Positions 1 to 64,000 of a DNA stretch of 64,000 nt are shown here, piece after piece. The DNA is from Candidatus Jorgensenbacteria bacterium (GTDB lineage: Bacteria > Patescibacteriota > Minisyncoccia > UBA6257 > GWB1-50-10). A model generated the notes under the pieces. It was not told where the DNA came from. It ran no database searches and saw only the letters and a list, made by a program, of their open reading frames with translations. The stretch's first letter is position 1, and each line of letters starts with the position of its first letter. The stretch covers positions 2,039 through 66,038 of the forward strand of contig JAZDFV010000013.1 of assembly GCA_043807585.1 (NCBI GenBank), in the 5' to 3' direction. The position numbers and the translations under genes were made by a program.

Positions 1-24
1 TGTCAAAATCGTTCATAATTATTT

Positions 25-1059
25 ATGAGAATTTATAGAGATATTTTTGAGCAGATCATATCGCCCGAAAATCTTTTCTCGGCGTGGGACGAGTTCAGAA
101 AAGGGAAGCAAAACAAACCTGACGTACTCCGGTTTGAATGGAATCTTGAGCAGAATATTTTTCAACTCCATCGGGAGCTGGAAAACAAAACGTATCGCCA
201 CGATTCCTACAAGAGTTTCTATATACATGACCCGAAACAGCGGCATATTCACAAGGCCTCGGTGCGGGACCGGGTTCTCCATCACGCTATTTTTTCCGTT
301 ATAAGTCCGATTTTTGAAGAAACGTTCATACCGACCTCGTTTTCGTGCCGCGTCGGATACGGCACCCACAAAGGCGTTGATGCTTTGAGAAAAATGGCGA
401 GGGAAACAAGTAAAAACGGGATGTGTCCCTGTTTCATTTTGAAATGCGACGTCAGGAAGTTCTTTGACTCCGTAAATCACGAAATTCTGCTTTCCATTTT
501 GAAAAAAAGGATCAAAGATGATGATGCAATGTGGCTTTTGGAATCCGTGGTGAGAAGTTATGAGAGCGTGCCGGGGAAGGGAATCCCGATAGGAAATCTG
601 ACTTCGCAGATTTTCGCCAATATCTACATGAACGAATTTGACCGATTTATGAAACATAGGTTGAGGGTGGGTCATTACATTCGTTACACCGACGATTTCT
701 CCTTGGTTTCCCAAAATTGCGAAGCATTAAAAAAACTTCTGCCGCTCATTTCTGCATTCCTTGAAAATGAACTTACGCTCTTGCTACATCCTAATAAAAT
801 CATAGTTCGTAAATTATGTCAAGGTGTAGATTTTCTCGGCTACGTTATTTTTCTGAAGTACCTGCGGTTGCGGACAAAAACAAAGCGGAGGATGTTTGCA
901 AAGATGCAGAGGCGAATTTCGGAATACCAGTCCGGCCATATCGGCAGGCCTGTTTTGGAGCAATCCCTGCAATCGTATTTAGGCGTTTTGTCTCACGCGA
1001 ACGCATACGCGCTTGGCGAGGATTTGAAGAATCAACTCATATTCCGTGGTAGAATATGA
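25..1059 (+). CDS. Diversity-generating retroelement (DGR)-type reverse transcriptase, apparently full length
   Basis: 344-aa ORF with RT motifs 1-7. DGR hallmarks: N-terminal block 'FYIHDPKQRHIHKASVRDRVLHHAI', motif 4 'GIPIGNLTSQIFANIYMNEFD' (SQ signature instead of group II intron QGxxxSP), catalytic 'YTDD'. No maturase or endonuclease domain. Visibly AT-richer than neighbours. Stop overlaps the mreC start. Confidence 0.8.
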   Translation: MRIYRDIFEQIISPENLFSAWDEFRKGKQNKPDVLRFEWNLEQNIFQLHRELENKTYRHDSYKSFYIHDPKQRHIHKASVRDRVLHHAIFSVISPIFEETFIPTSFSCRVGYGTHKGVDALRKMARETSKNGMCPCFILKCDVRKFFDSVNHEILLSILKKRIKDDDAMWLLESVVRSYESVPGKGIPIGNLTSQIFANIYMNEFDRFMKHRLRVGHYIRYTDDFSLVSQNCEALKKLLPLISAFLENELTLLLHPNKIIVRKLCQGVDFLGYVIFLKYLRLRTKTKRRMFAKMQRRISEYQSGHIGRPVLEQSLQSYLGVLSHANAYALGEDLKNQLIFRGRI

Positions 1060-1772
1060 GACGAACGATAGACATGAGATCCCTCAGGGCAATCCTCGGC
1101 ATCGGCGCGGGCGTGCTCGTCATTGTTTTCCTCGTGGTGTTTCGTATCGAAATCACGAGTGCGCTCGGCCGTTTCCGCGCCGCACTCTCCGCGGCGGCGG
1201 ATCCGGCGTTTTCCTATCAAGCATTCCAAGGCCTGGAGCGGGAAAATGAAGAACTCAAAGCGCGTCTTGTAGAGCGTGCCCTGCCCGGGGACAACCCTCA
1301 CTCTCTTACCTCCCTCACAGCGCGGGTGTATTCGCGCTACCCGGTGGGAAGCGGGGGGCGTCTCACGGTGAATGCGGGGAGCGAGGATGGCATCCGTGAG
1401 GGAATGCCGGTGTTGCTTTCCCCCGGAACGCTCCTCGGGAAAGTGGTGGGGGTGCGCCGCACCCAGAGCGAGGTGCTGACCATCTGGAGCCCTGATTGGA
1501 AGAGCGCGGTTTCAGTCGCCTCGGGAGGGCCCAAGGCGCTCCTCCAAGGCGGGAGTGAGCCGCGCCTCGAGCTTGTGTCAAAGGATGCCCATCTCACGGA
1601 CGGCGCGGGCGCGGTGAACATCTCTCCCGAATTTCCCTTAGATCTCCTCGTAGGTACCGTGGGAGCGCCGCTCGCCGATTCCCCAAACAATCCCTGGTCT
1701 TCCTATCGGCTCGTCCCGCCCGTGGGAGAGGCCGAACTTGACTCGGTGCTCGTGGTCTTAAATTTCCCTTAA
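1056..1772 (+). CDS. mreC: Rod shape-determining protein MreC
   Basis: N-terminal TM segment, coiled-coil 'ENEELKARL', conserved 'GMPVL...GKVVGV' beta-barrel region. Positioned upstream of mreD and mrdA. Confidence 0.8.
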   Translation: MRRTIDMRSLRAILGIGAGVLVIVFLVVFRIEITSALGRFRAALSAAADPAFSYQAFQGLERENEELKARLVERALPGDNPHSLTSLTARVYSRYPVGSGGRLTVNAGSEDGIREGMPVLLSPGTLLGKVVGVRRTQSEVLTIWSPDWKSAVSVASGGPKALLQGGSEPRLELVSKDAHLTDGAGAVNISPEFPLDLLVGTVGAPLADSPNNPWSSYRLVPPVGEAELDSVLVVLNFP

Positions 1773-1776
1773 CGAG

Positions 1777-2241
1777 ATGCGATATGCCTCCGGCATGGTG
1801 TGGATTGTGGGGACGCTTGCCTTTCTTATGCTCCTGCAGTTCGGGCGCCTGTTCGCACTGTGGGGTATAGCACCCGATCTCCCGCTCGTGTTTTTCTTCG
1901 CGCTCGGGGTTTCCCGGGCGCCGTTTCCCGTCTTCGGCGCGGCGCTCGTAGGTTTTATCGCACTCTCGTTCCTCTGGGCGCCTTTTTGGATCGTGCAGGC
2001 GGCGGCGGTGGGGGTGGTGGCCGTTCTGGGGTACGTCGCCGTCCGCCATCTTACGGGCAACCGCTGGGTTGATATGGCGCTCCTCGCGGGTGCGGGTACG
2101 CTGGTGTACGCGCTCGGAGGATACGTTCTGGGGTTTGCACCGCTCTCGTGGGGCGTCCTCGGCGAAGCGGTATATAATACTCTGGCTGGATTTCTCGCGC
2201 TCGCACTTTTGCCGCGGCGCGGGATATTCTCTTCGGCATGA
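1777..2241 (+). CDS. mreD: Putative MreD-like membrane protein
   Basis: 154-aa polytopic hydrophobic protein between mreC and mrdA. Call is by position and hydrophobicity only. Confidence 0.45.
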   Translation: MRYASGMVWIVGTLAFLMLLQFGRLFALWGIAPDLPLVFFFALGVSRAPFPVFGAALVGFIALSFLWAPFWIVQAAAVGVVAVLGYVAVRHLTGNRWVDMALLAGAGTLVYALGGYVLGFAPLSWGVLGEAVYNTLAGFLALALLPRRGIFSSA

Positions 2242-4148
2242 CAAAGCACGAACCGCCGCTGGGATTTGAGGAAATGCTCTCCGACGGGGCGCGGGAGGAG
2301 GATCTCATGGAAGTGCCGCTCGCCCCGCTCGCTTTCCGCGCGTTTTTCGGGCTCGTGCTTGCGTTCCTGTCTCTCACGCTCGTGCAGCTGGGATACCTTG
2401 GCATCGCTCGTCACGGTTTTTACTCTGCGCGCGCACACACGAACATGTCCGATGAAAAGGTGGTGCTCGCGCCCCGCGGCATCATCTATGACCGTCAGGG
2501 AGAATCGCTGGTCAAGAATCTCCCCTCGGTGAACGCATTCCTCACCCCGCGGTTCCTTCCGGGGGCGCCGGAGGAGCGCCTGCGGACGTTTGAAACCATC
2601 GCCGCCGCGCTCGGCATTGACCGCACTGCGCTCGCGGAGCAGCTTGCGGCGCGGGACTGGGGCGTGAGCGAACGCGTCCCACTAAAGGAGGACCTCTCCC
2701 ACGACGAGGTGGTAGAACTCTCTTCCCGTTCCATTCCCGGGCTCACGCTGGAGCCGGCTTTCAAGCGGGTGCACCGGACTCCCTATGCGTTTGCGCACCT
2801 GATCGGCTACACCGGCCTTGCGGACGAGAGGGATCTGAAAGATCGGGCGCAGCTCACGGTGGAGGATCAGGTGGGGCGGGCGGGGCTCGAGGCGTTCTAT
2901 GACGGCGACCTTCGCGGAACGGACGGGCGCGAGATAACGTACCGCGATGCGCTGGGAAACATTGAAGAAGGCCAGAAGCTTTCAGCACCGCGCCCCGGGT
3001 CGGATCTTCACACCTCAATTGATGGTGACCTCCAAGAGTTTTTCTACCAGCGCCTCGCCGAGGCCCTCCGCGACTTGGGGCGCACCGTGGGAGTGGGGAT
3101 CGCCATGGATCCGCGGAACGGGGAAATTCTTGCGTTAGTTGGTCTCCCTGCGTTTGATTCCACCCGCGTGGCGGAGGCATTGAACGCTCCCGGTGAACCG
3201 CTCTTCAACCGCGCCGTTGCCGGGCTGTACAATCCCGGTTCCACCATCAAACCGCTCGTGGCAACCGCGGCGCTCACGGAGGGGGTGATCGATCCCGAGA
3301 AACAGATCTTTTCAAAAGGATACATTGAGATTCCAAATCCATACCACCCGGAATTGCCCAGCCGTTTTGTGGACTGGAAGCCGAACGGGTGGGTGAACGT
3401 CGTGGACGCGCTCGCGAAATCCAGTAACATCTATTTCTACGAAGTGGGAGGGGGATTTGAGGGTCAGCAAGGTTTGGGAATCGAACGTCTTAAGCGGTGG
3501 TGGGAAAAGTTCAAGCTTGGGAGCGTGACTGGCATTGACCTTGTTGGGGAGGCGAAAGGATTCCTTCCGGACCCCGCCTGGAAGGAGCGGGAGACGGGGG
3601 AGCCGTGGCGCATCGGTGACACCTACAACGTGTCGATCGGCCAGGGAGACCTCCTCGTTACCCCCTTGGAACTCCTGAACTACGTTAGTGCCATTGCGAA
3701 CGGCGGGGTTCTTTACCAGCCGCGGGTAGTGCGCGCCATCGTTGACGAGCGCGGCACAGTGGTTGACGAGCGCGGCACAGTGGTTGAACACGGTGCGGTG
3801 ACGGAAGAGAGAGCCACCTCCACAATACTTGCCGATCTGCGTGGAGAGATCGGGAACTCGGTTCGCTACGTTCAGGAAGGGATGCGCGAGGTGGTGCGTG
3901 CTTCCTACGGCACCGCGCACTCCTTAGCCACGCTCCCGTTCCCGGTGGCGGCGAAGACCGGCACCGCCCAGATCGAGGAGAACACCAAAATGAACGCCTT
4001 CTTCGTGGGGTATGCCCCCGCTGACCGCCCGCGCCTCGCGCTCCTCATCCTCGTAGAAAATGCGGTGCAGGGAAGTTTGAACACGGTGCCGGTGGCACGG
4101 GACGTTTTGCTGTGGTACTATGAGAATCGGTTAAAGAATAAAATATGA
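2238..4148 (+). CDS. mrdA: Penicillin-binding protein 2 (peptidoglycan D,D-transpeptidase)
   Basis: N-terminal TM anchor; transpeptidase motifs SxxK 'GSTIKP', SxN 'KSSNIY', KTG 'KTGTAQ'. Operon context mreCD-mrdA. Confidence 0.85.
   Translation: MTKHEPPLGFEEMLSDGAREEDLMEVPLAPLAFRAFFGLVLAFLSLTLVQLGYLGIARHGFYSARAHTNMSDEKVVLAPRGIIYDRQGESLVKNLPSVNAFLTPRFLPGAPEERLRTFETIAAALGIDRTALAEQLAARDWGVSERVPLKEDLSHDEVVELSSRSIPGLTLEPAFKRVHRTPYAFAHLIGYTGLADERDLKDRAQLTVEDQVGRAGLEAFYDGDLRGTDGREITYRDALGNIEEGQKLSAPRPGSDLHTSIDGDLQEFFYQRLAEALRDLGRTVGVGIAMDPRNGEILALVGLPAFDSTRVAEALNAPGEPLFNRAVAGLYNPGSTIKPLVATAALTEGVIDPEKQIFSKGYIEIPNPYHPELPSRFVDWKPNGWVNVVDALAKSSNIYFYEVGGGFEGQQGLGIERLKRWWEKFKLGSVTGIDLVGEAKGFLPDPAWKERETGEPWRIGDTYNVSIGQGDLLVTPLELLNYVSAIANGGVLYQPRVVRAIVDERGTVVDERGTVVEHGAVTEERATSTILADLRGEIGNSVRYVQEGMREVVRASYGTAHSLATLPFPVAAKTGTAQIEENTKMNAFFVGYAPADRPRLALLILVENAVQGSLNTVPVARDVLLWYYENRLKNKI
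3741..3782 (+). repeat. Perfect 21-nt in-frame tandem duplication (2 copies plus a partial third) inside mrdA
   Basis: gttgacgagcgcggcacagtg x2 encodes 'VDERGTVVDERGTV'. Confidence 0.8.
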
Positions 4149-4259
4149 CCAGTCGCCTATGAAAGGACTTGAGTTTTGGTTTTGCTTTCTTAATAGTCGG
4201 CGCCCTGCTCTTTATTATTGGGCGGGTTCCACTTGCGGAGGCGGCAGTTCAGCAGTTAG
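4078..4259 (+). repeat. Repeat R1: native mrdA 3' end (last ~22 codons plus stop), spacer, and 5' ~110 nt of the downstream secreted-protein gene
   Basis: ~181/182 nt, ~95% identical to R2 at 7531-7711. Confidence 0.85.
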
Positions 4260-6475
4260 TTTTCGATACGCTTGATAGTATGGAGGCAGTTCATCCCGCG
4301 CAGGGTATAGGCACTGGTTTGTCCGGTAGTTTTGGTTCTCTCACCATAAAATTTTTGGGTACTCGAACCTATTGTTCGTATGCGCCGGTGATTTTGGGAT
4401 ATCCTTCCGAAGCTTCTTGGCTTGCCGGTTACAATAATTATGTGAGTTATCGCAAGGCCAATCTCGTGCTTCCTTGTGGCAGTAGTGTTGGTGAAGCTAC
4501 GCATACTATTTCTGCCGGTGATTTTCCGGGCGGCCCGGTGGTTTTCAATCCATCGCTTTATTACGTGGTACATCTAGAAGGAGGCACCAGCGGTACTATT
4601 TTTGGAAAGGTACGAGGGTCGGGGATTGATGTTCTTGCTGGCGGCCAGTTTTGTAGATATATGTCTTGGCAAGACCCCGCGCCTTCCGGCTGTTCGCTGA
4701 CTGTGAAGGATATGTATTTCGATCTTCAAGGGGTTTCCCCGGCGCCTCCGGCTGGCGGCATTTCGATAAGTAATTTAGGGCAATTCAAATCTGATGCGAC
4801 GAGCACGATTCCGGAGGGCAGTGCAACGACTGAGGATACGATTGTGTTTGGCGCAACGCTTCAGTCGTCATCTACAGATCAATTGCAGCTGCAGGTGGAA
4901 GTACAACCGTCGAGTATGCCTTTCACGAACCAGCCTACTTCGACGAGTACACTAGTAAACTCCGGGGAGTTTGCCACCACAGCGGCAAATCTTTCTGACG
5001 GCGAATACCATTGGCAGGCAAGAGCAGCGGATAGCCAAAACAACGTTTCAGAGTGGCAGGAGTTTGGAACGCCAAGCAATACTGATTTCGTAATTCACCA
5101 AGTGCCGTTGTATACGCAGGTGATATCTGATTTTCCATCGCAGGCAGATACCAAAAATTGGGCCCGTGAAACTTACGCCGAAGGCAGAGGAAATATTGGG
5201 CCCGAAGATCAACGTTGCGGTCTTACTATAAGAGATTGCGGTTGCGCTATCACATCCGCGGTTATGGTTTTGCGTTATTATGACATTACAACGGGTACAG
5301 ATAATCAAGACGTAAACCCGCTTACTTTCAATAACTGGCTTAATGCTAATAATGGTTACGTCGGCAATGGCAATCTTGATTGGGTGAAGGTCGTGGAGTA
5401 CTCCAGAGATTCTCTTTCCGGCATTGCCCGTTTGCATTACGACGGAAGGCGTGACATCGGAGACAATTTCGGAACAACGTTTAACGATCTTGTTAACCTG
5501 ACGGATTCTTATGTAAATTCAGCGAGACCGGTTATTGCTTGGATTCCAAGCTTTGGCCATTTCCTTGTTGCCAACGAAAAACTCGCAAATAATTACGCAG
5601 TTAGAGACCCCGCTTGGTACAACACGAGAACCCTCGATTCGGAGACAACAAGCGCATTGCAGAGAATCCGTGATTACAACAATCAGTTTGAAGGAGTGCG
5701 TCTATACAGTCATTTCAGTGGCCCCGTGGACGGCATCTCTTTGAATCTTGCCTCGCCCGCGGAACTTCTCGTAATAGACCCGCAGGGGAGGCGATTAGGT
5801 AGAGACCCAATTTCCAATATTGTCTATAGCGAAATTCTAAACAGCTCTTACGGCAGAGATGGCATCAGTAATGCCGACACCGAAGTTCCCGACTCGCCGC
5901 ACATAGTCAAAAACATCTGGGTTCCAGAACCGATAACCGGCTCTTACGAAGTTAAAGTTATAGGCACCGCGAGTGGCACGTATTCATTGAACAGCTTGAT
6001 TTACGACGCAAGTAGCACGCCCCATTTAGCGACATTTAGTGGCATTACAGCCCCAAATAGCGAAACTGATTATACTTTAAATTATTCCACCAGTACGCCT
6101 CAAGAGATTTCAGTAAAAGAAGTTTATAAATTTCTTGGTTTTCTTCCTCCGGTTAAATCCGACGGAAGCGGAGTTTGCAGACTTGGCCGGACTTTGCCGG
6201 TAAAGTTCCAGCTGAAAAACGCCCTCGGCCAATTTGTAACGAATACAACGGCAACGCTTACGGTAGCAAAAATACAGGATGGCATTGTCGGAACTGAAGA
6301 AGTAGCATTTTCAAGCGGGAATTCCAATGCAGGAAATACTTTCAGATACGATTTCCAAAACGATCAATATATCTTTAATCTGAACACAGGCACAATGACC
6401 GCGGGTACTTGGCAACTCAAGCTAAAACTGGATGACGGTAAGAGTTATACGGTTTTGATCTCATTGAGAAATTAG
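4169..6475 (+). CDS. Secreted multidomain protein with papain-fold (peptidase C39-like) Cys/His/Asp domain and beta-sandwich modules (cassette gene A1)
   Basis: Signal-peptide-like N-terminus 'LIVGALLFIIGRVPLAEA' shared with 7612..9765. Shared middle domain 'VKDMYFDLQGVSPAPP...HWQARA.DSQNNVSEWQEFGTP'. 'RDCGCAITSAVMVLRYY...GHFLVANE...VRDPAWYN' suggests a C39-like cysteine peptidase. C-terminal 'KSYTVLISLRN' is shared with orphan module 11436..11639. Starts at a TTG because a 1-nt insertion relative to copy 2 breaks the ATG frame. Confidence 0.55.
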   Translation: MSFGFAFLIVGALLFIIGRVPLAEAAVQQLVFDTLDSMEAVHPAQGIGTGLSGSFGSLTIKFLGTRTYCSYAPVILGYPSEASWLAGYNNYVSYRKANLVLPCGSSVGEATHTISAGDFPGGPVVFNPSLYYVVHLEGGTSGTIFGKVRGSGIDVLAGGQFCRYMSWQDPAPSGCSLTVKDMYFDLQGVSPAPPAGGISISNLGQFKSDATSTIPEGSATTEDTIVFGATLQSSSTDQLQLQVEVQPSSMPFTNQPTSTSTLVNSGEFATTAANLSDGEYHWQARAADSQNNVSEWQEFGTPSNTDFVIHQVPLYTQVISDFPSQADTKNWARETYAEGRGNIGPEDQRCGLTIRDCGCAITSAVMVLRYYDITTGTDNQDVNPLTFNNWLNANNGYVGNGNLDWVKVVEYSRDSLSGIARLHYDGRRDIGDNFGTTFNDLVNLTDSYVNSARPVIAWIPSFGHFLVANEKLANNYAVRDPAWYNTRTLDSETTSALQRIRDYNNQFEGVRLYSHFSGPVDGISLNLASPAELLVIDPQGRRLGRDPISNIVYSEILNSSYGRDGISNADTEVPDSPHIVKNIWVPEPITGSYEVKVIGTASGTYSLNSLIYDASSTPHLATFSGITAPNSETDYTLNYSTSTPQEISVKEVYKFLGFLPPVKSDGSGVCRLGRTLPVKFQLKNALGQFVTNTTATLTVAKIQDGIVGTEEVAFSSGNSNAGNTFRYDFQNDQYIFNLNTGTMTAGTWQLKLKLDDGKSYTVLISLRN

Positions 6476-6477
6476 AA

Positions 6478-7521
6478 ATGATGCCCCTTTTCCAAAAGAA
6501 GTTTTTTTTTCTTCTTATATTACTTATTGTTGCAAGCGGTTTATTCCTTTTCTACATCTACTATTCAAAACCGCAACCTCCCGCCGTCACTTCTCAACCT
6601 CCTGTAAATGCAACCACCAGCCAGCAAGTCGCAGAAATGAGGGTTGGTCCATGTCTTGCTGATGATGAATATGCTGAGTATAGAGCCGAGAAAAGAGAAG
6701 GCGTTCCTAGTGTTGCTGCGATATTAGTAAAAGAGAAAGATTCTAATAATGAAGTTTTTGAATTTGGTATTGAGAATGTGAAAGTGGGCCACTATCATGC
6801 TTACGAAATTCATAAGTGTAATGTTTATATTGTGAGGGAATTTAATTATGATTATCGAAAAGGGAAAGCCTTACCAAATTACAAAATAGAAATATGGCAA
6901 TATCAGTATGACGGTAAGGGAAAGGAATTAGTAGAAATCGATGATTTTCGGGTTGACTCTGTAGAACGTTATATTGCTTTCCTTAAGGGCTATCTCGGCT
7001 CTTCTGATTACGCGATTGTGATTAAAGACCTCAAAACCCTAAATGACGTTTTTACCTTGCCAATGTCAGAGATTGAAAAACGAAATCTGGAAATCGTGGG
7101 CGATATGCAGTTTGAGAATTGGTCTAGCGATGGACGTTATCTTTGGGCTAATACTGCTTATGGCGCCAACACGCTTGGTTTCATTCGCATTGATACCAAA
7201 GATCGGAGCGTAAAACTTTTGCCTGCGCCAAAGGATGTTTTGGGCGGCGACGCCCTCAATCTTGAGAAGGGGTTAATCACCGTTCATCCGGGGAATGTTT
7301 GGTTCGGCGTCTCGGAGCTTGATGAACAGGAAAAAGCGAAGCGCCGCGCTCAAGGAATCGGCACCGAGCTTTATATATACAATCTCTTTACCGGAAAGCA
7401 GCTCTTCGTAGCAAGCACCACCGAACCTCTTTATTATTTCAAACCCAAGTGGCCCTCTGACACCGAACTGGAGTATTATTTTCCTTCGGGAGAGCGGGAG
7501 GTTTATAGGGTCGTAGAGTGA
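6478..7521 (+). CDS. Membrane-anchored hypothetical protein (cassette family B, copy 1)
   Basis: N-terminal TM anchor. Homologous to 11650..12735 through 'GPCLADDE', 'YAIVIKDL', 'GANTLGFIRID', 'LGGDALNLEKGLITVHPGNVWFG', 'QEKAKRRAQ'. Confidence 0.5.
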   Translation: MMPLFQKKFFFLLILLIVASGLFLFYIYYSKPQPPAVTSQPPVNATTSQQVAEMRVGPCLADDEYAEYRAEKREGVPSVAAILVKEKDSNNEVFEFGIENVKVGHYHAYEIHKCNVYIVREFNYDYRKGKALPNYKIEIWQYQYDGKGKELVEIDDFRVDSVERYIAFLKGYLGSSDYAIVIKDLKTLNDVFTLPMSEIEKRNLEIVGDMQFENWSSDGRYLWANTAYGANTLGFIRIDTKDRSVKLLPAPKDVLGGDALNLEKGLITVHPGNVWFGVSELDEQEKAKRRAQGIGTELYIYNLFTGKQLFVASTTEPLYYFKPKWPSDTELEYYFPSGEREVYRVVE

Positions 7522-7530
7522 ACCAGAGCC

Positions 7531-7711
7531 TGAACACGGTGCCGGTGGCGCGGGACGTGTTTCTGTGGTACTATGAGAATCGGTTAAAGAATAAAATGTG
7601 ACCAGTCGCCTATGAAAGGACTTGAGTTTTGGTTTTGCTTTCTTATAGTCGGCGCCCTGCTCTTTATTATTGGGCGGGTTCCACTTGCGGAGGCGGCAGT
7701 TCAGCAGTTAG
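7531..7711 (+). repeat. Repeat R2: displaced copy of the mrdA 3' end (with its own stop codon) plus start of cassette gene A2
   Basis: Encodes '...LNTVPVARDVFLWYYENRLKNKM*' versus native '...LNTVPVARDVLLWYYENRLKNKI*'. Confidence 0.85.
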
Positions 7712-9765
7712 ACGACTCCGTAACTTCTGTAACCTCATATTCTAATCCCGTACAGACCATAGGTGGCATTACTGGTACGCTCTCGTCATTGACTATTCAC
7801 TTCGCCTCACAAGGCAGTTTAATTATGGTGAAAATGATTGTGAGAGAATATGACACAATGCCCGAGGGTGCGCCTAACGGGTATTCACAGCAGTGGTATC
7901 CTATTTCCGATAATTATATGCGGGATGGGACCTCGGCAACGTTCACTGCTTCGGAATACTCAACGCCGGTAGTTTTCAATCCTGATAAATACTATGCTTT
8001 TATGTTTTATCAAATGGATAGATACCTTCAAGGTTCCGGTTCAGATGTTCTCCAAGGCAAGTTTTATTCAACTGGTACGACGGGTAATACTACGGAAGAT
8101 CCGAATGTGAAGGATATGTATTTCGATCTTCAAGGGGTTTCCCCGGCGCCTCCGGTCGGCGGCATTTCGATAAGTAACTTAGGGCAATTCAAATCTGACG
8201 CGACGAGCACGATTCCGGAAGGCGGCGCGACGACCGAAGGTATGATTGTGTTCGGCGCAACGCTTCAATCATCATCTACAGATCCACTGCAGTTGCAGGT
8301 AGAAGTACAACCGTCGAGTACACCTTTCACGAACCAGCCCACGGCGACAAGCACATTTATTGACCCGGGGGGTTTTGCTACTACGACAGTTACGAATCTG
8401 CCTAACGGCCAGTATCACTGGCAGGCAAGGGCGGTAGACAGCCAAAACAACGTTTCGGAGTGGCAGGAGTTTGGAACGCCAGGAAATATAGATTTTGAAG
8501 TAAGCATGCCTTTATCTACCAAGGCAGTGAATCTTGCAAAACTCGTTATTAACGGGCCATATTTAGGAGACGGCGACACTTTCGGTGGCAAGGGGTGGGA
8601 TCCTGTGCGGGCTGAATATGTAACTTCAAGCCTGATTCTAAGTGGATATCAGTATTGGAATAACAAATTGAGGATCATTGCTTTTGGGGCGGGTCTTGAC
8701 TGTTCTGGATTAGTGCAATGGGCATTTAACCGTTCCTTTGATCCCAAAAAGAGTCTGCTGAAGAATGTGGTTCGTTACGATGGGGCGGATGGGCAGTATA
8801 AAAATAATTCTGAAAACATAGCCGAGGCGGATCTGCGGCCAGCCGATTTATTGTTTCTCGATAAAGATGGTAATGGTGGAAAGGACCATGTTGCGATGTA
8901 TGTGGGAGATAATGGAACATTCGATGTTGTAGAAGCACATTCGCCAGCACGAGGTATCATTACCTCTAACAAAGCTGAGTTTAAGACAAGGGCTGGATTC
9001 ATTGGAAACCAAGGTTTTCGACGAGTAATTGCCAGTCCATCAATAGGAGGTCAAGTTAAAGTTAGCTCTCCAATTGATTTAATTGTGACCGACCCTGATG
9101 GATTTACTATTACACCAACGACGGTGATTCAAACCGACGAGGAGTATCTCCGAGAAGTACCGGGTGAACTTTACTACACGGAAAATGTGCTGGGGATTGA
9201 TGGTCGTCCGGAGGACATAGTTTACTGGCCCGCGCAGAAGATTGGTAATTATAGCATTAAAGTTCTCCCCGAAGCTGACGCTATGCCGACAGAAACTTAC
9301 TCAATGGAATTTACTGTTGGCGAGCAGACGATTGTTTTGGCAGACGATGTTCATTTAGATCAGATACCGTTGGAAGGTTATGGAGTTAACATCGCGAGTA
9401 GTGGTGCAATCAGCACTTTTGTGCCAGTAGCTATTGATATCAAGCCGAACAGTTTTCCTAATAGTATCAATTTAGGTTCCAAAGGCACTACCCCAGTGGC
9501 CATTCTCGGCTCTGCGACACTTGATGTTAAACAAATTGACCCGAACACAATTAAACTCGCAAATGCCCCAATCAAATTAAAGAACAACGGAAAGTTGATG
9601 ACAAGTTATGAGGACGTAAACGGAGATGGCTTTACCGACATGGTCGTTCATATTATTACCGCTGTGCTTCAATTAGCTCCCTCGGATGTGAAAGCGGAGC
9701 TGAGCGGTTTCCTCTTGGATAGAAGAGAAATAAAAGGGTCGGATTCGGTCAAAATTGTGCCATAA
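7612..9765 (+). CDS. Secreted multidomain protein with NlpC/P60 cysteine peptidase domain and beta-sandwich modules (cassette gene A2)
   Basis: Same N-terminus and middle domain as A1. 'DCSGLVQWAF...DHVAMYVG' matches NlpC/P60 Cys/His. PPC-like module 'IDLIVTDPDGFTITPTT...YSIKV'. C-terminal 'IKPNSFPNSINLGSKGTTPVAILGS' module. Confidence 0.6.
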   Translation: MKGLEFWFCFLIVGALLFIIGRVPLAEAAVQQLDDSVTSVTSYSNPVQTIGGITGTLSSLTIHFASQGSLIMVKMIVREYDTMPEGAPNGYSQQWYPISDNYMRDGTSATFTASEYSTPVVFNPDKYYAFMFYQMDRYLQGSGSDVLQGKFYSTGTTGNTTEDPNVKDMYFDLQGVSPAPPVGGISISNLGQFKSDATSTIPEGGATTEGMIVFGATLQSSSTDPLQLQVEVQPSSTPFTNQPTATSTFIDPGGFATTTVTNLPNGQYHWQARAVDSQNNVSEWQEFGTPGNIDFEVSMPLSTKAVNLAKLVINGPYLGDGDTFGGKGWDPVRAEYVTSSLILSGYQYWNNKLRIIAFGAGLDCSGLVQWAFNRSFDPKKSLLKNVVRYDGADGQYKNNSENIAEADLRPADLLFLDKDGNGGKDHVAMYVGDNGTFDVVEAHSPARGIITSNKAEFKTRAGFIGNQGFRRVIASPSIGGQVKVSSPIDLIVTDPDGFTITPTTVIQTDEEYLREVPGELYYTENVLGIDGRPEDIVYWPAQKIGNYSIKVLPEADAMPTETYSMEFTVGEQTIVLADDVHLDQIPLEGYGVNIASSGAISTFVPVAIDIKPNSFPNSINLGSKGTTPVAILGSATLDVKQIDPNTIKLANAPIKLKNNGKLMTSYEDVNGDGFTDMVVHIITAVLQLAPSDVKAELSGFLLDRREIKGSDSVKIVP

Positions 9766-9773
9766 AATCGTTT

Positions 9774-10361
9774 ATGCCCGTCCTTAGTTCAATCCATAAA
9801 AAACTACTCTTCCTGTTTGTTGTTATTGCCCTTGGTCTTATTTCAGTGTGGGTATTTATTAAATACCAACCCGCTCAGAAAGAACTACCGCCGGCACTGA
9901 TTTTAACTTCAACTCCCCAATCGTCGGCGGTTTCAGCCCCAATCTCTACCACCTCAACAAGCATCACGCAAGAAACCAAAACCTATCGCAATGAAAAGTT
10001 TGGTTTTGAATTTCAGTATCCGGGAAACTGGATTGTAAAAGAGAATACTTTTGGAAGTTATTACAGTAAATTTAATCTTGTGGTAAATCCCGAATTAGTG
10101 CGGAGTTCTAATTTTACATTTTCAATCAATATTGTATTGCCAGAGTTTCCTGAACGTAGTTTTCGCAACATAGAAAAAACAACTCCTGAAGTGATTGTTG
10201 ATGGAGTTGTGGGTACCAAATATCAGTATGAGTTTGAAGGTCAGCAGGAAACAGCGATTATATTACCACTCGGAGAATATAGGATGATTTTAGGAAGAGA
10301 TAGTGAACAATATTTGAATGAATTTAATCAAATTATTGCTTCATTCAAGTTTTTGAGTTGA
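9774..10361 (+). CDS. Membrane-anchored hypothetical protein (module shared with C-terminus of 10429..11439)
   Basis: N-terminal TM anchor. 'KTYRNEKFGFEFQYPGNW...YQYEFEGQQETAIILPLGEYRMILG...FNQIIASFKFL' is paralogous to the C-terminal half of 10429..11439. Confidence 0.45.
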   Translation: MPVLSSIHKKLLFLFVVIALGLISVWVFIKYQPAQKELPPALILTSTPQSSAVSAPISTTSTSITQETKTYRNEKFGFEFQYPGNWIVKENTFGSYYSKFNLVVNPELVRSSNFTFSINIVLPEFPERSFRNIEKTTPEVIVDGVVGTKYQYEFEGQQETAIILPLGEYRMILGRDSEQYLNEFNQIIASFKFLS

Positions 10362-10428
10362 TGATGAGTTACGAGAACGTTAACGAAGTTTGATGGAACT
10401 ATAATCAAGGGATCTGATTCTGTTCGGA

Positions 10429-11439
10429 TTGTCCCTTAAAGTTGAATCTATAAACATAGTGAACAAAAAGTTATTAATTACATTAATCGGCATTATCATG
10501 CTTGGTGCTAGCGTTGCGATTGCGGGGTGGTGGATGTTTAGTGGGCGACCTGATCGGAATCAATCAATGCCTTCTGTCCCGCCCACTGCTTCCTCTACTC
10601 CTTCTGCTGGGAGGAATAATATTCTGGGAGTGGGGATGATAACATCTAGTCAAGGCCCTATTGACCTCATCGTGACCGATCCCGATGGATACACTATCAC
10701 GCCAACAACGACCATTCCTTCTGATTTTGAATATCTTCGCCAAATCCCCGGAGTTCTCTATTATTCGGAAATGGAAAAAGGGGCAGATGGCAACCCAATT
10801 GACAGGGTTTATTCCTACACTGCTAAAATCGGTGATTATCTTATAAAAGTGTTACTGGCTTCTAACGCTACTCCGACTTCAACTTATAACCTCAATTTTT
10901 CAGTTGGGGATCAGTCCATAACGCTTGCTCAAAATACACCCGTAAGTCAAATACCGCAGCAAGGATACGGCGTGCGTGTGGCGCCGAATGGTTCGATTTC
11001 GCCTCTACCTTTGGTTCTAACTATTCCGTCTGTTCAAACAGGAAAAGCAGAGGGCATGAAAACATATATAAATACTGAGTTTGGTTTTGAGTTCCAATAC
11101 CCAGCAAATTGGGAGATACGAGAAAACGTTTTTGGGAGTCCGGCAAGTAAATTTAACTTGAATATTGTCCCGAATACCGAACGTTATCTTCCCGATCCGG
11201 TACTGATTAATGTTGTGACTTCTAGTTTTGGTGACCGCGCTTTTCAAGATTTGGAGAATATTACCTCCAAGATAACGGTTGGCGGTATTTCTGGCAAACG
11301 TTACGATTATGAGTTTGAGGGCATGCAAAGAACCTCAATCCTTTTACCGTTCGGCGAGCTTAGGATTATTTTGGGATCTGAGCAACGGTATGAAGATGTT
11401 TTTAATCAAGTTATTTCCTCATTCAAGTTCTTGAAATGA
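10429..11439 (+). CDS. Membrane-anchored hypothetical protein with PPC-like beta-sandwich module
   Basis: N-terminal TM anchor. 'IDLIVTDPDGYTITPTT...YLIKV' is paralogous to A2 residues ~480-590. Confidence 0.45.
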   Translation: MSLKVESINIVNKKLLITLIGIIMLGASVAIAGWWMFSGRPDRNQSMPSVPPTASSTPSAGRNNILGVGMITSSQGPIDLIVTDPDGYTITPTTTIPSDFEYLRQIPGVLYYSEMEKGADGNPIDRVYSYTAKIGDYLIKVLLASNATPTSTYNLNFSVGDQSITLAQNTPVSQIPQQGYGVRVAPNGSISPLPLVLTIPSVQTGKAEGMKTYINTEFGFEFQYPANWEIRENVFGSPASKFNLNIVPNTERYLPDPVLINVVTSSFGDRAFQDLENITSKITVGGISGKRYDYEFEGMQRTSILLPFGELRIILGSEQRYEDVFNQVISSFKFLK

Positions 11440-11639
11440 ATATCAAACCCGGCAGTTTTCCAAATAGCATCAATCTTAATTCAAAAGGCACCACTCCTGT
11501 CGCGATTTTCGGTTCCGCGACGTTCGATGTTAGACAAATTGACTCTACTACGATTAAACTTGCTAACGCCAGCGTAAAATTAAAAGGCAACGGCCAGCCA
11601 ATGAAGAGTTATACGGTTTTGATTTCTTTAAGGAACTAG
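11436..11639 (+). pseudogene. Orphan C-terminal module fragment (67 aa) of the cassette gene A family
   Basis: 'IKPGSFPNSINLNSKGTTPVAIFGSATFDVRQID...KSYTVLISLRN' joins the C-terminal module of A2 to the C-terminal tail of A1. Lacks an N-terminal gene body. Confidence 0.4.
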
Positions 11640-11649
11640 ACATGGCACC

Positions 11650-12735
11650 ATGACCTCATTATTTCGAAGGAGGGTTTTTTTGTTGTTTGTACTGCTCATT
11701 ATCGTGAGTGCGATATTTTGGTTTTACTTACGCTATTTCCGATTTCACACCGCTGACACTTCCCAGGTTCCAGGCAATGCCACCACGACGGAAGAAATTA
11801 ATAAAGTAAAACACGGCCCATGCCTTGCGGATGACGAAATGGTTGAATACGACCGTATAAGCCAACACCTACTTATTACACAACCGAAAGACATGTCGCC
11901 AGTTATTTATGTACGCAATAAAACTACAGGTGAGACGACGGTTAGCTTTCGACTTGATGACGTTATGGTTTTTGGACATCCGATGGAGATACACAATTGT
12001 GGTGTTTACGTTGTAAGAGCTTTCAATTATGACCCGCAAAAAGCTAAGCAAGAAATAGGTTTTCGTGATGAGTTGTGGAAATACGATTATCGGGGAGAGA
12101 AAAAAATGTTGATATTGCTTTCCGAGAAGCCGAAAGAATTCATTGACTATTACGGCCTTGAATTTCGTGTTGCCCCCACAGAAACCTACGTTTCTTTTAT
12201 ACGCGGGTACTTGGGTAAGGCCGACTATGCCATCGTCATTAAAGATTTAAACGCGCTCAGAGATATTTTGACTCTGACAATTGCAGAAATCGAAAAGCGC
12301 AATCCGGATTTAGTGCAGGATATCGCATTCGACGACTGGACCAACGACGGTCGCTACTTCTGGGTCCACACGCATTATGGAGCAAACACTTTGGGTTTCA
12401 TTCGCATAGATATGGAAACAAAAACCTTTGATTTATTTCCTGCGCCGAAAGATGTTCTGGGCGGCGATGCTCTCAATCTTGAAAAGGGATTAATCACGGT
12501 TCATCCAGGCAATGTCTGGTTCGGCATTGCCCAAGTGGAGGAACAGGAAAAAGCCAAGCGGAGAGCACAGAGCATCGGCACCGAACTGTACGTTGAAAAC
12601 CTTTTTACCCACGAGCGCCAGTTTGTGGCGAGCACCGCAGAACCGCTCCACTACTTCAAGCCGAAGTGGATTTCCGACACTGAACTGGAGTATTCCCTGC
12701 CGTCAGGGGAAACGAAGATGTATACAATTCCTTGA
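11650..12735 (+). CDS. Membrane-anchored hypothetical protein (cassette family B, copy 2)
   Basis: Paralog of 6478..7521. Confidence 0.5.
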   Translation: MTSLFRRRVFLLFVLLIIVSAIFWFYLRYFRFHTADTSQVPGNATTTEEINKVKHGPCLADDEMVEYDRISQHLLITQPKDMSPVIYVRNKTTGETTVSFRLDDVMVFGHPMEIHNCGVYVVRAFNYDPQKAKQEIGFRDELWKYDYRGEKKMLILLSEKPKEFIDYYGLEFRVAPTETYVSFIRGYLGKADYAIVIKDLNALRDILTLTIAEIEKRNPDLVQDIAFDDWTNDGRYFWVHTHYGANTLGFIRIDMETKTFDLFPAPKDVLGGDALNLEKGLITVHPGNVWFGIAQVEEQEKAKRRAQSIGTELYVENLFTHERQFVASTAEPLHYFKPKWISDTELEYSLPSGETKMYTIP

Positions 12736-12775
12736 TGAATGGGAGATAGGCAAACCATTGCGCCCAAAACTGGGA

Positions 12776-12847
12776 AACACCGTTCCGGTGGCGAACGACG
12801 TGCTCCTGTGGTACTATGAGCATCGTATAAAAACTGGTAACGGGTAA
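12776..12847 (+). repeat. Repeat R3: diverged displaced mrdA 3'-end remnant with own stop
   Basis: Encodes 'NTVPVANDVLLWYYEHRIKTGNG*', same orientation as mrdA. Confidence 0.7.
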
Positions 12848-12907
12848 GGGGTAATGAGTAACGGGTAAAAGTGAGTTTGAATTTATTTACCCATTACTCT
12901 TTTCCTT

Positions 12908-13393
12908 TTGCCGGTCACCGCTGAGAAAATGCAAGACCATCAAGCATATCTCACCCGCGAGCGCTACGACGAGCTCGCTGTGGAGCTCAGCACGCTCAAA
13001 ACCGCCGGGCGGAAGGGCATCGCGGATCGCCTGAAGCACGCCAAAGATATGGGCGACCTCTCCGAGAACTTCGATTATCAGGAGGCTCGTGAGGAACAGG
13101 TGCTCCTCGAGCAGCGGATCGTGCAGATCGAGGAACTTTTGAAACGCTCCGTTATCATAAAGAAATCGGAGGGAGCGCAGACGGTGCGGATCGGTTCCAG
13201 GGTGACGGTGCAGAAGGATAATGCGGTGCTTGCGTATACCATCGTCGGTTCCAACGAGTCGCAACCCATGTCTGGGTTTATCTCCAACGAGTCGCCGTTG
13301 GGGAGGAGTATCTTGGGGAAAAAAGTGGGCGACACGGTGGCGGTGCGAATCCCCGCCGGCGAGGCGAAGTACCAAATACTCGCCATAGAATAG
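12908..13393 (+). CDS. greA: Transcription elongation factor GreA
   Basis: Coiled-coil N-terminus 'GDLSENFDYQEAREEQ' and FKBP-like C-terminal domain. Start may be the internal Met at 12929. Confidence 0.85.
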   Translation: MPVTAEKMQDHQAYLTRERYDELAVELSTLKTAGRKGIADRLKHAKDMGDLSENFDYQEAREEQVLLEQRIVQIEELLKRSVIIKKSEGAQTVRIGSRVTVQKDNAVLAYTIVGSNESQPMSGFISNESPLGRSILGKKVGDTVAVRIPAGEAKYQILAIE

Positions 13394-13396
13394 CGC

Positions 13397-14842
13397 ATGC
13401 TCCGCGACCTTATAGCCGAACGCAGGCGAAAGCTTGCCACCTACCGCGAGGCGGCTGACCCATACCCGGCTTCGGTGGCGCGCACGGTGACGCTGGGGGA
13501 CCTCACTGCTCGTTTCGGGACATTCGCGCGCGGGAAACGACGGGTGTCGGTGGTAGGCCGAGTGGTTTCATGGCGGGATCAGGGCAAGATCCTTTTCGCC
13601 GGTCTCACCGATGCTACCGGGAAACTCCAGGTGGTGATGACTGCGGAAGCGACCGCTCCCTTCACCGTCTTGAAGCACAGCGTCGATATCGGGGATTTTT
13701 TGGAGGTGCGGGGGCGGGCGTTCACCACCAAGCGCGGGGAGAAAAGCATCCTCGCCGAGCGGGCGCGCCTTCTCTCGAAAAGTGTGCGCCCCGTCCCGAG
13801 CGAATGGTACGGACTCTCGGACATTGAGACCCGGCTCCGGAAACGTTATTTGGACCTCCTCGTAAACCCCGAGGTGCGCGAGCTTTTCGTGAAGAAAGCG
13901 GAGTTCTGGCGGACGATGCGGGGAGTGCTCGTGAAAGACGGATTCCTCGAGGTGGAAACGGGGGCGCTGGAGCCGGTCCCGGGGGGCGCGGATGCGGAAC
14001 CGTTCGTGACCCACATGAACGCCCTTGACCGGGATTTCTATCTGCGCATCTCGCTCGAGCTCCCATTGAAGCGGCTCCTCGTGGGTGGGTATGAGAAAGT
14101 GTTCGAGATCGGGCGCGTGTTCCGCAACGAAGGGATGGATCGCGACCACCTCCAGGACTACACCCAGATGGAGTGCTACGCGGCGTACTGGGACCACCGG
14201 GATATGATGAAATTCGTGGAGCGGCTTTTCCGCGCGGTCGTGAAGCGCACCGTCGGGTCTCTCTCCACGAAGCACGGGGGTAAGGCGGTGGATTGGGGAA
14301 AGGAATGGCCGGTGGTGGATTACTTCGCGGTTTTCAGGAAGGCGACGGGGATTGATCTGGAGAACGCCACGCGCGACGCCCTCCGCCTTGAGGCGGAAAA
14401 GCGGAAACTGGCGCCGGAGCCGCGTGCAGGCCGCGGGCGTCTCATTGACATGATTTTCAAGAAAGCGGTTCGTCCCACGCTTGTGCAGCCCTCGTTCCTC
14501 ACGGGGCACCCGGTGGATATCTCGCCGCTCGCGAAGTCCGATCCGGAGCATCCGAAGAAGACACTTCGTTTCCAGGTAATGGCGGCAGGAATCGAGCTGG
14601 GGAACGGCTGGGCGGAGCTCAATGACCCCGAGGAGCAGCGGCGCCGGTTTGGCGAGCAGATGAAGCTCCGCGCCGCTGGCGACAAAGAGGCTCAGCGGTT
14701 GGACGAGGATTTCGTGGAAGCTTTGGAGTATGGTATGCCGCCCGCCGCCGGATTCGGGCTTTCAGAGCGCTTCTTTGCGGTCCTGATGGATAAACCCATC
14801 CGCGAAACGGTCATGTTCCCGCTTATGAAAGAGGAAAAATAG
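13397..14842 (+). CDS. lysS: Lysyl-tRNA synthetase, class II
   Basis: OB anticodon-binding N-terminus; class II motifs ('FRNEG', 'GIDR'-like) in the catalytic core. Confidence 0.9.
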   Translation: MLRDLIAERRRKLATYREAADPYPASVARTVTLGDLTARFGTFARGKRRVSVVGRVVSWRDQGKILFAGLTDATGKLQVVMTAEATAPFTVLKHSVDIGDFLEVRGRAFTTKRGEKSILAERARLLSKSVRPVPSEWYGLSDIETRLRKRYLDLLVNPEVRELFVKKAEFWRTMRGVLVKDGFLEVETGALEPVPGGADAEPFVTHMNALDRDFYLRISLELPLKRLLVGGYEKVFEIGRVFRNEGMDRDHLQDYTQMECYAAYWDHRDMMKFVERLFRAVVKRTVGSLSTKHGGKAVDWGKEWPVVDYFAVFRKATGIDLENATRDALRLEAEKRKLAPEPRAGRGRLIDMIFKKAVRPTLVQPSFLTGHPVDISPLAKSDPEHPKKTLRFQVMAAGIELGNGWAELNDPEEQRRRFGEQMKLRAAGDKEAQRLDEDFVEALEYGMPPAAGFGLSERFFAVLMDKPIRETVMFPLMKEEK

Positions 14843-14845
14843 AAC

Positions 14846-14890
14846 GATGACCATGACGATGACCATGACCATGACTATAACCATGACGAT
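14846..14890 (+). repeat. (ATGACN)n hexanucleotide tandem array in the lysS-serS spacer
   Basis: gatgaccatgacgatgaccatgaccatgactataaccatgacgat. Confidence 0.8.
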
Positions 14891-16153
14891 ATGCTAGATA
14901 TTAACCTCATCCGGGAACAGCCGGACAAAGTGAAGGAGGGCGTTCAAAAGAAGAACGTCGACCCTAAGATTGTGGACAAATTTTTGCGTTTGGACGAACA
15001 GTGGCGGGCGAAGACCGCCATCCTGGACCAGCTGAAAACGGAGCAAAACCTCCTCTCGAAGGAGCTTTCACATGGCCAGAGCGAGGAGGCGCTCTCCAAA
15101 GCGCAAGTGTTGAAAAATAGGATCACCGGCGTTGCCGCCGAACGCAGCGAGGTGGAGGGAAAGCGGGATGAAGTGCATCACCAACTACCCAATCTTCCCC
15201 TTGCCGACGTGCAGGTGGGAAAGGATGAATCCGGGAACAAGGTGCTCCGCGAGGTTGGGGAAAAACCGACGTTTGATTTTACGCCGAATGATTATCTTTC
15301 CCTCGGAGAGAAATTGGGCATCATCAATGTGAAGAAGGCCAGCGAGGTTTCAGGACCGCGGTTCGGCTACCTCATGGGAGACGCGGTGCTTTTGGAATTC
15401 GCGCTCGTTAAGCTCGCATTTGATACGCTCATTCCGGAAGGGTTCACGCCTGTGATCCCGCCGGTGCTCGTGAAGGAACGCACCATGCGGGCCATGGGTT
15501 ACCTGGACCGCCACGAGGACCGCGACGAGGCGTACTTCTTTGAGAAAGACGGGCTCTACCTCGTGGGGACCTCGGAGCAGTCGCTCGGGCCGCTCCACAT
15601 CGGTGACGTGCTGGAGGAGGCCGAATTGCCGAAGCGCTACGTCGGGTTTTCCAGTTGCTTCCGGCGCGAGGCGGGCTCCTACGGGAAGGACACAAAAGGC
15701 ATTCTCCGCGTCCATCAATTCGACAAGGTGGAAATGTTCAGTTTCTGCAGTCCCGAGCAGTCGCGCGCGGAACACGCCTTCCTCCTCTCAATGGAGGAGA
15801 AGCTCATGCAGGCGCTTGAGATCCCGTACCGCGTGGTGGAGATATGCACGGGGGATTTGGGGAACGTTGCTGCGGCAAAGTTTGACATTGAAGCGTGGTT
15901 CGCGGGCGAGGGCGTGTACCGCGAGACACACTCAACATCCAATTGCACCGATTTCCAGGCGCGCCGCCTCAACGTGAAGTATCGCCCGAAGGAGAAAGGC
16001 GCAAAGCCCCGGTACCTGCATACACTGAACGGCACGGCATTTTCTCAGCGGCCGCTCCTCGCCATCATTGAGAACAACCAGCTCGCTACGGGCACCATTA
16101 AGGTCCCGAAGGCGCTCCAGGGGTACGTGGGGAAGAGGGAGATAGGGGTATAA
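14891..16153 (+). CDS. serS: Seryl-tRNA synthetase
   Basis: N-terminal coiled-coil arm and class II catalytic core with motifs 2/3. Confidence 0.9.
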   Translation: MLDINLIREQPDKVKEGVQKKNVDPKIVDKFLRLDEQWRAKTAILDQLKTEQNLLSKELSHGQSEEALSKAQVLKNRITGVAAERSEVEGKRDEVHHQLPNLPLADVQVGKDESGNKVLREVGEKPTFDFTPNDYLSLGEKLGIINVKKASEVSGPRFGYLMGDAVLLEFALVKLAFDTLIPEGFTPVIPPVLVKERTMRAMGYLDRHEDRDEAYFFEKDGLYLVGTSEQSLGPLHIGDVLEEAELPKRYVGFSSCFRREAGSYGKDTKGILRVHQFDKVEMFSFCSPEQSRAEHAFLLSMEEKLMQALEIPYRVVEICTGDLGNVAAAKFDIEAWFAGEGVYRETHSTSNCTDFQARRLNVKYRPKEKGAKPRYLHTLNGTAFSQRPLLAIIENNQLATGTIKVPKALQGYVGKREIGV

Positions 16154-16363
16154 CAAAACCCATTTCCCGCACTGGCAGTCGTTTCTGCGCAGGCGGGGAA
16201 CTCGGCTTTGAAAGTCCAGCATCAATCTTTGGTCCCGTACAGCAACGTGCGGAGCTTTTTATTTTAAAGCCCGCTCAACAAAACAAATATCCGCCTTGCG
16301 TTTTGTCAGCAACTCTCGGAGCGCCGACCCTGTTTTCTGTTTACCTCAGTTCCTTTTCTTGAT

Positions 16364-16526
16364 GTGAAGCTCCACTGGCTGACCTGCGCTTCGCCGAAGG
16401 CTTCGGCAAGGCGAGCGCCCGTGGCTTCTTTCCATTCGGGGTTCCGTGGAGCGCCTGCCCGCCGAAGCACGGGCGCAGGCGGGGAACCCCGCACCAGTCC
16501 GCCTTAGGCGGACGGTGCGGGGGTAA
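16364..16526 (+). other. Conserved ~165-nt element 'A' (copy 1); structured RNA or small antisense ORF
   Basis: Begins 'gtgaagctccac', ends 'ggtgcgggggtaa'. Highly similar to 31027-31198. Contains a 3' hairpin with compensatory changes between copies. Confidence 0.5.
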
Positions 16527-16528
16527 TT

Positions 16529-16562
16529 GTCCTTTATACCCACGATCGTGGGTATAAAGGAC
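16529..16562. promoter_or_regulatory. Perfect 34-nt palindrome (gtcctttatacccaCGATCGtgggtataaaggac) upstream of PaaX-like gene 1; putative operator
   Basis: Immediately followed by 'tatact' -10-like box and the gene start 20 nt downstream. Near-identical imperfect copy lies downstream at 17234-17267. Confidence 0.55.
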
Positions 16563-16581
16563 ATGTGCTATACTGGGATGG

Positions 16582-17223
16582 ATGGAATGTGAGAAAAACA
16601 CGAAGGTGGGAGAGCGGCCACGAAGAGCGAAAGGCGATATTCTCCTGCGGGTGTTGGAGAGGGTAGCGGAGGGTGCCGGAGATGCTGCCGCCATGTTTGG
16701 AGCTTTTTTGTCGGCTGGGTATGGCGCCTCGTATGGAAAACTGGAGCGAGAGCTCGCGCGGGAGCATGCAGGGAGGGAAGCAGCCGCGCAGGCGGTGCGG
16801 CTTGAAAGAGAAGCCAGGCGCAAATATCGGAAATTGTTCTACCTCCTCAAAAAGGACGGGCTTGTGGAGGAGAAGAAAAAAGCTCACAACAATATTTTTC
16901 TTCTCACCAGGCGGGGGGTGGCAAAACTCGCGGAGCTCCGCAAGCGGAAACTGCAGCTATTGCCTCGTCGGGTGTATGAGCCGGAGCGGGCGGACGTGTT
17001 CACTATTGTGACGTTTGATGTTCCGGAGAGAGATAGAAAAAAGCGAGAATGGCTTCGGGAAACATTGAGATCTCTGGGATTTGATTTTGTGCAAAGGAGC
17101 GTTTGGATAGGGAAGGTAAAGCTTCCGAAAGAGTTTTTGGAGGACATACAGCACCTAAACCTTATTGATTCTGTTGAGATTTTTCAGATTACAAAGACTG
17201 GCAGCTTGAAACACCTTATGTAA
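16582..17223 (+). CDS. PaaX-family protein: winged-HTH plus Cas2/VapD-like fold domain (paralog 1)
   Basis: 'YTIVTFDVPERDRKKREWLRETLRSLGFDFVQRSVWIGKV' fits the Cas2/VapD-like beta-alpha pattern seen in the PaaX C-terminal domain. N-terminal wHTH. Paralogs at 30449..30937 and 53202..53786. Confidence 0.6.
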   Translation: MECEKNTKVGERPRRAKGDILLRVLERVAEGAGDAAAMFGAFLSAGYGASYGKLERELAREHAGREAAAQAVRLEREARRKYRKLFYLLKKDGLVEEKKKAHNNIFLLTRRGVAKLAELRKRKLQLLPRRVYEPERADVFTIVTFDVPERDRKKREWLRETLRSLGFDFVQRSVWIGKVKLPKEFLEDIQHLNLIDSVEIFQITKTGSLKHLM

Positions 17224-17233
17224 TGTGTGGAAT

Positions 17234-17267
17234 GTCTTTTATACAGACGATCGTCTACATAAAGGAC
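17234..17267. repeat. Imperfect 34-nt palindrome downstream of PaaX-like gene 1 (cognate of 16529-16562)
   Basis: gtcttttatacagaCGATCGtctacataaaggac. Confidence 0.55.
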
Positions 17268-17354
17268 AAACCATGTGCTGGGAGATGTGAATGGTAAAAC
17301 GATGAGAGAACGAAAGCGGTTGAGTGTTGCGTTTGACGCACGCGCACTCTCTAG

Positions 17355-17417
17355 TCAGGGTTCCCTTGCCTCGTCGCAGATGAGCTTCGGTTCCTCGTCG
17401 CGCCAAGAGAGGCGCCC
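17355..17417 (-). repeat. Copy of the dnaE 3' end; 49 nt (17369-17417) identical to 55571-55619; encodes variant C-terminus '...EEPKLICDEAREP*'
   Basis: Direct orientation relative to dnaE (coding on minus strand) with its own in-frame stop. Confidence 0.75.
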
Positions 17418-17533
17418 CGAGACATTCCACTCGTATCTTGGTCTCCTGAAGCATGGGAACGCGCGCAGGTTGAAACGGCGCGCGCGGTATTTGTGTTATA
17501 ATTTTTCTGTACCAATGGATCCTCATTTTTAAA

Positions 17534-18325
17534 ATGCGCGACACTCAATGGGGAATGACGAACAAAAAACCGCGGCGGGCCCTATGGTGGTTTTTGGGTA
17601 TTTTTTCTCTTCTGGTGCTTCTCTTCATAGGCATTGGGTACACCGTTCTTTACTCGGGTCTTTTCAAGGTGCAGGCGGTTGAGGTAAGCGGCGGGGATGC
17701 GTTGCCGCACGAGCAGCTTCTCGCGGCGCTCTCCACTAAACTTACCGACAGCACCCTTCGGGGGCTCCTGGGTCCCGGGAACATCCTCTTCTGGATGTTC
17801 CGGGGTAGCGAGCCGAAACAATTGAATACCCTGCCGCTTGCCGTGGAGGTAACCATCGTACCCCATCCGTGGGAGCGAACGGTGGAGGTAGCGGTGGGGG
17901 AGCGGGAACTTTTCGGGGTGTGGTGTGTGCCGGGCGGATCGTGCTTTGGATTCGATCGAAAAGGGATGCTCTTGGGCGAGGTTCCGGAGGTTGAAGGCAC
18001 GCTCATGGTGAAGGTTCAGGACGAGAACAGTCGCTCGCTAGTGGTTGGGCAACCGGTACTACCTAACCCGCAGTGGGTCAAGAACTTCTTTGTGGCCGTC
18101 GCGACGCTCAAGGAGCAGAATCTCCCCGTGATGTCATTTACCGTGAAACCAATCGCGCTCCACGAATGGTGGGCGGCGCTGGATTCGGGGACGCTCATCT
18201 ACCTTAGCTTTGACTTCGTGCCGGAGAATCTTTCGGCGATAGTGGAGAACTTCAGGGCGAAGCCAGATTTTACAAAGCTCACGTACCTGGACCTCCGCGT
18301 CCCGAACCGGGTGTATTACCGGTAG
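17534..18325 (+). CDS. ftsQ: Cell division protein FtsQ/DivIB-like (POTRA)
   Basis: N-terminal TM anchor followed by a POTRA-like 'FKVQAVEVSGGDALPHEQLLAALS'. Confidence 0.55.
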   Translation: MRDTQWGMTNKKPRRALWWFLGIFSLLVLLFIGIGYTVLYSGLFKVQAVEVSGGDALPHEQLLAALSTKLTDSTLRGLLGPGNILFWMFRGSEPKQLNTLPLAVEVTIVPHPWERTVEVAVGERELFGVWCVPGGSCFGFDRKGMLLGEVPEVEGTLMVKVQDENSRSLVVGQPVLPNPQWVKNFFVAVATLKEQNLPVMSFTVKPIALHEWWAALDSGTLIYLSFDFVPENLSAIVENFRAKPDFTKLTYLDLRVPNRVYYR

Positions 18326-18416
18326 CGCTTGACAGAGTTTTAGAGTTGTGCTACCATTAAGCTAGGACGAAGCTTAGCTTCTTTTTCATTTCACAAACAC
18401 ATATTGCGGAGGTCTC

Positions 18417-18824
18417 ATGAAACCACGATTTCTGCTTATACCCATGCTCGGAGTTATCATACTCGTTGGTCTTGCTTTTCGGAATTCCATTGGGTGGAAA
18501 ACGGCCGAGCGCGAACGCGACGAAGCCCGCCAGATGCTCACGGGTGTTTGCCAGGTCCTTGAAGTGATTGGCGACACCAGCAAGGTGCGCCTGAAACGGG
18601 AGGAAAGCAATGCGCTGATCTATCCCAGCCTCATACGTGGGAGAGACGGTTCTTGGCAGGTGGTCATCGTTTGGAGGAATCTCACTGATCGGGGTGCCCT
18701 CGAACACCAAATTTGGCGAGACGGGACGGTGTGGCAAATTGACTGGGCAGGTGAAGTCCCCAGGCAGGTCTATGCCGACTCGAAGTTGGATTGGCCACGG
18801 CTTTTCAGAGAGGAGACGCGGTAG
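18417..18824 (+). CDS. Hypothetical exported protein
   Basis: N-terminal hydrophobic segment; no recognisable domain. Confidence 0.3.
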   Translation: MKPRFLLIPMLGVIILVGLAFRNSIGWKTAERERDEARQMLTGVCQVLEVIGDTSKVRLKREESNALIYPSLIRGRDGSWQVVIVWRNLTDRGALEHQIWRDGTVWQIDWAGEVPRQVYADSKLDWPRLFREETR

Positions 18825-18873
18825 AGCGTTATATCAGAAAGGCGCGATTACAAAATCGCGCCTTTCGTATTTT

Positions 18874-20847
18874 TCAGAGGTGGTAGATGAAGATGGAGGT
18901 GCCGGCGCGGAAGTCGGGTGTGGGGAGTTCGCCCAAGCCCGCCTCCGGCGGCCGGAGCTCCCGCAGCCAACGGTACTCGTCCTCCGGTTTGCGGGCGAGG
19001 GGCGGAATAACCGGCTGCATGGCCCCCTGGAGGGTGTTCACCGAGACGGCAAACCACTCGATGCCGATGTCCCTCGGGTCCCCGCGCGCCGACCACCACC
19101 CCTCGGCGGTTCCCCCGAGGTAGAACCGGGGGTCGCCTCCGCCGAAGTAGTCCACGGCGATTCTCTGGATGTCGCCTCGTTCCCTCACCCACGCGGCGAG
19201 GCGTTTCAGGTCCTGCCCCCAGTCGTAGTTTGAATCGGTGGCGTACCGGTAGCCGGTTCCCATGCCGCCTGCCGCCTCGTTGAAGTAGGAAAGGAAGAAG
19301 GGAGCCGCGAGAACCGTCTCAGCGGCCTGCCAGAACACCAGCGCTATCACCAGGGTCATTTTCCAGCGTGTCCGGGGCGGCAGCTTGCCTTCCTTGGTTC
19401 CCGCGTCCGCGTGGGTTTTCCCCCGTTGCGCCCACGATTTCAGGCCCCCCGCGGCGAGGAGGTAGAGAAGAGGAAGGACGGTGAGTACGTACCGCGCGCC
19501 GATGGGCGATGGATTCTTCACGCTGGAGGCGGCATAGAGCACCACCACGGCGAGCATGGGAAATTCAGCAAAGTGCGTGCCGAGGTAATCCGCAAAAGCC
19601 CTGCGGCGGGTTCTTCCATTCGCTCCGCCCAGCATCGTTTTCACCGAGAGGCCTAGGGCAAGGAGAAGAAACAAAAGGACGGGGAGCGGCTCTTTCAAGA
19701 GGAACGTGACGGGAGAATGGTACCATCGGCCGCCGCTCGAGACGTTTCCGAAGAAGTAAGTGGGGTTCCCGCCGTCCGGACGCTGGAGTGCCATAGTGAT
19801 GCCGAGCGCGTACTCAGCAAACGGGCGGAGCATCGGGTTCCCCGCCATTTGCGTGAGCGCGCTCCGCGCGAGTGGGGGCGCGGAGGAGAGGAGAGAGGAA
19901 GTATCCGTGATCTGCTTTGCCGCCGGGTAGTGGAACGTGGTCACGAAATACCCAGCGTAGATGACCGCCGCCCCGAGCGCAAAAACGAGGAGCAGTGATC
20001 CCGCAAGTGCGGTACCCCGGGGACGGTGCCCGCCTCTACTCGCTTGCCCCGTTTCCGCGAGAGCGGAGCGGGCCGTCAAGGCGAGGCTGGGGGTGCCGCG
20101 CCGGTGCGCTTCTCCCCAGAAAAATATTATCGCAAGGAGCACGAACGCGGGGATAAGGAGCAGCGCCGAGAACTCCATGAGCTGCGCAACGCCGAAGGCA
20201 ATTCCGGCGAGTATGAGGCGCCGCGCCGTCGGTCGGAGAAACCACTTTACGAATGCGTAGACAGCGGTGAGGATTCCGAATGCAGCCGCGACATCAGTGG
20301 TCACGTAATGCCCGTGCGCGAGGACGATAGGGGAGAACGCGAAGAGCGTTGCGGGGAGAAGTGCCCACCACCGCCCGAGGAGCTCCCGCCCCCAGAGGTA
20401 GATAAAGAGAAGCGTGAGGAGGGTGAGGAATATGGGGAATAGGCGGGAGAGGAAGATGATACGGTCCGCGTCGTTCCCCGACTCATAGAGGAACTGGTAC
20501 CCGACGTCACGCCCTCCGTTCACCTCCTTCTGCCACGCGGGATTCCCGGTAGGGAAGTTGAGCGATTCAGCGAGGAGAGGGAGCGCCGCGAGCGCTTTTG
20601 CGAGCGGAGGATGTCCTGGGTCAAGACGGTAGTCCATGTAGCGCGTGTAGCCATAGCCGGCTGGGATGTTGGCAAGTTCCTCTCTCGTAGCGGAGTCTCC
20701 CGCCGCCCCTTGGATGAGGAAATAGGCAGCAGCAGCCGCTAAGAAAATGAACATCGCGTGCGGGGCGACGTTCCTCAGGATTTTCACTGCTCTCTCCATG
20801 GTGCTGGGGCGTGTGATATGATAGAAGTAGTATAACAGTTCGGGCAC
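18874..20847 (-). CDS. Membrane glycosyltransferase, GT39/ArnT/PMT-like family
   Basis: Polytopic membrane protein with N-terminal 'YTRYMDYRLDPGHPPLAKAL' loop typical of the dolichyl/undecaprenyl-phosphate-sugar transferase family. Confidence 0.6.
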   Translation of the reverse strand: MPELLYYFYHITRPSTMERAVKILRNVAPHAMFIFLAAAAAYFLIQGAAGDSATREELANIPAGYGYTRYMDYRLDPGHPPLAKALAALPLLAESLNFPTGNPAWQKEVNGGRDVGYQFLYESGNDADRIIFLSRLFPIFLTLLTLLFIYLWGRELLGRWWALLPATLFAFSPIVLAHGHYVTTDVAAAFGILTAVYAFVKWFLRPTARRLILAGIAFGVAQLMEFSALLLIPAFVLLAIIFFWGEAHRRGTPSLALTARSALAETGQASRGGHRPRGTALAGSLLLVFALGAAVIYAGYFVTTFHYPAAKQITDTSSLLSSAPPLARSALTQMAGNPMLRPFAEYALGITMALQRPDGGNPTYFFGNVSSGGRWYHSPVTFLLKEPLPVLLFLLLALGLSVKTMLGGANGRTRRRAFADYLGTHFAEFPMLAVVVLYAASSVKNPSPIGARYVLTVLPLLYLLAAGGLKSWAQRGKTHADAGTKEGKLPPRTRWKMTLVIALVFWQAAETVLAAPFFLSYFNEAAGGMGTGYRYATDSNYDWGQDLKRLAAWVRERGDIQRIAVDYFGGGDPRFYLGGTAEGWWSARGDPRDIGIEWFAVSVNTLQGAMQPVIPPLARKPEDEYRWLRELRPPEAGLGELPTPDFRAGTSIFIYHL

Positions 20848-20849
20848 TT

Positions 20850-21713
20850 ATGCTTCCTCGCAACCATCCCAAGTCCGGGTTCATCCCCCACATAACTTCA
20901 AAAAAGAAGTCATGTGGGGGATTCACCCTCGTTGAGCTACTCATCTACGGAGCGGTGTTCTCTGTTACCGCGGTATTTCTCGTGAACATCCTCACCGCCG
21001 TCACACAGACGCAGGTGCGCCAAACCTCGGTGAACGAGGTGAACCAGCAACTCACCTTCGTGGCGAACACCGTCCAGCGGCTCGTGCGGGAGTCGGCCGC
21101 GGTTGAGAATGCAGCGGGGGTTTCCTCCACCACACTCGTTCTCCGCATGCCTTCCTCCACACTCGACAAAACATTCGTCTACGCCTCCGGCACCGCCATC
21201 TACCTTGAGCAAGGATCTTCCACGCTCGGGGTTGCGGCTCCCTCGTCCCTCACCAACGACAAGGTGACAGTGACGGGATTTTCGGTGAAGAAGTTCGAGA
21301 ACCCCGGTGGGCTCTCGGTGGTACAGTTTGACATCGCGCTCTCGTACAACTCCTCGAGTACAAAATCGCAAGCCACCCGTACGTGGTCCGGGGCGGTGGC
21401 GCGCATCTCGGCGGCGACTTTTGATTCAAGTTTACTACCCGCAACCGCCGGAGATCTGGATGTCGGCGGCGATGGCTTCAATTGGAACAACGCCTATTTT
21501 TCGGGGGACGTCACCATTGCGGTTGACGGTCAGCTGGGGATTGGCGTCGCCCCCTCCGCGCTTTCAACAACGAAAATCAAATCCACCGGGGATGTCGGTT
21601 TTTCCACCTCAACCTACGGACTCATTCTCGTGAAACCCGACGGGAGTGGATGTTACCGCGTAACGGTAAGCAACGCTGGCGCTCTAGTAATCACTGCCAC
21701 CACCTGCCCCTAA
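20850..21713 (+). CDS. Type IV pilin / pseudopilin-like protein
   Basis: Prepilin cleavage/methylation motif 'GGFTLVELLIYGAVF'. Leader unusually long, so the true start is uncertain. Confidence 0.55.
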   Translation: MLPRNHPKSGFIPHITSKKKSCGGFTLVELLIYGAVFSVTAVFLVNILTAVTQTQVRQTSVNEVNQQLTFVANTVQRLVRESAAVENAAGVSSTTLVLRMPSSTLDKTFVYASGTAIYLEQGSSTLGVAAPSSLTNDKVTVTGFSVKKFENPGGLSVVQFDIALSYNSSSTKSQATRTWSGAVARISAATFDSSLLPATAGDLDVGGDGFNWNNAYFSGDVTIAVDGQLGIGVAPSALSTTKIKSTGDVGFSTSTYGLILVKPDGSGCYRVTVSNAGALVITATTCP

Positions 21714-21714
21714 A

Positions 21715-21800
21715 ACGCGATGCGAATATACTAATGCATACTAATTATACGAATAAAGGAATTCTCCATTAGTAGTATTCGTATGAATTCGTATATTAGC
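21715..21800. repeat. AT-rich MITE-like hairpin repeat (family member 1)
   Basis: Ends 'gcgatgcgaatatactaatgcatactaat ... attcgtatattagcatcgcg' form a long imperfect inverted repeat. Homologous to 28829-28923 and 45368-45466. Confidence 0.6.
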
Positions 21801-21806
21801 ATCGCG

Positions 21807-21833
21807 TTGGCACTTGACTTGTCCGAGTGCCAA
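21807..21833. promoter_or_regulatory. CIRCE-like HrcA operator (TTGGCACTT-N9-GAGTGCCAA) with overlapping -10 'tatact'
   Basis: Inverted repeat close to the CIRCE consensus TTAGCACTC-N9-GAGTGCTAA. Upstream of the hrcA-grpE-dnaK operon. Confidence 0.7.
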
Positions 21834-21999
21834 TTCTATACTTGAAAGGCTTGGTTGGAGCAATGGGAGCCGTAGGCGAACCAGTGCTCCATTCCAAACT
21901 TTCACCCCGTTAGATAAGAATATGAAAACCGTGGCAGTAAACAGACATAACGTATATCGATTACTATCGGTCGGCGATTCCCTGTCCTCGCTATCTAAC

Positions 22000-22067
22000 G
22001 GGGTGCTCGATTTTGTAGATAAATTTTCTTCTTCTACAGACTCGAAAATTTGTACAAAATCGGCATG
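22000..22067 (+). promoter_or_regulatory. Conserved ~68-nt leader / translation-start element (copy upstream of hrcA)
   Basis: ggggtgctcgattttgtagataaattttcttcttctacagactcgaaaatttgtacaaaatcggcATG. Same element precedes mraZ and ftsL. Preceded by a long IR (21903-21916 / 21992-22005). Confidence 0.6.
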
Positions 22068-22754
22068 AGAGATCGCACGAAGTCCATCCTTGAAGGCGCG
22101 GTCAAGGAGTTTATCCGCACAGGAGAGCCCATCACTTCAGAGCATCTTTTCGATGCTTTTGAGTTCGGCATCAAGCCAGCCATGATCCGGTGGGAGCTTA
22201 AGGAGCTTTCCCGCGCCGGCTACTTTTCCCAAAGGCACCCCTCCGGGGGGCGGTTTCCCACCAACCGGGCGTACCGCTTCTATGTGCAATCGCTTCTCGG
22301 CGCCGGTGTTCCCTCAATGCGGGGGTCGCTCGAGAGAGCGCTGCATGGATTCTTGGGGGAAGGGCCGCGGGAGCTCGTGGGAGAGATGGCGGATTACCTC
22401 GGAATGTTCTCCGCCGTGTATGAACCGCGGGCGGACCACGTCTATGAGAGCGGGCTCGAGGACCTCATGGCGGAACTTGATCTTGAGAATCGTCGCGAGC
22501 TCATGGAAGTCATCCGCGATATTGAGCTCCTCCCGGAGCGGATTATGGAGCAGGGAACGTGGCGGGGAGAGCGCGAGTGGCCCCAGGTGTTTGTGGGGGG
22601 GAACCCCTTCACCGCCAGCAGGCATCTCTCGGTGGTGGCGGGCAGGGTGCGTGGCGGGGAGAAGCCTCTCCTCCTCTTGGCGGTGGGTCCCACGCGGATG
22701 GACTATGAAAAATCCTTGCGGCTCTTCCGCGCACTCTGTGATTCGGTTTCATAA
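22065..22754 (+). CDS. hrcA: Heat-inducible transcription repressor HrcA
   Basis: wHTH N-terminus 'GEPITSEHLFDAFEFGIKPAMIRWELKELSRAGY'. Operon with grpE and dnaK. CIRCE upstream. ATG at 22065 preferred over the TTG at 22050. Confidence 0.75.
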   Translation: MRDRTKSILEGAVKEFIRTGEPITSEHLFDAFEFGIKPAMIRWELKELSRAGYFSQRHPSGGRFPTNRAYRFYVQSLLGAGVPSMRGSLERALHGFLGEGPRELVGEMADYLGMFSAVYEPRADHVYESGLEDLMAELDLENRRELMEVIRDIELLPERIMEQGTWRGEREWPQVFVGGNPFTASRHLSVVAGRVRGGEKPLLLLAVGPTRMDYEKSLRLFRALCDSVS

Positions 22755-22762
22755 TTTACGCC

Positions 22763-23284
22763 ATGGAAGACAATATTCCCCACAAAGAAGAAGAGCGGCC
22801 GCAGACGTCCCCGCCACTCGAGGTGCAGCTTGCCGCGTGCGCGCAGGAGCGCGATGAGTATCTGAACGGATGGAAGCGCGCGAAAGCGGACCTCGCAAAC
22901 TACCGGAAGGAGGAGATGGAGCGCTTTGACGCGTTTGCGAAACTTTCCACCAGTGCGCTCGTCTCCGAGCTCCTCTCGCTCTTTGATAGTTTTGATTTGG
23001 GGCTCGCGGCAGCGAAGGGCGATGAGGAAGCAAAACGCGGGTTTTACCTCATCCGGGGACAGTTGGAGGATATTTTGAAACGGCGCGGTCTTGAGACGAT
23101 CCTTGCGCCGCCGGGCGCGCCGTTTGACCCGGTGCGCCACGAGGGAGTGGGGGAAATGACCTCGGAATATCCCCCGGGGACCGTGGCGGAGGAAGTGAGC
23201 CGGGGGTATATGTTCCATGGGAGAGTGCTCCGCCCCGCGCGGGTGAAGATAAGCAAGGAGCAAAAGGACAACGGTGACAAATGA
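22763..23284 (+). CDS. grpE: Nucleotide exchange factor GrpE
   Basis: Coiled-coil plus C-terminal beta domain; position between hrcA and dnaK. Confidence 0.8.
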   Translation: MEDNIPHKEEERPQTSPPLEVQLAACAQERDEYLNGWKRAKADLANYRKEEMERFDAFAKLSTSALVSELLSLFDSFDLGLAAAKGDEEAKRGFYLIRGQLEDILKRRGLETILAPPGAPFDPVRHEGVGEMTSEYPPGTVAEEVSRGYMFHGRVLRPARVKISKEQKDNGDK

Positions 23285-23403
23285 CGATGACGATAACAAG
23301 CGACCGATAACATCCGTATAAATCCGTTTCAATCCGTATGAATCCGTGTCTAAATAAATCAGCGTCTAGAGTAGCAAAAGGCAAATAACAAATAATAATT
23401 ACC

Positions 23404-25269
23404 ATGCCAAAAATTTTAGGTATTGACCTCGGGACCACGAACTCCGCCATGGCCGTCGTGCAGGGCGGGGAGCCGGTGGTACTCGAGAACCACGAGGGCA
23501 ATCGGACTACCCCTTCCGTGGCGGCGCTCTCCAAGTCGGGGGAGCGGCTCGTGGGGCTCCTTGCAAAGCGCCAGGCGGTGGTGAACCCCAAGCACACCAT
23601 CTTTTCGGTGAAGCGGCTTGTGGGCCGCGCGTGGAGCGATCCGGAGGTGCAGCGCGATCTCTCGTGGCTCACGTACGAGATGCACGCCTCCGCACAAGGG
23701 GGTGTGGAGGTGAGGATGGGGGATCGGTGGTACAAACCGGAGGAGATTTCCGCCATGGTGCTCCAGAAGCTCAAGGCGGATGCCGAGGCGAAGCTCGGCG
23801 AGAAAATCGAGGAAGCGGTCATCACCGTGCCGGCGTACTTCGACGATTCCCAGCGTCAGGCGACCAAAAACGCGGGAGAGATCGCCGGTTTCAAGGTGCG
23901 CCGCATCCTGAACGAACCCACCGCGGCGGCGCTCGCGTACGGCCTGAACCGCGAGAAGAACGAGCGCATCGTGGTCTATGACTTCGGCGGCGGGACGTTC
24001 GACATTTCCATCCTCGAGGTGGGCGACGACACCGTGGAAGTGAAGGCGACGGGTGGTGACACTCACTTGGGCGGCGACGACTTTGACAAACGCATCATCG
24101 AGTACCTCGTCAAGGAATACCAGAAGCAGGAAGGCATCGATATCTCGAAGGATACCCTCGCCATCCAGCGCTTGAAGGAAGCCGCCGAGCGCGCGAAGCA
24201 TGAACTTTCAACGGCCGTGGAGAGCGAGATAAACCTCCCTTACATCACCTCCGGACCGGAGGGTCCCAAGCATTTTGTGATGAAGCTCACGCGCGCGAAG
24301 CTCGAGGACCTCGTTCGTGATTTTATTGAGCACTCCCTGTCCCTCGTGAAGGAGGCCGTCACGGCGGCGCCCCCCAAGGGGGCGGGTCTCAAGTTTTCCG
24401 ACATTAATGAGGTGGTGCTCGTCGGCGGTCAGACGCGCATGCCGGCGATCCAGGAAGCGGTGAAAAAGCTTTTTGGGAAGGATCCTCACAAAGGCATCAA
24501 CCCCGACGAGGTGGTGGCGGTGGGTGCCGCGGTCCAGGCGGGCATTCTTCAGGGCGACGTGAAAGACATTCTCCTCTTGGACGTGACACCCCTTTCCCTC
24601 TCCATTGAAACCCTTGGCGGTGTGGCGACACCCATGATTCCCAAGAACACAACCGTGCCGACCTCGAAGACACAGGTGTTTTCCACCGCCGCCGACAGCC
24701 AGACCTCGGTGGAGATCCACATCGGGCAGGGAGAGCGGGCCCTCATGGCGGACAATAAAACACTCGGCCGCTTCATCTTGGACGGCATTCCTCCCGCGCC
24801 GCGCGGTCTTCCCCAGATCGAGGTGACTTTCGACATCGACGCTAACGGTATCCTCACCGTTTCCGCGAAGGACAAGGCGACGAGCAAAGCGCAGTCGGTG
24901 AAGATCGAGGCGACCACGAGTTTGAACAAGGAGGAGGTTGAGCGCCTGAAGCGTGAGGCGGCGGAGCACGCGACGGAGGACCAGAAAAAGCGTGAGGAGA
25001 TCGAGATCAAGAACCAAACCGAGTCCCTCATTTATACGGCGGAGAAAAGTTTGCGCGATGGCGGCGATAAGATACCCACGGACATTGCCGAGGCAGTGAA
25101 GGCGAAAATTGATATACTGAAGGAGAAGCAATCGAAAGGAGATCTCCCGGCGATCCAGAACGCCATGCAGGAACTCTCGCAGGCGCTCCAGAAGATCGGC
25201 GAAGCCCTCTACCGGGGCCAGCAGCCGCCGGGGGGCGCTGAGGGAGGTGAACCGCGACCCACAGCATGA
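23404..25269 (+). CDS. dnaK: Chaperone DnaK (Hsp70)
   Basis: '[12 protein letters not shown]', 'DFGGGTFD', 'VGGQTRMP' signature motifs. Confidence 0.95.
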
Positions 25270-26294
25270 CCGATAACCGCACGACGGTGATAAGCCAGTC
25301 AACGGAGGAAGAAATCGACCGGAGCGTCGGGAAGGTGCTTACACTCGCTCTCGTGGGGGCGGTATTGAGCGTAATCACGGCGTACGCCGTGCAGCTTTTC
25401 CTCACCACCGCGGAGACGCGGTATCTCGTAGGCGGGCTCGTGGCCGGTTTTTTCTTCTTTATAGAGCTCATCCTTGAAAGTTTTTTCGTGAAAAATCGAG
25501 CGCTTCTCAAGGTCATCGCGGTGTTTCAGGGGGTGGTGCCGCTCGTGCTCTTCTCCGGGCATCTCTATCCCGTACCATCCATTCCCTTGATTGCCGGCGT
25601 TGTCCTCATGGCGGCGTTCCTCGCGGGCGGCGCGGGTCACGGCGCGCACGTTTTGAAGAACAGCATGAAAGTTCAGTTCGTGACCGTGACGCGGGCGTTT
25701 CTCTCCAAGCTCCTCACAGGCGTGCTCATATTCGTGTCAGTGCTCTTTTACCTGAACTACTTCGCGTGGGGAGGTTTTAATGAAGCACTCGGGCGGAAAC
25801 TCACGGATCAACTCCTCAAGGCCTCCGAGCCGGTGGTGGGAATTATCTGGGGCGGGGTGCGGTTTGATCAAACGGTGGGTGAAGTGCTCGCGCAGGTGGC
25901 GGAGAAGCAGCTCCGTAGCGCGCCAGTGGAGGGCGCCGATAGCATCGATTTCTCGCAGCTCCCCCCGGAGCTCCAGCAGCAAGCGGTGCAGGGCGCCGCG
26001 GAGACGCTCCGGGGTTTGCTCGTCGAGCGACTGGGTCCTTTCACGAGTGATGAGAAGGTGACCGATGTAGTATACGGCGTCGCAGCGCGCTACGTTGCGA
26101 ATGTTTCGCCGGAGATCAAGGCGCTCGCCGGTGCTCTCTTTGCGCTCGCCCTCTTCTTCTCTCTCAAGGGTTTCTTCTCGCTTTTCCTCTGGTTCGTGGC
26201 GTTCGTGGCGTACCTTTTCTTCAAACTCCTCGTCGCGGTGAACTTCGCCCACGTGAGTACGGAAACCACCATGCGCGAGTTCGTTATCTTATAG
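25266..26294 (+). CDS. Polytopic membrane protein of unknown function inserted between dnaK and dnaJ
   Basis: Start overlaps the dnaK stop (atga). Multiple TM segments. Confidence 0.45.
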
Positions 26295-26544
26295 ACGCTG
26301 ATTTATGCGGATTTTGGCGGATTTATGCGGATAGTAGTGATGCGAATATACCAGGCGGCTACGAAATACGAAATAATACGAAAATACAATTTAGCTACGA
26401 AATACGAAAATAGTACGAATATACGAAATTGTTAATAAAACATGAAGTCGTTTTCGTATATTCGTAAGAAGTTCGTAATTCGTAGAGAAGCGGAGCGTTT
26501 CGTATATTCGGAATTAAATTCGTAATTCGTAGAGATATTTACCC

Positions 26545-27639
26545 GTGAAGGATTATTACAAAACTTTGGGCGTTTCGCGCGACGCCTCGGAGGAGGATAT
26601 AAAGAAGGCGTACCGCCGCCTCGCCCACCAGCACCACCCGGACAAAACGGGCGGGAGCGACGCCAAGTTCAAGGAGTTGAACGAGGCCTACCAAGTGTTG
26701 GGGAACAGCGAGAAGCGGAGCCAGTATGACCGCTTCGGTACCGTCTTTTCCTCCGGAGGCGGACCCGCTTATGGCGGAGAGGGTTTCGGCGGATTCAACC
26801 CCGAAGGATTTGGGTGGAACGTGAACGCAGGGGAGGACTTGGGCAACTTCGCCGACATCTTTGAGAATATCTTTGAACACTTCGGCGGGGGACCCCGCCG
26901 GCAGACCTACACGCGCGGTGCCGACGTGGAGCTCGCGCAGGAGCTCACCATGGAAGACGCGTTCCGCGGCGTGCGGCGGCATATTCGCTTCTCGGCGCAT
27001 GTGCAGTGCCACGTGTGCGGCGGAGTAGGGCATGACAAGGCGAAGGGGCTCTCTCCCTGCGCCACCTGCAAGGGGCGCGGCGAGATCCGCGAGCAGCGCC
27101 AGACCTTCTTCGGCAACTTTGCGCAGGTTAAAGCGTGCCCGACCTGCCGCGGCCGCGGCGAAGTGGCCGTGGCTCCCTGCAGTGCCTGCAAGGGGAGCGG
27201 GCGCACGGCGGGAACGCGGGAGGTGGAACTTTCCATCGCCCCCGGGGTGGACAACGGGCAGGTCATTAAGGTTTCGGGCATGGGCGAGGCGGGGGAGTAC
27301 GGAACGGGGAGCGGCGACCTCTACGTGGTGGTGCGTGTGAAGCCCCACACGGCGTTCCGGCGGAAGAAAACCGATCTCTTTACCGAGAAGAGCGTGCGGT
27401 TCTCCGATCTGCTCCTCGGGAAGAAAGTTGAGCTTGTGGACATAAGCGGCGAGCGGTTCACGGTGTCCGTCCCCGCGGGATTTAATCTCCGCGAGGAGCT
27501 GCGGGTGCCTGGGCGCGGCATGCCGCGCTTCGGCTCATCGGGCCGCGGGGATCTCTACCTAACGCTCGACGTGAAGCTCCCGAGGCACCTCTCCGCGAAG
27601 GCGAAGAAGCTCTTGGAGGAGCTGGAGGGGGAGATGTAG
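26545..27639 (+). CDS. dnaJ: Chaperone DnaJ
   Basis: J domain 'HPDK', Gly/Phe-rich region, four CxxCxGxG zinc-finger repeats. Confidence 0.9.
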   Translation: MKDYYKTLGVSRDASEEDIKKAYRRLAHQHHPDKTGGSDAKFKELNEAYQVLGNSEKRSQYDRFGTVFSSGGGPAYGGEGFGGFNPEGFGWNVNAGEDLGNFADIFENIFEHFGGGPRRQTYTRGADVELAQELTMEDAFRGVRRHIRFSAHVQCHVCGGVGHDKAKGLSPCATCKGRGEIREQRQTFFGNFAQVKACPTCRGRGEVAVAPCSACKGSGRTAGTREVELSIAPGVDNGQVIKVSGMGEAGEYGTGSGDLYVVVRVKPHTAFRRKKTDLFTEKSVRFSDLLLGKKVELVDISGERFTVSVPAGFNLREELRVPGRGMPRFGSSGRGDLYLTLDVKLPRHLSAKAKKLLEELEGEM

Positions 27640-27680
27640 GCGCGTCATTCTTATTCTTAGAGCACCGGGTGAACGAGTAG

Positions 27681-27717
27681 TAAAGAACTGGGCCTCACGT
27701 GAGGCCCAGTTCTTTTT
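27681..27717. terminator. Bidirectional Rho-independent terminator between dnaJ (+) and the NUDIX gene (-)
   Basis: aaagaactgggcctca CGTG tgaggcccagttcttt followed by a T-run. Confidence 0.7.
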
Positions 27718-28120
27718 TCACTTTCGGGTCGAGGTCGGTGGTGAAGAGTGTGAGGAGCTCCTGCGGTTTCACCCACCTGATCTCCCCAACCTCGTGAGGT
27801 TCCTTCGGTTCCGCCACTGGTTGCGGAGATTTGAGCTCGCAGAGGTGGTAGACGATGGTAATCATGAATTGCGGGTGGATGCGGAGCGAGAGCTCGCGCC
27901 GGGAGGCGATCTCATAGCCGGTTTCCGCGAGCACCTCACGCTCCACGCCCTGGGCGCGTGTTTCCCCATACCGCTGCTTGCCGCCGGGAAACGCCCACTC
28001 CAATACCGTACCGCCGCTCCCCGTCTCTTTCTTCTTGCGGCGTATCACGAGTACTTCCCCCTTCGGGTTCACCACGACCCCCAGGTTGATGAAGTTCTTG
28101 CTCTCCGCCGGTTCTGCCAT
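27695..28120 (-). CDS. NUDIX hydrolase
   Basis: Nudix box 'GGKQRYGETRAQGVEREVLAETGYE'. Confidence 0.7.
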   Translation of the reverse strand: MAEPAESKNFINLGVVVNPKGEVLVIRRKKKETGSGGTVLEWAFPGGKQRYGETRAQGVEREVLAETGYEIASRRELSLRIHPQFMITIVYHLCELKSPQPVAEPKEPHEVGEIRWVKPQELLTLFTTDLDPKVKKELGLT

Positions 28121-28328
28121 AATACCCTCGCATTATACCTTGGGGGTACGACCACTTGACAGTGGAACGGCAGCTGGTATCATGGATTCACTCCGTAGAC
28201 AGTAGGCTGGGAATACCTATAAGCCCTACCGAGGAAACGCCAGCGCGCGCTGGCAACGTCTACGGCCTTGGAGTCGTAGTTTTTTGTATCCGTATCAATC
28301 AGTCCAAATCCGCATAAATCAGCGTCTT

Positions 28329-28814
28329 ATGAAAACAAAAGCACAAAAGCAGCAGGCGGTAGAGGAAGGGTTGGCGGGCTTGAAAGGGAGCAAGACCATC
28401 GTCATCGCCGACTTTACGGGGATTTCCACCTCGGAGATGAACGTGCTCCGGAAGGCGCTCCGCGGGATTGGTGCGGCGTTCCACGTGGTGAAGAAGCGGC
28501 TCCTTCGCATTATCTTTGAAAAGGAGGGTATTGCCATGGACCCCAGGGAGCTCGAGGGGCAGATGGGGGTAGTGTTCTCGCCAAATGACCTCGTGGAGAC
28601 CGCCGGCGTCGTGCACCGCTTCTCAAGAGGGAAGGAGCTTCTGAAGTTCCTCGGCGGGGTGGAGGTCAAGGAGAAAAAGTTCATCGAGGGGGCGGACGTG
28701 AAGCGCATCGGCGCGCTCCCCAGCCGCGAGGTCCTTTTGGGACAGTTGGCGTACATGCTCACGGTACCTATTAAAAAGTTTTTGTTCGTGTTGAGTGAAA
28801 AATCCAAAAAGTAA
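28329..28814 (+). CDS. rplJ: 50S ribosomal protein L10
   Basis: Conserved L10 N-terminus from 'MKTKAQKQQAVEE'. Upstream of rplL. Confidence 0.8.
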   Translation: MKTKAQKQQAVEEGLAGLKGSKTIVIADFTGISTSEMNVLRKALRGIGAAFHVVKKRLLRIIFEKEGIAMDPRELEGQMGVVFSPNDLVETAGVVHRFSRGKELLKFLGGVEVKEKKFIEGADVKRIGALPSREVLLGQLAYMLTVPIKKFLFVLSEKSKK

Positions 28815-28828
28815 AAGGTCGTAAGTGT

Positions 28829-28923
28829 GATACCAATATACTAATGCATACTAATGATACAAATAATGCTAATGATTCGTATTCATTCGTATCATTCGCA
28901 CCAATTCGTATATTAGCATCGTG
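28829..28923. repeat. AT-rich MITE-like hairpin repeat (family member 2) in the rplJ-rplL spacer
   Basis: gataccaatatactaatgcatactaatgatac ... attcgtatattagcatcgtg. Confidence 0.6.
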
Positions 28924-28935
28924 TAAGCGAAGCGT

Positions 28936-29304
28936 ATGGAAAAATTTGAAGACATCATAGAAAAAGTGGAAAAGATGACGGTGCTGGAGCTCTCCGAGCT
29001 CGTACATGCGCTCGAAGAGAAATTCGGCGTCTCCGCGGCGGCTATGGCGGTCGCGGGTGACCCTTCGACAGGCCTAGGGCAGGAGGAAGAAAAAACCGCG
29101 TGGACGGTGGTCTTGAAGGCCAGCGGCGGCCAGAAGATCAACGTCATCAAGCTGGTGAAGGAGGCGACGGGGCTAGGCCTCAAGGAAGCGAAGGATATTG
29201 TGGATGCCGCTCCGAAGAACGTGAAGGAGGGACTCAAAAAGGAAGATGCGGAGGAACTGAAAAAGAAGCTGGAGGATGTGGGCGCAACGGTGGAATTACA
29301 GTAG
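28936..29304 (+). CDS. rplL: 50S ribosomal protein L7/L12
   Basis: N-terminal dimerisation helix, Ala/Glu-rich hinge, C-terminal '[12 protein letters not shown]'. Confidence 0.9.
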
Positions 29305-29320
29305 CTTTCTCGTGGACGGA

Positions 29321-29360
29321 AAAGGCGCCTGTCGCATTACGCGGCGGGCGCCTTTCTTTA
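29321..29360. terminator. Hairpin terminator after rplL (bidirectional with 29365..30258)
   Basis: aaaggcgcc ... ggcgccttt cttt. Confidence 0.55.
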
Positions 29361-29364
29361 CCTA

Positions 29365-30258
29365 TTAGGAAAGCTCCTTACGTACCTTGTCGTGGAGGGC
29401 CGCAAGTCCCGCGAGGAGCGTGAACTGCTGGGCGGGAGAATCCACGTTGTGGCAACTAAACTCATATCCACTTCCTTTATCGGGCGAGCATGAATATGAG
29501 GGATGAAGCCCACACGCGTCGCCGGGGCAGCTTACGTTCAACCATCCGCCCCTATAGGCGATATGCGCCGAAAAGCTGTGGTCATCGAGCGGTCCTCGGC
29601 CGAGCATATGGTAATAGGCGGTCCTCATTGCCTTTTCCATTTCTGGGATGACATAAACGTGCCGCTCGGGTAAATCCGTCACCTTCGAAGCGAGCCACGA
29701 AGTAAGCGGAACGCTATACATCCCGCCGAGGCTTCCTCCGTGCATGTCCCTCATCGTTAGCGTTTCCACGGAGAGGAGTTGTGGGAGCTTCGAGGAGGTT
29801 TCGGCGTCATTCAGGTAATTGAGCAGGGAGAAAAGGACAGTAAAGCTCGCCGAGACCGCGAACGCTTCGTGCCAGAGGTAGTTGTATTGCTTTCCGGTGC
29901 CGCCGCAGCGTAGGCATTCGCCGCCGAAAATTCTATCCTTCTTCTTTCCTTTGCAGGAGGGGCATACTTTCCCGACTCTTTGCTTGACGATCGGTGCGCT
30001 TGCCATCAGTTCGATGAATTCGCCGCGCGGGCCGCGATAGGTGAGCGCCCCTTCGAATCCGAACCCGTTCACGGGTTTCTCCGAGAAATTCTTGAAGTTG
30101 AATTCCGGATCGAAGTTTCGGACCATCGGCGAGTCAGGTTTGATTTGCTCGAACAATTTCAGCATATCTCGATGAATTCGGACAACGATTGCGGTTTTCT
30201 CCGGTAGCCAGGACAGTTCATACCAACAAGGCAGAACATCGTAGATGATGATTTTCAT
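29365..30258 (-). CDS. Hypothetical protein with CxxC...CxxC zinc-ribbon
   Basis: 297 aa; 'CPSCKGKKKDRIFGGECLRCGG'. No recognised family. Confidence 0.4.
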   Translation of the reverse strand: MKIIIYDVLPCWYELSWLPEKTAIVVRIHRDMLKLFEQIKPDSPMVRNFDPEFNFKNFSEKPVNGFGFEGALTYRGPRGEFIELMASAPIVKQRVGKVCPSCKGKKKDRIFGGECLRCGGTGKQYNYLWHEAFAVSASFTVLFSLLNYLNDAETSSKLPQLLSVETLTMRDMHGGSLGGMYSVPLTSWLASKVTDLPERHVYVIPEMEKAMRTAYYHMLGRGPLDDHSFSAHIAYRGGWLNVSCPGDACGLHPSYSCSPDKGSGYEFSCHNVDSPAQQFTLLAGLAALHDKVRKELS

Positions 30259-30374
30259 GAGCAGATCCCTCCCAAGTGTCTTTAGTTTTGTGATTCGTTG
30301 CTGGTTTTGAGACTACAGATTTTCAGGGGTTGCGTCAAGTATGGCGCGCGCGTTTTCGCCGCCATCCGGATGAT

Positions 30375-30408
30375 GTTAACAAATTACACGGCCGTGTAAT
30401 TTGTTAAC
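30375..30408. repeat. Perfect 34-nt palindrome gttaacaaattacacGGCCgtgtaatttgttaac flanking PaaX-like gene 2
   Basis: Cognate copy at 30985-31015. Third solo copy at 39593-39625. Confidence 0.6.
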
Positions 30409-30448
30409 ATAAGGTGTCTTGTGGAATTTCAGCACCGTCGGGCCCGGT

Positions 30449-30937
30449 TTAAATGATCTCAGCTTCTCGCGCCTTGAAGAATTTGATGTATCGCAGAAGG
30501 TCGAGCGCCTCCAGCGCCTCTATAAAATCTTTCGGGAGGGGAGCGGGGCCAAGCCACACACTCTGTTGGAGTTTTACGAAACCGAGATTTAAAAGTTCAA
30601 AGCGGAGCCATTCACGTTTTCTCCGGAGCCGCTCCGGTATGTCGAATGCGATGATGAGCGATTTTTCTTTTGCGGGTTCTTTGATCTTCCGTTTGGTGTG
30701 TGTGGGCAATTTGAGCGCAAGTTTTTCGAACCCCTTTTTCGTTGTGGCCCAAACACCATTATCGTTTTTGACGAATCCTGCATGTTTGAGCCGGGAGAGC
30801 GTAACGCGAATGGAAGCATCGTTGTAGTGTGCCGCAGGCCTTCGGTCCTCATGCATTCCCATAAGCCGCCGCCGCATGAGGCGGTACCCCCCGTGATAAT
30901 CCAAGAGTACCGTAATGATGTCATCCGCCAAGCTCAT
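30449..30937 (-). CDS. PaaX-family protein: winged-HTH plus Cas2/VapD-like fold domain (paralog 2)
   Basis: 'IIAFDIPERLRRKREWLRFELLNLGFVKLQQSVWLG'. Confidence 0.6.
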   Translation of the reverse strand: MSLADDIITVLLDYHGGYRLMRRRLMGMHEDRRPAAHYNDASIRVTLSRLKHAGFVKNDNGVWATTKKGFEKLALKLPTHTKRKIKEPAKEKSLIIAFDIPERLRRKREWLRFELLNLGFVKLQQSVWLGPAPLPKDFIEALEALDLLRYIKFFKAREAEII

Positions 30938-30984
30938 ATTTTTTGTCCCTTCGTTTTTTACTTCTTTACTTTCGTATAATATAT

Positions 30985-31015
30985 TAACATTTTACACGGC
31001 CGTGTGAAATGTTAA
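30985..31015. promoter_or_regulatory. Palindrome ttaacattttacacGGCCgtgtgaaatgttaa overlapping the putative promoter of PaaX-like gene 2; putative operator
   Basis: Lies ~50 nt upstream of the minus-strand start. -10-like 'tatatt/tattatac' overlaps on the coding strand. Confidence 0.55.
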
Positions 31016-31026
31016 TAGTGCACAAA

Positions 31027-31198
31027 GTGAAGCTCCACGGGCTGACCTGTGCTTCACCGAAGGCTACCTCCTTCGCCGAAGTGGCTTCAACTACGAAGGC
31101 TGAGTCGGCAAGGCGAGCGCCTGTGGCTTCTCTCCATTCGGGATTCCGTGGAGCGAAACCCTGCACCGTCCCGCTTAGCGGGACTGGTGCGTGGGTAA
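31027..31198 (+). other. Conserved element 'A' (copy 2)
   Basis: Same sequence family as 16364-16526, with a 39-nt net insertion and a covarying hairpin. Confidence 0.5.
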
Positions 31199-31263
31199 GA
31201 TCTTTGATGGGGACCGAGGGTTGTTTACAGAAGCGGTGCCGTTTCGTTTGACGCGCACCCCGC

Positions 31264-31662
31264 TTGGGGGGTAATTTCAGGGTAGTTCCAACAAACCAGA
31301 ACAAAGGGAAAGGGCCGGCGATGGACGCTAAATTGCAGACCTCGACCGAGGAGCGCATGAACGTCCTCAAGGGTGCCATCGCGGCGAGCGTGCGGCGCAC
31401 CCCGCTCTCCGTCAATGGGGTGATGGAAAAGCTCTCCGGGGCGCGTATCGATTTGGACTACAATCGCGCTATCGTGGAGCGGCTCGTCCGTGAGCTCTGC
31501 GAGGAGGGGAGGGCGATAGGCCGGAACGGCTCCGTTGCCTGGAACCACGCGCGCGGCCTTTGCCACGAGAATGATGGAAAGGGAGTTTGTCGCTGTTGTG
31601 GCGACCTCTTCATGCGGGGAAAGGGAGGGCGCCTCATATGCCCCTCGTGTCTGTTCAAATAG
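31264..31662 (+). CDS. Hypothetical wHTH-like protein with C-terminal zinc ribbon
   Basis: 132 aa; 'CRCCGDLF...CPSC'. Confidence 0.35.
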   Translation: MGGNFRVVPTNQNKGKGPAMDAKLQTSTEERMNVLKGAIAASVRRTPLSVNGVMEKLSGARIDLDYNRAIVERLVRELCEEGRAIGRNGSVAWNHARGLCHENDGKGVCRCCGDLFMRGKGGRLICPSCLFK

Positions 31663-31890
31663 GGTGCCGTTTTTGCGAACTTGTCCTTCGGTTCGCTCAG
31701 GACAATCCTGAGCTGGTCGAAGGGTTGCAGAACCGGCACCGTTTTGTTTTACTGTGAACGAAGGGATTTAGACGCGCGCATAGCTCAGCTCCGACGCCAG
31801 CAAGGCAGGGTCGGAGAGCCGACTAGAACGTCGGCTTGGCAGAGCGGTCGCCTCAGGCGACAGGTCGCAGATTCGCTTCTTCACATGTTT

Positions 31891-31962
31891 GGGCGTTTAG
31901 CTCAGTGGCAGAGCGCTTCGTTCACATCGAAGAGGCCGCTGGTTCGATCCCAGCAACGCCCA
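31891..31962 (+). tRNA. tRNA-Val (anticodon CAC)
   Basis: gggcgtt/aacgccc acceptor, D-arm tagctcagtggcagagc, anticodon stem-loop cttcg-ttCACat-cgaag, T-arm gctgg-ttcgatc-ccagc. No encoded CCA. Confidence 0.8.
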
Positions 31963-32132
31963 CTTGAACATTCAATTCACATTGCAAAGGCCGTAGGTTT
32001 TCCCGCATTCATCCCGAGCGAAGCGAGGTTAGGTAGGAGCAATCCCGCACATAACTTGTTATGTGCGTGGACGATCCCTACAGGGCGCACAGAAAAGAAA
32101 AAGGTAATAGACAATGTTAAAAGGTTGAAATT

Positions 32133-32798
32133 ATGAGTGTTGGTAAAATTAGAATACTTTTATCAGAACCCCCATTTAAAACTGAAAGCGAGGCCGTACA
32201 CTTTGTAGTTTTACTTCGGAAGGAGATTGAGAAAGATCGGGAGGACAGGGATAAATTTGGATTGCTTAAGTTTTTCTGTGATTGGGCATTACATTCCAAG
32301 TTAGACAAATCATCGCAAACACTTGAAATTTTAATAAATTTTAATAAATGCCTAACCGAGTTCGATTTTGGTAAGGGTGATCGAGAGAAACTCGATGCAT
32401 TATTGATTCGACTTTCCTCAATCATCTCATTTGAAAAGTTACACGATGAAATAGCTTTGTTTTTAGAGAAACATAGATTGCCAAGAGATATCGTTAACGA
32501 TCGCGCTATTTGGAAAACTTTCTTGAATTTTTTGGCAGATATTATTAATGATAGCCAATTAAGATTTTCAGATAGCAGAGATTATAGGAAAATTGCTCGG
32601 ATTAGAAAATTTAAAGGAGTATTAGCTTTCCCATTTTTCCTTCGGAATTCTTGCGTATCAGGACTTTCTCTTGAAAAGAGAATAGAACAACAAATTGACA
32701 GAGAAAATTTTGAAATAAAAGATGTCGTTATATTGACCATTCGAATTATTATGGATAGTGGAAGTTCGATTTTAATTCCTAGTACAAGGTTAGATTAA
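32133..32798 (+). CDS. Hypothetical protein (very AT-rich island)
   Basis: 221-aa ORF in a markedly AT-rich segment adjacent to tRNA-Val. Confidence 0.4.
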   Translation: MSVGKIRILLSEPPFKTESEAVHFVVLLRKEIEKDREDRDKFGLLKFFCDWALHSKLDKSSQTLEILINFNKCLTEFDFGKGDREKLDALLIRLSSIISFEKLHDEIALFLEKHRLPRDIVNDRAIWKTFLNFLADIINDSQLRFSDSRDYRKIARIRKFKGVLAFPFFLRNSCVSGLSLEKRIEQQIDRENFEIKDVVILTIRIIMDSGSSILIPSTRLD

Positions 32799-32865
32799 AC
32801 TTGTGGGGGTAAACGCTGTTAGGGACTCAATGCTGGGCTGGTAATAAAAGAGTACAATTGGTTAT

Positions 32866-33171
32866 ATGAAAAACTGGCTCAAAGAAAATTGGTTTAAGGT
32901 TGGTATTCCAATAGCTTTCATTCTGGGTATGTTGATCTTTGGAGGTAAGGAAGAATGGACGTTGATGGTTTGTAATGGAAAACTCAACGATGCTGAATGT
33001 TACAGCAACAGCCAAGTGATTACCGGTTTTGAGTCGTCAAAAGAATGTTTTTTGGAAGGTGCTTCTAGATTTGTAAAAGAAGGATTCGAATGCGGGAAAA
33101 ACTGTAGGGAGGAAGGGCACGGCTTAAGAGTATGTAAAGAAATTTGCAATTCGGCTGGATGCAGAGAGTGA
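32866..33171 (+). CDS. Small Cys-rich membrane/secreted protein
   Basis: TM segment then 8 Cys in ~60 aa. Confidence 0.35.
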   Translation: MKNWLKENWFKVGIPIAFILGMLIFGGKEEWTLMVCNGKLNDAECYSNSQVITGFESSKECFLEGASRFVKEGFECGKNCREEGHGLRVCKEICNSAGCRE

Positions 33172-33193
33172 TAGGGTAAGATAGGGTAAATCC

Positions 33194-33430
33194 ATGAAAG
33201 GAAATTTATCAAATAAAATAGAACATTTAAGATATTTGCTTAGATGGAATCTTCTGCCATCCATAATTCTTTTTGGTGGAATTTATGTAGTTTTAGACCT
33301 TCGGTACACCGAACTTGGTTTTTTGCTATCTTTGGTTGGTGTTTTTTCTCTTGCTCTTTGGGCTAATCACAATCGCCCTAAGTCATACAGCGATTATCTA
33401 AAAAACATAGAACAAAAAGAAGAGAGATGA
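33194..33430 (+). CDS. Small two-TM membrane protein
   Basis: 78 aa; hydrophobic. Confidence 0.3.
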   Translation: MKGNLSNKIEHLRYLLRWNLLPSIILFGGIYVVLDLRYTELGFLLSLVGVFSLALWANHNRPKSYSDYLKNIEQKEER

Positions 33431-33705
33431 AAGATTTTTTCAGAATAATAAAGGAATACTTTATTCTAATTATTGGAATAGGTTTATTTACTTACGGTTT
33501 ATTTGGTTTTCATGCTGATGAAATTTGTGGTGAGGGAAGTTTAATGCCTGCAGGAACCCTGCCTTTACAGATTTTTGATAGATTAAAATGTATAGAACCC
33601 GCCATATTTTACTACTACGATCTCAACGCCTTAGTTTTAGTAACTACAGGAGCTATTTTGATAACTATTGGATTGTTAAAATTAAAAAGAAAAAATAGTG
33701 AGTGA
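33427..33705 (+). CDS. Small two-TM membrane protein
   Basis: 92 aa; start overlaps the previous ORF. Confidence 0.3.
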   Translation: MKDFFRIIKEYFILIIGIGLFTYGLFGFHADEICGEGSLMPAGTLPLQIFDRLKCIEPAIFYYYDLNALVLVTTGAILITIGLLKLKRKNSE

Positions 33706-34030
33706 AGTGATGGGATACACATAAGCCCCCCACTAAACAGGTTTTAATGTCCTCCTGCAGGGGACTGCGCCCGTGCGCCCAAACGACTTGCTAGGCCGGC
33801 TGTCTCTGATGGAAGTTCACCCCGTTGGATGCGAGAGCTATCTAACGGGGTGAACCTCACACATAACTCCTTATGTGTGGGGTGAACAACTTGTTGATAA
33901 GTCGGACGGGAAAATTTTTGAAACGTAGGTAAATAAACGATTTTCTTCTCCGTCCGCCGGCATCCGCCGACGGGCGGATTATTTTTGACAGAGTGGGAGA
34001 GTGGTGTATCTTAGTAGGGAAGTGGGGAAT

Positions 34031-34071
34031 TGTGGATAACTGTGTGGATAAGGGCCGAATCTGGGGATAAC
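34031..34071. promoter_or_regulatory. Cluster of three same-orientation DnaA-box-like 9-mers (TGTGGATAA x2, GGGGATAAC)
   Basis: Two perfect matches to the reverse complement of the TTATCCACA consensus, 12 nt apart, and one 7/9 match. Located ~200 nt upstream of mraZ. Confidence 0.45.
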
Positions 34072-34198
34072 TCCCGATTTTGCCCGATCCGCCAGCTGGC
34101 GGAGAGGTTACAAAATCGAGGACCCAGCACATAAGACATTTTGCTATGCATATTTCAAAGGAACAAAAACTGACCGTTTTTCGAAAGAACCTTATGTG

Positions 34199-34267
34199 CT
34201 GGGTGCTCAATTCCGTAGATAAATTTTTTTCGTCGACCGACTCAAAAATTTATACGTAATTGGCATG
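34199..34267 (+). promoter_or_regulatory. Conserved ~68-nt leader / translation-start element (copy upstream of mraZ)
   Basis: ctgggtgctcaattccgtagataaatttttttcgtcgaccgactcaaaaatttatacgtaattggcATG. Preceded by IR arms 34123-34135 / 34191-34203. Confidence 0.6.
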
Positions 34268-34696
34268 TTACTTGGAGAATACAGGCACAGCGTAGACCCG
34301 AAGGGACGAATCGCCATCCCCGCAAAGTTTCGCGGGAAGGTGGGGAGCGGCGCCATCATCACGCGGGGCTTGGACCACTGTCTTTTCGTATTCGGCGCCA
34401 AGGAGTGGGAGGCGCTTGCGGCAAAACTCACCGCGCTCCCCTTGGCCCAGGCGAATTCTCGCGCCTTTGCCCGCCTCATGCTTGCCGGTGCTTCCGATGT
34501 GGAGCTCGACACGCAGGGGCGGATTTTAATTCCTGACTACCTCCGCACCTACGCCGGCATCACGAAGCAGGCGGTGGTGGCGGGCGTGATGAACCGCATG
34601 GAGATTTGGGACGAGAAGGCGTGGGATAGCTATAAGGCGAAGACGGAATCCTCGTCGGACGAGATCGCGGAACAGTTGGGGGCGTTGGGGATTTAA
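34265..34696 (+). CDS. mraZ: Transcriptional regulator MraZ
   Basis: 'MLLGEYRHSVDPKGRIAIPAKFR' with duplicated MraZ/SpoVT-AbrB motifs. Confidence 0.85.
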   Translation: MLLGEYRHSVDPKGRIAIPAKFRGKVGSGAIITRGLDHCLFVFGAKEWEALAAKLTALPLAQANSRAFARLMLAGASDVELDTQGRILIPDYLRTYAGITKQAVVAGVMNRMEIWDEKAWDSYKAKTESSSDEIAEQLGALGI

Positions 34697-34846
34697 TGAC
34701 TATGACAATAACCATGACAATGAAGATAACCACGACTAATGACTATGACCAACTATGACTAATGACTATGACTAATGACCATGACTTATAACAAAGCGCA
34801 CGGTTCATAAGCAGGAGCTGTCATCGTCATACGTCATCGTCATTAG
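34696..34846. repeat. (ATGACN)n hexanucleotide array with complementary (GTCATC)n arm, forming a long spacer hairpin
   Basis: atgactatgacaataaccatgacaatga... then ...tgtcatcgtcatacgtcatcgtcat. Confidence 0.75.
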
Positions 34847-34849
34847 TGT

Positions 34850-35788
34850 ATGTTGCATACGCCCGTTCTTTTAGAAGAGGTAATAAGGGTGATGGAGCCG
34901 AAACCGGGTGATTTCATAATTGACGGCACGCTGGGGGGCGGCGGCCATGCGAGAGAGCTCGCAAAGCGCATAGGGCCAAGCGGGATGCTCCTCGGGATTG
35001 ACTGGGATGCCGATGCGGTGCGGCGCGCGAAAGAAACGCTTAGTACTCTGACAATCAAGCGTTTGGCGATTGTGCAGGGAAACTACGCGGAACTTTCGGC
35101 AGTGCTCGCAAAGGAAAAACTCCCGAAGGCGGACAGCTTACTCCTTGATCTTGGGCTTTCCTCCGACCAGCTTGCGGACTCGGGACGCGGATTCAGCTTT
35201 GAAGGAGACGAGCCGTTGGATATGCGTTACGACCCGAAGAGCGGCAACCCGTCGGCGGCGGAGGTGGTAAACGGCACGCGCGAGGAAGAGCTGGCGGATA
35301 TTATTTTCCGCTACGGCGAGGAACGGAACGCGCGGCGCATCGCGAAGGCGATCGTCGCGGCGCGGAGGAAAGAAAAAATTCTCCGCACACCTGACCTTAT
35401 ACGTGTCATTGAATCTGTTGTGCCGCGACCCTCCTTCGCAAAGCTTCCTCCTTCGCCAAAGCTTCGGCGGACAGGTCGGACGGGCAAGGGCAAGTTCCAC
35501 CCGGCGACCAAGACTTTCATGGCGCTCCGTATCTTCGTGAACCGTGAGTTTGAGAATCTTGAAACGATCTTAGAAAAACTTCCGGCGGTCGTGCGGCGCG
35601 GCGGACGCGCGGCTATCATCACTTTCCATTCGTTGGAAGACCGCATCGTGAAAAAGTGCTTCCAGGAACTTGTCAAATCAGGGAAAGCAACGCTTTTAAA
35701 CAAAAAACCCATCATCCCCACCCGTGAAGAAATTTTTAAAAATCCGAGAAGCCGTTCAGCGAAATTAAGGGCTTGCACCATAATTTAG
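34850..35788 (+). CDS. rsmH: 16S rRNA (cytosine1402-N4)-methyltransferase RsmH
   Basis: 'MLHTPVLLEEV...GTLGGGGHA' SAM-binding motif; follows mraZ. Confidence 0.9.
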   Translation: MLHTPVLLEEVIRVMEPKPGDFIIDGTLGGGGHARELAKRIGPSGMLLGIDWDADAVRRAKETLSTLTIKRLAIVQGNYAELSAVLAKEKLPKADSLLLDLGLSSDQLADSGRGFSFEGDEPLDMRYDPKSGNPSAAEVVNGTREEELADIIFRYGEERNARRIAKAIVAARRKEKILRTPDLIRVIESVVPRPSFAKLPPSPKLRRTGRTGKGKFHPATKTFMALRIFVNREFENLETILEKLPAVVRRGGRAAIITFHSLEDRIVKKCFQELVKSGKATLLNKKPIIPTREEIFKNPRSRSAKLRACTII

Positions 35789-35925
35789 AGCCGTTGCGGC
35801 GAAGAAATTATGGCTTGCAAACCTTACCGAGCACATAAAAGTATGAAAACATCAACCAATCTTAAAGTAATTGCTTCTCGATTGAACGATTTGTACCAAG
35901 AAAGTCGCTTGGTTACTTTTATGTG

Positions 35926-35994
35926 CTGGGTGCGCGATTCTGTAGACGAATTTTCTTCGCCTGCTGACTCGAAAATTCGTACATAATCGGCATG
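35926..35994 (+). promoter_or_regulatory. Conserved ~68-nt leader / translation-start element (copy upstream of ftsL-like gene)
   Basis: ctgggtgcgcgattctgtagacgaattttcttcgcctgctgactcgaaaattcgtacataatcggcATG. Preceded by IR arms 35829-35843 / 35914-35929. Confidence 0.6.
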
Positions 35995-36303
35995 ACCATC
36001 ATCCAACCACACAAGAACAGGCCCCTCATGCGCTTTCTCCTCCTGCTTTTTCTGCTCCTCGCGGGGGGCGGGGTATTCTATGTTTTCGAGTACAACGCGG
36101 TTGCGGAAGCCCGCCAGGGGATAGCTGACGCGAAGGAGGCGCTCGTAAAGGCGCAGGCGTCGAGTGCCGACCTTAAAGATACGTTCTACCGCATGGTTGA
36201 CCCCAGCGTATTGAAGTCGGTGGCGACGGCGCGTGGATTTACGCTCGTACGCGATCCCCAGTATCTCCAGAGCGCGCCATGGCTTTCCGCTTCATCACGC
36301 TAA
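35992..36303 (+). CDS. ftsL: Cell division protein FtsL-like (small bitopic membrane protein)
   Basis: Short cytoplasmic tail, one TM segment, periplasmic coiled-coil. Position between rsmH and ftsI. Confidence 0.45.
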   Translation: MTIIQPHKNRPLMRFLLLLFLLLAGGGVFYVFEYNAVAEARQGIADAKEALVKAQASSADLKDTFYRMVDPSVLKSVATARGFTLVRDPQYLQSAPWLSASSR

Positions 36304-37883
36304 CGGCCGGTTTTTCGCTCCTCTTTGGGGCCCTTGGGTGGAATCTTTACCACATCCAGGTGCTGCAGAGTTCCCTCTACGTAGAACGCGCCCAAGCCCG
36401 CATGGAAGCCCAAGCGGCCCTGGAGCTTCGTCGGGGTGAGATCTTTTTCACCGACCGGAGCGGGACCGCCATTCCGGCGGCCCTGAACCGAGATTATCCG
36501 GTCATCTACGCCGTGCCGCGGGAAATAAAGGATCCCGAAGGGGCCGCCGAGCGCCTCGCACCCATCCTGCATCTCGAGCCGAAAGGTTTGGCCGCTTCGT
36601 TCGGGAATGCCAAGAGCCTATTCAAGCTCCTCGTGGACAAGGCCTCCTCAGAGATCGTTGACGCGGTTACCAAGGAGAACGTGACCGGCGTCTATGCGGG
36701 GGAGAAACAGCACCGGTTCTATCCCTTCGAGCGCCTCGGATCACAGCTCTTGGGATTTGTGGGAGTGAACGCCGATGCGGCGAATCCCACCGGCCTCTAC
36801 GGCATCGAGAAACTCCGCGATGAAGAGCTTGCGGCGGGAGGCGACGTGGACCTCACCATCGACCGGAATCTCCAGGCGGAGGCCGAGCAGAAGCTCGCCG
36901 AGCTTATCCCGCAGTATAAGGCGACTGGCGGCACCATCATCGTGGAGGAGCCGAAGACAGGGAAGATCCTCGCACTTGCCTCGAAACCCGACTTTGACCC
37001 CAACGCGTACGCGGACTCCCCGGTGAGTTCTTTCCTCGACCCCGCGGTGCAGCTCGTCTACGAGCCGGGGTCGGTGATGAAACCGTTCACTATGGCGGCG
37101 GCGATCGGCGCCGGGGTGCTCACACCCAGCTCTACATTCACCGATGTCGGCTACATCACCCTGAACGGGAAAACCATTCGCAATTTCAACAACAAGGCGT
37201 ACGGCACCATCACCATGACGAACGTCATTGAGAATTCGGTGAACATGGGGGCCGTCTATGCCGAATCCAAGGTTGGGAACCAGCGTTTCTACGAGTACCT
37301 CAAACGCTTCGGGTTTGGGGAGTCCACCGGCGCGGATCTCCCCGATGAGCTTGCCGGGAGCTTGAAAAACCTTGAGAGGAAGGAGGCCCGCCAGATCGAT
37401 TTTGCCACTGCTTCATTCGGGCAGGGGGTTGCCGTCACCCCGCTCCAGCTCATAAACGCGTTCTCGGCCCTTGCGAACGGAGGACTTCTCATGCGGCCGT
37501 ACGTGGACGCGCACGCTGCGCCGCACGTGGTGCGGCGGGTGGTGGAGGAAGAGACTGCGCGGGCGGTTGTGAGGATGATGGAATCGGCGGTGGTGTTCAA
37601 TAAGTTGGCGGCTATTCCGAGCTTCCGGGTAGCGGGAAAAACGGGCACGGCACTCATCCCCGATTTCAAGACCGGCGGCTACACCGAGGAGCTTATCCAC
37701 ACCTATGTGGGGTTTGCTCCCGTGTCTGACCCGCGCTTCGTGATACTCGCCAAGATGGACCGGCCCCAGGTGGGAGAGCTCGCGGGGCTCACCGTGGTGC
37801 CCGCGTTCCGCGACCTCGCGGAGTTCGCCTTGAACTATTACAACGTTCCGCCTGATAATTTAGTTGCGCCTTCGGCGCCGTAA
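36279..37883 (+). CDS. ftsI: Peptidoglycan D,D-transpeptidase FtsI-like penicillin-binding protein
   Basis: SxxK 'GSVMKP', SxN 'NSVN', 'KTGT'. dcw cluster context. Confidence 0.8.
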   Translation: MAFRFITLTAGFSLLFGALGWNLYHIQVLQSSLYVERAQARMEAQAALELRRGEIFFTDRSGTAIPAALNRDYPVIYAVPREIKDPEGAAERLAPILHLEPKGLAASFGNAKSLFKLLVDKASSEIVDAVTKENVTGVYAGEKQHRFYPFERLGSQLLGFVGVNADAANPTGLYGIEKLRDEELAAGGDVDLTIDRNLQAEAEQKLAELIPQYKATGGTIIVEEPKTGKILALASKPDFDPNAYADSPVSSFLDPAVQLVYEPGSVMKPFTMAAAIGAGVLTPSSTFTDVGYITLNGKTIRNFNNKAYGTITMTNVIENSVNMGAVYAESKVGNQRFYEYLKRFGFGESTGADLPDELAGSLKNLERKEARQIDFATASFGQGVAVTPLQLINAFSALANGGLLMRPYVDAHAAPHVVRRVVEEETARAVVRMMESAVVFNKLAAIPSFRVAGKTGTALIPDFKTGGYTEELIHTYVGFAPVSDPRFVILAKMDRPQVGELAGLTVVPAFRDLAEFALNYYNVPPDNLVAPSAP

Positions 37884-37885
37884 TC

Positions 37886-39235
37886 ATGCTAAAACGTTCA
37901 GTACTCAAACTACTTGGCCGCGTGCTCAAGATACTTGCGCGCCTCACGGTGCGCCGCTACCACCCGGGTATCGTTGGGGTGACGGGGAGCGCGGGGAAAA
38001 CGTCCACCAAGGACGCCATCGCGGTGGTTTTGGGGCGGAGCCGGCGGGTGCGCGCCGCCTCAAAGAGTTTCAACAATGAGATCGGGTTTCCGCTCACCAT
38101 CCTCGGCGAGTGGGGAGAGGGGGGTGGGATTCTCTTTTGGCTCAAGGTGCTCGCCGGTGCTCTCGCGAACCTCGTTGGGCGCGCGAAGAGCTACCCGGAG
38201 GTGCTCATCCTGGAGTACGGCGTGGATCGCCCCGGCGACATGCGGTACCTCCTTGAAACTGCGCGCCCCCACATCGGGGTTTTCACCGCTATGGGGTCCA
38301 TTCCGGTGCACGTGGAGTTCTTCGCGGGTCCGGAGGCGGTGGTGGGTGAGAAAGCGAAGCTTGTCCGCGAGCTCCCCGCGACCGGCTTCGCGGTCCTGAA
38401 CGCCGACGATGAGATGGTGCTGGGTACCAAGGCGCTCACTCGCGCGCAGGTGATGACCTTCGGGTTCGGCGCGGGGGCCCACGTGCGCATTGTGGATTTC
38501 GCGAACCGCATCGAGGGAGCAACCGCCGCGGTTACCTTCAAGCTCTCCTATGGGGGGAGTACGGTGCCGGTGCGGCTTGAGGGTGCCGTTGGGCGCGCCC
38601 ACGCCTACGCCGCTGCCGCGGCCGCCGCGGTAGGACTCGTCTTTGGAGAAAACCTCACGACCATCGCCGAGACGCTCCGCGCCTTTAAAGCGCCTCCCGG
38701 GCGTCTCCGCGTGATTCCGGGGCTCCGGGGTTCGCTCATCATTGACGGTACCTACAATGCCTCGCCGCTCGCCATGCGGGAGGCTCTGGAGACCCTCCGG
38801 GCGGTGAAGGCTAAACGCAAGTTCGCGCTCCTTGGGGATATGCTTGAGATCGGGAAGTACACGCTCGAGGCCCATGAGGAGGTGGGGCGCTTCGCGGCGA
38901 AATGCGCGGACGTGCTCGTGACCGTGGGGCTCCGCGCCAAGTTCATCGCCGAGGCGGCGGCGAAGGCGGGCCTGCCCGTCCGTAGCCAGGCGAAGGTGGG
39001 ATTCCCGCCGCGCGCCATCCGCACTTTTCTGACCCTCGGGGAGGCCGCGGAATTTTTGCGGGGCACGTTGGCGAGCGGTGATATGGTGCTACTCAAGGCT
39101 TCCCAGTCGGTTCGCCTGGAGCGGGTAGTGAAGGAAATAATGGCGGAGCCGGGAAAGGCAGGGGAGTTTCTCGTGCGACAGGAAGAGGAATGGTTGCGGA
39201 AGAAAGGGTTGTACGACGAGGGGGAGCTGGGGTAA
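37886..39235 (+). CDS. murF: UDP-N-acetylmuramoyl-tripeptide--D-alanyl-D-alanine ligase
   Basis: Mur ligase P-loop 'GVTGSAGKTSTKD'; follows ftsI. Confidence 0.8.
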   Translation: MLKRSVLKLLGRVLKILARLTVRRYHPGIVGVTGSAGKTSTKDAIAVVLGRSRRVRAASKSFNNEIGFPLTILGEWGEGGGILFWLKVLAGALANLVGRAKSYPEVLILEYGVDRPGDMRYLLETARPHIGVFTAMGSIPVHVEFFAGPEAVVGEKAKLVRELPATGFAVLNADDEMVLGTKALTRAQVMTFGFGAGAHVRIVDFANRIEGATAAVTFKLSYGGSTVPVRLEGAVGRAHAYAAAAAAAVGLVFGENLTTIAETLRAFKAPPGRLRVIPGLRGSLIIDGTYNASPLAMREALETLRAVKAKRKFALLGDMLEIGKYTLEAHEEVGRFAAKCADVLVTVGLRAKFIAEAAAKAGLPVRSQAKVGFPPRAIRTFLTLGEAAEFLRGTLASGDMVLLKASQSVRLERVVKEIMAEPGKAGEFLVRQEEEWLRKKGLYDEGELG

Positions 39236-39297
39236 AGTGTGATGTGGAGGAAGGCCTGCCCGTCCGAAGTCCTTCGACATAGCTCAGGACGAAGGAG

Positions 39298-39369
39298 GGC
39301 CCCATCGTCTAATGGCCAGGACACGTGGTTCTCATCCACGAAATAGGAGTCCGATTCTCCTTGGGGCTA
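39298..39369 (+). tRNA. tRNA-Glu (anticodon CTC)
   Basis: Acceptor ggcccca/tggggct, anticodon stem-loop cgtgg-ttCTCat-ccacg, T-arm aggag-tccgatt-ctcct. Followed by an A-run / T-run hairpin. Confidence 0.75.
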
Positions 39370-39542
39370 CAAAAAATCAAAGAAGCGGGCTTGTCCTGCT
39401 TTTTTGATTTTTGCCCCAAAACGAAGCGCCTGCGCGCTTTGTGTGGAGAATCGGACGTCGGAGCGATGTGCCGCGAGTACGCGGCACCGCGAGGCGGTGC
39501 CCAGGCCGAGGAGCGCGACGGCGCGACGAGAGGCGAGGGCGA

Positions 39543-39562
39543 TCTCTCCTTGGGGCTGCAAC
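39543..39562 (+). repeat. Partial direct duplicate of the tRNA-Glu 3' end (ctctccttggggct)
   Basis: Matches tRNA positions ~57-71. Lies ~190 nt downstream of the tRNA and immediately before a solo palindrome. Confidence 0.55.
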
Positions 39563-39592
39563 GTACAATTGGCAGAGACCCGCCATGAGGTT

Positions 39593-39625
39593 GTTAACAA
39601 ATTACACGGCCGTGTAATTTGTTAA
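39593..39625. repeat. Solo copy of the palindrome gttaacaaattacacGGCCgtgtaatttgttaa
   Basis: Identical to the left palindrome of the PaaX-like gene 2 locus (30375-30408), but no PaaX-like gene is adjacent. Confidence 0.7.
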
Positions 39626-39751
39626 TACGCCAAAAACAGATACGGAATAAAGGGCGGAGCTTTCTAATTGACAGGGTGCCCCCTCGAGTGGTACCTTCCA
39701 TTCAGTTTCTTAACTCACGGATATACCACTAGATCATCGGAGGAATGACCT

Positions 39752-40477
39752 ATGAACACCACGAACCGGATTTTTGTGGCGCTGGATGGCCTCGGGAAAA
39801 CGGCTGCCTGCGAACTTGTCAGAGAGATTAGTAACTCCGTCCATGAAACGACCGAGAGGAGCGTTGGTGCTTTCAAGATCCACGATCTTTGGGACCAGGA
39901 GGGCCCGGATATCGTCCGTCTTTTGAGGGATGCCGGCGCTAATTATGTTTTCATTGACCTCAAGCTCCATGATGTTCCGAACACGGTCGGGCTCCGCGCA
40001 AAAGCGGTTGCCGCCTCGGGAGCTAATATTGTGACCGTTCACGCCAGTGGAGGTATTGAGATGATGCAGGCCGCAGTAGCGAACAATATCAGGGTTGTCG
40101 GAATCACGATACTCACCTCTTTGACCGAGGAAGACACGCACTTGCTTTGTGGTCAGCCCACAAAAGCTGCGGTTCTTGAACGAGCCAGGTGGGCCAAGCT
40201 CGCTGGCGTGTACGGTGTTGTCTGCTCTGCGCATGAGGTCAGCGTGCTTGCCAAACGCCCGGAATTGAAAGGGCTCAAGCTCATCGTTCCCGGCATTCGC
40301 CTCAAGGGTAAGAGTGCCGTTGATGACAACCAGAAACGGGTTGATTCGCCTCTTGCGGCGTTCGAGGCCGGCGCCGACCACATCGTCGTGGGAAGCGAGA
40401 TCACGGGATCCCCGGATCCGATCGCGACCCTTGAACAGATCATAGAACAGATTGCCCCACTCGAAACCAAAGAGTAG
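39752..40477 (+). CDS. pyrF: Orotidine 5'-phosphate decarboxylase
   Basis: 'FVALD' and 'DLKLHDVPNTV' active-site motifs. Confidence 0.8.
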   Translation: MNTTNRIFVALDGLGKTAACELVREISNSVHETTERSVGAFKIHDLWDQEGPDIVRLLRDAGANYVFIDLKLHDVPNTVGLRAKAVAASGANIVTVHASGGIEMMQAAVANNIRVVGITILTSLTEEDTHLLCGQPTKAAVLERARWAKLAGVYGVVCSAHEVSVLAKRPELKGLKLIVPGIRLKGKSAVDDNQKRVDSPLAAFEAGADHIVVGSEITGSPDPIATLEQIIEQIAPLETKE

Positions 40478-40496
40478 GGGAGGAAGGAAGATAGCT

Positions 40497-41234
40497 ATGA
40501 AAAACGTTCTGTCGATCGGAAGTGTCGAGGAACTACGGAGTCTCTCGCTTGTCGAAGACGTGGGGCATATGCTTTTCGGAGAAGCCGAAGTAGGCCACGT
40601 CCTGAAGCTCTGCGACGCGCTGTGGCTCCACTCCGGAAATCCCACGGACCCGCATGCGGAACTCACGTCGGGCAAGTGCAGCAACGGTTTTGTGGATGTT
40701 CTGCGCGCCCTCCGCTATACCAACCTCTGCGAGATTTTTGCCGACCAGTTGCTGGTGCGGGTGAAGGCGAAAATGACCAGGGTGGATTTCGGCGGCCCGA
40801 TAGATTGGGTCATCGGTTCCGATCATGCCGGTGCAGCTCTTTCGCACAGCGTGGCAACGCTCTTGAAGGCACAGCATGATTTCACTGAAAAAGGGCCTGA
40901 CAAGACCCAGCTCTGGAAGCGCTTTACCATTGAGCCGGGAGAGACGGTGTTGCAGGTGGAGGAACTCATGACGACGTCGGGAACACTCCTGGCGGTGCGT
41001 AAGGGAATCCGCGAGGGAAATGCCAAACGGCCAGTTTCCTTTACTCCCTTTGTGGCAACACTTGTGCACCGGTCCGATGTCTATGATATCGAGGGAACTC
41101 CGGTTGCATACCTCGTGCACTACGACATTGATACGTGGGAGCCCGCGGAGTGTCCGCTCTGCGCCGCCGGTTCGGAACGGTTGCGCCCGAAGGAAGGAAA
41201 GAATTGGGCTAAGCTCACGGGCAAAACTGCCTAG
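40497..41234 (+). CDS. pyrE: Type I phosphoribosyltransferase, putative orotate PRTase
   Basis: PRPP-binding motif 'VLQVEELMTTSGT'. Adjacent to pyrF. Start chosen at the ATG with an upstream GGAGG. Confidence 0.5.
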   Translation: MKNVLSIGSVEELRSLSLVEDVGHMLFGEAEVGHVLKLCDALWLHSGNPTDPHAELTSGKCSNGFVDVLRALRYTNLCEIFADQLLVRVKAKMTRVDFGGPIDWVIGSDHAGAALSHSVATLLKAQHDFTEKGPDKTQLWKRFTIEPGETVLQVEELMTTSGTLLAVRKGIREGNAKRPVSFTPFVATLVHRSDVYDIEGTPVAYLVHYDIDTWEPAECPLCAAGSERLRPKEGKNWAKLTGKTA

Positions 41235-41376
41235 TTCATGTATCTTGAAAGAAGTAAGGGGCGCGCAGAATGAAACTCTGCGCGCCCCGTTTCGTTTATA
41301 AGAGTGAGCGTGTGGCGCTCGCGCTTTCATTCCCGGAGCGCAGTTCTATAATGAATCAACGTTTGCCTTTACCGCC

Positions 41377-42027
41377 ATGGAAGAACTCATCCTAAAAATC
41401 GCTCCGTTTGTGAAAGAGTACGGCGTTGTCGGGGTGTTTTTACTTTCCTTCATTGAGGAGATCATCGCTCCCGTACCTTCTTCGGTGGTGCTCATGGCGG
41501 CCGGGTTCTTTCTCCTGCCGGCGCTCGGGGCGATGAAAGAGGTGTTTCTGGATGGGTTTCTTCGCATCGTGCTCCCCGCGAGCTTGGGACTCACCTTAGG
41601 TGCGCTCCTTATCTATTCCCTCGCGTACCTATGGGGAGAACCGCTCATCAAATCGTGGGGGAAATGGTTTGGGGTGTCGTGGGGAGCGGTGGAAAAGTGG
41701 CGGACGCGCTTCATCAAGGGGTACGGCGATGAGCTCCTCGTTTTCGGCCTTCGGGCCTTTCCCATCGTGCCGAATATACTTATCTCCGCGGTCTGCGGAG
41801 TGGTGCGCTACCCCACCAAGTCCTTCATCGCGCTCACATTCCTGGGGAGCTTAGTGCGGGCGTTTCTCATGAGCATGGTAGGGTGGTCGGTGGGGGAGGC
41901 ATACCTCGCCTACGCCGCGCGCATCTCGGAGGTCAGCGGCTACCTCGTGGGCGGCATCGGGCTGTTCGTAGTGCTCGCTGTCGCGGCAGTGCTCATCCGG
42001 CGGTGGGGGAAGAGGGTGATTTTGTGA
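41377..42027 (+). CDS. DedA/SNARE-associated (VTT domain) membrane protein
   Basis: 'GVVGVFLLSFIEEIIAPVPSSVVLMAAGF' DedA signature. Confidence 0.7.
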   Translation: MEELILKIAPFVKEYGVVGVFLLSFIEEIIAPVPSSVVLMAAGFFLLPALGAMKEVFLDGFLRIVLPASLGLTLGALLIYSLAYLWGEPLIKSWGKWFGVSWGAVEKWRTRFIKGYGDELLVFGLRAFPIVPNILISAVCGVVRYPTKSFIALTFLGSLVRAFLMSMVGWSVGEAYLAYAARISEVSGYLVGGIGLFVVLAVAAVLIRRWGKRVIL

Positions 42028-42128
42028 GGTTTTTCGGGGGTCCCCGAAGTGCCAAAAACCCGCTTCCGACCTTGCAAATCGGGGCTTTTTCGTGATAGAA
42101 TAGAGAGGTCCCGAGGGAGGGACTTTTT

Positions 42129-45100
42129 ATGCCCGAAGACAAGAAAACCCCGTCATACAGCGCCAAGGACATCTATGTTTTGGAGGGGCTCCAGCCGGTG
42201 CGGAAGCGCCCCGGGATGTACATTGGTTCCACTGGCGTGGACGGTTTGCATCACCTCATCTGGGAGGTTGTGGACAATTCCATCGACGAGGCGATGGCCG
42301 GTTATGCCAAGAACATCGCGGTGGAGATCAAAAAGGGGAGCCGCATCGCCGTCACCGACGACGGCCGCGGAATCCCGGTGGACTTGCATGCCCAGACCAA
42401 GAAATCGGCCCTGGAGACCGTGATGACCACGCTCCACGCGGGGGGCAAGTTCGGCGGCGAATCCTATAAGGTCTCCGGCGGCCTGCACGGCGTGGGGGTC
42501 TCGGTGGTGTGCGCCCTCTCGCAGTGGATGCGGGCGGAGGTTTGCCGCGACGGAATGCGCTATGTACAGGAGTATGAGCGGGGCCGGCCGAAGTTCTCGG
42601 TGAGGAAGGAGGGGAAGTGCGGGCGGAACGGAACCAAGGTGATATTCGACCCGGACCCCGAGATATTTCAGAAAATAGAATTTGACCTCAAGAAGGTGCT
42701 GGACCACCTCCGCCAGCAGGCGTACCTCACCAAAGGGGTGCGTATCGAGCTCCTCGATGAGCGTGGCCTGTCTGCGCAGGCAGGAGAGGCGCCGCTCCGC
42801 TACGGGTTCTGCTTTGGGGGCGGGCTCCAGTCCTACATCCGCTACCTCGTGGGCGACACCAAGACCATCCAGGATCACCCGTTCTACACGCACCGCGAGG
42901 TGGAGGGGGTTGATGTGGAAGCCACCTTCGTCTATGCGGACGATATGGAGAACGAGGAGATAAGCTTTGCGAATAACATCTATACCCCCGACGGCGGCAT
43001 GCACCTCACTGGTTTCAGGTCAGCTCTTACCCGCACCCTGAACGACTACGCGCGGCGGGAGGGCTACCTCAAGGAATCGGAGGAGAACCTCACCGGGGAC
43101 GACGTGCGCGAAGGGCTCATCGCCGCCGTGTCCATCAAGATCCGCGAGCCTCAGTTCGAGGGGCAGACGAAAGCGCGGCTGGGGAACACGGAGGCGCGCA
43201 CCGCCGTGGAGGCGGCCGTGGCGGAGGGCTTGAAAGAATTCCTAGAACGCTACGGAGCGGACGCGCGGGTCATCCTGGAGAGGAATCTCCTCGCGGCGAA
43301 GGCGCGCAAGGCCGCGAAGGCCGCGAAGGACACCGTGCTTCGGAAAGGGGCCCTGGAGGGCCTCACCTTGCCGGGCAAATTGGCCGATTGCAGCTCGCGC
43401 AAGGCGGAGGAATCGGAACTCTTCATAGTTGAGGGCGATTCCGCAGGCGGCTGCTTTTTTGGAAAAACTGAGGTCGCATTAATGGATGGCAGAAATTTAT
43501 CTTTTGAAAAAATAGTTGAAGAACATAGTCAAGGCAAAAAAAATTATTGCTATACAATTAAAAATGATGGTAGCGTTGGTGTCGAGTTAATAAAAAATCC
43601 AAGGAAAACAAAACAAAATGCAGAAGTTATTAAAGTTATTTTAGACAATGATGAAGAAATAATCTGTACTCCGGACCATAAATTCGTATTGAGAGACGGA
43701 GGATATAAAATGGCGAAAGATTTAAAACCGGAAGATTCTTTGATGCCATTACATAAAAAACTTTCAAAAATAGAAGAGCGAATAACAATTGAAGGATACG
43801 AAATGGTTTTGAATCCGCGAAATTTAAAATGGATTTTTACTCATTTGTTATCTGATAAATATAATCTTGAAAACGGCATCTATTCAGAAATCGGCGGTTG
43901 TAATAAACATCACGTTGATTTTAATAAATTAAATAACAATCCGGATAATATAATAAGGATGACCAGAGAAGAACATTTTGAGTATCATAGAAAAATGATA
44001 GAATTTGGGTTGCACAGAGAAGATATAAAGGAAAAATCTAAAAAAGCTCACAGGACAAAAGAATATAGGGAAAAAGTGAGTCAAATTATGGGTACTCCCG
44101 AAATGAGAGTGATGCTGAGCGAAAGAGCTAAAAAGCAGTGGCAGAGCGCAGAATACAAGAATTTTATGGTCGGGAAATTCCTCGAATTCTACAGGAATAA
44201 TTCAGAGTACCGAGAGAAAAATAATAAGCTTTTAGATAAGGTCCAGAAAGAATATTGGGCAAGCGGGGAAAATAAAAAGAAGCAGGCTGAAAGGGTTAAA
44301 AAATATTTTGAATTGCATCCGGAAAAACGAAAGGAACTTTCAACGCTCGCACGAACGCAGTGGCAAAATGAAAATTTGCGCCAGTGGCGCTCGGAACGAA
44401 CCAAAAAACAGTGGTCGCCCGAATTTCGGAAAAATCGGAAAATCGCATATAACGAAACATATCTCGCGAAAGCAATGCGGGTATTACGCAATTTTTATGA
44501 ATACACCGGCGAAGTTTCCGTTGAAAAATACAACGCTTTCCGCCGGCAAACGAACGACAAATCACTACTGCGATTTGATACGATTGTCAGCAGGTTTTTC
44601 GGCGGCGAAAGGGAGCGTCTCGTTGATGCCGTAATTCACTACAACCATAAAATAGTCCGTATTGAAGCGGTATTGGAAAAGATGGATGTGTACGACCTTG
44701 AAGTGCCCGGTACCCATAACTTCGCTTTGGCCTCGGGTGTTTTCGTTCATAACAGCGCGAAGCAGGGCCGCGACCGCCGGTTCCAGGCCATTCTGCCTCT
44801 GAAAGGGAAGATCCTGAACGTAGAAAAGGCGCGCATCGACAAGATGCTCGCGAACAAGGAGATACGTTCCCTCGTGATAGCGCTGGGAACGGCCATCGCC
44901 GAAAATTTCGATCTCTCAAAGCTCCGCTACGGGAAGGTCATCCTTATGACCGATGCCGACGTGGACGGCGCCCACATCCGGACGCTCCTCCTTACCCTCT
45001 TCTACCGCTACTTCCCGCAGATCATTGAACACGGGCACCTCTACATCGCCCAGCCGCCGCTCTTTCGCCTCCAGCGGGGGAAGGAGGTGCGCTACGCGTG

Positions 45101-45365
45101 GAGCGATGCCGAGCGCGACAAGGTGACAAAGGCGCTGGGCGGCGATAGCGTCGGCATCCAGCGCTACAAGGGGCTTGGGGAGATGAACCCCACCCAACTC
45201 TGGGAGACGACACTTGACCCCGCGACGCGGGTTTTGAAGCAGGTCATGGTGGAGGATGCTGTGGAAGCGGATCACCTCTTTGACATCCTCATGGGTGAGG
45301 CTGTGGAGCCGCGGAAGAATTTCATCCAGGCACACGCGGTCATGGTGAAGAACCTTGACATTTAA
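42129..45365 (+). CDS. gyrB: DNA gyrase subunit B, interrupted by an in-frame intein
   Basis: GHKL ATPase and Toprim motifs ('EGDSAGG | [24 protein letters not shown]'). 644-aa extein plus 434-aa intein. Confidence 0.9.
   Translation: [1078 protein letters not shown]
43452..44753 (+). mobile_element. Class 1 intein with HNH-type homing endonuclease domain inserted in the GyrB Toprim motif
   Basis: Starts with Cys after 'GDSAGG'. Block B 'TPDHKF'. Ends 'VFVHN' followed by Ser+1. Central '[30 protein letters not shown]' HNH motif (43899-43988) plus repeated QWQ-containing helices. Strongly AT-rich relative to the exteins. Confidence 0.85.
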
Positions 45366-45367
45366 AT

Positions 45368-45466
45368 GTATCGATACCAATATACAAATGGTACGAATGA
45401 TGCGAATCATACGAATTCGCATTCATTAGTATCATTCGCATGCATTCGTATATTAGCATCGCACTC
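45368..45466. repeat. AT-rich MITE-like hairpin repeat (family member 3) in the gyrB-secE spacer
   Basis: cgataccaatatacaaatggtacgaatgatgcgaat ... attcgtatattagcatcgcac. Confidence 0.6.
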
Positions 45467-45468
45467 TT

Positions 45469-45657
45469 ATGATTGAGCGAGCCAAACTATTTCTCCAAGA
45501 GTCCCGCCAGGAGCTCCGGCGGGTGAACTGGCCGACCCGCGAGGAAACCATGCGGTACACAGTCTTCGTCATCGTACTCTCCTTGGGGTTTGCGGTGTTC
45601 CTCGGCGTGCTCGATTTCGTTTTTATGCAGGCGCTCCAGAGAACCCTTGCGCTTTAA
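45469..45657 (+). CDS. secE: Preprotein translocase subunit SecE
   Basis: 62 aa, single C-terminal TM. Precedes nusG. Confidence 0.7.
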   Translation: MIERAKLFLQESRQELRRVNWPTREETMRYTVFVIVLSLGFAVFLGVLDFVFMQALQRTLAL

Positions 45658-45660
45658 CCT

Positions 45661-46233
45661 ATGCCTATACGCACCGCAAAAAGGGAGGCAACCCCCCAAG
45701 CGAGCAAGGAGCGGCGGTGGTACGCCATTCACACGTACTCGGGCTACGAGGACGCGGTGGAGCGTTACCTAAAACAGCGCGTGGAGTCACTTCTCATGAC
45801 CGATAAAATATTCAACGTGGTGGTGCCCAAGGAGGTTAAGATCAGGGTGAAGGGGGGAAAGCGCCAGACGTTCGAGGAGAAGATCTACCCGGGCTACGTG
45901 CTCGTGGATATGGTCCTGGACCACGATTCGTGGGCGGTGGTGCGTAACACGCCCCGCGTGACGGGTTTTGTGGGTTCCGACCCCACGGTTCCCGCGCCGC
46001 TATCCGCCGCCGAGGTGGCGGAACTTATGGCGCGCATGGGTCAGCGGGAGACGAAATTCAAGGTGGATTTGAAGGTGAATGACCTTGTGCGTATTGTGGA
46101 CGGCCCGTTCCGGGACCAGGAGGGGAAAGTGGCGGAGGTGGACGAGGAACATGGGAAGGTGAAGGTGCTGGTCCCCATCTTCGGGCGCGACACATTATTG
46201 GAGCTGGATTCGCTGCAGGTGCAGAAGGTATAA
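45661..46233 (+). CDS. nusG: Transcription termination/antitermination factor NusG
   Basis: NGN domain 'WYAIHTYSGYE' and C-terminal KOW motif. Confidence 0.85.
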   Translation: MPIRTAKREATPQASKERRWYAIHTYSGYEDAVERYLKQRVESLLMTDKIFNVVVPKEVKIRVKGGKRQTFEEKIYPGYVLVDMVLDHDSWAVVRNTPRVTGFVGSDPTVPAPLSAAEVAELMARMGQRETKFKVDLKVNDLVRIVDGPFRDQEGKVAEVDEEHGKVKVLVPIFGRDTLLELDSLQVQKV

Positions 46234-46370
46234 ATCCTAAGCACGAAATCCTAAATCCTAAACAAATTACAAATCCCAAATCATAAACATTAAACGGTTT
46301 TGAGCTTTGAGTTTTAGAGCTTGGAATTTGTTTAGAGTTTAGATATTAGGATTTAGAGTTTGACACAATT
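46234..46370. repeat. Low-complexity spacer hairpin ((aaatcctaa)n arm and its complement (ttaggattt)n)
   Basis: aaatcctaaatcctaaacaaattacaaatcc ... gatattaggatttagag. Confidence 0.55.
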
Positions 46371-46796
46371 ATGGCTAAACCAATAAAAACAGTGCTTAAG
46401 TTACAAATACCCGCCGGTGCCGCGAACCCTGCACCTCCGATTGGGCCCGCGCTGGGCCAGCATGGCGTGAACATCGCGAAGTTCTGCCAGGAGTTCAATG
46501 AGGCGACCAAGGCGCTCACGGGCGATATCATCCCGGCGGAAATCACCATCTACGAGGACCGTAGCTTTACGTTCGTTTTGAAGACCCCGCCGGTAGCGTC
46601 GCTTTTGAAGAAAGCAGCTGGTATCGAGAAGGGTTCCGCCGAGCCCCACAAGATAAAGGTAGGGAAGGTGACGCGCGCGGACGTGCGTGCGATCGCCGAG
46701 AAGAAAATGCCGGATTTGAACACCGAGAATATTGAGGCAGCCATGCGCATCGTGGAGGGCACTGCAAGACAGATGGGGATTGAAGTCGTTGAATAG
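46371..46796 (+). CDS. rplK: 50S ribosomal protein L11
   Basis: '[22 protein letters not shown]' signature. Confidence 0.9.
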
Positions 46797-46855
46797 TTGA
46801 GGCACAGATGCTCTTTTATAATCCCCGCGAGGGGATTTTTTTGTGTTAGAATGAA

Positions 46856-48358
46856 TTGGAAGTTATGTATCTCCCGACAATCGGTTTGGAAATCCACATT
46901 GAACTCAAAACGCAGACCAAGATGTTCTGCGGGTGCAGGAACAATCCGGAAGAGCCGCAGCCGAATACGAACGTCTGTCCTATATGCTTGGCGCATCCTG
47001 GAACGCTTCCCGTGCCGAACCGCGAGGCCATCGCGGCGGTCATAAAGCTCGGCATGGCGCTCGGCGGCACCATCGCGGAACACTCCCACTTTGACCGCAA
47101 AAGCTACTTCTACCCTGACCTCCCAAAGGGATACCAGATATCGCAGTACGAGGAGCCGCTCGTGAACGGGGGGTTCTTGAACGGCGTCCGCATCACGCGG
47201 ATTCATTTGGAGGAAGATACCGCGAGACTCATACACGAGTCGAGTCCCGGCCTTGCGTCGGGACGCGCTGGCTCCGACGCCGCACGCGGGTCGGAGCAAA
47301 AGAGTACTTTTGTCGATTTCAACCGCGCTGGGGTGCCCTTGATGGAGCTCGTGACCGAGCCGGACGTGAAGAACGCCCGCGAAGCGGTACAGTTCGCGAC
47401 TGAGCTCCGGCGCATTGTGCGCTACCTCGGCATTTCCGATGGGGATATGGAAAAGGGACACATGCGCGTTGAAGTGAATATTTCACTTCAACACGAAATC
47501 TCAAATCTCAAATCTCAAATCTCAAATAAATTTGGGACCAAAGTGGAAGTAAAAAACCTTAACTCGTTCAGGGCGGTCCATGACGCGATTGAGCACGAGT
47601 TAGAGCGGCAAGAACATTTGCTCAAGCGGGGAGAAAAAATTGCGCAGGAAACGAGGGGCTGGAACGACAAGAAGGGCGTGACGGAGAGCCAGCGCTCCAA
47701 GGAGTCAGCTCACGACTACCGCTACTTCCCGGAGCCGGACATCCCGCCGCTTGACCTTACTAAATGGGATCTGGAAAAACTGCGGCAGGAAATTCCGGAA
47801 CTCCCGGAAGCGAAGCGGAAGCGGTTCGGGGCGGAATTCGGCATCGCGCCGGAGCAGGCGGAATTGCTCGCGGAGGACTCCGCGGCAGCCGATTATTTCG
47901 AGAACGCCGCAAGTGAGCTTAAAGCCAAGTTACCAACTACCAATTACTCGTTACTATTCAACTATTTCACATCCGATTTGAAGGGTCTTATGAACGAGCG
48001 GGGAGCGGCCATCACCGATCTTAAGTTCCCTCCGGAGCACTTTGCGCACCTTGCCTCGCTTGCGGCAGCGGGCAAGCTTTCAAGCCGCCTCGCCAAGGAT
48101 ATGCTCCTCAAAATGTTTGAAACGGGAGAAGATCCGGAAACGATTATGAAAGAAAGCGGCGTGCGTCTCATTGGCGACGAGTCGGAATTGGAGAAAATCG
48201 TCGCGGATGTCATCGCCGCGAATCCTAAGCCAGTGGGAGATTTCAGAAAGGGCAAGACAAACGCGCTCCAGTTCCTCGTTGGCCAGGCGATGGCGAAGAC
48301 GAAAGGGCAGGCGAAGCCGGAAAAATTGAGGGAACTATTCGAAAAGAGAATGAAGTGA
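46856..48358 (+). CDS. gatB: Asp/Glu-tRNA(Asn/Gln) amidotransferase subunit B
   Basis: 'PTIGLEIHIELKTQTKMFCGC' N-terminus and C-terminal YqeY-like tail. Confidence 0.85.
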   Translation: MEVMYLPTIGLEIHIELKTQTKMFCGCRNNPEEPQPNTNVCPICLAHPGTLPVPNREAIAAVIKLGMALGGTIAEHSHFDRKSYFYPDLPKGYQISQYEEPLVNGGFLNGVRITRIHLEEDTARLIHESSPGLASGRAGSDAARGSEQKSTFVDFNRAGVPLMELVTEPDVKNAREAVQFATELRRIVRYLGISDGDMEKGHMRVEVNISLQHEISNLKSQISNKFGTKVEVKNLNSFRAVHDAIEHELERQEHLLKRGEKIAQETRGWNDKKGVTESQRSKESAHDYRYFPEPDIPPLDLTKWDLEKLRQEIPELPEAKRKRFGAEFGIAPEQAELLAEDSAAADYFENAASELKAKLPTTNYSLLFNYFTSDLKGLMNERGAAITDLKFPPEHFAHLASLAAAGKLSSRLAKDMLLKMFETGEDPETIMKESGVRLIGDESELEKIVADVIAANPKPVGDFRKGKTNALQFLVGQAMAKTKGQAKPEKLRELFEKRMK

Positions 48359-48369
48359 GAGTGAAGAAC

Positions 48370-48404
48370 AGGGTGCTTTAACCAATTAAAGCACCCCCTT
48401 TTTC
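48370..48404 (+). terminator. Rho-independent terminator after gatB
   Basis: agggtgcttta accaat taaagcaccc followed by ccttttt. Confidence 0.65.
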
Positions 48405-48481
48405 ATGTACCGCGAGAAAACTACAGACGTGAACCCGCGGAGTTTCATTGGGCATGCGTCTCGGGTCCTTCCGTTATTAGT

Positions 48482-48510
48482 TTGACATTTATTTTGCTTT
48501 AGGTTATAAT
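48482..48510 (+). promoter_or_regulatory. Consensus sigma70-type promoter (TTGACA-17-TATAAT) for 48569..49285
   Basis: Perfect hexamers with 17-nt spacer. Strong SD 'aaggagggg' 7 nt before the ATG. Confidence 0.6.
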
Positions 48511-48568
48511 ACAACTAGACCATTTCCACTAAATACCATACGCCAAACCAATCAAGGAGGGGCATATC

Positions 48569-49285
48569 ATGGGTTATACCGATCAAGATTTTGAGCGGAT
48601 TCTCACGAACATTCTTACCGCCGACTACGAGCTGAAAACGGAACGCACCTCGGCAATCCTCAAGGTATTACGAGATGTGACAGAGGGACAAAAACCGCAC
48701 CTTTTCGCCTTCGTCCTAAAGAACTTCGGTTTCATCGAGGACTGTGGTGAGCCCATGAAGGATGAACGGATGAGCGATGATAGATATCAGGAGCTCGTGA
48801 AAAGTTTGGGGAATGAGGTGCACCGCCTGTTCCACGCTTGGATCAAAAAGAATCCAACGGAAGAGGAATTGGGGGGAAAGCTCCAAAAATACTTCTTTGG
48901 GGAGCTCACCAACGATGAAGAGCGGAGTGTGGCGCTATCCATCATCCTTGGTGACCGCCACATTCCCTATCGCCGCATTCCCTTGGAACTCCTTGATGAA
49001 GGTATTACCGGTAGCGACATCCAGGAGGTCTTGGAAGGCCACGAGGTGGAGGAGCGGATGAAGGAAGATGCTGCAATCATCCAGAACATCCTCCGGAGGA
49101 AGAACCTTACCACTCCCATGATGATACTCCTCTGGAACATTGTGAACCGTCACAAAACCGAGGCGGAGCGATTCGTGTTATTCTCCACACTTCTCGGAAT
49201 GGTAGAGAATGAGGCGAAGCACGATGCCATCGATGGGCTGGGGAGTATAGGCGGGATGATTGCCAGCATGTTCGGAGGGAGATGA
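48569..49285 (+). CDS. Hypothetical protein
   Basis: 238 aa, no recognisable domain. Strong promoter and RBS. Confidence 0.4.
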   Translation: MGYTDQDFERILTNILTADYELKTERTSAILKVLRDVTEGQKPHLFAFVLKNFGFIEDCGEPMKDERMSDDRYQELVKSLGNEVHRLFHAWIKKNPTEEELGGKLQKYFFGELTNDEERSVALSIILGDRHIPYRRIPLELLDEGITGSDIQEVLEGHEVEERMKEDAAIIQNILRRKNLTTPMMILLWNIVNRHKTEAERFVLFSTLLGMVENEAKHDAIDGLGSIGGMIASMFGGR

Positions 49286-49320
49286 TCAGCGGACTCCTGT
49301 CACTATTGTGGCGGGAGTTC

Positions 49321-50217
49321 TTATTTTTCTACGAGGAATTTGTCCGCGAGTTTTAGTGCGAGGTGAGGATTTTTCAGCCATTGGATGCGGCGGTCCCGTC
49401 TGAACCAGGTCATCTGGCGTTTTGTATAGCGTTTTAAGTCCAGTGCAAGGCTATCGTAAAATGCTTCTTTCCCAATCTCCTTTTTGAAAAGTTTCAAGGC
49501 CAATGCATAGACAAGGCCGAACTCCCGTATCCGGCGCTCGGGGACGTTCTGCTTCAACAAGTTTCCCACTTCTTTGAGCAGTCCCCGGCGGAGCCATTGC
49601 CTGATGCGCGCCCGCATTTGCCTCTCCAGCACCCGTTTTTCCACCGAGATGCCGAGCATGAGCACGTTCGCGGGGAGGGGATTGGTCTGCGGGCGCGGCA
49701 CCCTGCCAAGCGCTTCCACGATTTCCAGTGCACGGATGAGCCGCCTCGGGTTCTTTGGGTCGATCGAAGCGGCACGCGCTGGGTCCTTCTGTTCGAGGAG
49801 CGCAAATAATTCTCCCGCGGATCTTTTTGCGAGTTTTTTGCGGAGCGCGGGGTTTGATTTCACTGCCGGCATGGCGGTGCCGTCAATGGCTGCTTGTACA
49901 TAGAGGCCGGTACCGCCGCAGAGGATGGGGATTTTCCCCCGGCGCCAAATTTCCCTGGCTTTCCTGCGTGCGAGCTTCTGGTATTGGGCTGCGGTGAACG
50001 TGCGGCGGGGGCTCGCCACATCAAGAAGATAATGCGGCACCCCGCGCATCTCGCGCCTAGTGATCTTGTTGGAGCCGACATCGAGCCCGCGGTAGACATG
50101 CCGCGAGTCCGCGGAGATGACCTCTCCTTTGAAGCGTTTAGCGAGGGTTACCGCGAGCGCGCTCTTCCCGCTTCCCGTTGGACCCACGATGGCGATGAGC
50201 TTTCGCATATCACGCAC
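49321..50217 (-). CDS. miaA: tRNA dimethylallyltransferase
   Basis: P-loop 'GPTGSGKS' and 'HYLLDV' motifs. Confidence 0.85.
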   Translation of the reverse strand: MRDMRKLIAIVGPTGSGKSALAVTLAKRFKGEVISADSRHVYRGLDVGSNKITRREMRGVPHYLLDVASPRRTFTAAQYQKLARRKAREIWRRGKIPILCGGTGLYVQAAIDGTAMPAVKSNPALRKKLAKRSAGELFALLEQKDPARAASIDPKNPRRLIRALEIVEALGRVPRPQTNPLPANVLMLGISVEKRVLERQMRARIRQWLRRGLLKEVGNLLKQNVPERRIREFGLVYALALKLFKKEIGKEAFYDSLALDLKRYTKRQMTWFRRDRRIQWLKNPHLALKLADKFLVEK

Positions 50218-50256
50218 GCTATAACACCATCGGGTTTCTCGTTTTCGGGCTCGCGT

Positions 50257-52071
50257 TTATTTCCTTTGCGCGATGAGGTCGCTGATGGTTTTGAGGAACG
50301 AGTGGAGCGGAACGGTAGCTGTTTCCTTCTTGTGCCGCTCGCGGACGTTCACCGTTTTCGCACTTTCCTCCTTTTCTCCAACAACAAGGATGTAGGGGAT
50401 CTTTTTAAGCTCTGCGTCGCGGATGCGCTTGCCGAGCGTTTCATTCGCCTCGCTCGTTTCTGTGCGCACGTCGTGCTCTTTAAGCTCCCGCGCCACACGC
50501 TCGGCATAGGCGGCGTACTTTTCGGAGACCGGAAGCACCGTAACCTGCACCGGCGAGAGCCACGCGGGGAGCGCCCCGGCGTAGTGCTCGAGAAGCACCA
50601 TAATGAACCGCTCAGGCGAACCGATGATGGCGCGGTGGATCATGAAAGGCCGCTTCTCCTTGCCGTCCTTGTCGATGTAGGTGAGGCCGAACCGCTGGGG
50701 GAGGAAAGAATCGATCTGTACGGTGGAGAGCTGCCACTCGCGGCCGAGCGCATCGGTCGCCATGAGGTCCATCTTCGGTCCGTAGAACGCGGCCTCTCCT
50801 GGTGCGTCGAAGTAGTCGATGCGGTTGCGCTTCACGATTCGCTCGGCCCACCGTTCGAGCTTGTCCCACGTTTTCGCGTCCCCGATGTACTTTTCGGGGT
50901 GTTTTTTGTCGCGCGTGGAGAGGCGATAGCGATATTTGAACCCGAAGGTTGCCATGACTTTCTTGATCATCCCGAGCGCCAGGTCAATTTCCTCGTCCAC
51001 CTGGTCCTCGCGGCAGAAGATATGGTAGTCGTCCTGCGAGAACGAACGCACTCTAGCGAGGCCGGAGAGCTCACCCGGTTTCTCATCGCGGTAGAGCATC
51101 GCGAAGTCGGAGAGGCGGAGCGGAAGGTCGCGGTAGCTCCGCGGCTGGCTCGCGTAGATCTGGGTGTGTTGGGGGCAGTTCATCGGCTTCAGGAAGAATT
51201 CCTCCTCCGAGTAGTTCGAGACGACCCGGAACATGCTGTCGCGGTACTTGTCGTAGTGGCCGGAGATCTTGAAAAGTTCCGCCTTGGCGATCTGCGGAGT
51301 CCACACCTGCGTGTAGCCGGCCTTCGACTGGAGCGATTCGACGTAGTCGTTGAGGAGCCGGCGGATGAGCGCGCCACTCGGCGTGTAGAGGGGGAGACCT
51401 GCGCCCACGAGGTCCGAAAAGGTGAAGAGGTCGAGTTGCCTGCCGAGTTTTCGGTGGTCGCGCTTTTTCGCTTCTTCCTCGCGCGCGAGGTATTCATCCA
51501 GCTCTTTCTTGGTGGCGAAGGCGAGACCGTAGATGCGGGTGAGCATCGGGTTTTTCTCGCTCCCGCGCCAGTACGCGCCCGCGAGGTGGGTGAGCTTGAA
51601 GGCGTCAGCCGGAATTTCTTTGGTATTTTTCACGTGACCGCCGCGGCATAAATCATAAAACGCGGATTCACGCGGATTAAAAGCGGATTTACGCTGATTT
51701 TTATCTCCAGTGATATAGATGGAAATTGGTTGTTTTGCTTTCACTAGTTCTTTGATGAGTTCCAACTTGAAGGTTTGTCCCCTAAACAGTTTTCCCGCTT
51801 CCACGGGCGTCACCTTCTTTCCCGAAAAGGGGAGGTTTTGCGCGATGAGAGCGCGCATCGCCTTTTCCAGCTTCGGCAAATCGGTGTCGGTTATTCGTGT
51901 AGATTCGTGGCCGGATTCGTGTTTATTCGTGAATTGGAAGTCGTAGTAAAATCCATTCTCAATGACCGGCCCGATGCCCAGTTTCGCTTTAGGGAACTCT
52001 TTCAGAACGGCAGCAGCCAGAAGATGAGCTAACGAATGCCGAATATGGTCGAGATTTTGGGCTTTTGGCAT
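50257..52071 (-). CDS. thrS: Threonyl-tRNA synthetase
   Basis: 'HIRHSLAHLLA' editing-domain motif, class II core, C-terminal anticodon-binding domain. Confidence 0.9.
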   Translation of the reverse strand: MPKAQNLDHIRHSLAHLLAAAVLKEFPKAKLGIGPVIENGFYYDFQFTNKHESGHESTRITDTDLPKLEKAMRALIAQNLPFSGKKVTPVEAGKLFRGQTFKLELIKELVKAKQPISIYITGDKNQRKSAFNPRESAFYDLCRGGHVKNTKEIPADAFKLTHLAGAYWRGSEKNPMLTRIYGLAFATKKELDEYLAREEEAKKRDHRKLGRQLDLFTFSDLVGAGLPLYTPSGALIRRLLNDYVESLQSKAGYTQVWTPQIAKAELFKISGHYDKYRDSMFRVVSNYSEEEFFLKPMNCPQHTQIYASQPRSYRDLPLRLSDFAMLYRDEKPGELSGLARVRSFSQDDYHIFCREDQVDEEIDLALGMIKKVMATFGFKYRYRLSTRDKKHPEKYIGDAKTWDKLERWAERIVKRNRIDYFDAPGEAAFYGPKMDLMATDALGREWQLSTVQIDSFLPQRFGLTYIDKDGKEKRPFMIHRAIIGSPERFIMVLLEHYAGALPAWLSPVQVTVLPVSEKYAAYAERVARELKEHDVRTETSEANETLGKRIRDAELKKIPYILVVGEKEESAKTVNVRERHKKETATVPLHSFLKTISDLIAQRK

Positions 52072-53032
52072 ATGCTTTTATTATAGACAAATCCTTGTGT
52101 TTGGGGGATATTGACAACTTTACTATAATATGCTATGTTTTACGTAGCATATTACCAGATTTCCGTACCTCACGCCCCACCAATTCTGGTGGAAGGGGAA
52201 AGGAACATACTCGGTGAATGCAACGGAGGATTTATGTTTCTCGTATATTATCTGGCATCTGCCATGGTAACCATCGGTCTTTTCCTCGTCGTAGATCTTT
52301 TGACGGGACGTAGGGGACTCAATTGGTTAGTTCTGCACATCTATTCTTTTCGACGCCCCCGTGTGCTCGTGTGCACAGTAAATGGTGTCACCGGTGTGGT
52401 GACGCGACGGGACTACGAGCGCGCCATGCGCAAATCTCGTCTGGGGAACGCATCTAACGTTCCCTCGAAGCCGCCCCGCCTGTTAGTCGACCAGACCTTT
52501 CTTTTCAAAGAAGGAGGAGCTGGAGTAAATGAATTCAATGTCACTGGGGATTTGTTTGAACTTGAGGCCTTTCTCGCGGGGTGCATAGTTGAGCGAGGGG
52601 AGTTTGTAATTGTAATCCGGGAGTTTGTAATCCCAAGCGATCTCCACCGCACGGACAATCTCCAATCTTCGCACAGTTTCTGGTACGACTACATCTATGT
52701 GCATAGTCTTGCGCCCTATCGAGCAGGGGTTTCCGTGAGTGAGGATGGGAAAGGAAGGAGGGTTCTTTCAGTGGCTAGAGGCGAAGGCAAGATGTTCACG
52801 CTCGTTGTGCCCCCGCCAACTAGCGTATCCACTTTGCATTGAAGTTTCATCAAGCTCAAGGCTCGATCACAATGATCGAGCCTTTTGCGTTTCTAAAATT
52901 AATTCAAAGAGACTTCTGTGTTTAAATTCCCTCGATTGTACCAAAGGACTGGTCGACATTTTCTGTTACCAAGATTTAACGAGCGAATTGAAGATATTTT
53001 CGTACGGGGCAGGTTGATGAAAAAGGTGAAAT

Positions 53033-53100
53033 CTAAGGTTCCGTCACCTCGTCGCGGATGAGCTTCGACTCGTCTTTTACGGCCTCCCGGCGGCGATACT
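53033..53100 (-). repeat. Degenerate displaced dnaE 3'-end remnant (encodes '...ESKLIRDEVTEP*')
   Basis: cacctcgtcgcggatgagcttcgactcg; direct orientation with dnaE; own stop codon. Confidence 0.6.
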
Positions 53101-53114
53101 TCGTTTCTTTCCTA

Positions 53115-53156
53115 CTCTTTTCCCCTACACCTCCGGCCGTTCACATAGGAGAAGAG
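53115..53156. promoter_or_regulatory. Imperfect palindrome centred on CGGCCG upstream of PaaX-like gene 3, followed by -10 'tataat'; putative operator
   Basis: ctcttttcccctacacctCCGGCCGttcacataggagaagag. Cognate copy downstream at 53807-53844. Confidence 0.5.
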
Positions 53157-53201
53157 TATAATAAAAGCGTGCGTTGAAAGAAGAAGTGTAAGTGCCAAGT
53201 T

Positions 53202-53786
53202 ATGAGAGGCGATATTGTATTGAAGGTATTGGGAATAGCGGGAGAAGGAGTTGCTACTCTTTCCGATCTTTTCTGCGCTTTTCTTGAGGCGGGATACGGG
53301 GCTTCGTATGGGAGGTTGGAGTATCAGCTGCGAGAACGGCGCGGAGAGTGCGCGCGAGCAAAAGATGTGCGCGATGCACGCGGACGGTTTCAGAAACTAC
53401 TCTACAAGTTGAAGAAAGACGGTCTTATCGCGGCCGGGGATGGTCGTGCCGCGGGGCGTTTTTCTGTCACAAAAAAGGGGAGGAGTAAGCTTGCCAAACT
53501 TTTGGAGCGGCGGAAGCGAATGTTGCCTCCTGCAAGGTACGCGGCAAAACCCGCCAATGTGTATACTATCGTAGCGTTTGATGTGTCCGAGAAAGAGCGG
53601 AAGAAGCGCGCGTGGCTGCGTGAGGTACTTCGGAACCTCGGCTTTAATCGTGTCCAGCAAAGCGTCTGGATCGGGAAAGTAAAGATACCGGAGCAGTTCT
53701 TGAGAGACCTGGAACGGTTGGAAATCGTTCACGCGGTTGAAATTTTCGAGATTACCAAAACTGGAAGTCTTCACCACCTTGTGTAA
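53202..53786 (+). CDS. PaaX-family protein: winged-HTH plus Cas2/VapD-like fold domain (paralog 3)
   Basis: 'YTIVAFDVSEKERKKRAWLREVLRNLGFNRVQQSVWIGKV'. N-terminus 'LEAGYGASYGRLEYQL' shared with paralog 1. Confidence 0.6.
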   Translation: MRGDIVLKVLGIAGEGVATLSDLFCAFLEAGYGASYGRLEYQLRERRGECARAKDVRDARGRFQKLLYKLKKDGLIAAGDGRAAGRFSVTKKGRSKLAKLLERRKRMLPPARYAAKPANVYTIVAFDVSEKERKKRAWLREVLRNLGFNRVQQSVWIGKVKIPEQFLRDLERLEIVHAVEIFEITKTGSLHHLV

Positions 53787-53806
53787 TACGTGATGGTTGT
53801 TTGCAG

Positions 53807-53844
53807 TTTTCTCCTACACCAACGGCCGTCGACATAGGAGAAAA
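53807..53844. repeat. Imperfect palindrome (ttttctcctacaccaACGGCCGTcgacataggagaaaa) downstream of PaaX-like gene 3
   Basis: ~85% identical to 53115-53156. Confidence 0.5.
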
Positions 53845-53874
53845 TTGGGAAAGTGGGGAAAGTGAAGGGAGGGT

Positions 53875-53925
53875 TTACAATTCTTTCACCTCATCGCAGA
53901 TGAGCTTCGGCTCGGTGGAGATTTG
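53875..53925 (-). repeat. Displaced dnaE 3'-end remnant (encodes '...TEPKLICDEVKEL*')
   Basis: cacctcatcgcagatgagcttcggctcgg; direct orientation; own TAA stop. Abuts the 3' end of the TPR-membrane gene. Confidence 0.65.
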
Positions 53926-55473
53926 TCATTTGATCCTCAGTTTTTCGATTGCCGGAAGAAATTTCGGGTCGAGCTGTTTTGCGGCTTCCCAATACTTTCT
54001 TGCGCTCTGCATATCGCCGGCGTTTTCGTAGTTGTTTCCGAGGTTATAGACGGGAATTGGGTTTTGCGGGTTCAGCGCGATGGCATGCTCATAAGCATCG
54101 TGCGCTTTCGGGATATCTCCCTTGTCCTCGTAGGCCATCCCCAGATTATTCCAGACGCGCAAACTGGTCGGAGCGTATTTCAGGGTTTGTTCGTAGAAAC
54201 CTATCGGGTCCCGCCAGTCGGCGTTCCTCAAAACGGTTCTCACCCCGAGGGAGATGAACCAAATCGCCAATAGTCCGCCCGCGGTCCACCTCATCCAATC
54301 TTTTGTCCACGCCGCCCCCATTATCTCCGCGATTCCCGTTCCGGCAAAGATGGACAACCCGACTATCGGCGCGTACAGGTAATGTTCGAACATGATGCCG
54401 GCCACGGGAGCGAGAATGCCCGACGCCGGCAGGATGGCAGCGGCGAAGAAAAGCGTCCCGAAAAGATATCCCTTCCTCTCCTTGAATCGGGCGATGGAGA
54501 AGAGAAGCATTATGAGCGCGATGATCACTCCGGCCAGCGCATAAGGATTGAATAGCGAGGTTACGACGAGAATGTTTTCCGTTCGCTCCATGAAGAGCGT
54601 TATGGGGGAGAAAAACAGCGAAATGTATTGCGGCAGGATCGAAAAGAAGGTGGAAGTTCTCACCATCATGCTCGTCGTATAGACATTTTCGGCGTGGTAG
54701 ATGTTGAACGTGTTTTGAAAATTGAGCACCGTGCCGCGGAGCGCAAGATAGAGGGCGGCGATGAGAACGAACGGCAGGAGCGCCAACGCCGCGTTCTTGC
54801 ACCAGTCCCGGAAACGCTCCACATGCGGACGGACCAGCCGAAGCCAGAGTTCCAGGAGGACGAGCAGGGCGGGGAATACGACCGCCCGCTCCTTGGAGAG
54901 AAGCGCGAGGATGAAACAGAGCGCCGCGACGCCGTAAGAAAGCATGGCTCCCCGGTTCTGGTATTTTGCCCTGAAGCGCATATAGGCAGCGATGCCCAAC
55001 AGCGTGAAGAGAAGGGAGAGCGGATCCCCGAGGCCCGTGACGTAGGTCACCGCTTCTGTTTGGAGCGGGTGGATGAGAAAAATGAGCGCGGTGAAGAACG
55101 GCACCGCGCGCCGCGCGAGCAATTTTGATAGGAGCAGAAAGACCAAAACGGCGTTCGCGAAATGGACCAGGAAATTCACCGCGTGATAGCCAGGCGCCGA
55201 TGCACCCCACAGTTTCCATTCGATGGAGTACACCGTGAGGAGAACCGGGCGCCAGTAGTCGCTCATGAAGCCCGCGCCCTCTATCATGTTTCCGGAGAAG
55301 AATTTTCCGATCTCGAAATTATGGACATACGCATTGTTCAGGATGACGTCGTTGTCGTCCCAGAACATTTTGTTGTTGAGGGTATTGGCATAGACCGCTA
55401 TGCCGGCGATGAAAAGAACCGCCACGGCGGCGGTGGTGGTGCGTGTAACGACGAATTGCCGAAGAGCGTGCAT
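53926..55473 (-). CDS. Polytopic membrane protein with C-terminal TPR repeats (TMTC/PMT_2-like putative glycosyltransferase)
   Basis: ~11 TM segments, then TPR 'AYEDKGDIPKAHDAYEHAIALNPQNPIPVYNLGNNYENAGD'. Confidence 0.6.
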   Translation of the reverse strand: MHALRQFVVTRTTTAAVAVLFIAGIAVYANTLNNKMFWDDNDVILNNAYVHNFEIGKFFSGNMIEGAGFMSDYWRPVLLTVYSIEWKLWGASAPGYHAVNFLVHFANAVLVFLLLSKLLARRAVPFFTALIFLIHPLQTEAVTYVTGLGDPLSLLFTLLGIAAYMRFRAKYQNRGAMLSYGVAALCFILALLSKERAVVFPALLVLLELWLRLVRPHVERFRDWCKNAALALLPFVLIAALYLALRGTVLNFQNTFNIYHAENVYTTSMMVRTSTFFSILPQYISLFFSPITLFMERTENILVVTSLFNPYALAGVIIALIMLLFSIARFKERKGYLFGTLFFAAAILPASGILAPVAGIMFEHYLYAPIVGLSIFAGTGIAEIMGAAWTKDWMRWTAGGLLAIWFISLGVRTVLRNADWRDPIGFYEQTLKYAPTSLRVWNNLGMAYEDKGDIPKAHDAYEHAIALNPQNPIPVYNLGNNYENAGDMQSARKYWEAAKQLDPKFLPAIEKLRIK

Positions 55474-55556
55474 AATGCGGAATTACTGCGCCGGTTACCG
55501 TTCTCTCGCTCTATTATTCTCTTGCATTCACAGTTCCCGGACCTCGTCCTATTGAG

Positions 55557-58500
55557 CTAAAGCTCACGGACCTCGTCGCAGATGAGCTTCGGTTCCTCGT
55601 CGCGCCAAGAGAGGCGCCCGGAGACCATCACCGCCTTGTTCTCCTGCCACACCAAGGGGTGCTTCGTGAGCGTGTCCGAAAAGACAAGCACTTCCAGGTT
55701 GTCAGAGAGATCTTCAAGCGTCACAAAGAGCATGGGTTGCCCCTTCTTCGTGGTGATGCGCTGGATGCCCGAGATGATGCCGGCAAGGCGCAACCGCGGG
55801 CCGCTGCCGTTCCCGTTCGGGACCTGGGGGAGTTTCGCCACCTCCCTCAAGGGTTTCACCTCTTTTCCGATCTTCGAGAGGTAGGCGTTCCATGGGTGGT
55901 CGGTGAGGTAGAGGCCGAGGAGTTCTTTCTCCCACATGAGCATGAGCGACTTGTCCGCCGGCGTGCCAGGGCGGAGGCGCACAGAGGCAAGGGAAACGCC
56001 GCCGCCAAAGAGGCAGTGCTGGTTTGAAGCGGCAAGTTTTTTCGCGCTTTGGTTGAATCGGATGAGATCGTCGATGCTGTCCAGAACCTGGCCGCGCTCC
56101 ACACCCAAGGAATCGAACGCCCCGCACTTTATCAAACTTTCCAGCGACTTCTTGTTCATATCGCGGTGCTGGATGCGGCGGAGGAAATCGGAGAGGTCTG
56201 CGAAGGGGCCGCCGCGCATCCGTTCCTCAATGACGGCATGGACGATGTTCGCGCCGAGGTTCTTCACGGCGAGGAGTCCGAAGTGAATATTTGAGCCATC
56301 CATTGTGAAATCCTCCGCGGAGGCATTCACGTCCGGCGGGAGCACTTTAATGCCGAGCCGCTTCGCTTCGCCGACGAGGAAGGTGATTCGTTCAATGTCG
56401 CCGGAGGAGATATTGAACAAGCTCGTCATAAATTCCCCCGGGTAGCGCGTTTTGAGGTAGGCGGTCTGGTAGCTTATCATCGCGTAGCACGCGGCGTGCG
56501 AGCGGTTGAAGCCATAGCGGGCGAACGGCGGGAAGAGTTCCCAGATGGCATCGGCGGTCTTGGGCGGGATGCCGTGGGCTGTCATGCCATTGATGAGCCT
56601 CTCCTTCTGCTCGTTGAGGAGCGATTTTATCTTTTTCCCGATGGCCTTGCGGAGCGTGTCGGCTTCGGCGAGCGTGAACCCCGCGAGGTCGCGCGCGATC
56701 CGCATCATCTGCTCCTGGTAAATGCCGACGCCGTAGGTATTTTTCAAAATCGGTTCAAGGCGCGGGTGGAGGTAGGTAATTTGCTCCTTCCCGAATTTGC
56801 GCTTGATGTAGTGGGGGATGAGCTCTATCGGCCCCGGGCGGTAGAGCGCGATCATCGCGATAATGTCCTCAAGGGTCGTAGGTTTTAGCTCCTTGAGGTA
56901 CCGTGTCATGCCGGCGCCCTCCAGCTGGAAGACGCCGGTGGTCTCGCCTTTCAGGAGAAGCTTAAAGGTGTCCGCATTGTCCAAGGGAATGGCGTCAATG
57001 TTTATGTCCTCGCCGTGGAGTTCGCGCACGAGGCGGAGCGTCTTTTCAATGACTGTGAGGTTCTTGAGACCCAAGAAATCCATCTTGAGGAGCCCGAGGT
57101 CCTCCACACAGTAGAAGTCGAACTGGGTGATAATAGTGTCCTCTCCCTGCGGCGCGCGCTGGAGGGGGAGAAAATGCACGAGCGGTTCAGGAGATATAAC
57201 AACTCCGCATGCGTGCACGGATGCGTGTCTTGCAACGCCTTCAAGTTTTTTTGCGGAATCAATAAGGTGTTTCGCCTCAAGGTCTTTTTCGTAAATATCT
57301 TTTAGCTCCTTAACATTTTTAAGGCACTCATCTAGCCAGCCTTCTTTCATTCCCTGCGTCGGGTTAAACGGTATGAGTTTCGCTATTGTGTCGCAGAACG
57401 CATATGACATTCCGAGCGCGCGACCAGCATCGCGGATGGCGGCTTTCGCGGCCATTGTTCCGAATGTGATGATCTGCGCCACCCGGTCCTTCCCGTATTT
57501 GTCGCGCACGTACGCTACCACTTCGTCGCGGCGCGTGTCGGTGAAATCAATATCAATGTCGGGCACCTGGATGCGGTCGGGGTTCAGGAAGCGTTCAAAG
57601 AGGAGATCGTACTTCAGGGGATCCACGTTCGTGATGCCGAGGATGTAGGAAACGATGCTCCCGGCGGCCGAGCCGCGGCCGGGGCCCACCACGATGCCAT
57701 GCGTCTTGGCCCAGTGGATGAAGTCCTGGACTATCAAAAAGTAGTCGGCGAAACCGGTCTTTTTGATTACCCCAAGCTCGTGGGTAATGCGTTCCCCAAC
57801 TTCCTTCGTGGCGTCCGGATAGCGCCCGGCGGTGCGCTCGCGCACGAGGGAGATGAGGTATTCGTCGGCGGATGTGCCGTCGGGCACCGTGAAGCGGGGG
57901 AGCTTTATTTTTCCGAGCTCGAGCGAGAAAGTGCATTGCTCCGCGATGGCGAGCGTGGAGGCGACCGCCTCGGGAAATTCCTTGAACGATTCCGCCATTG
58001 CGTCGGGGCTCCGCATAGAGACGTCGTAGCGCTTGAGGGAGAGGCGGTCCTCGTCATCCAGCTTGCTGTTGGTCTGCACCGCAAGGAGGATCTCGTGGGC
58101 GGTCTTGTCGTCCTCGCGCACGTAGTGGATGTCCTGGGTGCCCACGAGCGGTATGCCGAGCTTTTTTCCGAGTCCCGCCAAGGCGTGATGGAGTTCCGGG
58201 GTGTGCGGCTGGATCTCCAGATAGAAATCTCCGCCGAAGACGGAACGGTACCACGCGGCGATCTCTTCCGCCTCCGCGAACTTTTTTGCGGCGAGGAGCT
58301 TTGCGATCTCTCCCGAGTAGCAACCCGAGAGACAAATGAGCCCCTCGTGGTGCCGCTCGAGGAGCTCTCGGTCGATGCGCGGTTTGTAGTAGAACCCCTC
58401 AAGGTGCGATGCGGTGACGAGCGCGATGAGATTTTGCCACCCCGCGGCGTTTTTCGCGAGGAGGGTGAGGTGATAGCGCACCTCGTCGATCCTCGGGCGC

Positions 58501-58733
58501 TTTGAGAGGCGGCCGTTCGGGGCGAGGTATGCCTCCACGCCGAGGATGGGTTTTATGCCGGCCACTTTCGCTTTCTTATAGAACTCCACGGCACCGTAGA
58601 GGTTGCCGTGGTCGGTCAGGGCGAGCGCGTCCATCCCCAGTTCCTTCGTCCGCGTGATGAGGTCGTCGATTTTCGCGAGGCCGTCCAGGAGGGAATAGTG
58701 GGAGTGGGTGTGGAGGTGGACGAATTTTGACAT
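55557..58733 (-). CDS. dnaE: DNA polymerase III subunit alpha
   Basis: PHP domain from 'MSKFVHLHTHSHYSLLDG', polymerase core, OB-fold C-terminus '...EEPKLICDEVREL*'. Start set at the Met at 58733; upstream in-frame extension judged spurious. Confidence 0.9.
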   Translation of the reverse strand: MSKFVHLHTHSHYSLLDGLAKIDDLITRTKELGMDALALTDHGNLYGAVEFYKKAKVAGIKPILGVEAYLAPNGRLSKRPRIDEVRYHLTLLAKNAAGWQNLIALVTASHLEGFYYKPRIDRELLERHHEGLICLSGCYSGEIAKLLAAKKFAEAEEIAAWYRSVFGGDFYLEIQPHTPELHHALAGLGKKLGIPLVGTQDIHYVREDDKTAHEILLAVQTNSKLDDEDRLSLKRYDVSMRSPDAMAESFKEFPEAVASTLAIAEQCTFSLELGKIKLPRFTVPDGTSADEYLISLVRERTAGRYPDATKEVGERITHELGVIKKTGFADYFLIVQDFIHWAKTHGIVVGPGRGSAAGSIVSYILGITNVDPLKYDLLFERFLNPDRIQVPDIDIDFTDTRRDEVVAYVRDKYGKDRVAQIITFGTMAAKAAIRDAGRALGMSYAFCDTIAKLIPFNPTQGMKEGWLDECLKNVKELKDIYEKDLEAKHLIDSAKKLEGVARHASVHACGVVISPEPLVHFLPLQRAPQGEDTIITQFDFYCVEDLGLLKMDFLGLKNLTVIEKTLRLVRELHGEDINIDAIPLDNADTFKLLLKGETTGVFQLEGAGMTRYLKELKPTTLEDIIAMIALYRPGPIELIPHYIKRKFGKEQITYLHPRLEPILKNTYGVGIYQEQMMRIARDLAGFTLAEADTLRKAIGKKIKSLLNEQKERLINGMTAHGIPPKTADAIWELFPPFARYGFNRSHAACYAMISYQTAYLKTRYPGEFMTSLFNISSGDIERITFLVGEAKRLGIKVLPPDVNASAEDFTMDGSNIHFGLLAVKNLGANIVHAVIEERMRGGPFADLSDFLRRIQHRDMNKKSLESLIKCGAFDSLGVERGQVLDSIDDLIRFNQSAKKLAASNQHCLFGGGVSLASVRLRPGTPADKSLMLMWEKELLGLYLTDHPWNAYLSKIGKEVKPLREVAKLPQVPNGNGSGPRLRLAGIISGIQRITTKKGQPMLFVTLEDLSDNLEVLVFSDTLTKHPLVWQENKAVMVSGRLSWRDEEPKLICDEVREL

Positions 58734-58817
58734 GGGCTCTTGGTTCGTTTCTATTCTACGGCGGGTTATAATTTCTACAAGGTGCAAAAAACGAGAAAAA
58801 GTGGTGATATAAGAGAA

Positions 58818-59462
58818 ATGAGGATAATGCCTGTGGTGGGTATAGACGAGGTAGGGCGGGGGCCGCTTGCGGGGCCTGTCACGGTGGCGGCGGTAACGGC
58901 ATCCGCGCGGTTTTGGCGTTCGGCAAGGCGTTTTAATGTGCCGCTTCGGGATTCCAAGCGACTCTCGGCGCGCCAGCGCGAGGCGTGGCTCCGGCACGTG
59001 CGGGCAGAAACGGCTCACGGCACCGTCCGTTATGCTTTGGCGAACGTATACCCAAAGACCATTGACCGGGTGAATATCACGCAGGCGGCGAATCTTGCCG
59101 CCACGCGCGCATTTGCGCGTCTCGTGACACGCCACAATCTTCCTCTCGCGCGTACCAAAGTGCTTTTGGACGGCGGTTTGTATCTCCGTGAATCCGCGCT
59201 TTTTAAGCTTGGCTACGGGCGCACCCCAAAAACGATAGTGAAAGGCGACGAACGTCTTCCGGCGATCATGCTTGCTTCCATCGTCGCAAAGGTAACGCGC
59301 GATAGGGCGATGAGGCGACTCCATCGCCGGTTTCCGGTGTATGGATTTGACGAACACAAAGGGTACGGCACCAAGCGGCATGTGCGCGCCCTCAAAAAAC
59401 ACGGCGTGAGTAAAGCACATAGATTGACATTCGTTCATGTGCACCATACAATGAAAGGGTAA
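58818..59462 (+). CDS. rnhB: Ribonuclease HII
   Basis: 'GIDEVGRGPLAGPV' active-site motif. Confidence 0.8.
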   Translation: MRIMPVVGIDEVGRGPLAGPVTVAAVTASARFWRSARRFNVPLRDSKRLSARQREAWLRHVRAETAHGTVRYALANVYPKTIDRVNITQAANLAATRAFARLVTRHNLPLARTKVLLDGGLYLRESALFKLGYGRTPKTIVKGDERLPAIMLASIVAKVTRDRAMRRLHRRFPVYGFDEHKGYGTKRHVRALKKHGVSKAHRLTFVHVHHTMKG

Positions 59463-59560
59463 GTTTTACTCTGTATTTTTCAATTTTGATGCTTCGACTT
59501 TGCTCAGCATCAATCCTGAACTTGTCGAATGGATTGAGATTTTAATTTTAAATTACCGTT

Positions 59561-59740
59561 ATGACCCGCTTAAGCCATCACGCAAAATCAAAAGTAGGGA
59601 GACGCCGTTCGCAGCTCGCGATGAAGAAACTTTCCATCACCGTGTGCCCGAACTGCAAAGCTCCTACCTTCGCCCATCACGTGTGCTCCTCCTGCGGTAC
59701 GTATCTGCGCCAACCAAAGAAGAAACGGGCGGAAAAGTAG
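59561..59740 (+). CDS. rpmF: 50S ribosomal protein L32
   Basis: 59-aa ORF 'MTRLSHHAKSKVGRRRSQ...CPNCKAPTFAHHVCSSCGTY' with the zinc-ribbon L32 pattern. Not in the supplied ORF track (<60 aa). Confidence 0.65.
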   Translation: MTRLSHHAKSKVGRRRSQLAMKKLSITVCPNCKAPTFAHHVCSSCGTYLRQPKKKRAEK

Positions 59741-59961
59741 AGTTTGAACGTGTTCCGTCACCTCGCACCTTCCAACCCTTCCTCATTCTACCCCGCACCA
59801 TTTCCATTCATGATGAACGATAACACAACACGGTTAGAGCGAGTTCGCCTTTCGGCTCTGATGGAGCACCGGCAGAATTCCTGCCAGAAATGGTACGGGG
59901 TGCTCGTTTTTGCGGCTAAATTTCCGGCGCGTGCTCGCTTGGAAATTTAGATAAAAACGGC

Positions 59962-60390
59962 ATGGCCACCCGGCACCTTATCAGGACCATCGTGCTCCAA
60001 TCCCTCTATGAATGGGATTTTTACAAACACGAAAGCGATTTGGAAAAGATCATGGAGCGGAACCTCAAGGAGTTCGGGCCTGGGATCGATGAGCCGGAGT
60101 TCGCGTGGCGCATCGCAAAGGGGATCGTGGAACATCTCCCGGAGATCGACGGCATCATCGGAAAGGCGGCCCCCGAATGGCCGGTGGAACAGATCGCCAT
60201 CATTGACCGGAACGTCCTGCGCATCGGGCTCTACGAGTTGCTCTACGCCAACAAAGAAGAGGTGCCCCCCAAAGTGGCCATCAATGAGGCAATTGAGGTT
60301 GCAAAGAGCTATGGCGGGTTGAACTCGCCGAAGTTCGTGAATGGCGTCCTCGGGACCGTGTACCGCGAAATGGTGGCGCCGAAGGAATAA
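59962..60390 (+). CDS. nusB: Transcription antitermination factor NusB
   Basis: All-helical 142 aa; '[13 protein letters not shown]...'. Confidence 0.8.
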
Positions 60391-60516
60391 CTATGACCAT
60401 GACAATGACCATGACAATGACCATGACAATGACTATGACAATGAGAAACGATTACCATAACCATGACAAGGATTTTCTGACGTCATCGTCATCGTCATCG
60501 TTATTGTTATCGTAAT
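60391..60516. repeat. (ATGACN)n hexanucleotide array with complementary (GTCATC)n arm; spacer hairpin between nusB and rnc
   Basis: ctatgaccatgacaatgaccatgacaatgaccatgacaatgactatgacaatga ... cgtcatcgtcatcgtcatcgttattgttatcg. Confidence 0.75.
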
Positions 60517-60522
60517 TCACTT

Positions 60523-61227
60523 ATGGTTTCACTCGGCGACCTGGAAGAAAAAATAGGAGTTGCGTTCAAGAACCAATCGTTCCTCAAGGAGGCGCTTACC
60601 CACCGTTCCTATCTGAATGAGCATCCCCGCTGGGAGGTGCGGGACAACGAGCGGCTGGAGTACCTCGGGGACGCGGTGCTTGAGCTTGCGGTGACGGAGT
60701 TCCTCTTTCACACGTATCCCGACGAGGAGGAGGGGAAACTCACCAGTGTCCGCGCGGCGCTCGTGAATTACCAGATGCTCGCGCAGGTGGCGCGCGACCT
60801 CTCGCTTGAGCGATATCTCTATCTTTCTCGGGGCGAGGCGAAGGATGGGGGGCGGGCGCGGGAGGTGATACTCGCGAACGCCGTGGAGGCGGTGCTGGGC
60901 GCCGTTTACTTGGACCGCGGTTACGAGACGGCGAAGCGGGTGGTGGCCCGTATCGTACTCACGCACCTTGACGAGGTGATGGAGAAGAAACTCTACCGTG
61001 ATCCAAAGAGCGTGCTCCAGGAAGTGGTGCAGGAGGAGCTCAAGGCGACACCCTCATACCGTGTGCTTCGTGAGGAGGGCCCTGACCACGACAAACGGTT
61101 CCTCGTGGGGGTGTTCTTCGGCGAGCGGCAGGTGGCGGAGGGAGAAGGCCCCTCAAAACAGGAAGCGGAGGCCCGTGCCGCCGAGGCTGCCTTGGAATCA
61201 TTGAGCCACAAGAGTCGGTATCACTAA
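60523..61227 (+). CDS. rnc: Ribonuclease III
   Basis: 'ERLEYLGDAVLELAV' signature and C-terminal dsRBD. Confidence 0.9.
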   Translation: MVSLGDLEEKIGVAFKNQSFLKEALTHRSYLNEHPRWEVRDNERLEYLGDAVLELAVTEFLFHTYPDEEEGKLTSVRAALVNYQMLAQVARDLSLERYLYLSRGEAKDGGRAREVILANAVEAVLGAVYLDRGYETAKRVVARIVLTHLDEVMEKKLYRDPKSVLQEVVQEELKATPSYRVLREEGPDHDKRFLVGVFFGERQVAEGEGPSKQEAEARAAEAALESLSHKSRYH

Positions 61228-61235
61228 GAGAATCA

Positions 61236-63410
61236 ATGCTGAGTGTACTGAAGCGCGTGGAGCTCCAGGGGTTCAAATCGTTCGCGCCAAAAACGGTGCT
61301 TGAGTTCCCCTCGCGCGTGACGGCTATCGTGGGCCCCAACGGCTCGGGGAAATCCAATATCCTAGACGCGTTCCGCTGGGTCTTAGGGGAACGGGAGGCG
61401 CGGCAGCTTCGGGGCGACACCCTGGAGAATCTCATCTTTGCGGGAACTCCCAAGCGGTCCCCGGCCGGTTTTGCGCGCGTGAGTTTGCATTTTGACAACC
61501 GCAACCGCCTGTTCGAGCACGAAGCGGCGGAGGTGACCGTGGAGCGGAAGGTGGATCGCTCAGGCGTTTCGCAGTTCTTTCTCCACGGCGGAGAGGTGCT
61601 TCTCCGGGACCTCATCTCGGTGCTCGCCCGCGCGCGCCTGGGGAGCCGCGGCCTCACCATGGTGGGGCAGGGGCAGAGCGACATTTTCGTGCGCTCGAGC
61701 CCCCGTGAGCGTCGCGAGATGATCGAGGAGGTATTGGGGTTGCGCGAGTTCCGTTTGAAGAAAGAGCACGCCGAGCGACAGCTTGCCGGAGCCCTGGTGA
61801 ATATGGAGAAGGTGGCGGCGATATTGGAGGAGCTTACCCCGCACCTCCGTTTCCTCCGGCGCCAGCGGCACCGCTTCGAGCGGCGTGAGGCCATTACCGA
61901 GGAGCTCCGCACGCTCGAGAACCAGCACTTTGCGGCCCGCTACCACGAACTCCTCCGCGCGCGCGAGGCGCTCGAGGAACCTCTCCGCGCTCTCCGCGAT
62001 GAGATGGCCCGCGAGCGCACCGTGGTCGGCGAGGCAGAACGTACGCTCCACGCCATTGACCGGAAAACGGGAGACGTGGGTCGGGAACAAGCGCTCCGTG
62101 CGAAACTCACCCGCGCTATGGAAGAGCGCACGGTCCTGGAGCGCGAGCTCGCGAGGGTCGAGGCACGCATTGAATTCGCTGCGCACGCGGCAGCGCCCGT
62201 GGCACAGCAGAATTCCTCGGAACTTTTGGCGCTCGTCCGCGAACTCGCGAAGGACATTGAGTACGTGCTCGCGTGGGACGATCTCACGCGGGTGAAGGTG
62301 AAGTTGGAGGAGTGGGTAAAGAAGCTCCGCCGCGCGGCAGGGGAGGGTGCGGCGGCGGAGAAGGGGGATTTTCAAAAAGAGCAGTGCGACCTCAGGGAGA
62401 AGGTGAAGGCGGCGGAGGTGCTCGTGGCGAGCGTCCAGCGGGAAGAGATACAGCTCCGCGAGGAGGAGCGCAAGGCGAACCAGGAACTCCGGGCACAGGT
62501 GGAGCGCCTTGAGGCCGCGAAAGGCAAGCTCCGCGACATTGAACGGCGAATGCAGGAGGCGCAGTTTGAGGGTGAGAAGGTGCAGCTGAGATTTGAGGAG
62601 CTCACCCGCGAGTGGGAGAGCGCGGGGCGCGAGCGGAAAGAGCTTGCTGCGCTCCCATTTTCCGAAAACGCGACAGAATTGGAAGGCGCCGAGCGAAAGA
62701 TGGTACGCTTGCGCGGCGAAATCTCCGCGATAGGGGAAATCGATGAGGCGCTCGTCAAGGAAGCGCAGGAGACCGAGGCGCGCCACTCGTTCCTTTCCAA
62801 AGAGCTGGATGATCTCACCAAAGCAACGCGCGATCTGAAGAACCTCATCAAGGAGCTTGAGGCGAAGATACACCACGATTTCAAGCAGGCGTTCCGGAGC
62901 ATCAACGAGGAGTTCAATACCTATTTCCGTCTCATGTTTGCTGGCGGGCGGGCACATCTCCGGCTCGTTGTGCCGCAGCCCAAGGTTGTGGAGAGCGGAG
63001 GGGAGGGTGCGGCGGGAGAGGGAGAGCCGCCCCCGGCTCCGGTGGAAGAAGAACCCCCAGCAGACCCCGAGCTCTCCGCAGGGGTGGAGATCGAGCTCAA
63101 TCTCCCCAAGAAGAAAATCACCAGCTTGGACATGCTCTCCGGCGGCGAGCGGAGCTTAGTGTCTATCGCGGCACTCTTCGCCTTGATTGCCGTCTCCCCG
63201 CCGCCGTTCCTCGTGCTGGACGAAATCGACGCGGCGCTTGACGATGAGAACGCGCGCCGATTCGCCGAGCTCGTGAAAGAATTTTCGAAAAAGACGCAGT
63301 TCATCATCGTGACCCACAACCGCGCGACGATGGAGGTTGCCGATGTACTCTACGGGATTACGATGGAAGATGATGGTGTATCAAGGGTGCTATCTTTAAA
63401 GCTTGACTGA
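61236..63410 (+). CDS. smc: Chromosome segregation SMC-like ATPase, short form (724 aa)
   Basis: Walker A 'GPNGSGKSN'; ABC signature 'LSGGERSLVSIAA' and D-loop 'LVLDEIDAALD' at the C-terminus. Long coiled-coil with no obvious hinge. Confidence 0.7.
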   Translation: MLSVLKRVELQGFKSFAPKTVLEFPSRVTAIVGPNGSGKSNILDAFRWVLGEREARQLRGDTLENLIFAGTPKRSPAGFARVSLHFDNRNRLFEHEAAEVTVERKVDRSGVSQFFLHGGEVLLRDLISVLARARLGSRGLTMVGQGQSDIFVRSSPRERREMIEEVLGLREFRLKKEHAERQLAGALVNMEKVAAILEELTPHLRFLRRQRHRFERREAITEELRTLENQHFAARYHELLRAREALEEPLRALRDEMARERTVVGEAERTLHAIDRKTGDVGREQALRAKLTRAMEERTVLERELARVEARIEFAAHAAAPVAQQNSSELLALVRELAKDIEYVLAWDDLTRVKVKLEEWVKKLRRAAGEGAAAEKGDFQKEQCDLREKVKAAEVLVASVQREEIQLREEERKANQELRAQVERLEAAKGKLRDIERRMQEAQFEGEKVQLRFEELTREWESAGRERKELAALPFSENATELEGAERKMVRLRGEISAIGEIDEALVKEAQETEARHSFLSKELDDLTKATRDLKNLIKELEAKIHHDFKQAFRSINEEFNTYFRLMFAGGRAHLRLVVPQPKVVESGGEGAAGEGEPPPAPVEEEPPADPELSAGVEIELNLPKKKITSLDMLSGGERSLVSIAALFALIAVSPPPFLVLDEIDAALDDENARRFAELVKEFSKKTQFIIVTHNRATMEVADVLYGITMEDDGVSRVLSLKLD

Positions 63411-63504
63411 CATGGAGGAGCGTATAAGGTATTTCGTATAACGTATTAAGTGGAGGGGTGGGTACTACACGATCATGTAGTACCCTGTCATCAGAACAAA
63501 AACC

Positions 63505-64000
63505 ATGACTGAGTCACAAACCAAAACCTGCCAAAATTGTAAGCAACCGTTCACCATCGAACCGGATGATTTTAGTTATTACGAAGCGATAAATGTTTCT
63601 CCGCCAACCTTTTGTCCGGATTGCCGCCTGCAGCGAAAGATGGCGCGCCGAAATGAGCGGACATTTTACAAACGATCCTGCGATTTTTGTCATACCGACA
63701 TTATTTCCATGTACCCCAAGGGCAGTACATTCAAGGTGTATTGCAATGCCTGCTGGTGGAGCGACAAATGGGATTCCTTGGAATACGGAAGGGGTTTCGA
63801 CCCTGGAAAACCCTTCTTCACCCAATTCTATGAATTGAGCTTGGCAGTTCCGCGAGTGGCGCTCTATCAGAAGAATCCTATCAATAGTCCCTACACCAAC
63901 CACAACGACCACCTCAAGGATGCCTATCTATGTGTAGATTCAGGGTTCAGCGAAAATGTGCTCTATAGTAAGTGGCTTATAAAATGCAAGGATGTGGCCG
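63505..64000 (+). CDS. Hypothetical zinc-ribbon protein (3'-truncated by window end)
   Basis: Open frame from the ATG at 63505 to the window edge. 'CQNCKQPF...CPDCR' and 'CDFCH...CNAC'. Not in the ORF track because it has no stop. Confidence 0.4.
   Translation, partial: MTESQTKTCQNCKQPFTIEPDDFSYYEAINVSPPTFCPDCRLQRKMARRNERTFYKRSCDFCHTDIISMYPKGSTFKVYCNACWWSDKWDSLEYGRGFDPGKPFFTQFYELSLAVPRVALYQKNPINSPYTNHNDHLKDAYLCVDSGFSENVLYSKWLIKCKDVA

Follow-up and report, generated by a model that had tools for sequence, protein, structure and literature searches.

Palindromic sites flank both ends of PaaX-like genes with a Cas2-type fold in Candidatus Jorgensenbacteria and related bacteria

A 64,000-nt stretch of the genome of a Candidatus Jorgensenbacteria bacterium (contig JAZDFV010000013.1), referred to here as the window, contains three homologous genes, each of which lies between two copies of a long palindrome. 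We propose, with modest confidence, that each of them encodes a stable, autoregulated DNA-binding protein, a 'mini-PaaX' with two operators and a small regulon, and that it is not an actively mobile or addiction-type cassette. The fold of the protein, the anatomy and conservation of the sites, their linkage to the gene, their overlap with promoter-like sequence, the fixed positions of the units and the conservation of a solo site were established and are described below.

Results

Genes and protein domains

The three genes were located at 16582..17223 on the plus strand (locus 1, 213 aa), at 30449..30937 on the minus strand (locus 2, 162 aa) and at 53202..53786 on the plus strand (locus 3, 194 aa, in a gyrB...thrS neighbourhood), in agreement with an earlier, sequence-only reading of the window that had described them as paralogues. 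The locus 1 protein was 53% identical to that of locus 3 and 34% identical to that of locus 2, and identity among paralogues of one genome was 31-53%. The same reading had assigned to them an N-terminal winged helix and a Cas2/VapD-like C-terminal domain, and both were borne out by profile matches and structure prediction. Pfam PF20803 (PaaX_M, a 'Cas2-like' domain) matched all three proteins above its gathering score, with E values of 4.9e-14, 1.4e-17 and 4e-13 for loci 1, 2 and 3, respectively; the winged helix of the locus 2 protein is short. The proteins of loci 1 and 3 also passed the curated cut-off of Pfam CRISPR_Cas2 and scored 28.1 and 35.2 bits with the cas2 equivalog model TIGR01573 (cut-off 24.5 bits), the locus 2 protein scoring 18.9 bits. 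With the PaaX model TIGR02277 the scores were 20.1-22.1 bits, below the equivalog cut-off of 264.55. No match to PaaX_C was found in the three proteins, which end right after the Cas2-like domain.

In the AlphaFold model of the locus 3 protein (mean pLDDT 84.9), a winged helix at the N terminus is followed by a beta-alpha-beta-beta-alpha-beta domain at the C terminus, with no further domain. When it was compared with the PDB using Foldseek, the top matches were Cas2 (2ivy, 6jhz), E. coli PaaX (8a39) and PadR-type winged helices, and 8ia4 was also among the Cas2-fold matches. The probabilities of these matches were high but their E-values only about 0.02; the alignment to PaaX spans 186 columns. 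The C-terminal domain does model as Cas2-like, as had been expected of it.

The family comprises about 775 clusters at 50% identity (E <= 1e-30), and the locus 2 protein founds a separate subfamily of about 165 aa with 135 matches. An aspartate that aligns with the Cas2 catalytic residue was invariant in 62 sequences, in which the invariant residues were D127, R136, R140, S154 and G158, and the Cas2 signature FD[IV]PE..RRKR.WLR....GF..VQ.SVW is kept. In NCBI, the name 'CRISPR-associated endonuclease Cas2' is carried by a Candidatus Jorgensenbacteria MAG protein with the same sequence as that of locus 1; the name is misleading because there is no CRISPR context. No cas1, other cas gene or CRISPR array was seen in the window, and no regularly spaced CRISPR-like repeats were seen in the repeat comparison of the window, which included no dedicated CRISPR or tandem-repeat scan. 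Membership of a defence system was ruled out, since a PADLOC scan gave matches to Cas2 models only. An ORF at 52135-52842, considered as a decayed extra paralogue on the prediction of a tandem duplication, was rejected (hhalign probability 0.1%).

Palindromic sites in the window

Each gene is bracketed by two palindromes that are locus-specific, 34-38 nt long and non-random, as the sequence-only reading had observed. At locus 1 the upstream site (16528..16563) is a perfect 36-nt palindrome, TGTCCTTTATACCCACGA followed by TCGTGGGTATAAAGGACA, with the core CGATCG at 16543-16548. The downstream site (17233..17268, core 17248-17253) begins 10 nt past the stop codon and is an imperfect palindrome, TGTCTTTTATACAGACGATCGTCTACATAAAGGACA, in which 11 of 14 arm positions pair. 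At locus 2 the downstream site (30373..30410) is a perfect 38-nt palindrome with the core CGGCCG at 30389-30394, separated by 38 nt from the stop codon of the minus-strand gene and by 115 nt from a co-directional gene of 297 aa that follows it, and the upstream site (30982..31017, core 30997-31002) has a single mismatch. Both sites of locus 3 are weakly palindromic, with 7 of 14 arm positions pairing in the upstream copy (53118..53153, outer arms TTCCCCTA/TAGGAGAA, core CGGCCG at 53134-53139) and 10 of 14 in the downstream copy (53807..53842, core 53823-53828).

The 85-100% identity first claimed for the two copies of a locus was too high, the values being about 81% (29/36) for locus 1, 77-85% for locus 2 and 86% for locus 3. 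The palindromes of the three loci had also been called unrelated; their outer half-sites do differ, but one centre, A-CGRYCG-T, is common to all (CGATCG at locus 1, CGGCCG at loci 2 and 3). Ten palindromes with a score of at least 12 were found in the window and none in 20 composition-preserving shuffles, and four of the six top-scoring ones belong to the three loci. A chance origin was ruled out by these shuffles together with the cross-genome comparison. No Rfam family was found for the palindromes or for an adjacent 170-nt repeat.

Layout and site anatomy across the family

Related genomes carry the palindromes as well. Among 44 distinct loci that encode homologues in other Paceibacteria, 39 had paired sites; both copies were present in 35 of the 40 loci of the main set, and an independent subfamily showed the same pattern in 4/4 loci. 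Palindromes centred on CGRYCG numbered 68 in the 40 kb that lie no more than 250 nt from the gene, against 2 in the remaining 177 kb, a distribution at odds with genome-wide terminators. On the loci compared, a gene with paired palindromes is a trait of the family. No description of the family or of its layout was found in the full-text literature searched, and we know of no precedent for a family-wide operator past the stop codon.

The two copies agreed at 32.5/42 positions within a locus, as against 19.7/42 between loci. Arm positions 9-13 were 94-100% symmetric, and each of them was the same in both copies in 31-33 of 35 loci. The arms vary in length from 14 to 22 nt around a fixed centre, and whole sites measure 34-46 bp. 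Across the family the centre takes exactly four CGRYCG variants, the asymmetric CGACCG included, which fits the reading of one 'CGR' half per subunit. The anatomy of the site would thus agree with a two-fold symmetric protein.

The downstream copy lies 10-90 nt past the stop codon and tends to be a better palindrome than the upstream one; it was at least as palindromic in most loci, and the tendency was clearest in the locus 2 subfamily, where the downstream copy is perfect. Three homologues located inside an obg...gatB operon have no CGRYCG-centred site on either side, although one of them (L034) has a coreless palindrome just past the stop codon. Both sites accompany an independent transcription unit.

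The sequence-only reading had also inferred a co-variation of specificity between protein and site. Such co-variation was found between the two sites of a locus, but not between protein and site beyond the phylogenetic signal. In a crude Mantel test of protein sequence against half-site, r was 0.18 with the N-terminal (winged-helix) domain and 0.25 with the C-terminal one; this signal is weak, is consistent with shared ancestry and speaks neither for nor against a specific read-out. Inner-arm differences between the two copies that were compensated in the other arm were observed 25 times, with about 4.8 expected. The excess could mean that pairing as such is favoured, by selection or by biased mutation; a cruciform or hairpin would account for this better than base-specific contacts with a protein.

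Promoter overlap and absence of terminators

At locus 1 a -10-like TATACT (16569-16574) directly preceded by TGc forms an extended -10-like box, TGcTATACT, at 16566..16574 on the plus strand. It is located 2 nt past the palindrome and 7 nt before the ATG, and the latter distance suggests a leaderless or near-leaderless mRNA. At locus 3 a TATAAT follows the upstream site at 53157-53162. A two-hexamer scan revealed no -35/-10 pair at the upstream sites of loci 1 and 3, which have -10-like boxes only. At locus 2 a promoter-like TTCACA-16-TAATAT was detected on the minus strand inside the upstream palindrome, and because of the lone mismatch in this palindrome its inner arm reads TAAAAT on the gene strand, against TGAAAT on the opposite one. 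A -10-like box had been described as overlapping all three upstream copies; at locus 2 the promoter-like sequence does lie within the palindrome, whereas the boxes of loci 1 and 3 abut the right arm.

In the family as a whole, a -10-like box (at least 5/6) at or just past the right arm was found in 23 of 35 upstream copies (8 with a perfect TATAAT) and in 14 of 37 downstream copies (1 perfect). At one homologous locus, L044, the upstream site amounts to a full promoter, TTGACA-16-TAAAAT, whose spacer contains CGATCG. Given that the upstream copy overlaps or abuts promoter-like elements, an autoregulatory operator, one of the two roles considered earlier, appears to be its best reading.

No terminator-like site was found at any of the six palindromes. 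Generic intrinsic terminators were ruled out, as the stems are not followed by a T-run and the sites are tied to one gene family. Ordinary intrinsic terminators are present in the window, for example at 27682-27715 and 39372-39412. The terminator at 27682-27715 and one at 10990 of L070 are bidirectional and unlike the palindromic sites.

Genomic positions and flanking repeats

The neighbours of the units in the window include serS, rplJL, tRNA genes, thrS and dnaE. For two proteins of the family, the neighbours of identical copies were unchanged throughout the contigs read (24 + 24), which came from many samples; the variable presence that would be expected of cassettes was not seen there. Among 40 homologous loci, the order gyrB-cassette-thrS was found in 10 genomes and an xerC/D-like gene next to the cassette in 6. 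The gyrB...thrS neighbourhood of locus 3 is shared with the CGGCCG-type homologues of Nomurabacteria. Positions appear conserved across genera, and the adjacency to the xerC/D-like gene looks like conserved synteny. The units are monocistronic, with spacers of 100-150 nt on both sides, in the window as well as in the homologous loci.

No partner antitoxin gene was found, the monocistronic units being without a two-gene operon. A partner recombinase had been suggested, and no recombinase, transposase or partner gene was present in the unit or among the 39 window ORFs scanned against Pfam. The only mobile-type matches among window ORFs were a reverse transcriptase (25-1059) and an intein in gyrB. 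Phage carriage was ruled out, since no relatives were found in viral contigs.

Flanking duplications were absent from 32 of the 34 loci tested. Locus 3 is flanked by direct repeats of a dnaE 3' end (29 nt, 90% identity; score 20 against a shuffle maximum of 11), carried by minus-strand fragments at 53033..53074 upstream (ending in ...KLIRDEVTEP and a stop, a direct repeat of 53875-53916) and at 53875..53925 downstream (ending in ...EPKLICDEVKEL and a stop). Just downstream of locus 1 lies a non-functional dnaE 3'-end fragment (17355..17495, minus strand, 46 open codons, no start) that is 98% identical to 55571-55625 over 55 nt. The homologous locus L001, which has locus-1-type arms, is situated between a dnaE-end copy and the real dnaE end. 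Flanking repeats therefore occur on both sides at locus 3 and L001 and on one side at locus 1. The att-like scars described earlier are real, but they are confined to dnaE- and tRNA-Glu-linked loci of this lineage.

Solo sites and pyrF

The solo copy of the locus 2 palindrome noted previously was confirmed at 39594..39625. It is perfect, matches the downstream copy of locus 2 (100% identity to 30374-30407 over 34 nt) and is located 125 nt upstream of pyrF (39752-40477), 33 nt past a duplicated tRNA-Glu 3' end. In other genomes a 34-nt solo site lies 6 nt past the pyrF stop codon, facing a convergent gene. This site is 100% identical in two genomes in which PyrF is 77-81% identical and the adjoining intergenic DNA has diverged. 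By this comparison, the solo site after pyrF is evidently under purifying selection. Solo copies are rare, about 1 per 60-100 kb, and the recurrence of conserved ones beside pyrF/pyrE suggests a first candidate regulon.

Discussion

In the mechanism that we favour, each unit would be a stable chromosomal gene, and its product a small DNA-binding protein, presumably a dimer, in which a PadR/PaaX-type winged helix is fused to a Cas2-fold domain. In PaaX, the Cas2-fold domain is the dimerisation motif. The protein would recognise a long composite palindrome made of outer half-sites, at arm positions of about 9-14 from the centre and about 22 bp apart, which differ between paralogues, and of the centre A-CGRYCG-T common to the whole family. 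Because the upstream copy overlaps the promoter of the gene, binding there would repress the gene (negative autoregulation). We infer binding, dimerisation and repression, as well as a role for the downstream copy, which would be an auxiliary operator. Our guess is that the downstream copy might either loop out the 0.7-kb gene, helping to fill the promoter site, or block transcription running into or out of the unit. The few extra copies, such as that beside pyrF, would give each protein a small regulon, and no cross-talk would be expected between the three window paralogues, since their outer half-sites differ. The invariant Cas2-type aspartate would not obviously be needed by a pure dimerisation module.

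PaaX, the phenylacetyl-CoA-responsive repressor of E. coli and Pseudomonas (PDB 8a39, 3l09), resembles the family in having a winged helix followed by a Cas2-like domain. It represses its own promoter by blocking RNA polymerase, and self-repression is what we propose here. The E. coli PaaX operator consists of widely spaced inverted 6-bp half-sites, TGATTC-N27-GAATCA (PMC9493321), a geometry similar to that of the 34-46-bp sites of the family; candidate sites of this PaaX-like geometry overlap promoter-like elements. In contrast to PaaX, which has a PaaX_C ligand-binding domain (the 8a39 chain has 305 residues), the family proteins, of 162-213 aa, are without PaaX_C. Compared with PaaX, the family also has a shorter spacer (about 22 bp) that holds the conserved CGRYCG centre, has a second site after the gene and retains the Cas2-type aspartate. 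No paa (phenylacetate catabolism) genes were found among the scanned window ORFs.

The fold and the sequence signature are common to the family and to Cas2 of CRISPR adaptation. Cas2 dimerises, and in its complex with Cas1 it runs along duplex DNA (PDB 5ds4, 5xvo). In the family, unlike in Cas2, the domain is fused to a winged helix. This N-terminal domain superposes on PadR-family repressors (5zi8, 4esb, 4esf), and a palindromic operator over the own promoter is typical of autoregulated winged-helix repressors. However, the family departs from PadR-type repressors in its composite and much longer site, in having a Cas2 fold as the presumed dimerisation module and in its stand-alone gene with a second site past the stop codon. 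RAYT genes, too, are single genes bracketed by a short palindrome (REP) that also occurs elsewhere in the genome. The family differs from them in having no HUH/Y1 transposase domain and very few dispersed copies rather than hundreds, and its sites coincide with the promoter and comprise perfect dyads with a fixed centre. In Tus/TerB, RTP/IR and ParB/parS, a gene likewise lies beside its own autoregulatory target site, with further sites elsewhere. Unlike in such fork-trap and partition systems, the GC skew showed no switch at any of the three loci; moreover, the palindromic sites of the family cannot be polar fork traps as in Tus/TerB and RTP/IR, and no partition ATPase is encoded nearby, in contrast to ParB/parS.

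The sequence-only reading had favoured a family of selfish cassettes or addiction-type modules. In such a reading the palindromes would be element ends or recombination sites, the protein would bring about or direct the excision, insertion or inversion of the gene that encodes it, and solo palindromes would be empty or vacated sites. The dnaE ends around locus 3, around L001 and after locus 1 and the proximity of the solo site to the duplicated tRNA-Glu end are what mobility might leave behind, and the cassette is inverted with respect to the xerC/D-like gene in L003 and L037 relative to L002, L005, L012 and L021. The contexts of the locus 2 subfamily also vary between distant genomes, and genomes carry several paralogues each, with distinct sites. 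Against this stand the identical context of two proteins in every contig read from many metagenomes, the deep gyrB-cassette-thrS synteny across genera and the lack of flanking repeats at nearly all loci tested (32/34). The paralogues are divergent, with no near-identical copies per genome; no transposase or integrase was found in the unit or the window, nor any relative in viral contigs; the solo site appears to be kept by selection instead of decaying; and every site is symmetric in itself, none being a hybrid of target and element arms. We consider active mobility or addiction quite unlikely. Unlikely too, but ranked by us above mobility, is an architectural or insulator protein. Its main place of action would be the perfect sites of the downstream type and the solo sites, where it might, for instance, stop transcription from passing between housekeeping genes in convergent or tandem orientation or shape local loops of DNA; the promoter copy would only set the level of the protein itself. 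The quality of the downstream palindromes would suit this role, as would the position of about half of them between convergent genes, the conserved solo site between pyrF and a convergent gene, the lack of intrinsic terminators at the cassette ends and the neighbours, most of which are housekeeping genes with high expression (tRNA synthetases, dnaE, gyrB, ligase, chaperones). However, solo sites are far too few for general termination or insulation, ordinary intrinsic terminators are available in the window, and the window solo site lies upstream of pyrF and not at a gene end.

We would place between these two, and still in the unlikely range, a site-specific nuclease or DNA-structure enzyme, in which a catalytic Cas2-fold domain cuts or nicks at the CGRYCG centre, the palindrome perhaps acting as a cruciform or a hairpin in single-stranded DNA, and the winged helices merely deliver the enzyme. 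The conserved Cas2-catalytic-type aspartate and signature, the scores of loci 1 and 3 above the cas2 equivalog cut-off and the double-stranded DNA cleavage by some Cas2 proteins named in the titles of PDB entries 4es1-4es3 are in line with catalysis. Conservation within the site peaks at the centre, which is built like a type II restriction site and stays fixed while the arm length varies, and the compensated inner-arm changes suggest that base-pairing matters. Yet a gene flanked by its own cleavage sites would be expected to excise itself repeatedly, and the loci are stable. The best conserved and most symmetric arm positions are the outer ones (9-13) and not those adjacent to the centre, upstream sites coincide with promoters, and both the asymmetric centres CGACCG/CGGTCG and the conserved asymmetric inner arms of the Nomurabacteria group fit a protein better than a hairpin. 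Quasi-palindrome correction during replication could, in addition, produce compensated changes without selection. The related view that the Cas2-fold domain reads and perhaps cuts or nicks the centre, as a Cas2-derived, sequence-specific enzyme or clamp on palindromic repeats that bracket a segment, is equally doubtful; if true, it would make the family a free-standing relative of the CRISPR adaptation scaffold that might on rare occasions excise, invert or duplicate its own unit, could explain the dnaE-end and tRNA-end duplications and could inform the divergence of Cas2 and PaaX. Least probable are RNA-level elements, in which the palindromes would fold into hairpins of the transcript, a stem-loop at its 5' end and a terminator or stabiliser at its 3' end, that the Cas2-like domain, with its RRM-like fold, binds or cuts. 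The stems are long, many of them being perfect, transcription would place the downstream copy at the 3' end of the mRNA, and some Cas2 and VapD proteins are RNases. But G-T mismatches were not in excess over A-C mismatches (29 vs 29 in upstream and 16 vs 43 in downstream copies), and the lack of such a wobble excess ruled out sense-RNA hairpins. Furthermore, the stems have no T-run after them, most of the upstream copy is probably not transcribed since it holds promoter elements, and solo sites lie outside the transcription units of family genes.

Conclusions

The autoregulated mini-PaaX proposed here belongs to a sizeable family whose putative DNA target is precise and testable and whose gene layout is conserved. 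Its members belong to the Candidate Phyla Radiation, for which, to our knowledge, almost nothing is known about gene regulation. Because the proteins are named Cas2 without a CRISPR context, CRISPR surveys of these bacteria will over-count. If the Cas2-type aspartate is catalytic, the family bears on the origin of Cas2. The layout may represent a new regulatory design, in which an operator at the promoter is joined by a better operator past the stop codon, and a family-wide CGRYCG centre is combined with paralogue-specific outer half-sites. The three paralogues of the window would then provide a natural set of mutually distinct protein/site pairs.

Domain composition of the three proteins

The three genes proposed by the sequence-only reading, located at 16582-17223 (+; locus 1), 30449-30937 (-; locus 2) and 53202-53786 (+; locus 3), were all present and homologous, with 53% and 34% identity of the locus 3 and locus 2 proteins, respectively, to that of locus 1. 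In each protein, a Cas2-fold domain comes after the winged helix. All three matched Pfam PaaX_M (E 1e-13 to 1e-17), and the CRISPR_Cas2 and TIGR01573 models were passed by the proteins of loci 1 and 3. The AlphaFold model of the locus 3 protein had a pLDDT of 84.9; the top Foldseek matches were Cas2 (2ivy), PaaX (8a39) and PadR proteins, with high probabilities and E-values of only ~0.02. Although two domains are held in common with PaaX, the window proteins are not PaaX; the PaaX_C domain was absent from all three and the PaaX equivalog score was far under the cut-off. Likewise, the Cas2 homologue is present whereas a CRISPR context is absent. The locus 1 protein is publicly annotated as 'CRISPR-associated endonuclease Cas2', a name given to many family members, despite having no CRISPR-Cas context. 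A profile search (E <= 1e-30) yielded 775 family clusters at 50% identity, and locus 2 founds a separate subfamily of ~165 aa with 135 matches.

Genomic setting

The window is a housekeeping stretch of Candidatus Jorgensenbacteria (Candidate Phyla Radiation, Paceibacteria), and the locus 1 and locus 2 proteins were 100% identical to NCBI proteins of a Candidatus Jorgensenbacteria MAG. The genes identified include serS, hrcA-grpE-dnaK-dnaJ, rplJ-rplL, mraZ-mraW-ftsI-murE, pyrF, gatB, miaA, thrS, dnaE, two tRNA genes and gyrB (42129-45365, +, 1078 aa), which holds an intein, its GyrB and Toprim domains being separated by an Intein_splicing domain. A reverse-transcriptase gene (25-1059, +; RVT_1, E 6e-21) lies directly 5' of mreC. 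Next to the locus 2 cassette is a gene (29365-30258, -) whose 297-aa product has CxxC...CxxC motifs but matches no Pfam family. A 45%-identical relative lies on the opposite side of the orthologous cassette in another genome (L038, 19-909); this could represent a functional partner, or else a paralogue.

Several repeats were also observed. A low-GC region (41-49%) at 4078-12847 holds duplicated gene pairs (4169-6475 with 7612-9765, and 6478-7521 with 11650-12735; repeats 74-97% identical), one gene of which encodes a C39-like peptidase domain. Short intergenic tandem arrays of ATGACC/ATGACA/ATGACT hexamers with a 12-nt period, at 14825-14902, 34686-34786 and 60371-60472, stand just 5' of serS, mraW and an ORF at 60523. 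A conserved, internally palindromic 70-nt element (AAATTTTC...GAAAATTT) at 21998-22067, 34198-34267, 35925-35994 and 59895-59964 abuts the ATG of hrcA, mraZ and the ORFs at 35992 and 59962, and is probably a promoter or 5'-leader element common to these four genes. A GC-rich element of ~170 nt occurs twice on the + strand (16364-16525 and 31027-31200; 92-94% identical in two blocks), one copy ending exactly at the locus 1 upstream palindrome and the other beginning 10 nt past that of locus 2. Both copies fold as three hairpins, whose tips carry indels. The 3' hairpin seems to hold compensatory changes (GTCCGCC..GGCGGAC vs GTCCCGC..GCGGGAC), but the alignment fold recorded none. This element matched no Rfam family and could represent an unknown small RNA or else a repeated intergenic sequence.

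Paired palindromes at the genes

Six palindromes flank the three genes and a seventh, without an adjoining family gene, is at 39594-39625. Palindromes scoring at least 12 numbered 10 in the window versus none in twenty shuffles. Identity between the two copies of a locus, earlier put at 85-100%, was lower, at ~81% for locus 1, 77-85% for locus 2 and 86% for locus 3, where palindromy is weak. The claim that the loci carry three unrelated palindrome families did not hold, since the centre A-CGRYCG-T is common to all. A perfect 34-nt palindrome at 27682-27715 (AAAGAACTGGGCCTCAC/GTGAGGCCCAGTTCTTT arms), between the convergent dnaJ and NUDIX genes, was rejected as a cassette site, being an ordinary bidirectional terminator with no relation to the others.

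A pattern search with one genome per species gave 37 homologous loci from Wolfe-, Lipton-, Nomura-, Harrison- and Giovannonibacteria and other Paceibacteria. When a site was defined as a CGRYCG-centred palindrome pairing at 8 or more of 14 arm positions, 68 sites lay no farther than 250 nt from the gene (40 kb total) versus two, one of them weak, in the remaining 177 kb; solo copies are rare, with one in the 64-kb window. Both upstream and downstream copies were present in 35 of 40 loci (the 37 and the three window loci), and sites matched at 32.5 of 42 positions between copies of one locus versus 19.7 of 42 between loci. The same layout was found in all four loci examined of the ~165-aa subfamily and for a fifth protein, sampled from ten metagenome contigs. 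The only clear exceptions were three homologues inside an obg...gatB operon, which have no promoter of their own and neither of the two CGRYCG-centred sites. No description of a gene with this paired-palindrome layout was found in the literature search.

Anatomy of the site

The nearly invariant centre takes exactly four forms, CGATCG, CGGCCG, CGACCG and CGGTCG, usually with A preceding and T following. Counted from the centre, symmetry reaches 94-100% at arm positions 9-13, each of which is alike in both copies in 31-33 of 35 loci but differs between loci, while positions 2-8 are less symmetric (51-89%) and more variable. The site thus comprises two outer half-sites ~22 bp apart and a common centre, recalling the E. 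coli PaaX operator, TGATTC-N27-GAATCA (PMC9493321). Between locus 2 subfamily members with only ~50% protein identity, the inner arm of the site changes while its outer half-site, GTTAACA, is kept. Where the copies of a locus differed, a palindrome-keeping change was seen in both arms 25 times versus ~4.8 expected, which does not fit simple base-specific reading; selection for symmetric DNA shape, cruciform formation or replication-templated quasi-palindrome correction could each explain it.

Upstream and downstream copies

Of 35 upstream copies, 23 have a -10-like box at or just past the right arm (8 perfect TATAAT), compared with 14 of 37 downstream copies (1 perfect). The distance from the upstream box to the ATG is often 5-12 nt, suggesting leaderless mRNAs. 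At locus 1, TGcTATACT lies 2 nt past the palindrome and 7 nt ahead of the ATG; at locus 3, TATAAT lies 3 nt past the arm; and in one comparison locus (L044) the upstream site itself forms a full TTGACA-16-TAAAAT promoter with CGATCG within the spacer. At locus 2 the promoter-like site is within the upstream palindrome, whose sole mismatch makes the gene strand read TAAAAT and the opposite one TGAAAT. Compared with the perfect downstream copy, the inner arms differ exactly at this created -10, the opposite arm having changed in step. By its sequence, the upstream copy is a predicted promoter operator.

The downstream copy starts 10-90 nt past the stop codon in most loci. Its palindromy mostly equals or exceeds that of the upstream copy, and members of the locus 2 subfamily have perfect downstream palindromes. 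A terminator check at the window palindromes detected no T-run at downstream copies, and most lack a -10 box. About half of the genes 3' of the unit are convergent, so this copy is not generally the next gene's operator. Its proposed role is that of a looping partner of the promoter site or of a roadblock.

Solo sites near pyrF

Scanning metagenomes for the Nomurabacteria-type site gave 13 loci. The gene adjoins the site in eight, six of these with both sites; two end too near the site for judging; and three have a solo site 6 nt past the stop codon of pyrF, in a pyrE-pyrF operon (L066 1483-1516, L070 14673-14706 and L074 232-253). In two genomes with 77-81% identical PyrF proteins the 34-nt solo site is identical while the intergenic DNA just past it is unalignable, indicating that the site is under selection. 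The window's solo site, of another paralogue type, also adjoins pyrF-pyrE, and having two independent cases next to genes of one pathway is a hint of a regulon. A locus-2-type gene adjoins pyrD in a further genome.

Mobility and other explanations

Whether the units are selfish mobile cassettes was judged from scars and neighbourhoods. Non-functional copies of the dnaE 3' end (...EPKLICDEV...*; real gene end 55557) lie at 17355-17495, a 46-codon fragment after locus 1 sharing 98% identity with the live gene over 55 nt, and at 53033-53074 and 53875-53925, where two decayed versions of its final 13-16 codons bracket locus 3 (74-76% identical mutually and to the live end over 42 nt). A TPR gene (53926-55473) separates the last fragment from dnaE. 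Elsewhere, a unit with locus-1-type arms (L001) is likewise bracketed, by a 10-codon copy of the dnaE end and by the real dnaE. The dnaE 3' end seems to be a preferred place of duplication or insertion. A second copy of the 3' end of tRNA-Glu (39298-39370) stands ~170 nt downstream at 39541-39560 (CTCCTTGGGGCT exact), 33 nt ahead of the solo palindrome, and resembles an att-type scar left by an integrated element. The orientation of the cassette relative to a xerC/D-like gene is inverted in two genomes. These dnaE and tRNA scars record earlier rearrangement near the units in this lineage, which could reflect the segmental duplication that made the paralogues or old insertions; they do not demonstrate present-day mobility. 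Against mobility, identical proteins from many metagenomes keep the same neighbours (24 + 24 contigs), and the units hold their positions from genus to genus (gyrB-cassette-thrS in ten genomes, glyA/xerC/D-like-cassette in six), locus 3 itself lying within a gyrB...thrS neighbourhood. No recombinase was found in the unit or among the window ORFs scanned, relatives were not found in viral contigs, and flanking repeats were absent in 32 of 34 loci tested.

A mobile cassette is improbable, and ranks below two other unlikely explanations, namely a role as architectural protein or roadblock, mainly at the perfect sites, and, slightly less probable, an active Cas2-type nuclease acting at the common centre. 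RNA hairpins are the most improbable of all; sense-strand G-T wobbles are not preferred among the mismatches, which argues against them. On balance we lean towards a stable, autoregulated DNA-binding protein of PaaX/PadR ancestry with a Cas2-fold module, which would bind the composite palindrome at its own promoter and again past its own stop codon, and would have a few further conserved targets elsewhere.

Follow-up and report, generated by a model that had tools for sequence, protein, structure and literature searches.

A three-hairpin repeated element adjoining start codons in Parcubacteria/Patescibacteria

Correia elements (the MITEs of Neisseria) and the REP/BIME, ERIC and RUP sequences are small, multi-copy, hairpin-forming intergenic repeats that are transcribed with their neighbours, are polymorphic for presence or absence and can influence gene expression or the processing of mRNA; their distance and orientation to genes vary, and those of the Correia type bear TA duplications as well as clear terminal inverted repeats. 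The element described here shares the small palindromic repeat character, the (here predicted) co-transcription and the presence/absence polymorphism of these families, but unlike them it always lies in the orientation of the gene, with its last base at an ATG and its first at a stop codon or transcription start (+1). It further differs from Correia elements in that no duplication was found at it and a maintained ORF is carried.

Three other types of system offer partial parallels. The free-standing GIY-YIG seg genes of T4-like phages are likewise small ORFs between co-oriented essential genes, with a stem flanking or sequestering the start and a presence that varies between relatives; however, most copies of the present element, including all four in the window (the whole 64-kb stretch of DNA that was analysed, from a Candidatus Jorgensenbacteria MAG), have no GIY-YIG gene, the cassettes are found at many loci of a cellular genome, and the GIY-YIG proteins, of 72-76 aa, consist of the catalytic domain only. 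In termination-reinitiation systems (uORF-dependent translation and the CaMV ribosome shunt) a short ORF ends at or overlaps the next start, and the next cistron is without a Shine-Dalgarno (SD) sequence and lies beside a stable structure, as here, whereas the putative coupling cistron of our element would come from a mobile repeat, and it runs through the hairpin where the others end before the structure. The 23S rRNA intervening sequences and the RNase III sites of phage T7 also present perfect stems in transcribed spacers, open to excision with no ligation to follow; here, in contrast, a maintained ORF spans the stem.

Anatomy and covariation of the element

The window contains four copies of the element (Table 1). 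Three near-identical copies of a motif ending in the start codon of a gene without an SD had been described in the earlier note, and this description holds: all three fit its consensus with 0 mismatches, shuffled versions of the window give 0 matches, and none of the three ATGs has an SD. Of the downstream genes named, hrcA and mraZ are confirmed by Pfam, and ftsL is a name from position only for the ORF after rsmH. This 67-nt motif, P3, forms the 3' part of a composite P1-P2-P3 element that has three hairpins, spans roughly 150-280 nt in all and is followed by the ATG. The P1 hairpin begins at the stop codon of the preceding gene or where transcription starts (for copy 1, the predicted start falls on the first bases of P1), and P2 is a near-perfect stem, corresponding to a long leader hairpin that had been reported before each of the three copies and is indeed present there with exact 14-nt arms. 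A covariance model finds a diverged fourth copy before nusB (57 bits, E 5e-13), downstream of rpmF (59561-59740, Ribosomal_L32p).

The whole of copy 1 has a fold z of -5.2, and its P2 arm sequence also occurs in six other sequences (L004, L015, L021, L032, L034 and L041); the P1 variant of copy 2 fits the P3 model in reverse orientation (E 0.0046), and a P2 and loop related to those of copy 4 are found in L028. Two miniature hairpins that had been noted elsewhere in the window are both there, at 32046-32067 and 33858-33880, the latter within a tandem pair.

Table 1. Features of the four element copies and their surroundings in the window
Feature	Position	Strand	Details
CIRCE operator (copy 1)	21807-21833	+	overlapped by sigma-70-like promoter TTGACT-17-TATACT (21814-21842)
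P1 copy 1	21846-21902	+	AAGGCTTGG...CCAAACTTT; apical GCC-GTA-GGC mini-helix; predicted fold
P2 copy 1	21903-22005	+	exact 14-nt arms CACCCCGTTAGATA / TATCTAACGGGGTG; 75-nt A-rich loop
uORF copy 1	21922-22068	+	48 codons, MKTVAVNRHN...DSKICTKSA; TGA overlaps hrcA ATG (ATGA)
P3 copy 1	22001-22067	+	ends in hrcA ATG (hrcA 22065-22754; Pfam); covariance model 88.5 bits
Solo P2-like hairpin	32046-32067		CGCACATAAC-tt-GTTATGTGCG; downstream of tRNA gene
Two tandem solo P2-like hairpins	33815-33880		CACCCCGTT...AACGGGGTG and CACACATAA-ctcc-TTATGTGTG
Promoter (copy 2)	33985-34012	+	TTGACA-16-TATCTT; upstream of element
Direct repeats (copy 2)	34019-34078	+	GTGG(G/A)(G/A)ATAA, MraZ-operator-like; upstream of element
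P1-variant hairpin copy 2	34073-34121	+	CCCGATTTTG...CAAAATCGAGG; predicted fold
P2 copy 2	34122-34204	+	14-nt arms ACCCAGCACATAAG / CTTATGTGCTGGGT; 55-nt loop
uORF copy 2	34146-34259	+	37 codons; TAA 5 nt before mraZ ATG
P3 copy 2	34201-34267	+	ends in mraZ ATG (mraZ 34265-34696; Pfam); 91.5 bits
P1 copy 3	35767-35826	+	starts within last rsmH codons (rsmH stop 35786-35788)
P2 copy 3	35827-35930	+	arms AGCACATAAAAGTA (35830-35843) / TACTTTTATGTGCT (35914-35927); 70-nt loop
uORF copy 3	35843-35986	+	47 codons; ATG overlaps 5' arm end; TAA 5 nt before ftsL ATG
P3 copy 3	35928-35994	+	ends in ATG of ftsL-position gene (35992-36303); 90.2 bits
P1 copy 4	59739-59780	+	degenerate; upstream of P2
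P2 copy 4	59791-59900	+	arms CCCCGCACCATTTC / GAAATGGTACGGGG; one C.A mismatch
uORF copy 4	59810-59950	+	46 codons; TAG 11 nt before nusB ATG
P3 copy 4, subfamily II	59898-59964	+	ends in nusB ATG (nusB 59962-60390; Pfam)

P3 forms a stem of ~20 pairs with a conserved 2-nt purine bulge, the ATG starting directly 3' of its last pair (G5-C64), and its 3' arm contains no SD-like sequence. The suggestion that the stem is kept by compensatory change came from the ftsL copy, which has cg/cg for ta/ta; pairs 28-44 and 9-61 covary among the window copies too, and the pattern is upheld in 32 distinct copies of P3 from many genomes, where 97.6% of cells are paired, seven pairs have changed on both sides, and 0 of 500 shuffles do as well. 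Fifteen of the 22 pairs of the P1 family are compensatory, and P2 is an exact inverted repeat of 6-20 nt, with many different sequences, in 50 of the 54 copies. With a covarying hairpin and no SD, the proposed shared structured leader abutting the start codon is borne out.

Folding energies and G.U counts compared on both strands give no advantage to the plus strand, and G.U pairs are only about 5%, equally on both. Because these are few and strand-equal, and P2 stems (7-20 bp) are almost purely Watson-Crick, DNA-level hairpins fit as well as RNA. A strand difference in P3 favours the minus strand, and is uninformative because it stems from near-identical sequences; one G.U at the base of P1 is possibly conserved, depending on the alignment register. 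Rfam 15 at the gathering threshold returns only two tRNAs in the window and no match to the element, and at E<=10 only generic hairpin matches far below threshold. Compared by eye only, the element has no convincing resemblance to tRNA, boxA or a K-turn.

Distribution, gain and loss

P3 is found in 54 copies in total, in the window and at 47 loci of Patescibacteria MAGs and metagenomes, and these are not randomly oriented: the element always has the orientation of the downstream gene, and the ATG follows P3 directly in 45 of the 53 complete copies and lies 2 nt further on in seven. The base after CGGC is always A, and the P3-ATG spacing is fixed to the nucleotide. Across the Parcubacteria the element stands mostly before translation genes; Pfam identifies those for ribosomal proteins S10, S3, S19, L22, L16, S14, S8, L6, S13, S11, S9, S18, L33, S12, S7 and L10, as well as EF-G, RRF, NusA, NusB, SecA, MreB, GroES, ClpB/C, PheT, HrcA and MraZ. 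At least six copies lie on one 320-kb contig (five by exact pattern, one diverged), and the P3 consensus is common to MAGs labelled Jorgensen-, Wolfe- and Lipton-bacteria and Paceibacterota, in which the adjacent ribosomal-protein N-termini visibly differ. Subfamily II of P3 occurs at nusB, rpsH and the hrcA of L058, and in diverged P3 copies the fold persists, as do the ends GGGTGCTC...GGCATG. The viral contigs searched contain no copy, and no description was found in the literature searched on Parcubacteria, Patescibacteria and the CPR; the element, absent also from Rfam, is apparently a new conserved non-coding element.

Comparison of related sites identifies it as an insertion. The hrcA site is empty in L056 (CIRCE-TATACT-gaacggta-ATG) and in L059 (TATACT-agacact-GTG), where the same CIRCE promoter lies 7-8 nt from the start codon, which is the leaderless geometry, and it is filled in the window and, with a different version of the element, in L058; the DnaK proteins of these relatives are 81-92% identical to that of the window. 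Since close relatives have an empty leaderless site, the element is an insertion that gives a formerly leaderless gene a leader of 220 nt. Junctions between ribosomal-protein genes are similarly 1-12 nt when empty and 190-225 nt when filled, varying between related operons, and on contig Ga0082335_1000067 P2, its loop and P3 are near-identical among copies while P1 differs. Many intergenic copies with presence or absence at orthologous sites are as in MITE- and REP-like repeats. No target-site duplication was seen at the empty/filled junctions and no transposase was found, and the possibility that the whole element is a long terminal-inverted-repeat transposon, with P1 the reverse complement of P3, was rejected, being true for one subfamily only (P1 resembles the P3 reverse complement, at z 4-6.6, in 7 of 50).

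Some P2 hairpins are associated with nuclease genes. GIY-YIG ORFs (PF01541) lie inside P2 in L009, L044 and L053 and beside it in L002 and L037, each cassette examined is flanked by the same 11-bp inverted repeat, and in L009 the ORF runs from the P2 loop in frame through P3 to the same TAA. The idea that the 70-93-nt loops are remnants of GIY-YIG deletion was abandoned, as an nhmmer search with a profile of six cassettes found nothing above shuffled controls.

It is well supported that P3 constitutes the module next to the gene in a composite, repeated insertion element of Parcubacteria/Patescibacteria, that this element exactly fills the transcribed spacer from the previous stop codon or leaderless-promoter +1 up to the ATG, that its gain and loss between close relatives resemble those of mobile DNA, and that P2 can be empty or have as cargo either 70-93 nt of A-rich sequence or a gene for a GIY-YIG nuclease. 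The earlier note had raised a promoter embedded in a mobile mini-element; the mobile part of this comes close to the data, and the promoter part is weakened by evidence considered below.

A short ORF through the hairpin

Every window copy contains an ATG-initiated ORF running through P3, that of copy 4 having a peptide tail unlike those of copies 1-3. Of the 33 distinct copies with a long loop, 28 have such a uORF, where 4.7 would be expected from shuffled loops. These uORFs are 37-63 codons long, start in the A-rich P2 loop (P2 loops are 40% A and 16% G) and read through P3. The stop mostly lies 4-13 nt before the ATG or overlaps it (gaps -13 to +13 nt, mode 5), so that, as in translational coupling, a uORF ending at or near the start is kept beyond chance; native junctions are 1-12 nt. 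It is also kept in diverged P3 copies that encode a different tail, and its N-terminal part is not conserved (L014 and L016 differ by four nonsynonymous changes to one synonymous). The uORF start has no SD either; in roughly half the copies its ATG stands within 0-5 nt of the P2 stem, and the predicted probability of being unpaired is 0.53 upstream of it versus 0.32 for the region preceding the main ATG. Where P2 is short, as at groES (L010, L042), clpB/C-type genes (L043, L009), rpmG, rplJ and rpsL, a long uORF is missing and the same P3 adjoins the ATG, and the uORF therefore cannot be the gene's only route of expression.

The reading that we tentatively favour, at a little below an even chance, is that the element is a mobile intergenic cassette whose own ORF would re-deliver ribosomes to an SD-less ATG. 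The host genomes have mostly leaderless mRNAs or stop-start spacers of 1-12 nt, and SDs are rare, so that inserting 150-280 nt before an ATG would orphan it. The element may offset this by supplying a short cistron of its own: a ribosome would load on the unstructured A-rich P2 loop, translate 37-63 codons through the P2 3' arm and P3, melting the hairpin, terminate 4-13 nt before the gene's ATG or overlapping it, and re-initiate there, recreating the native coupled junction. That a near-invariant P3 consensus coexists, within single genomes, with copies that have diverged yet still fold suggests constraint at two levels: the exact P3 sequence may serve the element's own propagation, and the hairpin, the open reading frame and the direct junction with the ATG may serve expression of the host gene.

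Such an element provides a handle on translation initiation in SD-poor, leaderless-mRNA organisms that are not yet cultivable alone, for the study of how translation starts on internal or long-leader cistrons, and an example of how selfish DNA can persist within essential operons when the genome is only 1 Mb. For annotation, it shows which start codons are the true ones and reveals dozens of uncalled short ORFs per genome, and could offer a ready-made portable expression cassette for future genetics of the candidate phyla radiation.

A further formulation, which we think unlikely, has a mobile-element family of ultra-small bacteria specifically colonising the position just 5' of start codons and made harmless by a translation adaptor of its own. 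The adaptor could be a surrogate upstream cistron handing ribosomes to the gene or, in uORF-less copies, the closed hairpin itself: the AUG next to it would then be the first nucleotide within reach and would be read as if it stood at the 5' end of a leaderless mRNA, in a structure-defined internal initiation of leaderless type.

Alternative readings

It is also improbable, in our judgement, that P3 is a portable leaderless promoter, with its 3' arm (TACATAAT-CGGC-ATG) as the -10 and TCTRCA in its loop as a weak -35, transcription beginning at the A of the ATG, which would make the mRNA leaderless again despite the insertion, and the hairpin being incidental or a promoter insulator. In subfamily I, CATAAT stands 4 nt (or TACATA 6 nt) before the start, besides the weak TCTRCA; many window genes have a TAnAAT box 3-8 nt before an SD-less ATG, as the empty hrcA sites have TATACT 7-8 nt before theirs; and the exact P3-ATG spacing with its constant A is what such a promoter would show. 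L026 6917 (frr), after an intrinsic terminator, reads TTGCGC-17-TAGAAT-6-ATG, and L013 4851 reads TTCACA-16-TAATAA-7-ATG. A promoter consensus scan, however, skips P3 and calls strong promoters upstream of the element, among which are the canonical promoters of copies 1 and 2, and no part of P3 varies more than the -35 region, while subfamily II has only a poor -10, TAGACA, or GACAAA. Regulatory sites are moreover retained upstream of the element: CIRCE promoters at hrcA, groES and the clpB/C-type gene of L043, MraZ-box-like repeats twice (the GTGG(G/A)(G/A)ATAA repeats being upstream in L007 too), and an attenuator-like rplJ leader with a terminator in L024 and L025. Because a constitutive promoter at the ATG would bypass these regulators, their retention counts against one, and a promoter would leave the within-genome compensatory changes and the maintained uORF unexplained. 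A leader-peptide transcription attenuator was rejected, since the scan of the window copies shows no terminator-like site at or after P3 and the ATG adjoins P3 directly.

We give the same low probability as for the portable promoter to an mRNA punctuation or stability cassette, in which RNase III would cut the P2 duplex, leaving P1 as a 3' hairpin that shields the upstream mRNA from PNPase and P3 as a 5' hairpin that shields the downstream mRNA from RNase J. The long Watson-Crick stems of P2 and the placement of P1 at the stop codon and of P3 at the ATG are in keeping with it, as is the common inverted repeat bracketing each GIY-YIG cassette examined. RNase III, RNase J and PNPase are among the enzymes that CPR bacteria have kept (PMC12641178). 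The insertions with GIY-YIG in CPR rRNA genes are no introns, and RNase III excises some of the intervening sequences of bacterial 23S rRNA (PMC11270868). But a cut in P2 would sever the uORF, which is nevertheless maintained, and a 64-nt hairpin abutting an SD-less AUG would still need a route of initiation.

That the repeat is selfish purely at the DNA level, its hairpins being recombinase or nuclease substrates as single-stranded or cruciform DNA, and its place before the ATG merely where insertions are tolerated in a gene-dense genome, with no positive role in expression, seems to us improbable as well. The lack of strand asymmetry, the low G.U content and the P3 purine bulge, of a type that proteins recognise on DNA hairpins, are consistent with this, as are the homogenised copies within a genome, the presence/absence polymorphism and the GIY-YIG association. 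It leaves unexplained, however, the maintained ORF with its stop beside the ATG, the exact 0-nt ATG junction in most copies and the fold and ends kept by diverged copies; no enzyme was identified, and GIY-YIG is absent from most copies.

Maintenance of the ORF would also be expected of a functional family of small proteins of about 40-50 aa with the tail VLDSVDKFSSSTDSKIYT. This is very improbable: subfamily II and frame-shifted variants have a wholly different tail, the N-terminal parts of different families are unrelated, with mostly nonsynonymous differences, P3 is unchanged in copies without a start codon, and only four such proteins, without names, occur among 5.8 billion predicted proteins.

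An RNA thermometer or dedicated regulator of heat-shock and division genes, as the earlier note had proposed and as copies before hrcA, groES and clpB/C-type genes might suggest, can be discounted almost entirely, since the start codon is not part of the ~20-bp hairpin, which also has no SD that it could mask, the element is altogether missing at hrcA in close relatives, one window copy precedes nusB, and most copies stand before ribosomal-protein genes (among them rpsJ, rpsC, rplF and rpsM), secA, mreB, nusA/B, fusA and frr.

Anatomy and copies of the three-hairpin element

The conserved ~68-nt motif ending in a start codon makes up a third of a longer element, which in computed folds consists of three successive hairpins, P1, P2 and P3, with essentially no linkers between the helices. 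P1 (AAGGGCTT...AAACCTTTA; 57-66 nt) begins at the upstream gene's stop codon or at a transcription start, and is variable in sequence yet shows compensatory change in 15 of 22 pairs. P2 (5'-CCC(C)...(G)GGG-3') is an exact inverted repeat, 6-20 nt long and of many different sequences, in 50 of the 54 copies; it corresponds to the long hairpin described in the earlier note, and in copies 1-3 of the window has exact 14-nt arms with loops of 75, 55 and 70 nt respectively. The two miniature hairpins reported at the same time are also present. P3 is the motif itself, with a mean column identity of 93%, 97.6% of cells paired and 7 pairs changed on both sides over 32 distinct copies; none of 500 shuffles equalled the pairing or the number of compensatory pairs. 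The hairpin covaries as proposed. P3 has a conserved 2-nt purine bulge, and compensatory changes separate at least two subfamilies: the consensus form is subfamily I, and subfamily II (GGGGTGCTCGTTTTTGYGGCTAAA..AGAYAAAAACGGCATG) is found in the nusB copy of the window, the rpsH copy of L036 and the hrcA copy of L058 (L numbers denote loci on other Patescibacteria MAG or metagenome contigs). No Rfam family matches the element. At the P2/P3 junction (P3 columns 3-5) there is an in-frame GTG in 25 of 32 aligned copies and an in-frame ATG in five, the latter matched by a compensating T in the 5' arm of P2, so that P3 alone could be read as an 18-codon mini-cistron.

The consensus matches the window three times without mismatch and shuffled sequence not at all, which upholds the near-identical copies ending in start codons, with ftsL assigned by position only. 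There is a fourth, diverged copy at nusB, scored with a covariance model built from the 32 distinct copies. The window's DnaK is 100% identical to an NCBI entry, which assigns the window to a Candidatus Jorgensenbacteria MAG. Scanning one genome per species with the exact pattern gave 15 Patescibacteria MAGs and one chance match, and a metagenome scan restricted to the motif's 5' half gave 31 further loci, again with conservation of the ATG and of the 3' half, which the pattern did not force; viral contigs gave no matches. In total the covariance model recovers 54 copies, in fixed orientation and mostly before housekeeping genes. Of the 53 complete copies, 45 have the ATG immediately 3' of P3 and seven have it 2 nt further on; a Shine-Dalgarno (SD) sequence is absent at this junction, as noted earlier. 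The cluster of solo P2-like hairpins that lies 3' of the 33427-33705 ORF may represent an element in decay.

Positions in the window of the element's parts, of neighbouring signals and of other repeats (uORF, the short reading frame running from the P2 loop through P3).
Feature	Position	Strand	Description
P3 copy 1	22001-22067	+	ends in hrcA ATG (gene by Pfam)
P3 copy 2	34201-34267	+	ends in mraZ ATG (gene by Pfam)
P3 copy 3	35928-35994	+	ends in ATG of ORF flanked by rsmH and a PBP-sized ORF
P3 copy 4	59898-59964		57 bits, E 5e-13; ends in nusB ATG; rpmF upstream
uORF copy 1 (hrcA)	21922-22068		stop overlaps gene ATG (ATGA)
uORF copy 2 (mraZ)	34146-34259		stop 5 nt before gene ATG
uORF copy 3 (ftsL-position gene)	35843-35986		stop 5 nt before gene ATG
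uORF copy 4 (nusB)	59810-59950		stop 11 nt before gene ATG
hrcA promoter			TTGACT-17-TATACT; upstream of element, overlaps CIRCE
mraZ promoter	33985-34012		TTGACA-16-TATCTT; upstream of element
GTGG(G/A)(G/A)ATAA direct repeats	34019-34078		TGTGGATAA twice, TGGGGATAA, GTGGGGAAT; between promoter and mraZ element
Solo P2-like hairpin cluster	33815-33985		AT-tract hairpin with AAGTCGGA; intrinsic terminator 33962-33979 and T run
Genes with GGGAGGG	29365-30258	-	8-9 nt upstream
Genes with GGGAGGG	42129-45365		8-9 nt upstream
Palindromes	30373-30410, 39594-39625, 30982-31017		TTAACAAATTACACG-gc-CGTGTAATTTGTTAA (perfect, 15-18-nt arms) twice; related TATTAACATTT...AAATGTTAATA once
TACGAATATACGAAA / TTTCGTATATTCGTA clusters	21714-21808, 26414-26510		one just 5' of CIRCE, the other just 3' of dnaJ
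ATGACGA / TCGTCAT runs	14850-14890, 34810-34849		directly 5' of two start codons, opposite orientations

Genomic context, insertion and cargo

The genes downstream of the element, identified by Pfam, encode ribosomal proteins (S10, S3, S19, L22, L16, S14, S8, L6, S13, S11, S9, S18, L33, S12, S7 and L10), translation and transcription factors (EF-G, RRF, NusA, NusB, PheT), chaperone, secretion and cell-shape proteins (GroES, ClpB/C-type ATPases, HrcA, SecA, MreB, MraZ), and a PilB-type ATPase, a VirD4-like protein and a glycosyltransferase. So broad a set shows no specificity for heat shock or division, and the earlier proposal that the element controls those operons is not supported. An RNA thermometer, also put forward in the earlier note, is contradicted by this distribution and by the element's anatomy.

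At its 5' edge the element either adjoins the previous cistron's stop codon or coincides with the +1 predicted for a canonical promoter, as at hrcA and mraZ. CIRCE-like operators lie 5' of it at groES (L010) and a clpB/C-type gene (L043), and at rplJ (L024, L025) a structured leader with a terminal intrinsic terminator lies upstream; the element is thus transcribed within regulated 5' leaders or operon spacers. The rplJ leaders (L024 about 1100-1600, and L025) share the sequence gcctgccgagg and are probably L10-leader-like attenuators, with no Rfam match at the gathering threshold. The repeats between the mraZ promoter and its element, also present upstream of the L007 element, look like a MraZ operator, with a resemblance to DnaA boxes as well.

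Comparison of orthologous hrcA loci in close relatives, some empty and some filled, identifies the element as an insertion. In L056 and L059, whose DnaK proteins are 92% and 81% identical to that of the window, the sites are empty (from the -10 box to the start codon, TATACT-gaacggta-ATG and TATACT-agacact-GTG) and have the geometry of leaderless genes, whereas the window (the DnaK reference, 100%) has TATACT-tga, a 220-nt element and ATG, and L058 (91%) has TATACA-atta, a different version and ATG. The L058 element has another P1, P2 arms CCCCGCCCTCTA/TAGAGGGCGGGG, an ORF of 47 codons and a P3 of subfamily II. Ribosomal-protein operon junctions are 1-12 nt when empty versus 190-225 nt when filled, and the set of filled junctions varies among related genomes. 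A 320-kb contig carries at least five copies with near-identical P2, loop and P3 but differing P1. No target-site duplication was seen at the compared sites. It is very likely that the element is a composite, mobile-like intergenic insertion transcribed in leaders, and the mobile half of the earlier suggestion, a promoter embedded in a mobile mini-element, comes close to these observations.

The P2 loops fall into three length classes (2-16, 70-93 and 220-272 nt), the longest containing a GIY-YIG gene (PF01541). In L009 this ORF starts 6 nt past the left P2 arm, crosses P3 as well as the right arm in frame, and terminates at a TAA 5 nt 5' of the downstream ATG. A protein search returned 482 hits, mostly of 72-76 aa, and four further homologues from it were taken for locus comparison. 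All four have an identical 11-bp inverted repeat (CCCCGCCCTCT...AGAGGGCGGGG) on both sides. Parcubacterial genes of 72-76 aa lie in compact cassettes of this kind (L048, L052, L053, L055 and L009 at 4165), in which the start codon is 0-7 nt past the left arm while the TAG stop overlaps the right arm. Three of the four are between called, co-oriented housekeeping genes (murA and mreB; a second GIY-YIG gene and pilM; groEL and rpsP), and the neighbours of the fourth, in L055, have no Pfam matches. The L053 locus has a complete P1 and a diverged P3, and in another genome the murA-mreB junction is filled by a uORF-type element. No DNA similarity was found between the 70-93-nt loops and the GIY-YIG cassettes; these loops are 40% A and 16% G, with a frequent AAGTCG motif in variable reading frame.

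The pass-through reading frame and its possible role

Of 33 distinct long-loop copies, 28 have an ORF of 37-63 codons that opens at an ATG in the loop and continues through the P2 3' arm and P3, against 4.7 expected from loop shuffling. Its stop falls within 13 nt on either side of the first base of the gene's ATG, the commonest position being 5 nt upstream. This stop-start distance equals the native cistron spacing in ribosomal-protein operons. These uORFs are almost never called by gene callers. Diverged P3 copies keep the frame open while encoding a different tail (VLDSVDKFSSSTDSKIYT versus another 16-residue sequence), and the N-terminal parts are unrelated across families, so that the conserved feature would be the passage of translation across P3 to a stop next to the ATG and not a protein; a functional small protein is contradicted by the same non-conservation. 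Gene starts in the window mostly lack an SD and have either a TAnAAT box located 3-8 nt 5' of the ATG or an overlap with the previous stop, and a few have GGGAGGG, showing that both initiation modes coexist; the genome's general style is leaderless or coupled.

We propose that the uORF would be translated from the open, A-rich P2 loop, that its translation would melt P3, and that ribosomes terminating at its stop could re-initiate at the gene's ATG, the element so repairing the damage of its own insertion to a leaderless or coupled start. Such coupling as the main function of the window copies is a tentative reading; against it are short-P2 copies without a long ORF at groES, clpB/C-type genes, rpmG, rplJ and rpsL. 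A strand-specific RNA signature of the element was looked for and not found, a further point against this reading.

The promoter half of the earlier suggestion is weakened. A portable leaderless promoter at P3 would suit the fixed P3-ATG spacing, the invariant A after CGGC, the CATAAT of subfamily I and the good geometry of two diverged copies, but we consider it unlikely given the promoters and operators retained upstream, the poor -10 of subfamily II, a -35 that varies, covariation inside a single genome and the maintained ORF. Punctuation by RNase III or RNase J is likewise unlikely: cleavage in P2 would sever the maintained ORF, even if the P2 stems are perfect and GIY-YIG insertions in CPR rRNA genes must be tolerated somehow (PMC11270868, PMC12641178). 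A selfish repeat acting purely at the DNA level, which accounts for the Watson-Crick purity and the P3 bulge, leaves the ORF and the exact ATG junction unexplained and is quite unlikely.

Comparable elements and other repeats

Co-transcribed palindromic repeats (Correia, REP/BIME, ERIC), the free-standing GIY-YIG genes of T4-like phages and uORF-based reinitiation are the nearest counterparts known, but none has the element's defining combination of flush placement from stop codon or +1 to ATG, fixed orientation, three covarying hairpins and a maintained pass-through ORF. A limited search of Rfam 15 and the searchable literature found no prior description. We place the element with the miniature palindromic insertion elements of bacteria; a less likely reading is that it embodies a new mode of translation initiation.

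Several other repeats were noted. The palindrome that occurs twice in the window may be an operator of some regulator, and the TACGAATATACGAAA / TTTCGTATATTCGTA clusters flank the hrcA-grpE-dnaK-dnaJ operon. Runs of a heptamer precede two start codons (see table). A second conserved intergenic insert of ~40 nt, composed of three (A/T)AGGACCAAT-like units, is present at two sites in L036 and in L041, between ribosomal-protein genes and with its 3' end near the next ATG.

Follow-up and report, generated by a model that had tools for sequence, protein, structure and literature searches.

How does a bacterium come to carry several copies of the end of an essential gene, each closed by its own stop codon? 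The question is raised by a stretch of 64,000 nucleotides from Candidatus Jorgensenbacteria bacterium (the window), in which the 3' end of dnaE, the gene for DNA polymerase III alpha, recurs beyond the gene itself. An earlier note on this DNA had proposed that small islets integrated in tandem at dnaE, each bringing a replacement end and displacing the previous one. Our analysis leads us to think it reasonably probable that, in this group of Parcubacteria, DNA units have inserted time and again within the last ~12-15 codons of dnaE, in the manner of a Campbell integration and each with a gene end of its own.

Results

The copies and the units between them

In the window dnaE is an intact 1296-aa open reading frame on the minus strand (55557-59447, stop at 55557-55559), whose C-terminus is EEPKLICDEVREL followed by the stop; its product has PHP, DNA_pol3_alpha, DNA_pol3_finger, HHH_6 and OB domains in Pfam, and we found orthologues in 73 genomes. 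Searching the window with the 20-mer GAAGCTCATCTGCGACGAGG and up to 3 mismatches gave four matches, all on the minus strand, at 55571-90 (0 mismatches), 53889-908 (1), 53047-66 (1) and 17369-88 (0). No match arose in 100 dinucleotide-preserving shuffles, a chance expectation of none against the four observed, and the translations agree with the search, confirming the earlier claim of dnaE-end copies with in-frame stops and minus-strand coding sense. The working end (55557-55592, minus strand, PKLICDEVREL and stop) divides into a core of 23 nt (55570-55592) and a tail of 13 nt that includes the stop (55557-55569). Copy c2 (53875-53913, minus strand) begins 12 nt beyond the stop of a TPR gene and reads PKLICDEVKEL and stop (53875-53910), while c3 (53033-53077, minus strand), the most decayed of the window copies, reads (DE)SKLIRDEVTEP and stop (SKLIRDEVTEP and stop at 53033-53068). 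Moreover, direct reading of the sequence reveals a fifth, partial copy 8 nt past the true dnaE stop, the 21-nt GACGAGGTCCGGGAACTGTGA (55528-55548, minus strand), which repeats the last 7 codons, DEVREL and stop; we call it the mini-copy.

Alignment of the segments, a check that the earlier note had suggested, gives a near-identical core followed by diverged tails. The core identity to the working end is 22/23, 21/23 and 22/23 for c2, c3 and the distant copy c4 respectively, and in the 13 nt past the core, stop included, these copies are just 5-7/13 identical to it; among themselves the four window ends agree at 20-22 of 23 core positions and then change sharply to unrelated tails (5-8/13). Copy c3 is followed after ~150 nt by a hairpin terminator (52858-52884) that serves a convergent 235-aa ORF (52135-52842, plus strand). 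This ORF and terminator are the native right flank of the insertion site, with thrS (50257-52071, minus strand) next, and c3 is probably the original dnaE end of the window.

Two units separate these copies. Unit A is a gene on the minus strand, in the same direction as dnaE (53926-55473). Its product is a membrane protein of 515 aa that ends in TPR repeats (Pfam TPR families), and the PDB matches of the protein are limited to its TPR part. Since in two relatives, L001 and L003, a PaaX-like cassette stands directly 3' of dnaE and the TPR gene is missing from the interval, we treat the TPR gene as a separate unit. A homologue 53% identical over 513 aa occupies the dnaE-thrS slot of L018, another lies in the slot of L017, and the tail-copy scan described below found no displaced dnaE end beside either, so this gene may be a long-standing occupant of the slot rather than a recent islet. 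Unit B is PaaX-like gene 3 (53202-53786, plus strand), whose 194-aa product joins a PadR-like winged helix to a Cas2-like domain (Pfam PaaX_M 4e-13, CRISPR_Cas2 7e-7). Palindrome detection places a palindrome with centre ACGGCCGT 3' of the gene (53804-53847), and a copy of it can be read on the promoter side (53120-53153), where TATAAT follows at 53157-53162; in PaaX-like cassettes the upstream palindrome lies just before or over the -10 region. The gene layout of the earlier note, with the TPR membrane gene, the PaaX-like gene and the palindromes, thus stands as placed, while its glycosyltransferase label for the TPR gene was not confirmed.

Empty sites and displaced ends in relatives

The earlier note predicted that an empty site would have dnaE followed directly by the thrS-side flank. 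This is what related genomes have: thrS follows dnaE within 0-310 nt, with an overlap in L019 and gaps of 4 nt in L014, 89 nt in L024, 200 nt in L007 and 310 nt in L010, and the order dnaE-thrS-miaA-gatB-L11-nusG is kept in most relatives. A PaaX-like cassette stands at the dnaE end in only two of 73 species representatives (L003 and L005). We scanned 25 closer relatives for tail copies, and the 21 without a cassette beside dnaE have a single dnaE end each, with no second end in any. A displaced end on the far side is present in the window, L001, L002 and L005, that is, in every case with both flanks readable and a detectable copy, and displaced ends occur only there, beside PaaX-like cassettes. 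In the window, L001 and L002 the displaced end is followed by the old terminator and then a convergent small ORF, and a small ORF divergent from thrS has the same position in L001, L002, L004, L006, L009 and L078. The flank-to-flank alignment score exceeds the shuffle maximum in the window (43 vs 21), L001 (27 vs 23) and L005 (28 vs 23). Working and displaced copies in L001, L002 and L005 share just 17-19 of 23 core positions, without an evident long identical attachment core. PaaX-like genes of three subfamilies occupy the site: type 3 (window, L001), type 1 (L002, L005) and type 2 (L003). In L008 and L020 synteny breaks off at the 3' flank of dnaE and is conserved at the 5' flank.

Replacement of the end

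Was the gene end replaced, or merely duplicated in place? The clearest answer comes from L005 and its PaaX-free sister L006, which are 82.7% identical in the last kb of dnaE. Past the core, the displaced end of L005 matches the working end of L006 at 13/13 positions, whereas the working end of L005 matches it at 5/13, even though 37/40 positions agree in the 40 nt upstream. In L005, therefore, the end that was displaced is native and the working end has replaced it. The two ends of L001, working and displaced, encode an identical peptide despite 12 differences in 36 nt, and cassette-side ends use codons richer in AT, in agreement with a GC content of 47-52% in the cassettes vs 58% in dnaE; both features argue that the two L001 ends have different origins.

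These results bear on a reading without mobile DNA, in which the dnaE end multiplied by local duplication, slippage or gene conversion and the intervening genes are ordinary residents of a variable spacer. The dnaE-thrS spacer does range from 0 to 2.3 kb with unrelated small ORFs across species, the mini-copy 8 nt past the stop could be a product of slippage, and four cores 20-22/23 alike are what gene conversion would give. However, among the scanned relatives variable spacers without a PaaX-like cassette never hold a displaced end, duplication in place predicts neither synonymous differences with the peptide kept nor a remnant that matches a sister's working end, and the same architecture recurs at tatD (see below). 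We consider this reading very unlikely.

Order of events in the window

In the order of displacement our analysis departs from the earlier note. The core of the window's working end is identical (23/23) both to that of the working end of L003, its closest relative, and to that of the displaced end of L001, with 9/13 and 10/13 respectively in the tail. The displaced end of L001 has a matching composite of end, 8-9 nt and mini-copy, and the window's working end with its mini-copy is homologous to it; conversely, c2 has its counterpart in the working end of L001, with homology both in the post-core sequence (9/13) and in the spacer (TAAAC..TTCACT.TTTCCC). The proposal of tandem islets at dnaE holds for the local array (55592 to 53033), through the empty sites, the far-side remnants and the L005/L006 pair. 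These crossed homologies, however, are not what a strictly linear order, with each islet displacing the previous end, would predict.

Such crossed resemblance to a distant genome (the ThrRS of L001 is 57% identical) could mean that the array was imported ready-made, as a dnaE 3' part with cassettes and remnants, through homologous recombination in the conserved dnaE and thrS flanks, after insertion events that took place elsewhere. The nucleotide identity between the window and L001, 79% in PaaX-like gene 3 vs 72% in dnaE and 67% in thrS, points the same way. On the other hand, identity to L001 or L003 does not rise in any block of the dnaE 3' region, and c4 is 54/55 identical to dnaE of its own genome, indicating local origin. 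Nor would import replace the favoured explanation, since Campbell-type events would still be needed in some genome; it would be an addition, and one that we regard as unlikely. The protein of PaaX-like gene 3 is 77% identical to the dnaE-adjacent protein of L001, where housekeeping orthologues are 55-84% identical; cassette 3 may have been inherited vertically.

The copy at 17.4 kb

The fourth copy, which had been counted as a member of the tandem array, lies outside it. Copy c4 is an orphan dnaE 3' fragment of ~94 nt (17355-17448, minus strand), ending in VSGRLSWRDEEPKLICDEAREP and stop (PKLICDEAREP and stop at 17355-17390) and longer than the earlier note gave. It is 54/55 identical to dnaE over 17369-17423, and the homology picks up again at CAGGAGAcCAAG (17437-17448) past a scrambled, frame-breaking patch of 13 nt; it is nearer to dnaE of its own genome than to that of any relative. 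Between c4 and dnaE lie 38 kb of core genes (hrcA, dnaK, dnaJ, L10, L7/L12, mraZ, rsmH, ftsI, Mur ligase, gyrB, nusG, L11, gatB, miaA and thrS). The fragment is attached to a second PaaX-like cassette, cassette 1 (16528-17273, plus strand; Pfam PaaX_M 5e-14), with a gene for 213 aa at 16582-17223 and palindromes at 16528-16563 and 17228-17273, and lies 82 nt beyond the downstream palindrome. The best-matching relatives of cassette 1 are the dnaE-adjacent cassettes of L002 and L005. We suggest that c4 is a piece resembling a left junction, a dnaE end with cassette-side sequence, carried on cassette 1, which would have parted from dnaE through chromosomal rearrangement or secondary movement of the cassette.

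Could the array be an artefact of metagenome assembly, with strain alleles concatenated at a common repeat? The window comes from a metagenome-assembled genome, and the contigs of L002, L003 and L005 break at or near cassettes. Yet the exact repeats common to the working end, c2 and c3 are at most about 17-20 nt, under assembler k-mers; the only long exact run with dnaE is in c4, inside the 54/55 match, and non-dnaE sequence flanks c4 on both sides. With the layout of end, cassette and remnant present in four independent assemblies, and the tatD case in three (JGI, ENA, NCBI), we consider an artefact extremely improbable.

The same architecture at tatD, and the PaaX-like family

The pattern is general, for it is found at a second gene in another lineage. 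In three Liptonbacteria assemblies (L212-L214) a PaaX-like cassette faces tatD in convergent orientation, and beyond the cassette lies a remnant of the tatD end, in frame and ~84 nt long; the two ends, KLAEIKNVQVEEMAGGIFENARRIFNIR and KLAEIKGVSTEQMKQSILENAKRIFSIYI, each before a stop, align with a score of 37 against a shuffle maximum of 22. The dnaE and tatD targets have no core sequence in common, which makes a single dedicated integrase unlikely.

A cognate integrase or recombinase, for which the earlier note had proposed to search, is not encoded within the 64 kb, whether in unit A, in unit B or elsewhere in the window. The variable dnaE-downstream regions of four relatives likewise hold no integrase, and we saw no circular junction or excised form of the units. 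Do the cassettes then move themselves, the winged-helix and Cas2-like protein driving 3'-end insertion from its palindromes without a separate integrase? All displaced ends except that of the TPR unit adjoin such a cassette, at two target genes; its ~0.8 kb hold just the PaaX-like gene and palindromes; the Cas2-type N-terminal motif FD[IV]PE, with its aspartate, is invariant across 19 homologues; and the palindrome arms around CGATCG or CGGCCG look like recombinase core sites, with a solo cassette-2 palindrome at 39594-39625. However, for the AlphaFold model of PaaX-like protein 3 (pLDDT 80) the PDB matches are weak throughout (best E 6e-3), with E. coli PaaX (8a39) at the top and PadR-type regulators and Cas2 behind it, and the fold search returned nothing like a recombinase or HUH nuclease. 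Moreover, the upstream palindrome sits operator-like at the -10 region, dnaE ends bound a TPR unit that has no PaaX-like gene, and phage and plasmid records hold no copies, with one weak match in IMG/VR. Flank duplication is absent in 9 of the 14 PaaX-like cassettes examined and some cassettes keep conserved positions (for example Xer-like recombinase, PaaX-like gene and tRNA-Leu in two lineages), so the family is not uniformly mobile. Autonomous movement thus seems to us distinctly unlikely. Most likely the PaaX-like protein binds DNA and regulates its own gene through the two palindromes that flank it; it would more probably be cargo or regulator than a catalyst.

Discussion

We return to the Campbell-type reading, which we favour. 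Small DNA units, presumably as circular intermediates, would enter by single-crossover recombination, each bringing a dnaE end along. Once a unit is in place, dnaE would read into the unit-borne end, leaving the polymerase gene intact, and the former end and its terminator would be shifted downstream as a dead remnant. In the window, c3 would be the oldest end, still ahead of the terminator shared with the convergent ORF; c2 would have arrived with PaaX-like cassette 3, and the current end and mini-copy would belong to the TPR-gene unit. Alternatively, a remnant may have been present downstream of the TPR gene before cassette 3 arrived, and have served as its integration site. Since the units encode no recombinase, recombination would be supplied in trans, either by an unlinked site-specific recombinase or by host homologous recombination on the short common segment.

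How does such an array compare with known systems? In Dehalococcoides, ssrA-specific islands lie in tandem, each bounded by a ~20-bp direct repeat of the gene's 3' end with the gene intact, their number varies by strain, and 15 islands without an integration module have been read as cis-mobilizable elements (McMurdie et al. 2011, PMC3146451). Like the dnaE array, these are multiple tandem units 3' of a single-copy essential gene with gene-end repeats; their target, however, is a tmRNA gene, and they are multi-kb islands with mostly a serine recombinase (DsiB) module (PMC3146451). At dnaE the target is a coding end whose frame and stop must survive, and the units are single-gene, 0.8-1.6 kb long and recombinase-free.

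Streptococcal ICEs, IMEs and CIMEs accrete site-specifically in tandem at the 3' ends of housekeeping genes, and elements without integrase or transfer genes, flanked by attachment sites, are thought to be mobilised in trans. Such arrays are not known except alongside, or as descendants of, an element that has an integrase and defined attL and attR sites, whereas at dnaE no integrase partner lies in the window and the dnaE and tatD targets share no core. In laboratory Campbell (insertion-duplication) integration, a circular DNA carrying a gene's 3' end recombines through RecA over hundreds of bp of homology, and the remnant starts at the left edge of the cloned homology. The product resembles the dnaE array, with an intact gene ending in the vector-borne end, the insert, and a truncated 3' remnant running into native downstream sequence; the shared segment at dnaE, however, is ~25-90 nt with some divergence, and a natural circular form is not known.

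The cassettes also resemble integron gene cassettes, being single-gene, promoter-poor, recombinase-free and tandem at one site with an imperfect palindrome, but there is no IntI or attI, each gene is flanked by two palindromes, and what repeats at the boundaries is the end of the target gene rather than attC. With E. coli PaaX (PDB 8a39) and PadR-type regulators the PaaX-like proteins share their domain order, a winged helix at the N-terminus and then a Cas2-like ferredoxin domain (PaaX_M), and the promoter palindromes would fit an autoregulated dimeric repressor of that kind. They differ from PaaX in their length of 162-213 aa, the lack of its C-terminal domain, the lack of paa genes nearby, and the position of the gene, always between two copies of its own palindrome.

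In this reading the coding end of an essential gene would serve as a repeated target for cassettes, with the old ends persisting behind them as fossils.

Results

Our analysis of the sequence indicates that the copies of the dnaE 3' end in this Candidatus Jorgensenbacteria metagenome-assembled genome are scars, left where insertions gave the gene a new end; the recurrent inserted unit is a palindrome-bracketed single-gene cassette encoding a PaaX/Cas2-like protein, and it behaves in the same way at tatD. In the window, whose GC content is 54%, dnaE is an intact open reading frame of 1296 aa (55557..59447, minus strand). The minus strand has four occurrences of the 20-mer GAAGCTCATCTGCGACGAGG, none with more than one mismatch, and the plus strand has none; no match arose in 100 shuffled sequences. 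Together with the translations, these searches bear out the claim of the earlier note that there are four dnaE-end copies, each in frame to a stop codon: the working end reads PKLICDEVREL before its stop, and the further copies, all on the minus strand, read PKLICDEVKEL (c2, 53875-53910), SKLIRDEVTEP (c3, 53033-53068) and PKLICDEAREP (c4, 17355-17390). When aligned, the copies are identical at 20-22 positions of a 23-nt core and at just 5-8 of the next 13 nt. A fifth, partial copy (55528-55548, DEVREL and stop) lies 8 nt past the true dnaE stop. The working end, c2 and c3 form direct repeats that bound two units, one with a TPR-repeat gene and the other a PaaX-like cassette (cassette 3), and dnaE-end repeats likewise bound cassettes in three related genomes (L001, L002 and L005), where the core at the junctions matches at 17-19 of 23 positions, against 20-22 of 23 in the window; the core at tatD is unrelated. 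A search for closer DnaE relatives returned none above 75% identity. A metagenome scan with the degenerate core pattern AAGCTCATCYGCGAYGAGG was set aside, since the matches listed came from unrelated bacteria and fell in a recurrent, unrelated gene that encodes KLIRDEGPK.

Scanning for the DnaE C-terminus with one genome per species gave 73 loci, the 25 closest of which we compared in detail. The usual order in these is dnaE, thrS, miaA and then gatB, L11 and nusG, and the predicted empty site, with dnaE running directly into the thrS side, is indeed present, thrS lying 0-310 nt from dnaE in L014 (4 nt), L019 (overlapping), L024 (89 nt), L007 (200 nt) and L010 (310 nt). A profile search with the PaaX-like proteins found a dnaE-adjacent cassette solely in L003 and L005, and protein look-ups added L001 and L002; L003 ends at a contig edge, so the far flank of its cassette is unreadable. 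In a protein-level scan, extra dnaE ends were confined to the window, L001, L002 and L005, and each of the 21 scanned relatives without a cassette had a single dnaE end. The layout in the positive loci is dnaE, working end, short spacer, palindrome, convergent PaaX-like gene, palindrome, displaced end (the old gene end beyond the inserted DNA), terminator, small convergent ORF and thrS.

Was the dnaE end duplicated in place, or was it replaced? Between L005 and its PaaX-free sister L006, the last kilobase of dnaE is 82.7% identical and the 40 nt ahead of the core agree at 37 positions. Over the 13 nt after the core, the working end of L005 matches L006 at 5 positions and the displaced end of L005 matches it at all 13. 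The working and displaced ends of L001 differ at 12 of 36 positions with the peptide unchanged, and since a neutral relic cannot stay unchanged while the live copy saturates its synonymous sites, the two ends must differ in origin. The cassette-side ends use codons richer in AT, which fits a cassette GC content of 47-52% versus 58% for dnaE. We reject an in-place duplication of the target site on account of the synonymous-only differences between the ends and the identity of the displaced end to the working end of the sister. Our comparison shows that the dnaE end has been replaced, not duplicated in place, and that dnaE stays intact through a replacement end supplied by the element, the working end of L005 being foreign.

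In the window, c2 and its spacer are homologous to the working end and spacer of L001, which makes c2 the end that accompanies cassettes of type 3. The window's working end and mini-copy are homologous to the displaced end of L001, not to its working end. The successive displacement envisaged in the earlier note, a strictly linear history in which the last unit to arrive lies nearest dnaE, does not fit this correspondence; the misfit could come from a unit that integrated into a remnant already in place, from restoration through excision, or from imported pre-formed segments.

The gene between the working end and c2 (53926..55473, minus strand) is co-directional with dnaE and encodes a membrane protein of 515 aa whose C-terminal part consists of TPR repeats; its description as a TPR-membrane glycosyltransferase-like gene holds for the repeats and the membrane character, while the glycosyltransferase label was not confirmed. 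Because the gene is missing between dnaE and the cassette in L001 and L003, a separate insertion or a deletion of it is implied. A TPR gene 53% identical to it occupies the dnaE-thrS slot in L017 and L018, where there is no remnant, and it may be an old tenant of that slot.

Between c2 and c3 lies PaaX-like gene 3 (53202..53786, plus strand; 194 aa), which matches Pfam PaaX_M and, in part, the Cas2 signature. A 34-44-nt palindrome stands on both sides of the gene, and its upstream copy directly precedes a TATAAT box. Cassettes 1 (16528-17273) and 2 (30373-31017) each have a palindrome pair of their own, and the PaaX_M E-values of the three window genes are 4e-13, 5e-14 and 1e-17. In the AlphaFold model of the gene 3 product (pLDDT 80) a PadR-like winged helix is joined to a Cas2-like ferredoxin domain, with E. 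coli PaaX (8a39) as the best PDB match; in a fold search with the PaaX-like protein, matches were limited to PaaX, PadR and Cas2, and the HUH/Y1 transposase fold (IS200/IS605 type) was absent from them. The PaaX-like proteins have a winged helix and a central Cas2-like domain, as PaaX-family regulators do. They stop after the Cas2-like domain, the C-terminal domain of full-length PaaX being missing, and their TIGR02277 scores of 20-22 bits stay below the equivalog threshold of 264.55. The Cas2 model TIGR01573 gives 35 and 28 bits (cut-off 24.5) in an alignment confined to model positions 2-43 of 96; no scanned ORF of the window has a Cas1 domain, and its repeat families include no CRISPR-like array. 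The family comprises at least 258 homologues, routinely mis-named 'CRISPR-associated Cas2', and three different subfamilies occur at the dnaE end across genomes. On mobile replicons, we found no such gene in phage records, one weak match in IMG/VR and one distant Streptomyces match among plasmids. An Rfam search of the cassette flanks gave no family, and a literature search on PaaX in Patescibacteria, palindrome-associated Cas2-like proteins and integration at the dnaE end found nothing relevant. The protein looks like an autoregulated repressor acting on its own palindromes; a catalytic role is conceivable but has no positive support.

Next to the promoter-side palindromes of cassettes 1 and 2, at a distance of 0-10 nt, are two copies of a GC-rich element of about 165-175 nt (16364-16527 and 31027-31200, plus strand), which are about 90% identical in shared blocks; indels the size of a hairpin set them apart, as do compensatory changes within a terminal stem. 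The element folds well, with a z of -4.2, and has no Rfam match. By analogy with c4, one copy could be the gene for a small RNA and the other a piece of that gene which a cassette took along. A solo cassette-2 palindrome (39594-39625, 95% identical) lies 33 nt past a partial copy of the 3' end of tRNA-Glu (39540-39560, CGATCTCTCCTTGGGGCTGCA), itself 170 nt on from the tRNA gene (39298-39370), and an inverted fragment of the T-arm is found at 39445-39456. The region 39298-39625 looks like a further integration scar at a gene 3' end.

The true length of c4 is about 94 nt of dnaE 3' sequence, which matches dnaE at 54 of 55 positions and, after a 13-nt scrambled, frame-breaking patch, matches again; it lies 82 nt past the palindrome at the downstream end of cassette 1. 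In the 38 kb from c4 to dnaE are hrcA, dnaK, dnaJ, L10, L7/L12, mraZ, rsmH, ftsI, a Mur ligase, gyrB, nusG, L11, gatB, miaA and thrS. Because core genes fill this interval, c4 is not the far boundary of an island, and a 38-kb island from c4 to the working end is rejected, the genes standing in conserved synteny; the copy at 17.4 kb, first taken for a member of the array, is an orphan. Its post-core tail differs from that of this genome's dnaE despite the near-identity, and the nearest relatives of cassette 1 are the dnaE-adjacent cassettes of L002 and L005. We suggest that c4 is best read as the relic of a former junction between dnaE and cassette 1. In L008 (2594-9716) dnaE is followed not by thrS but by a dnaJ-dnaK-hrcA block, the dnaJ stop lying 19 nt beyond the dnaE stop, and this is the window's dnaJ-to-17534 block, the other end of which bears c4. 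In L020 (9053-16338), too, thrS does not come next after dnaE; other genes take up 7 kb before L12 and L10 are reached. Since the 5' flank (nusB, RNase III, SMC) is conserved in both while the 3' order has changed, the dnaE 3' end is a breakpoint of synteny and also of rearrangement.

In the window, a sequence of about 70 nt is present in four copies (21998-22067, 34198-34267, 35925-35994 and 59895-59964; 71-83% identical to the reference copy), each ending at or within 3 nt of an ATG (hrcA-like 22050, mraZ 34265, an ORF 35992, nusB 59962), and could represent a leader or promoter that these genes have in common. A 12-nt unit (ATGACCATGACA-like) forms short tandem arrays at 14825-14902, 34686-34786 and 60371-60472, which lie at or overlap the 3' ends of a class II aaRS (end 14842), mraZ (34696) and nusB (60390). 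GyrB (42129-45365, plus strand) contains an intein (Intein_splicing, residues 457-875). GC content falls at 32000-34000 (0.38) and 4000-12800 (0.41-0.49) versus 0.54 overall, the latter region holding diverged paralogous gene pairs (repeat families D1, D2, D8-D10, D13) with Peptidase_C39-like and NlpC/P60 proteins.

A PaaX-like cassette convergent to tatD occurs in a Liptonbacteria genome of which there are three independent assemblies (L212, 3290-4250, and also L213 and L214), with an in-frame tatD-end remnant of about 84 nt past the promoter-side palindrome, the same architecture as at dnaE. Flank-to-flank alignment scores 37 for this cassette against a shuffle maximum of 22, and 43 against 21 for cassette 3 of the window. 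Flank duplication was found in 5 of the 14 cassettes examined; it is missing in the rest, including the dnaE-adjacent cassette of L078 and two cases in which a PaaX-like gene stands between an Xer-like recombinase and tRNA-Leu. Cassettes without the duplication are either older or were never inserted by end replacement. Past the PaaX-like cassette of L208, a possible copy of the end of the Ham1 gene (13/15) was discarded as not above shuffles; the same locus (4780-5036) has a tRNA-Ser(gga) whose 5' 26 nt recur on its upstream side and whose 3' half recurs on its downstream side. In two distant lineages (L082-L084, 3882-5828; L207, 3059-4813) the gene for an Xer-like tyrosine recombinase of about 300 aa comes first and a PaaX-like cassette second; next is a convergent tRNA-Leu(tag), the 3' end of which lies directly past the cassette's downstream palindrome, and last are two hypothetical genes, both conserved, of about 420-440 and 182-184 aa; beyond the Xer-like gene of L082 and L207 there is no tRNA-Leu remnant.

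Discussion

How could units of this kind enter the end of a gene? Among the roughly 60 ORFs of the 64-kb window we found no integrase or other recombinase, tyrosine recombinases such as IntI included, so the search for a cognate enzyme suggested earlier came back empty both within the units and elsewhere in the window. A reverse transcriptase ORF at the window edge, upstream of mreC (25-1059, plus strand; Pfam RVT_1 and PADLOC RT/DRT matches), scores 150 bits on a group II intron RT model, under the model cut-off. Of the islet integration at dnaE proposed in the earlier note, the end-replacing insertions and the empty sites stand, and the fourth copy as array member and the integrase do not.

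Having no recombinase gene of their own, the units must depend on catalysis of the crossover in trans. One dedicated integrase is disfavoured, since dnaE and tatD have no common core and the copies match at only 17-19 of 23 positions in three genomes; for the same reasons, homology-driven recombination on a short shared segment stays in play. Xer/dif-type integration near the replication terminus was rejected because the window shows positive GC skew throughout and no switch, and homology-facilitated illegitimate recombination on grounds of logic, as it replaces resident DNA and does not duplicate it. Most likely, a circular DNA bearing a copy of the target gene's end would insert by a single crossover of the Campbell type, with recombination supplied in trans. 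The layout seen is the product of such an event: an intact gene with a foreign end, the inserted DNA, and a truncated native end reading into the native terminator.

Integration at a 3' end with a replacement end is well known at tRNA, tmRNA and a few protein genes, and is normally the work of kilobase-scale elements that bring an integrase. Tandem elements at gene 3' ends (ICE/IME/CIME, ssrA type) share with the dnaE case the bounding repeats, the intact target and the unoccupied sites; however, a cognate recombinase is expected in or near the unit, and the window has none. Integron cassettes have IntI, attI and one attC each, whereas here there are two palindromes per gene and dnaE ends as boundaries. 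At the tmRNA gene of Dehalococcoides, each tandem island lies between 20-bp repeats derived from the end of ssrA, and 15 islands are without an integration module (PMC3146451); the insertion product there is like that at dnaE.

More generally, palindrome-bracketed PaaX-like genes might be a previously unrecognised class of minimal mobile cassettes of Parcubacteria that bring substitutes for the final 12-28 codons of a particular essential or housekeeping gene (dnaE, tatD), insert without an integrase, either through their own protein acting on the palindromes or by host recombination, and drag c4-like fragments along; we regard this broader proposal as rather improbable.

The mobile elements of candidate-phyla-radiation bacteria are poorly known. 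Here the target is the replicative polymerase, the C-terminus of DnaE having been rewritten repeatedly, and the units, in bacteria of this radiation, are single-gene, recombinase-free and from less than a kilobase to 1.6 kb in size. A testable question follows: by what route do cassettes that lack an integrase move when the host genome is minimal? The link to cassettes also offers a concrete handle on the nature of the widespread genes mis-named Cas2, and it provides a simple genomic signature for screening, namely a leftover gene end beyond a gene set between palindromes.
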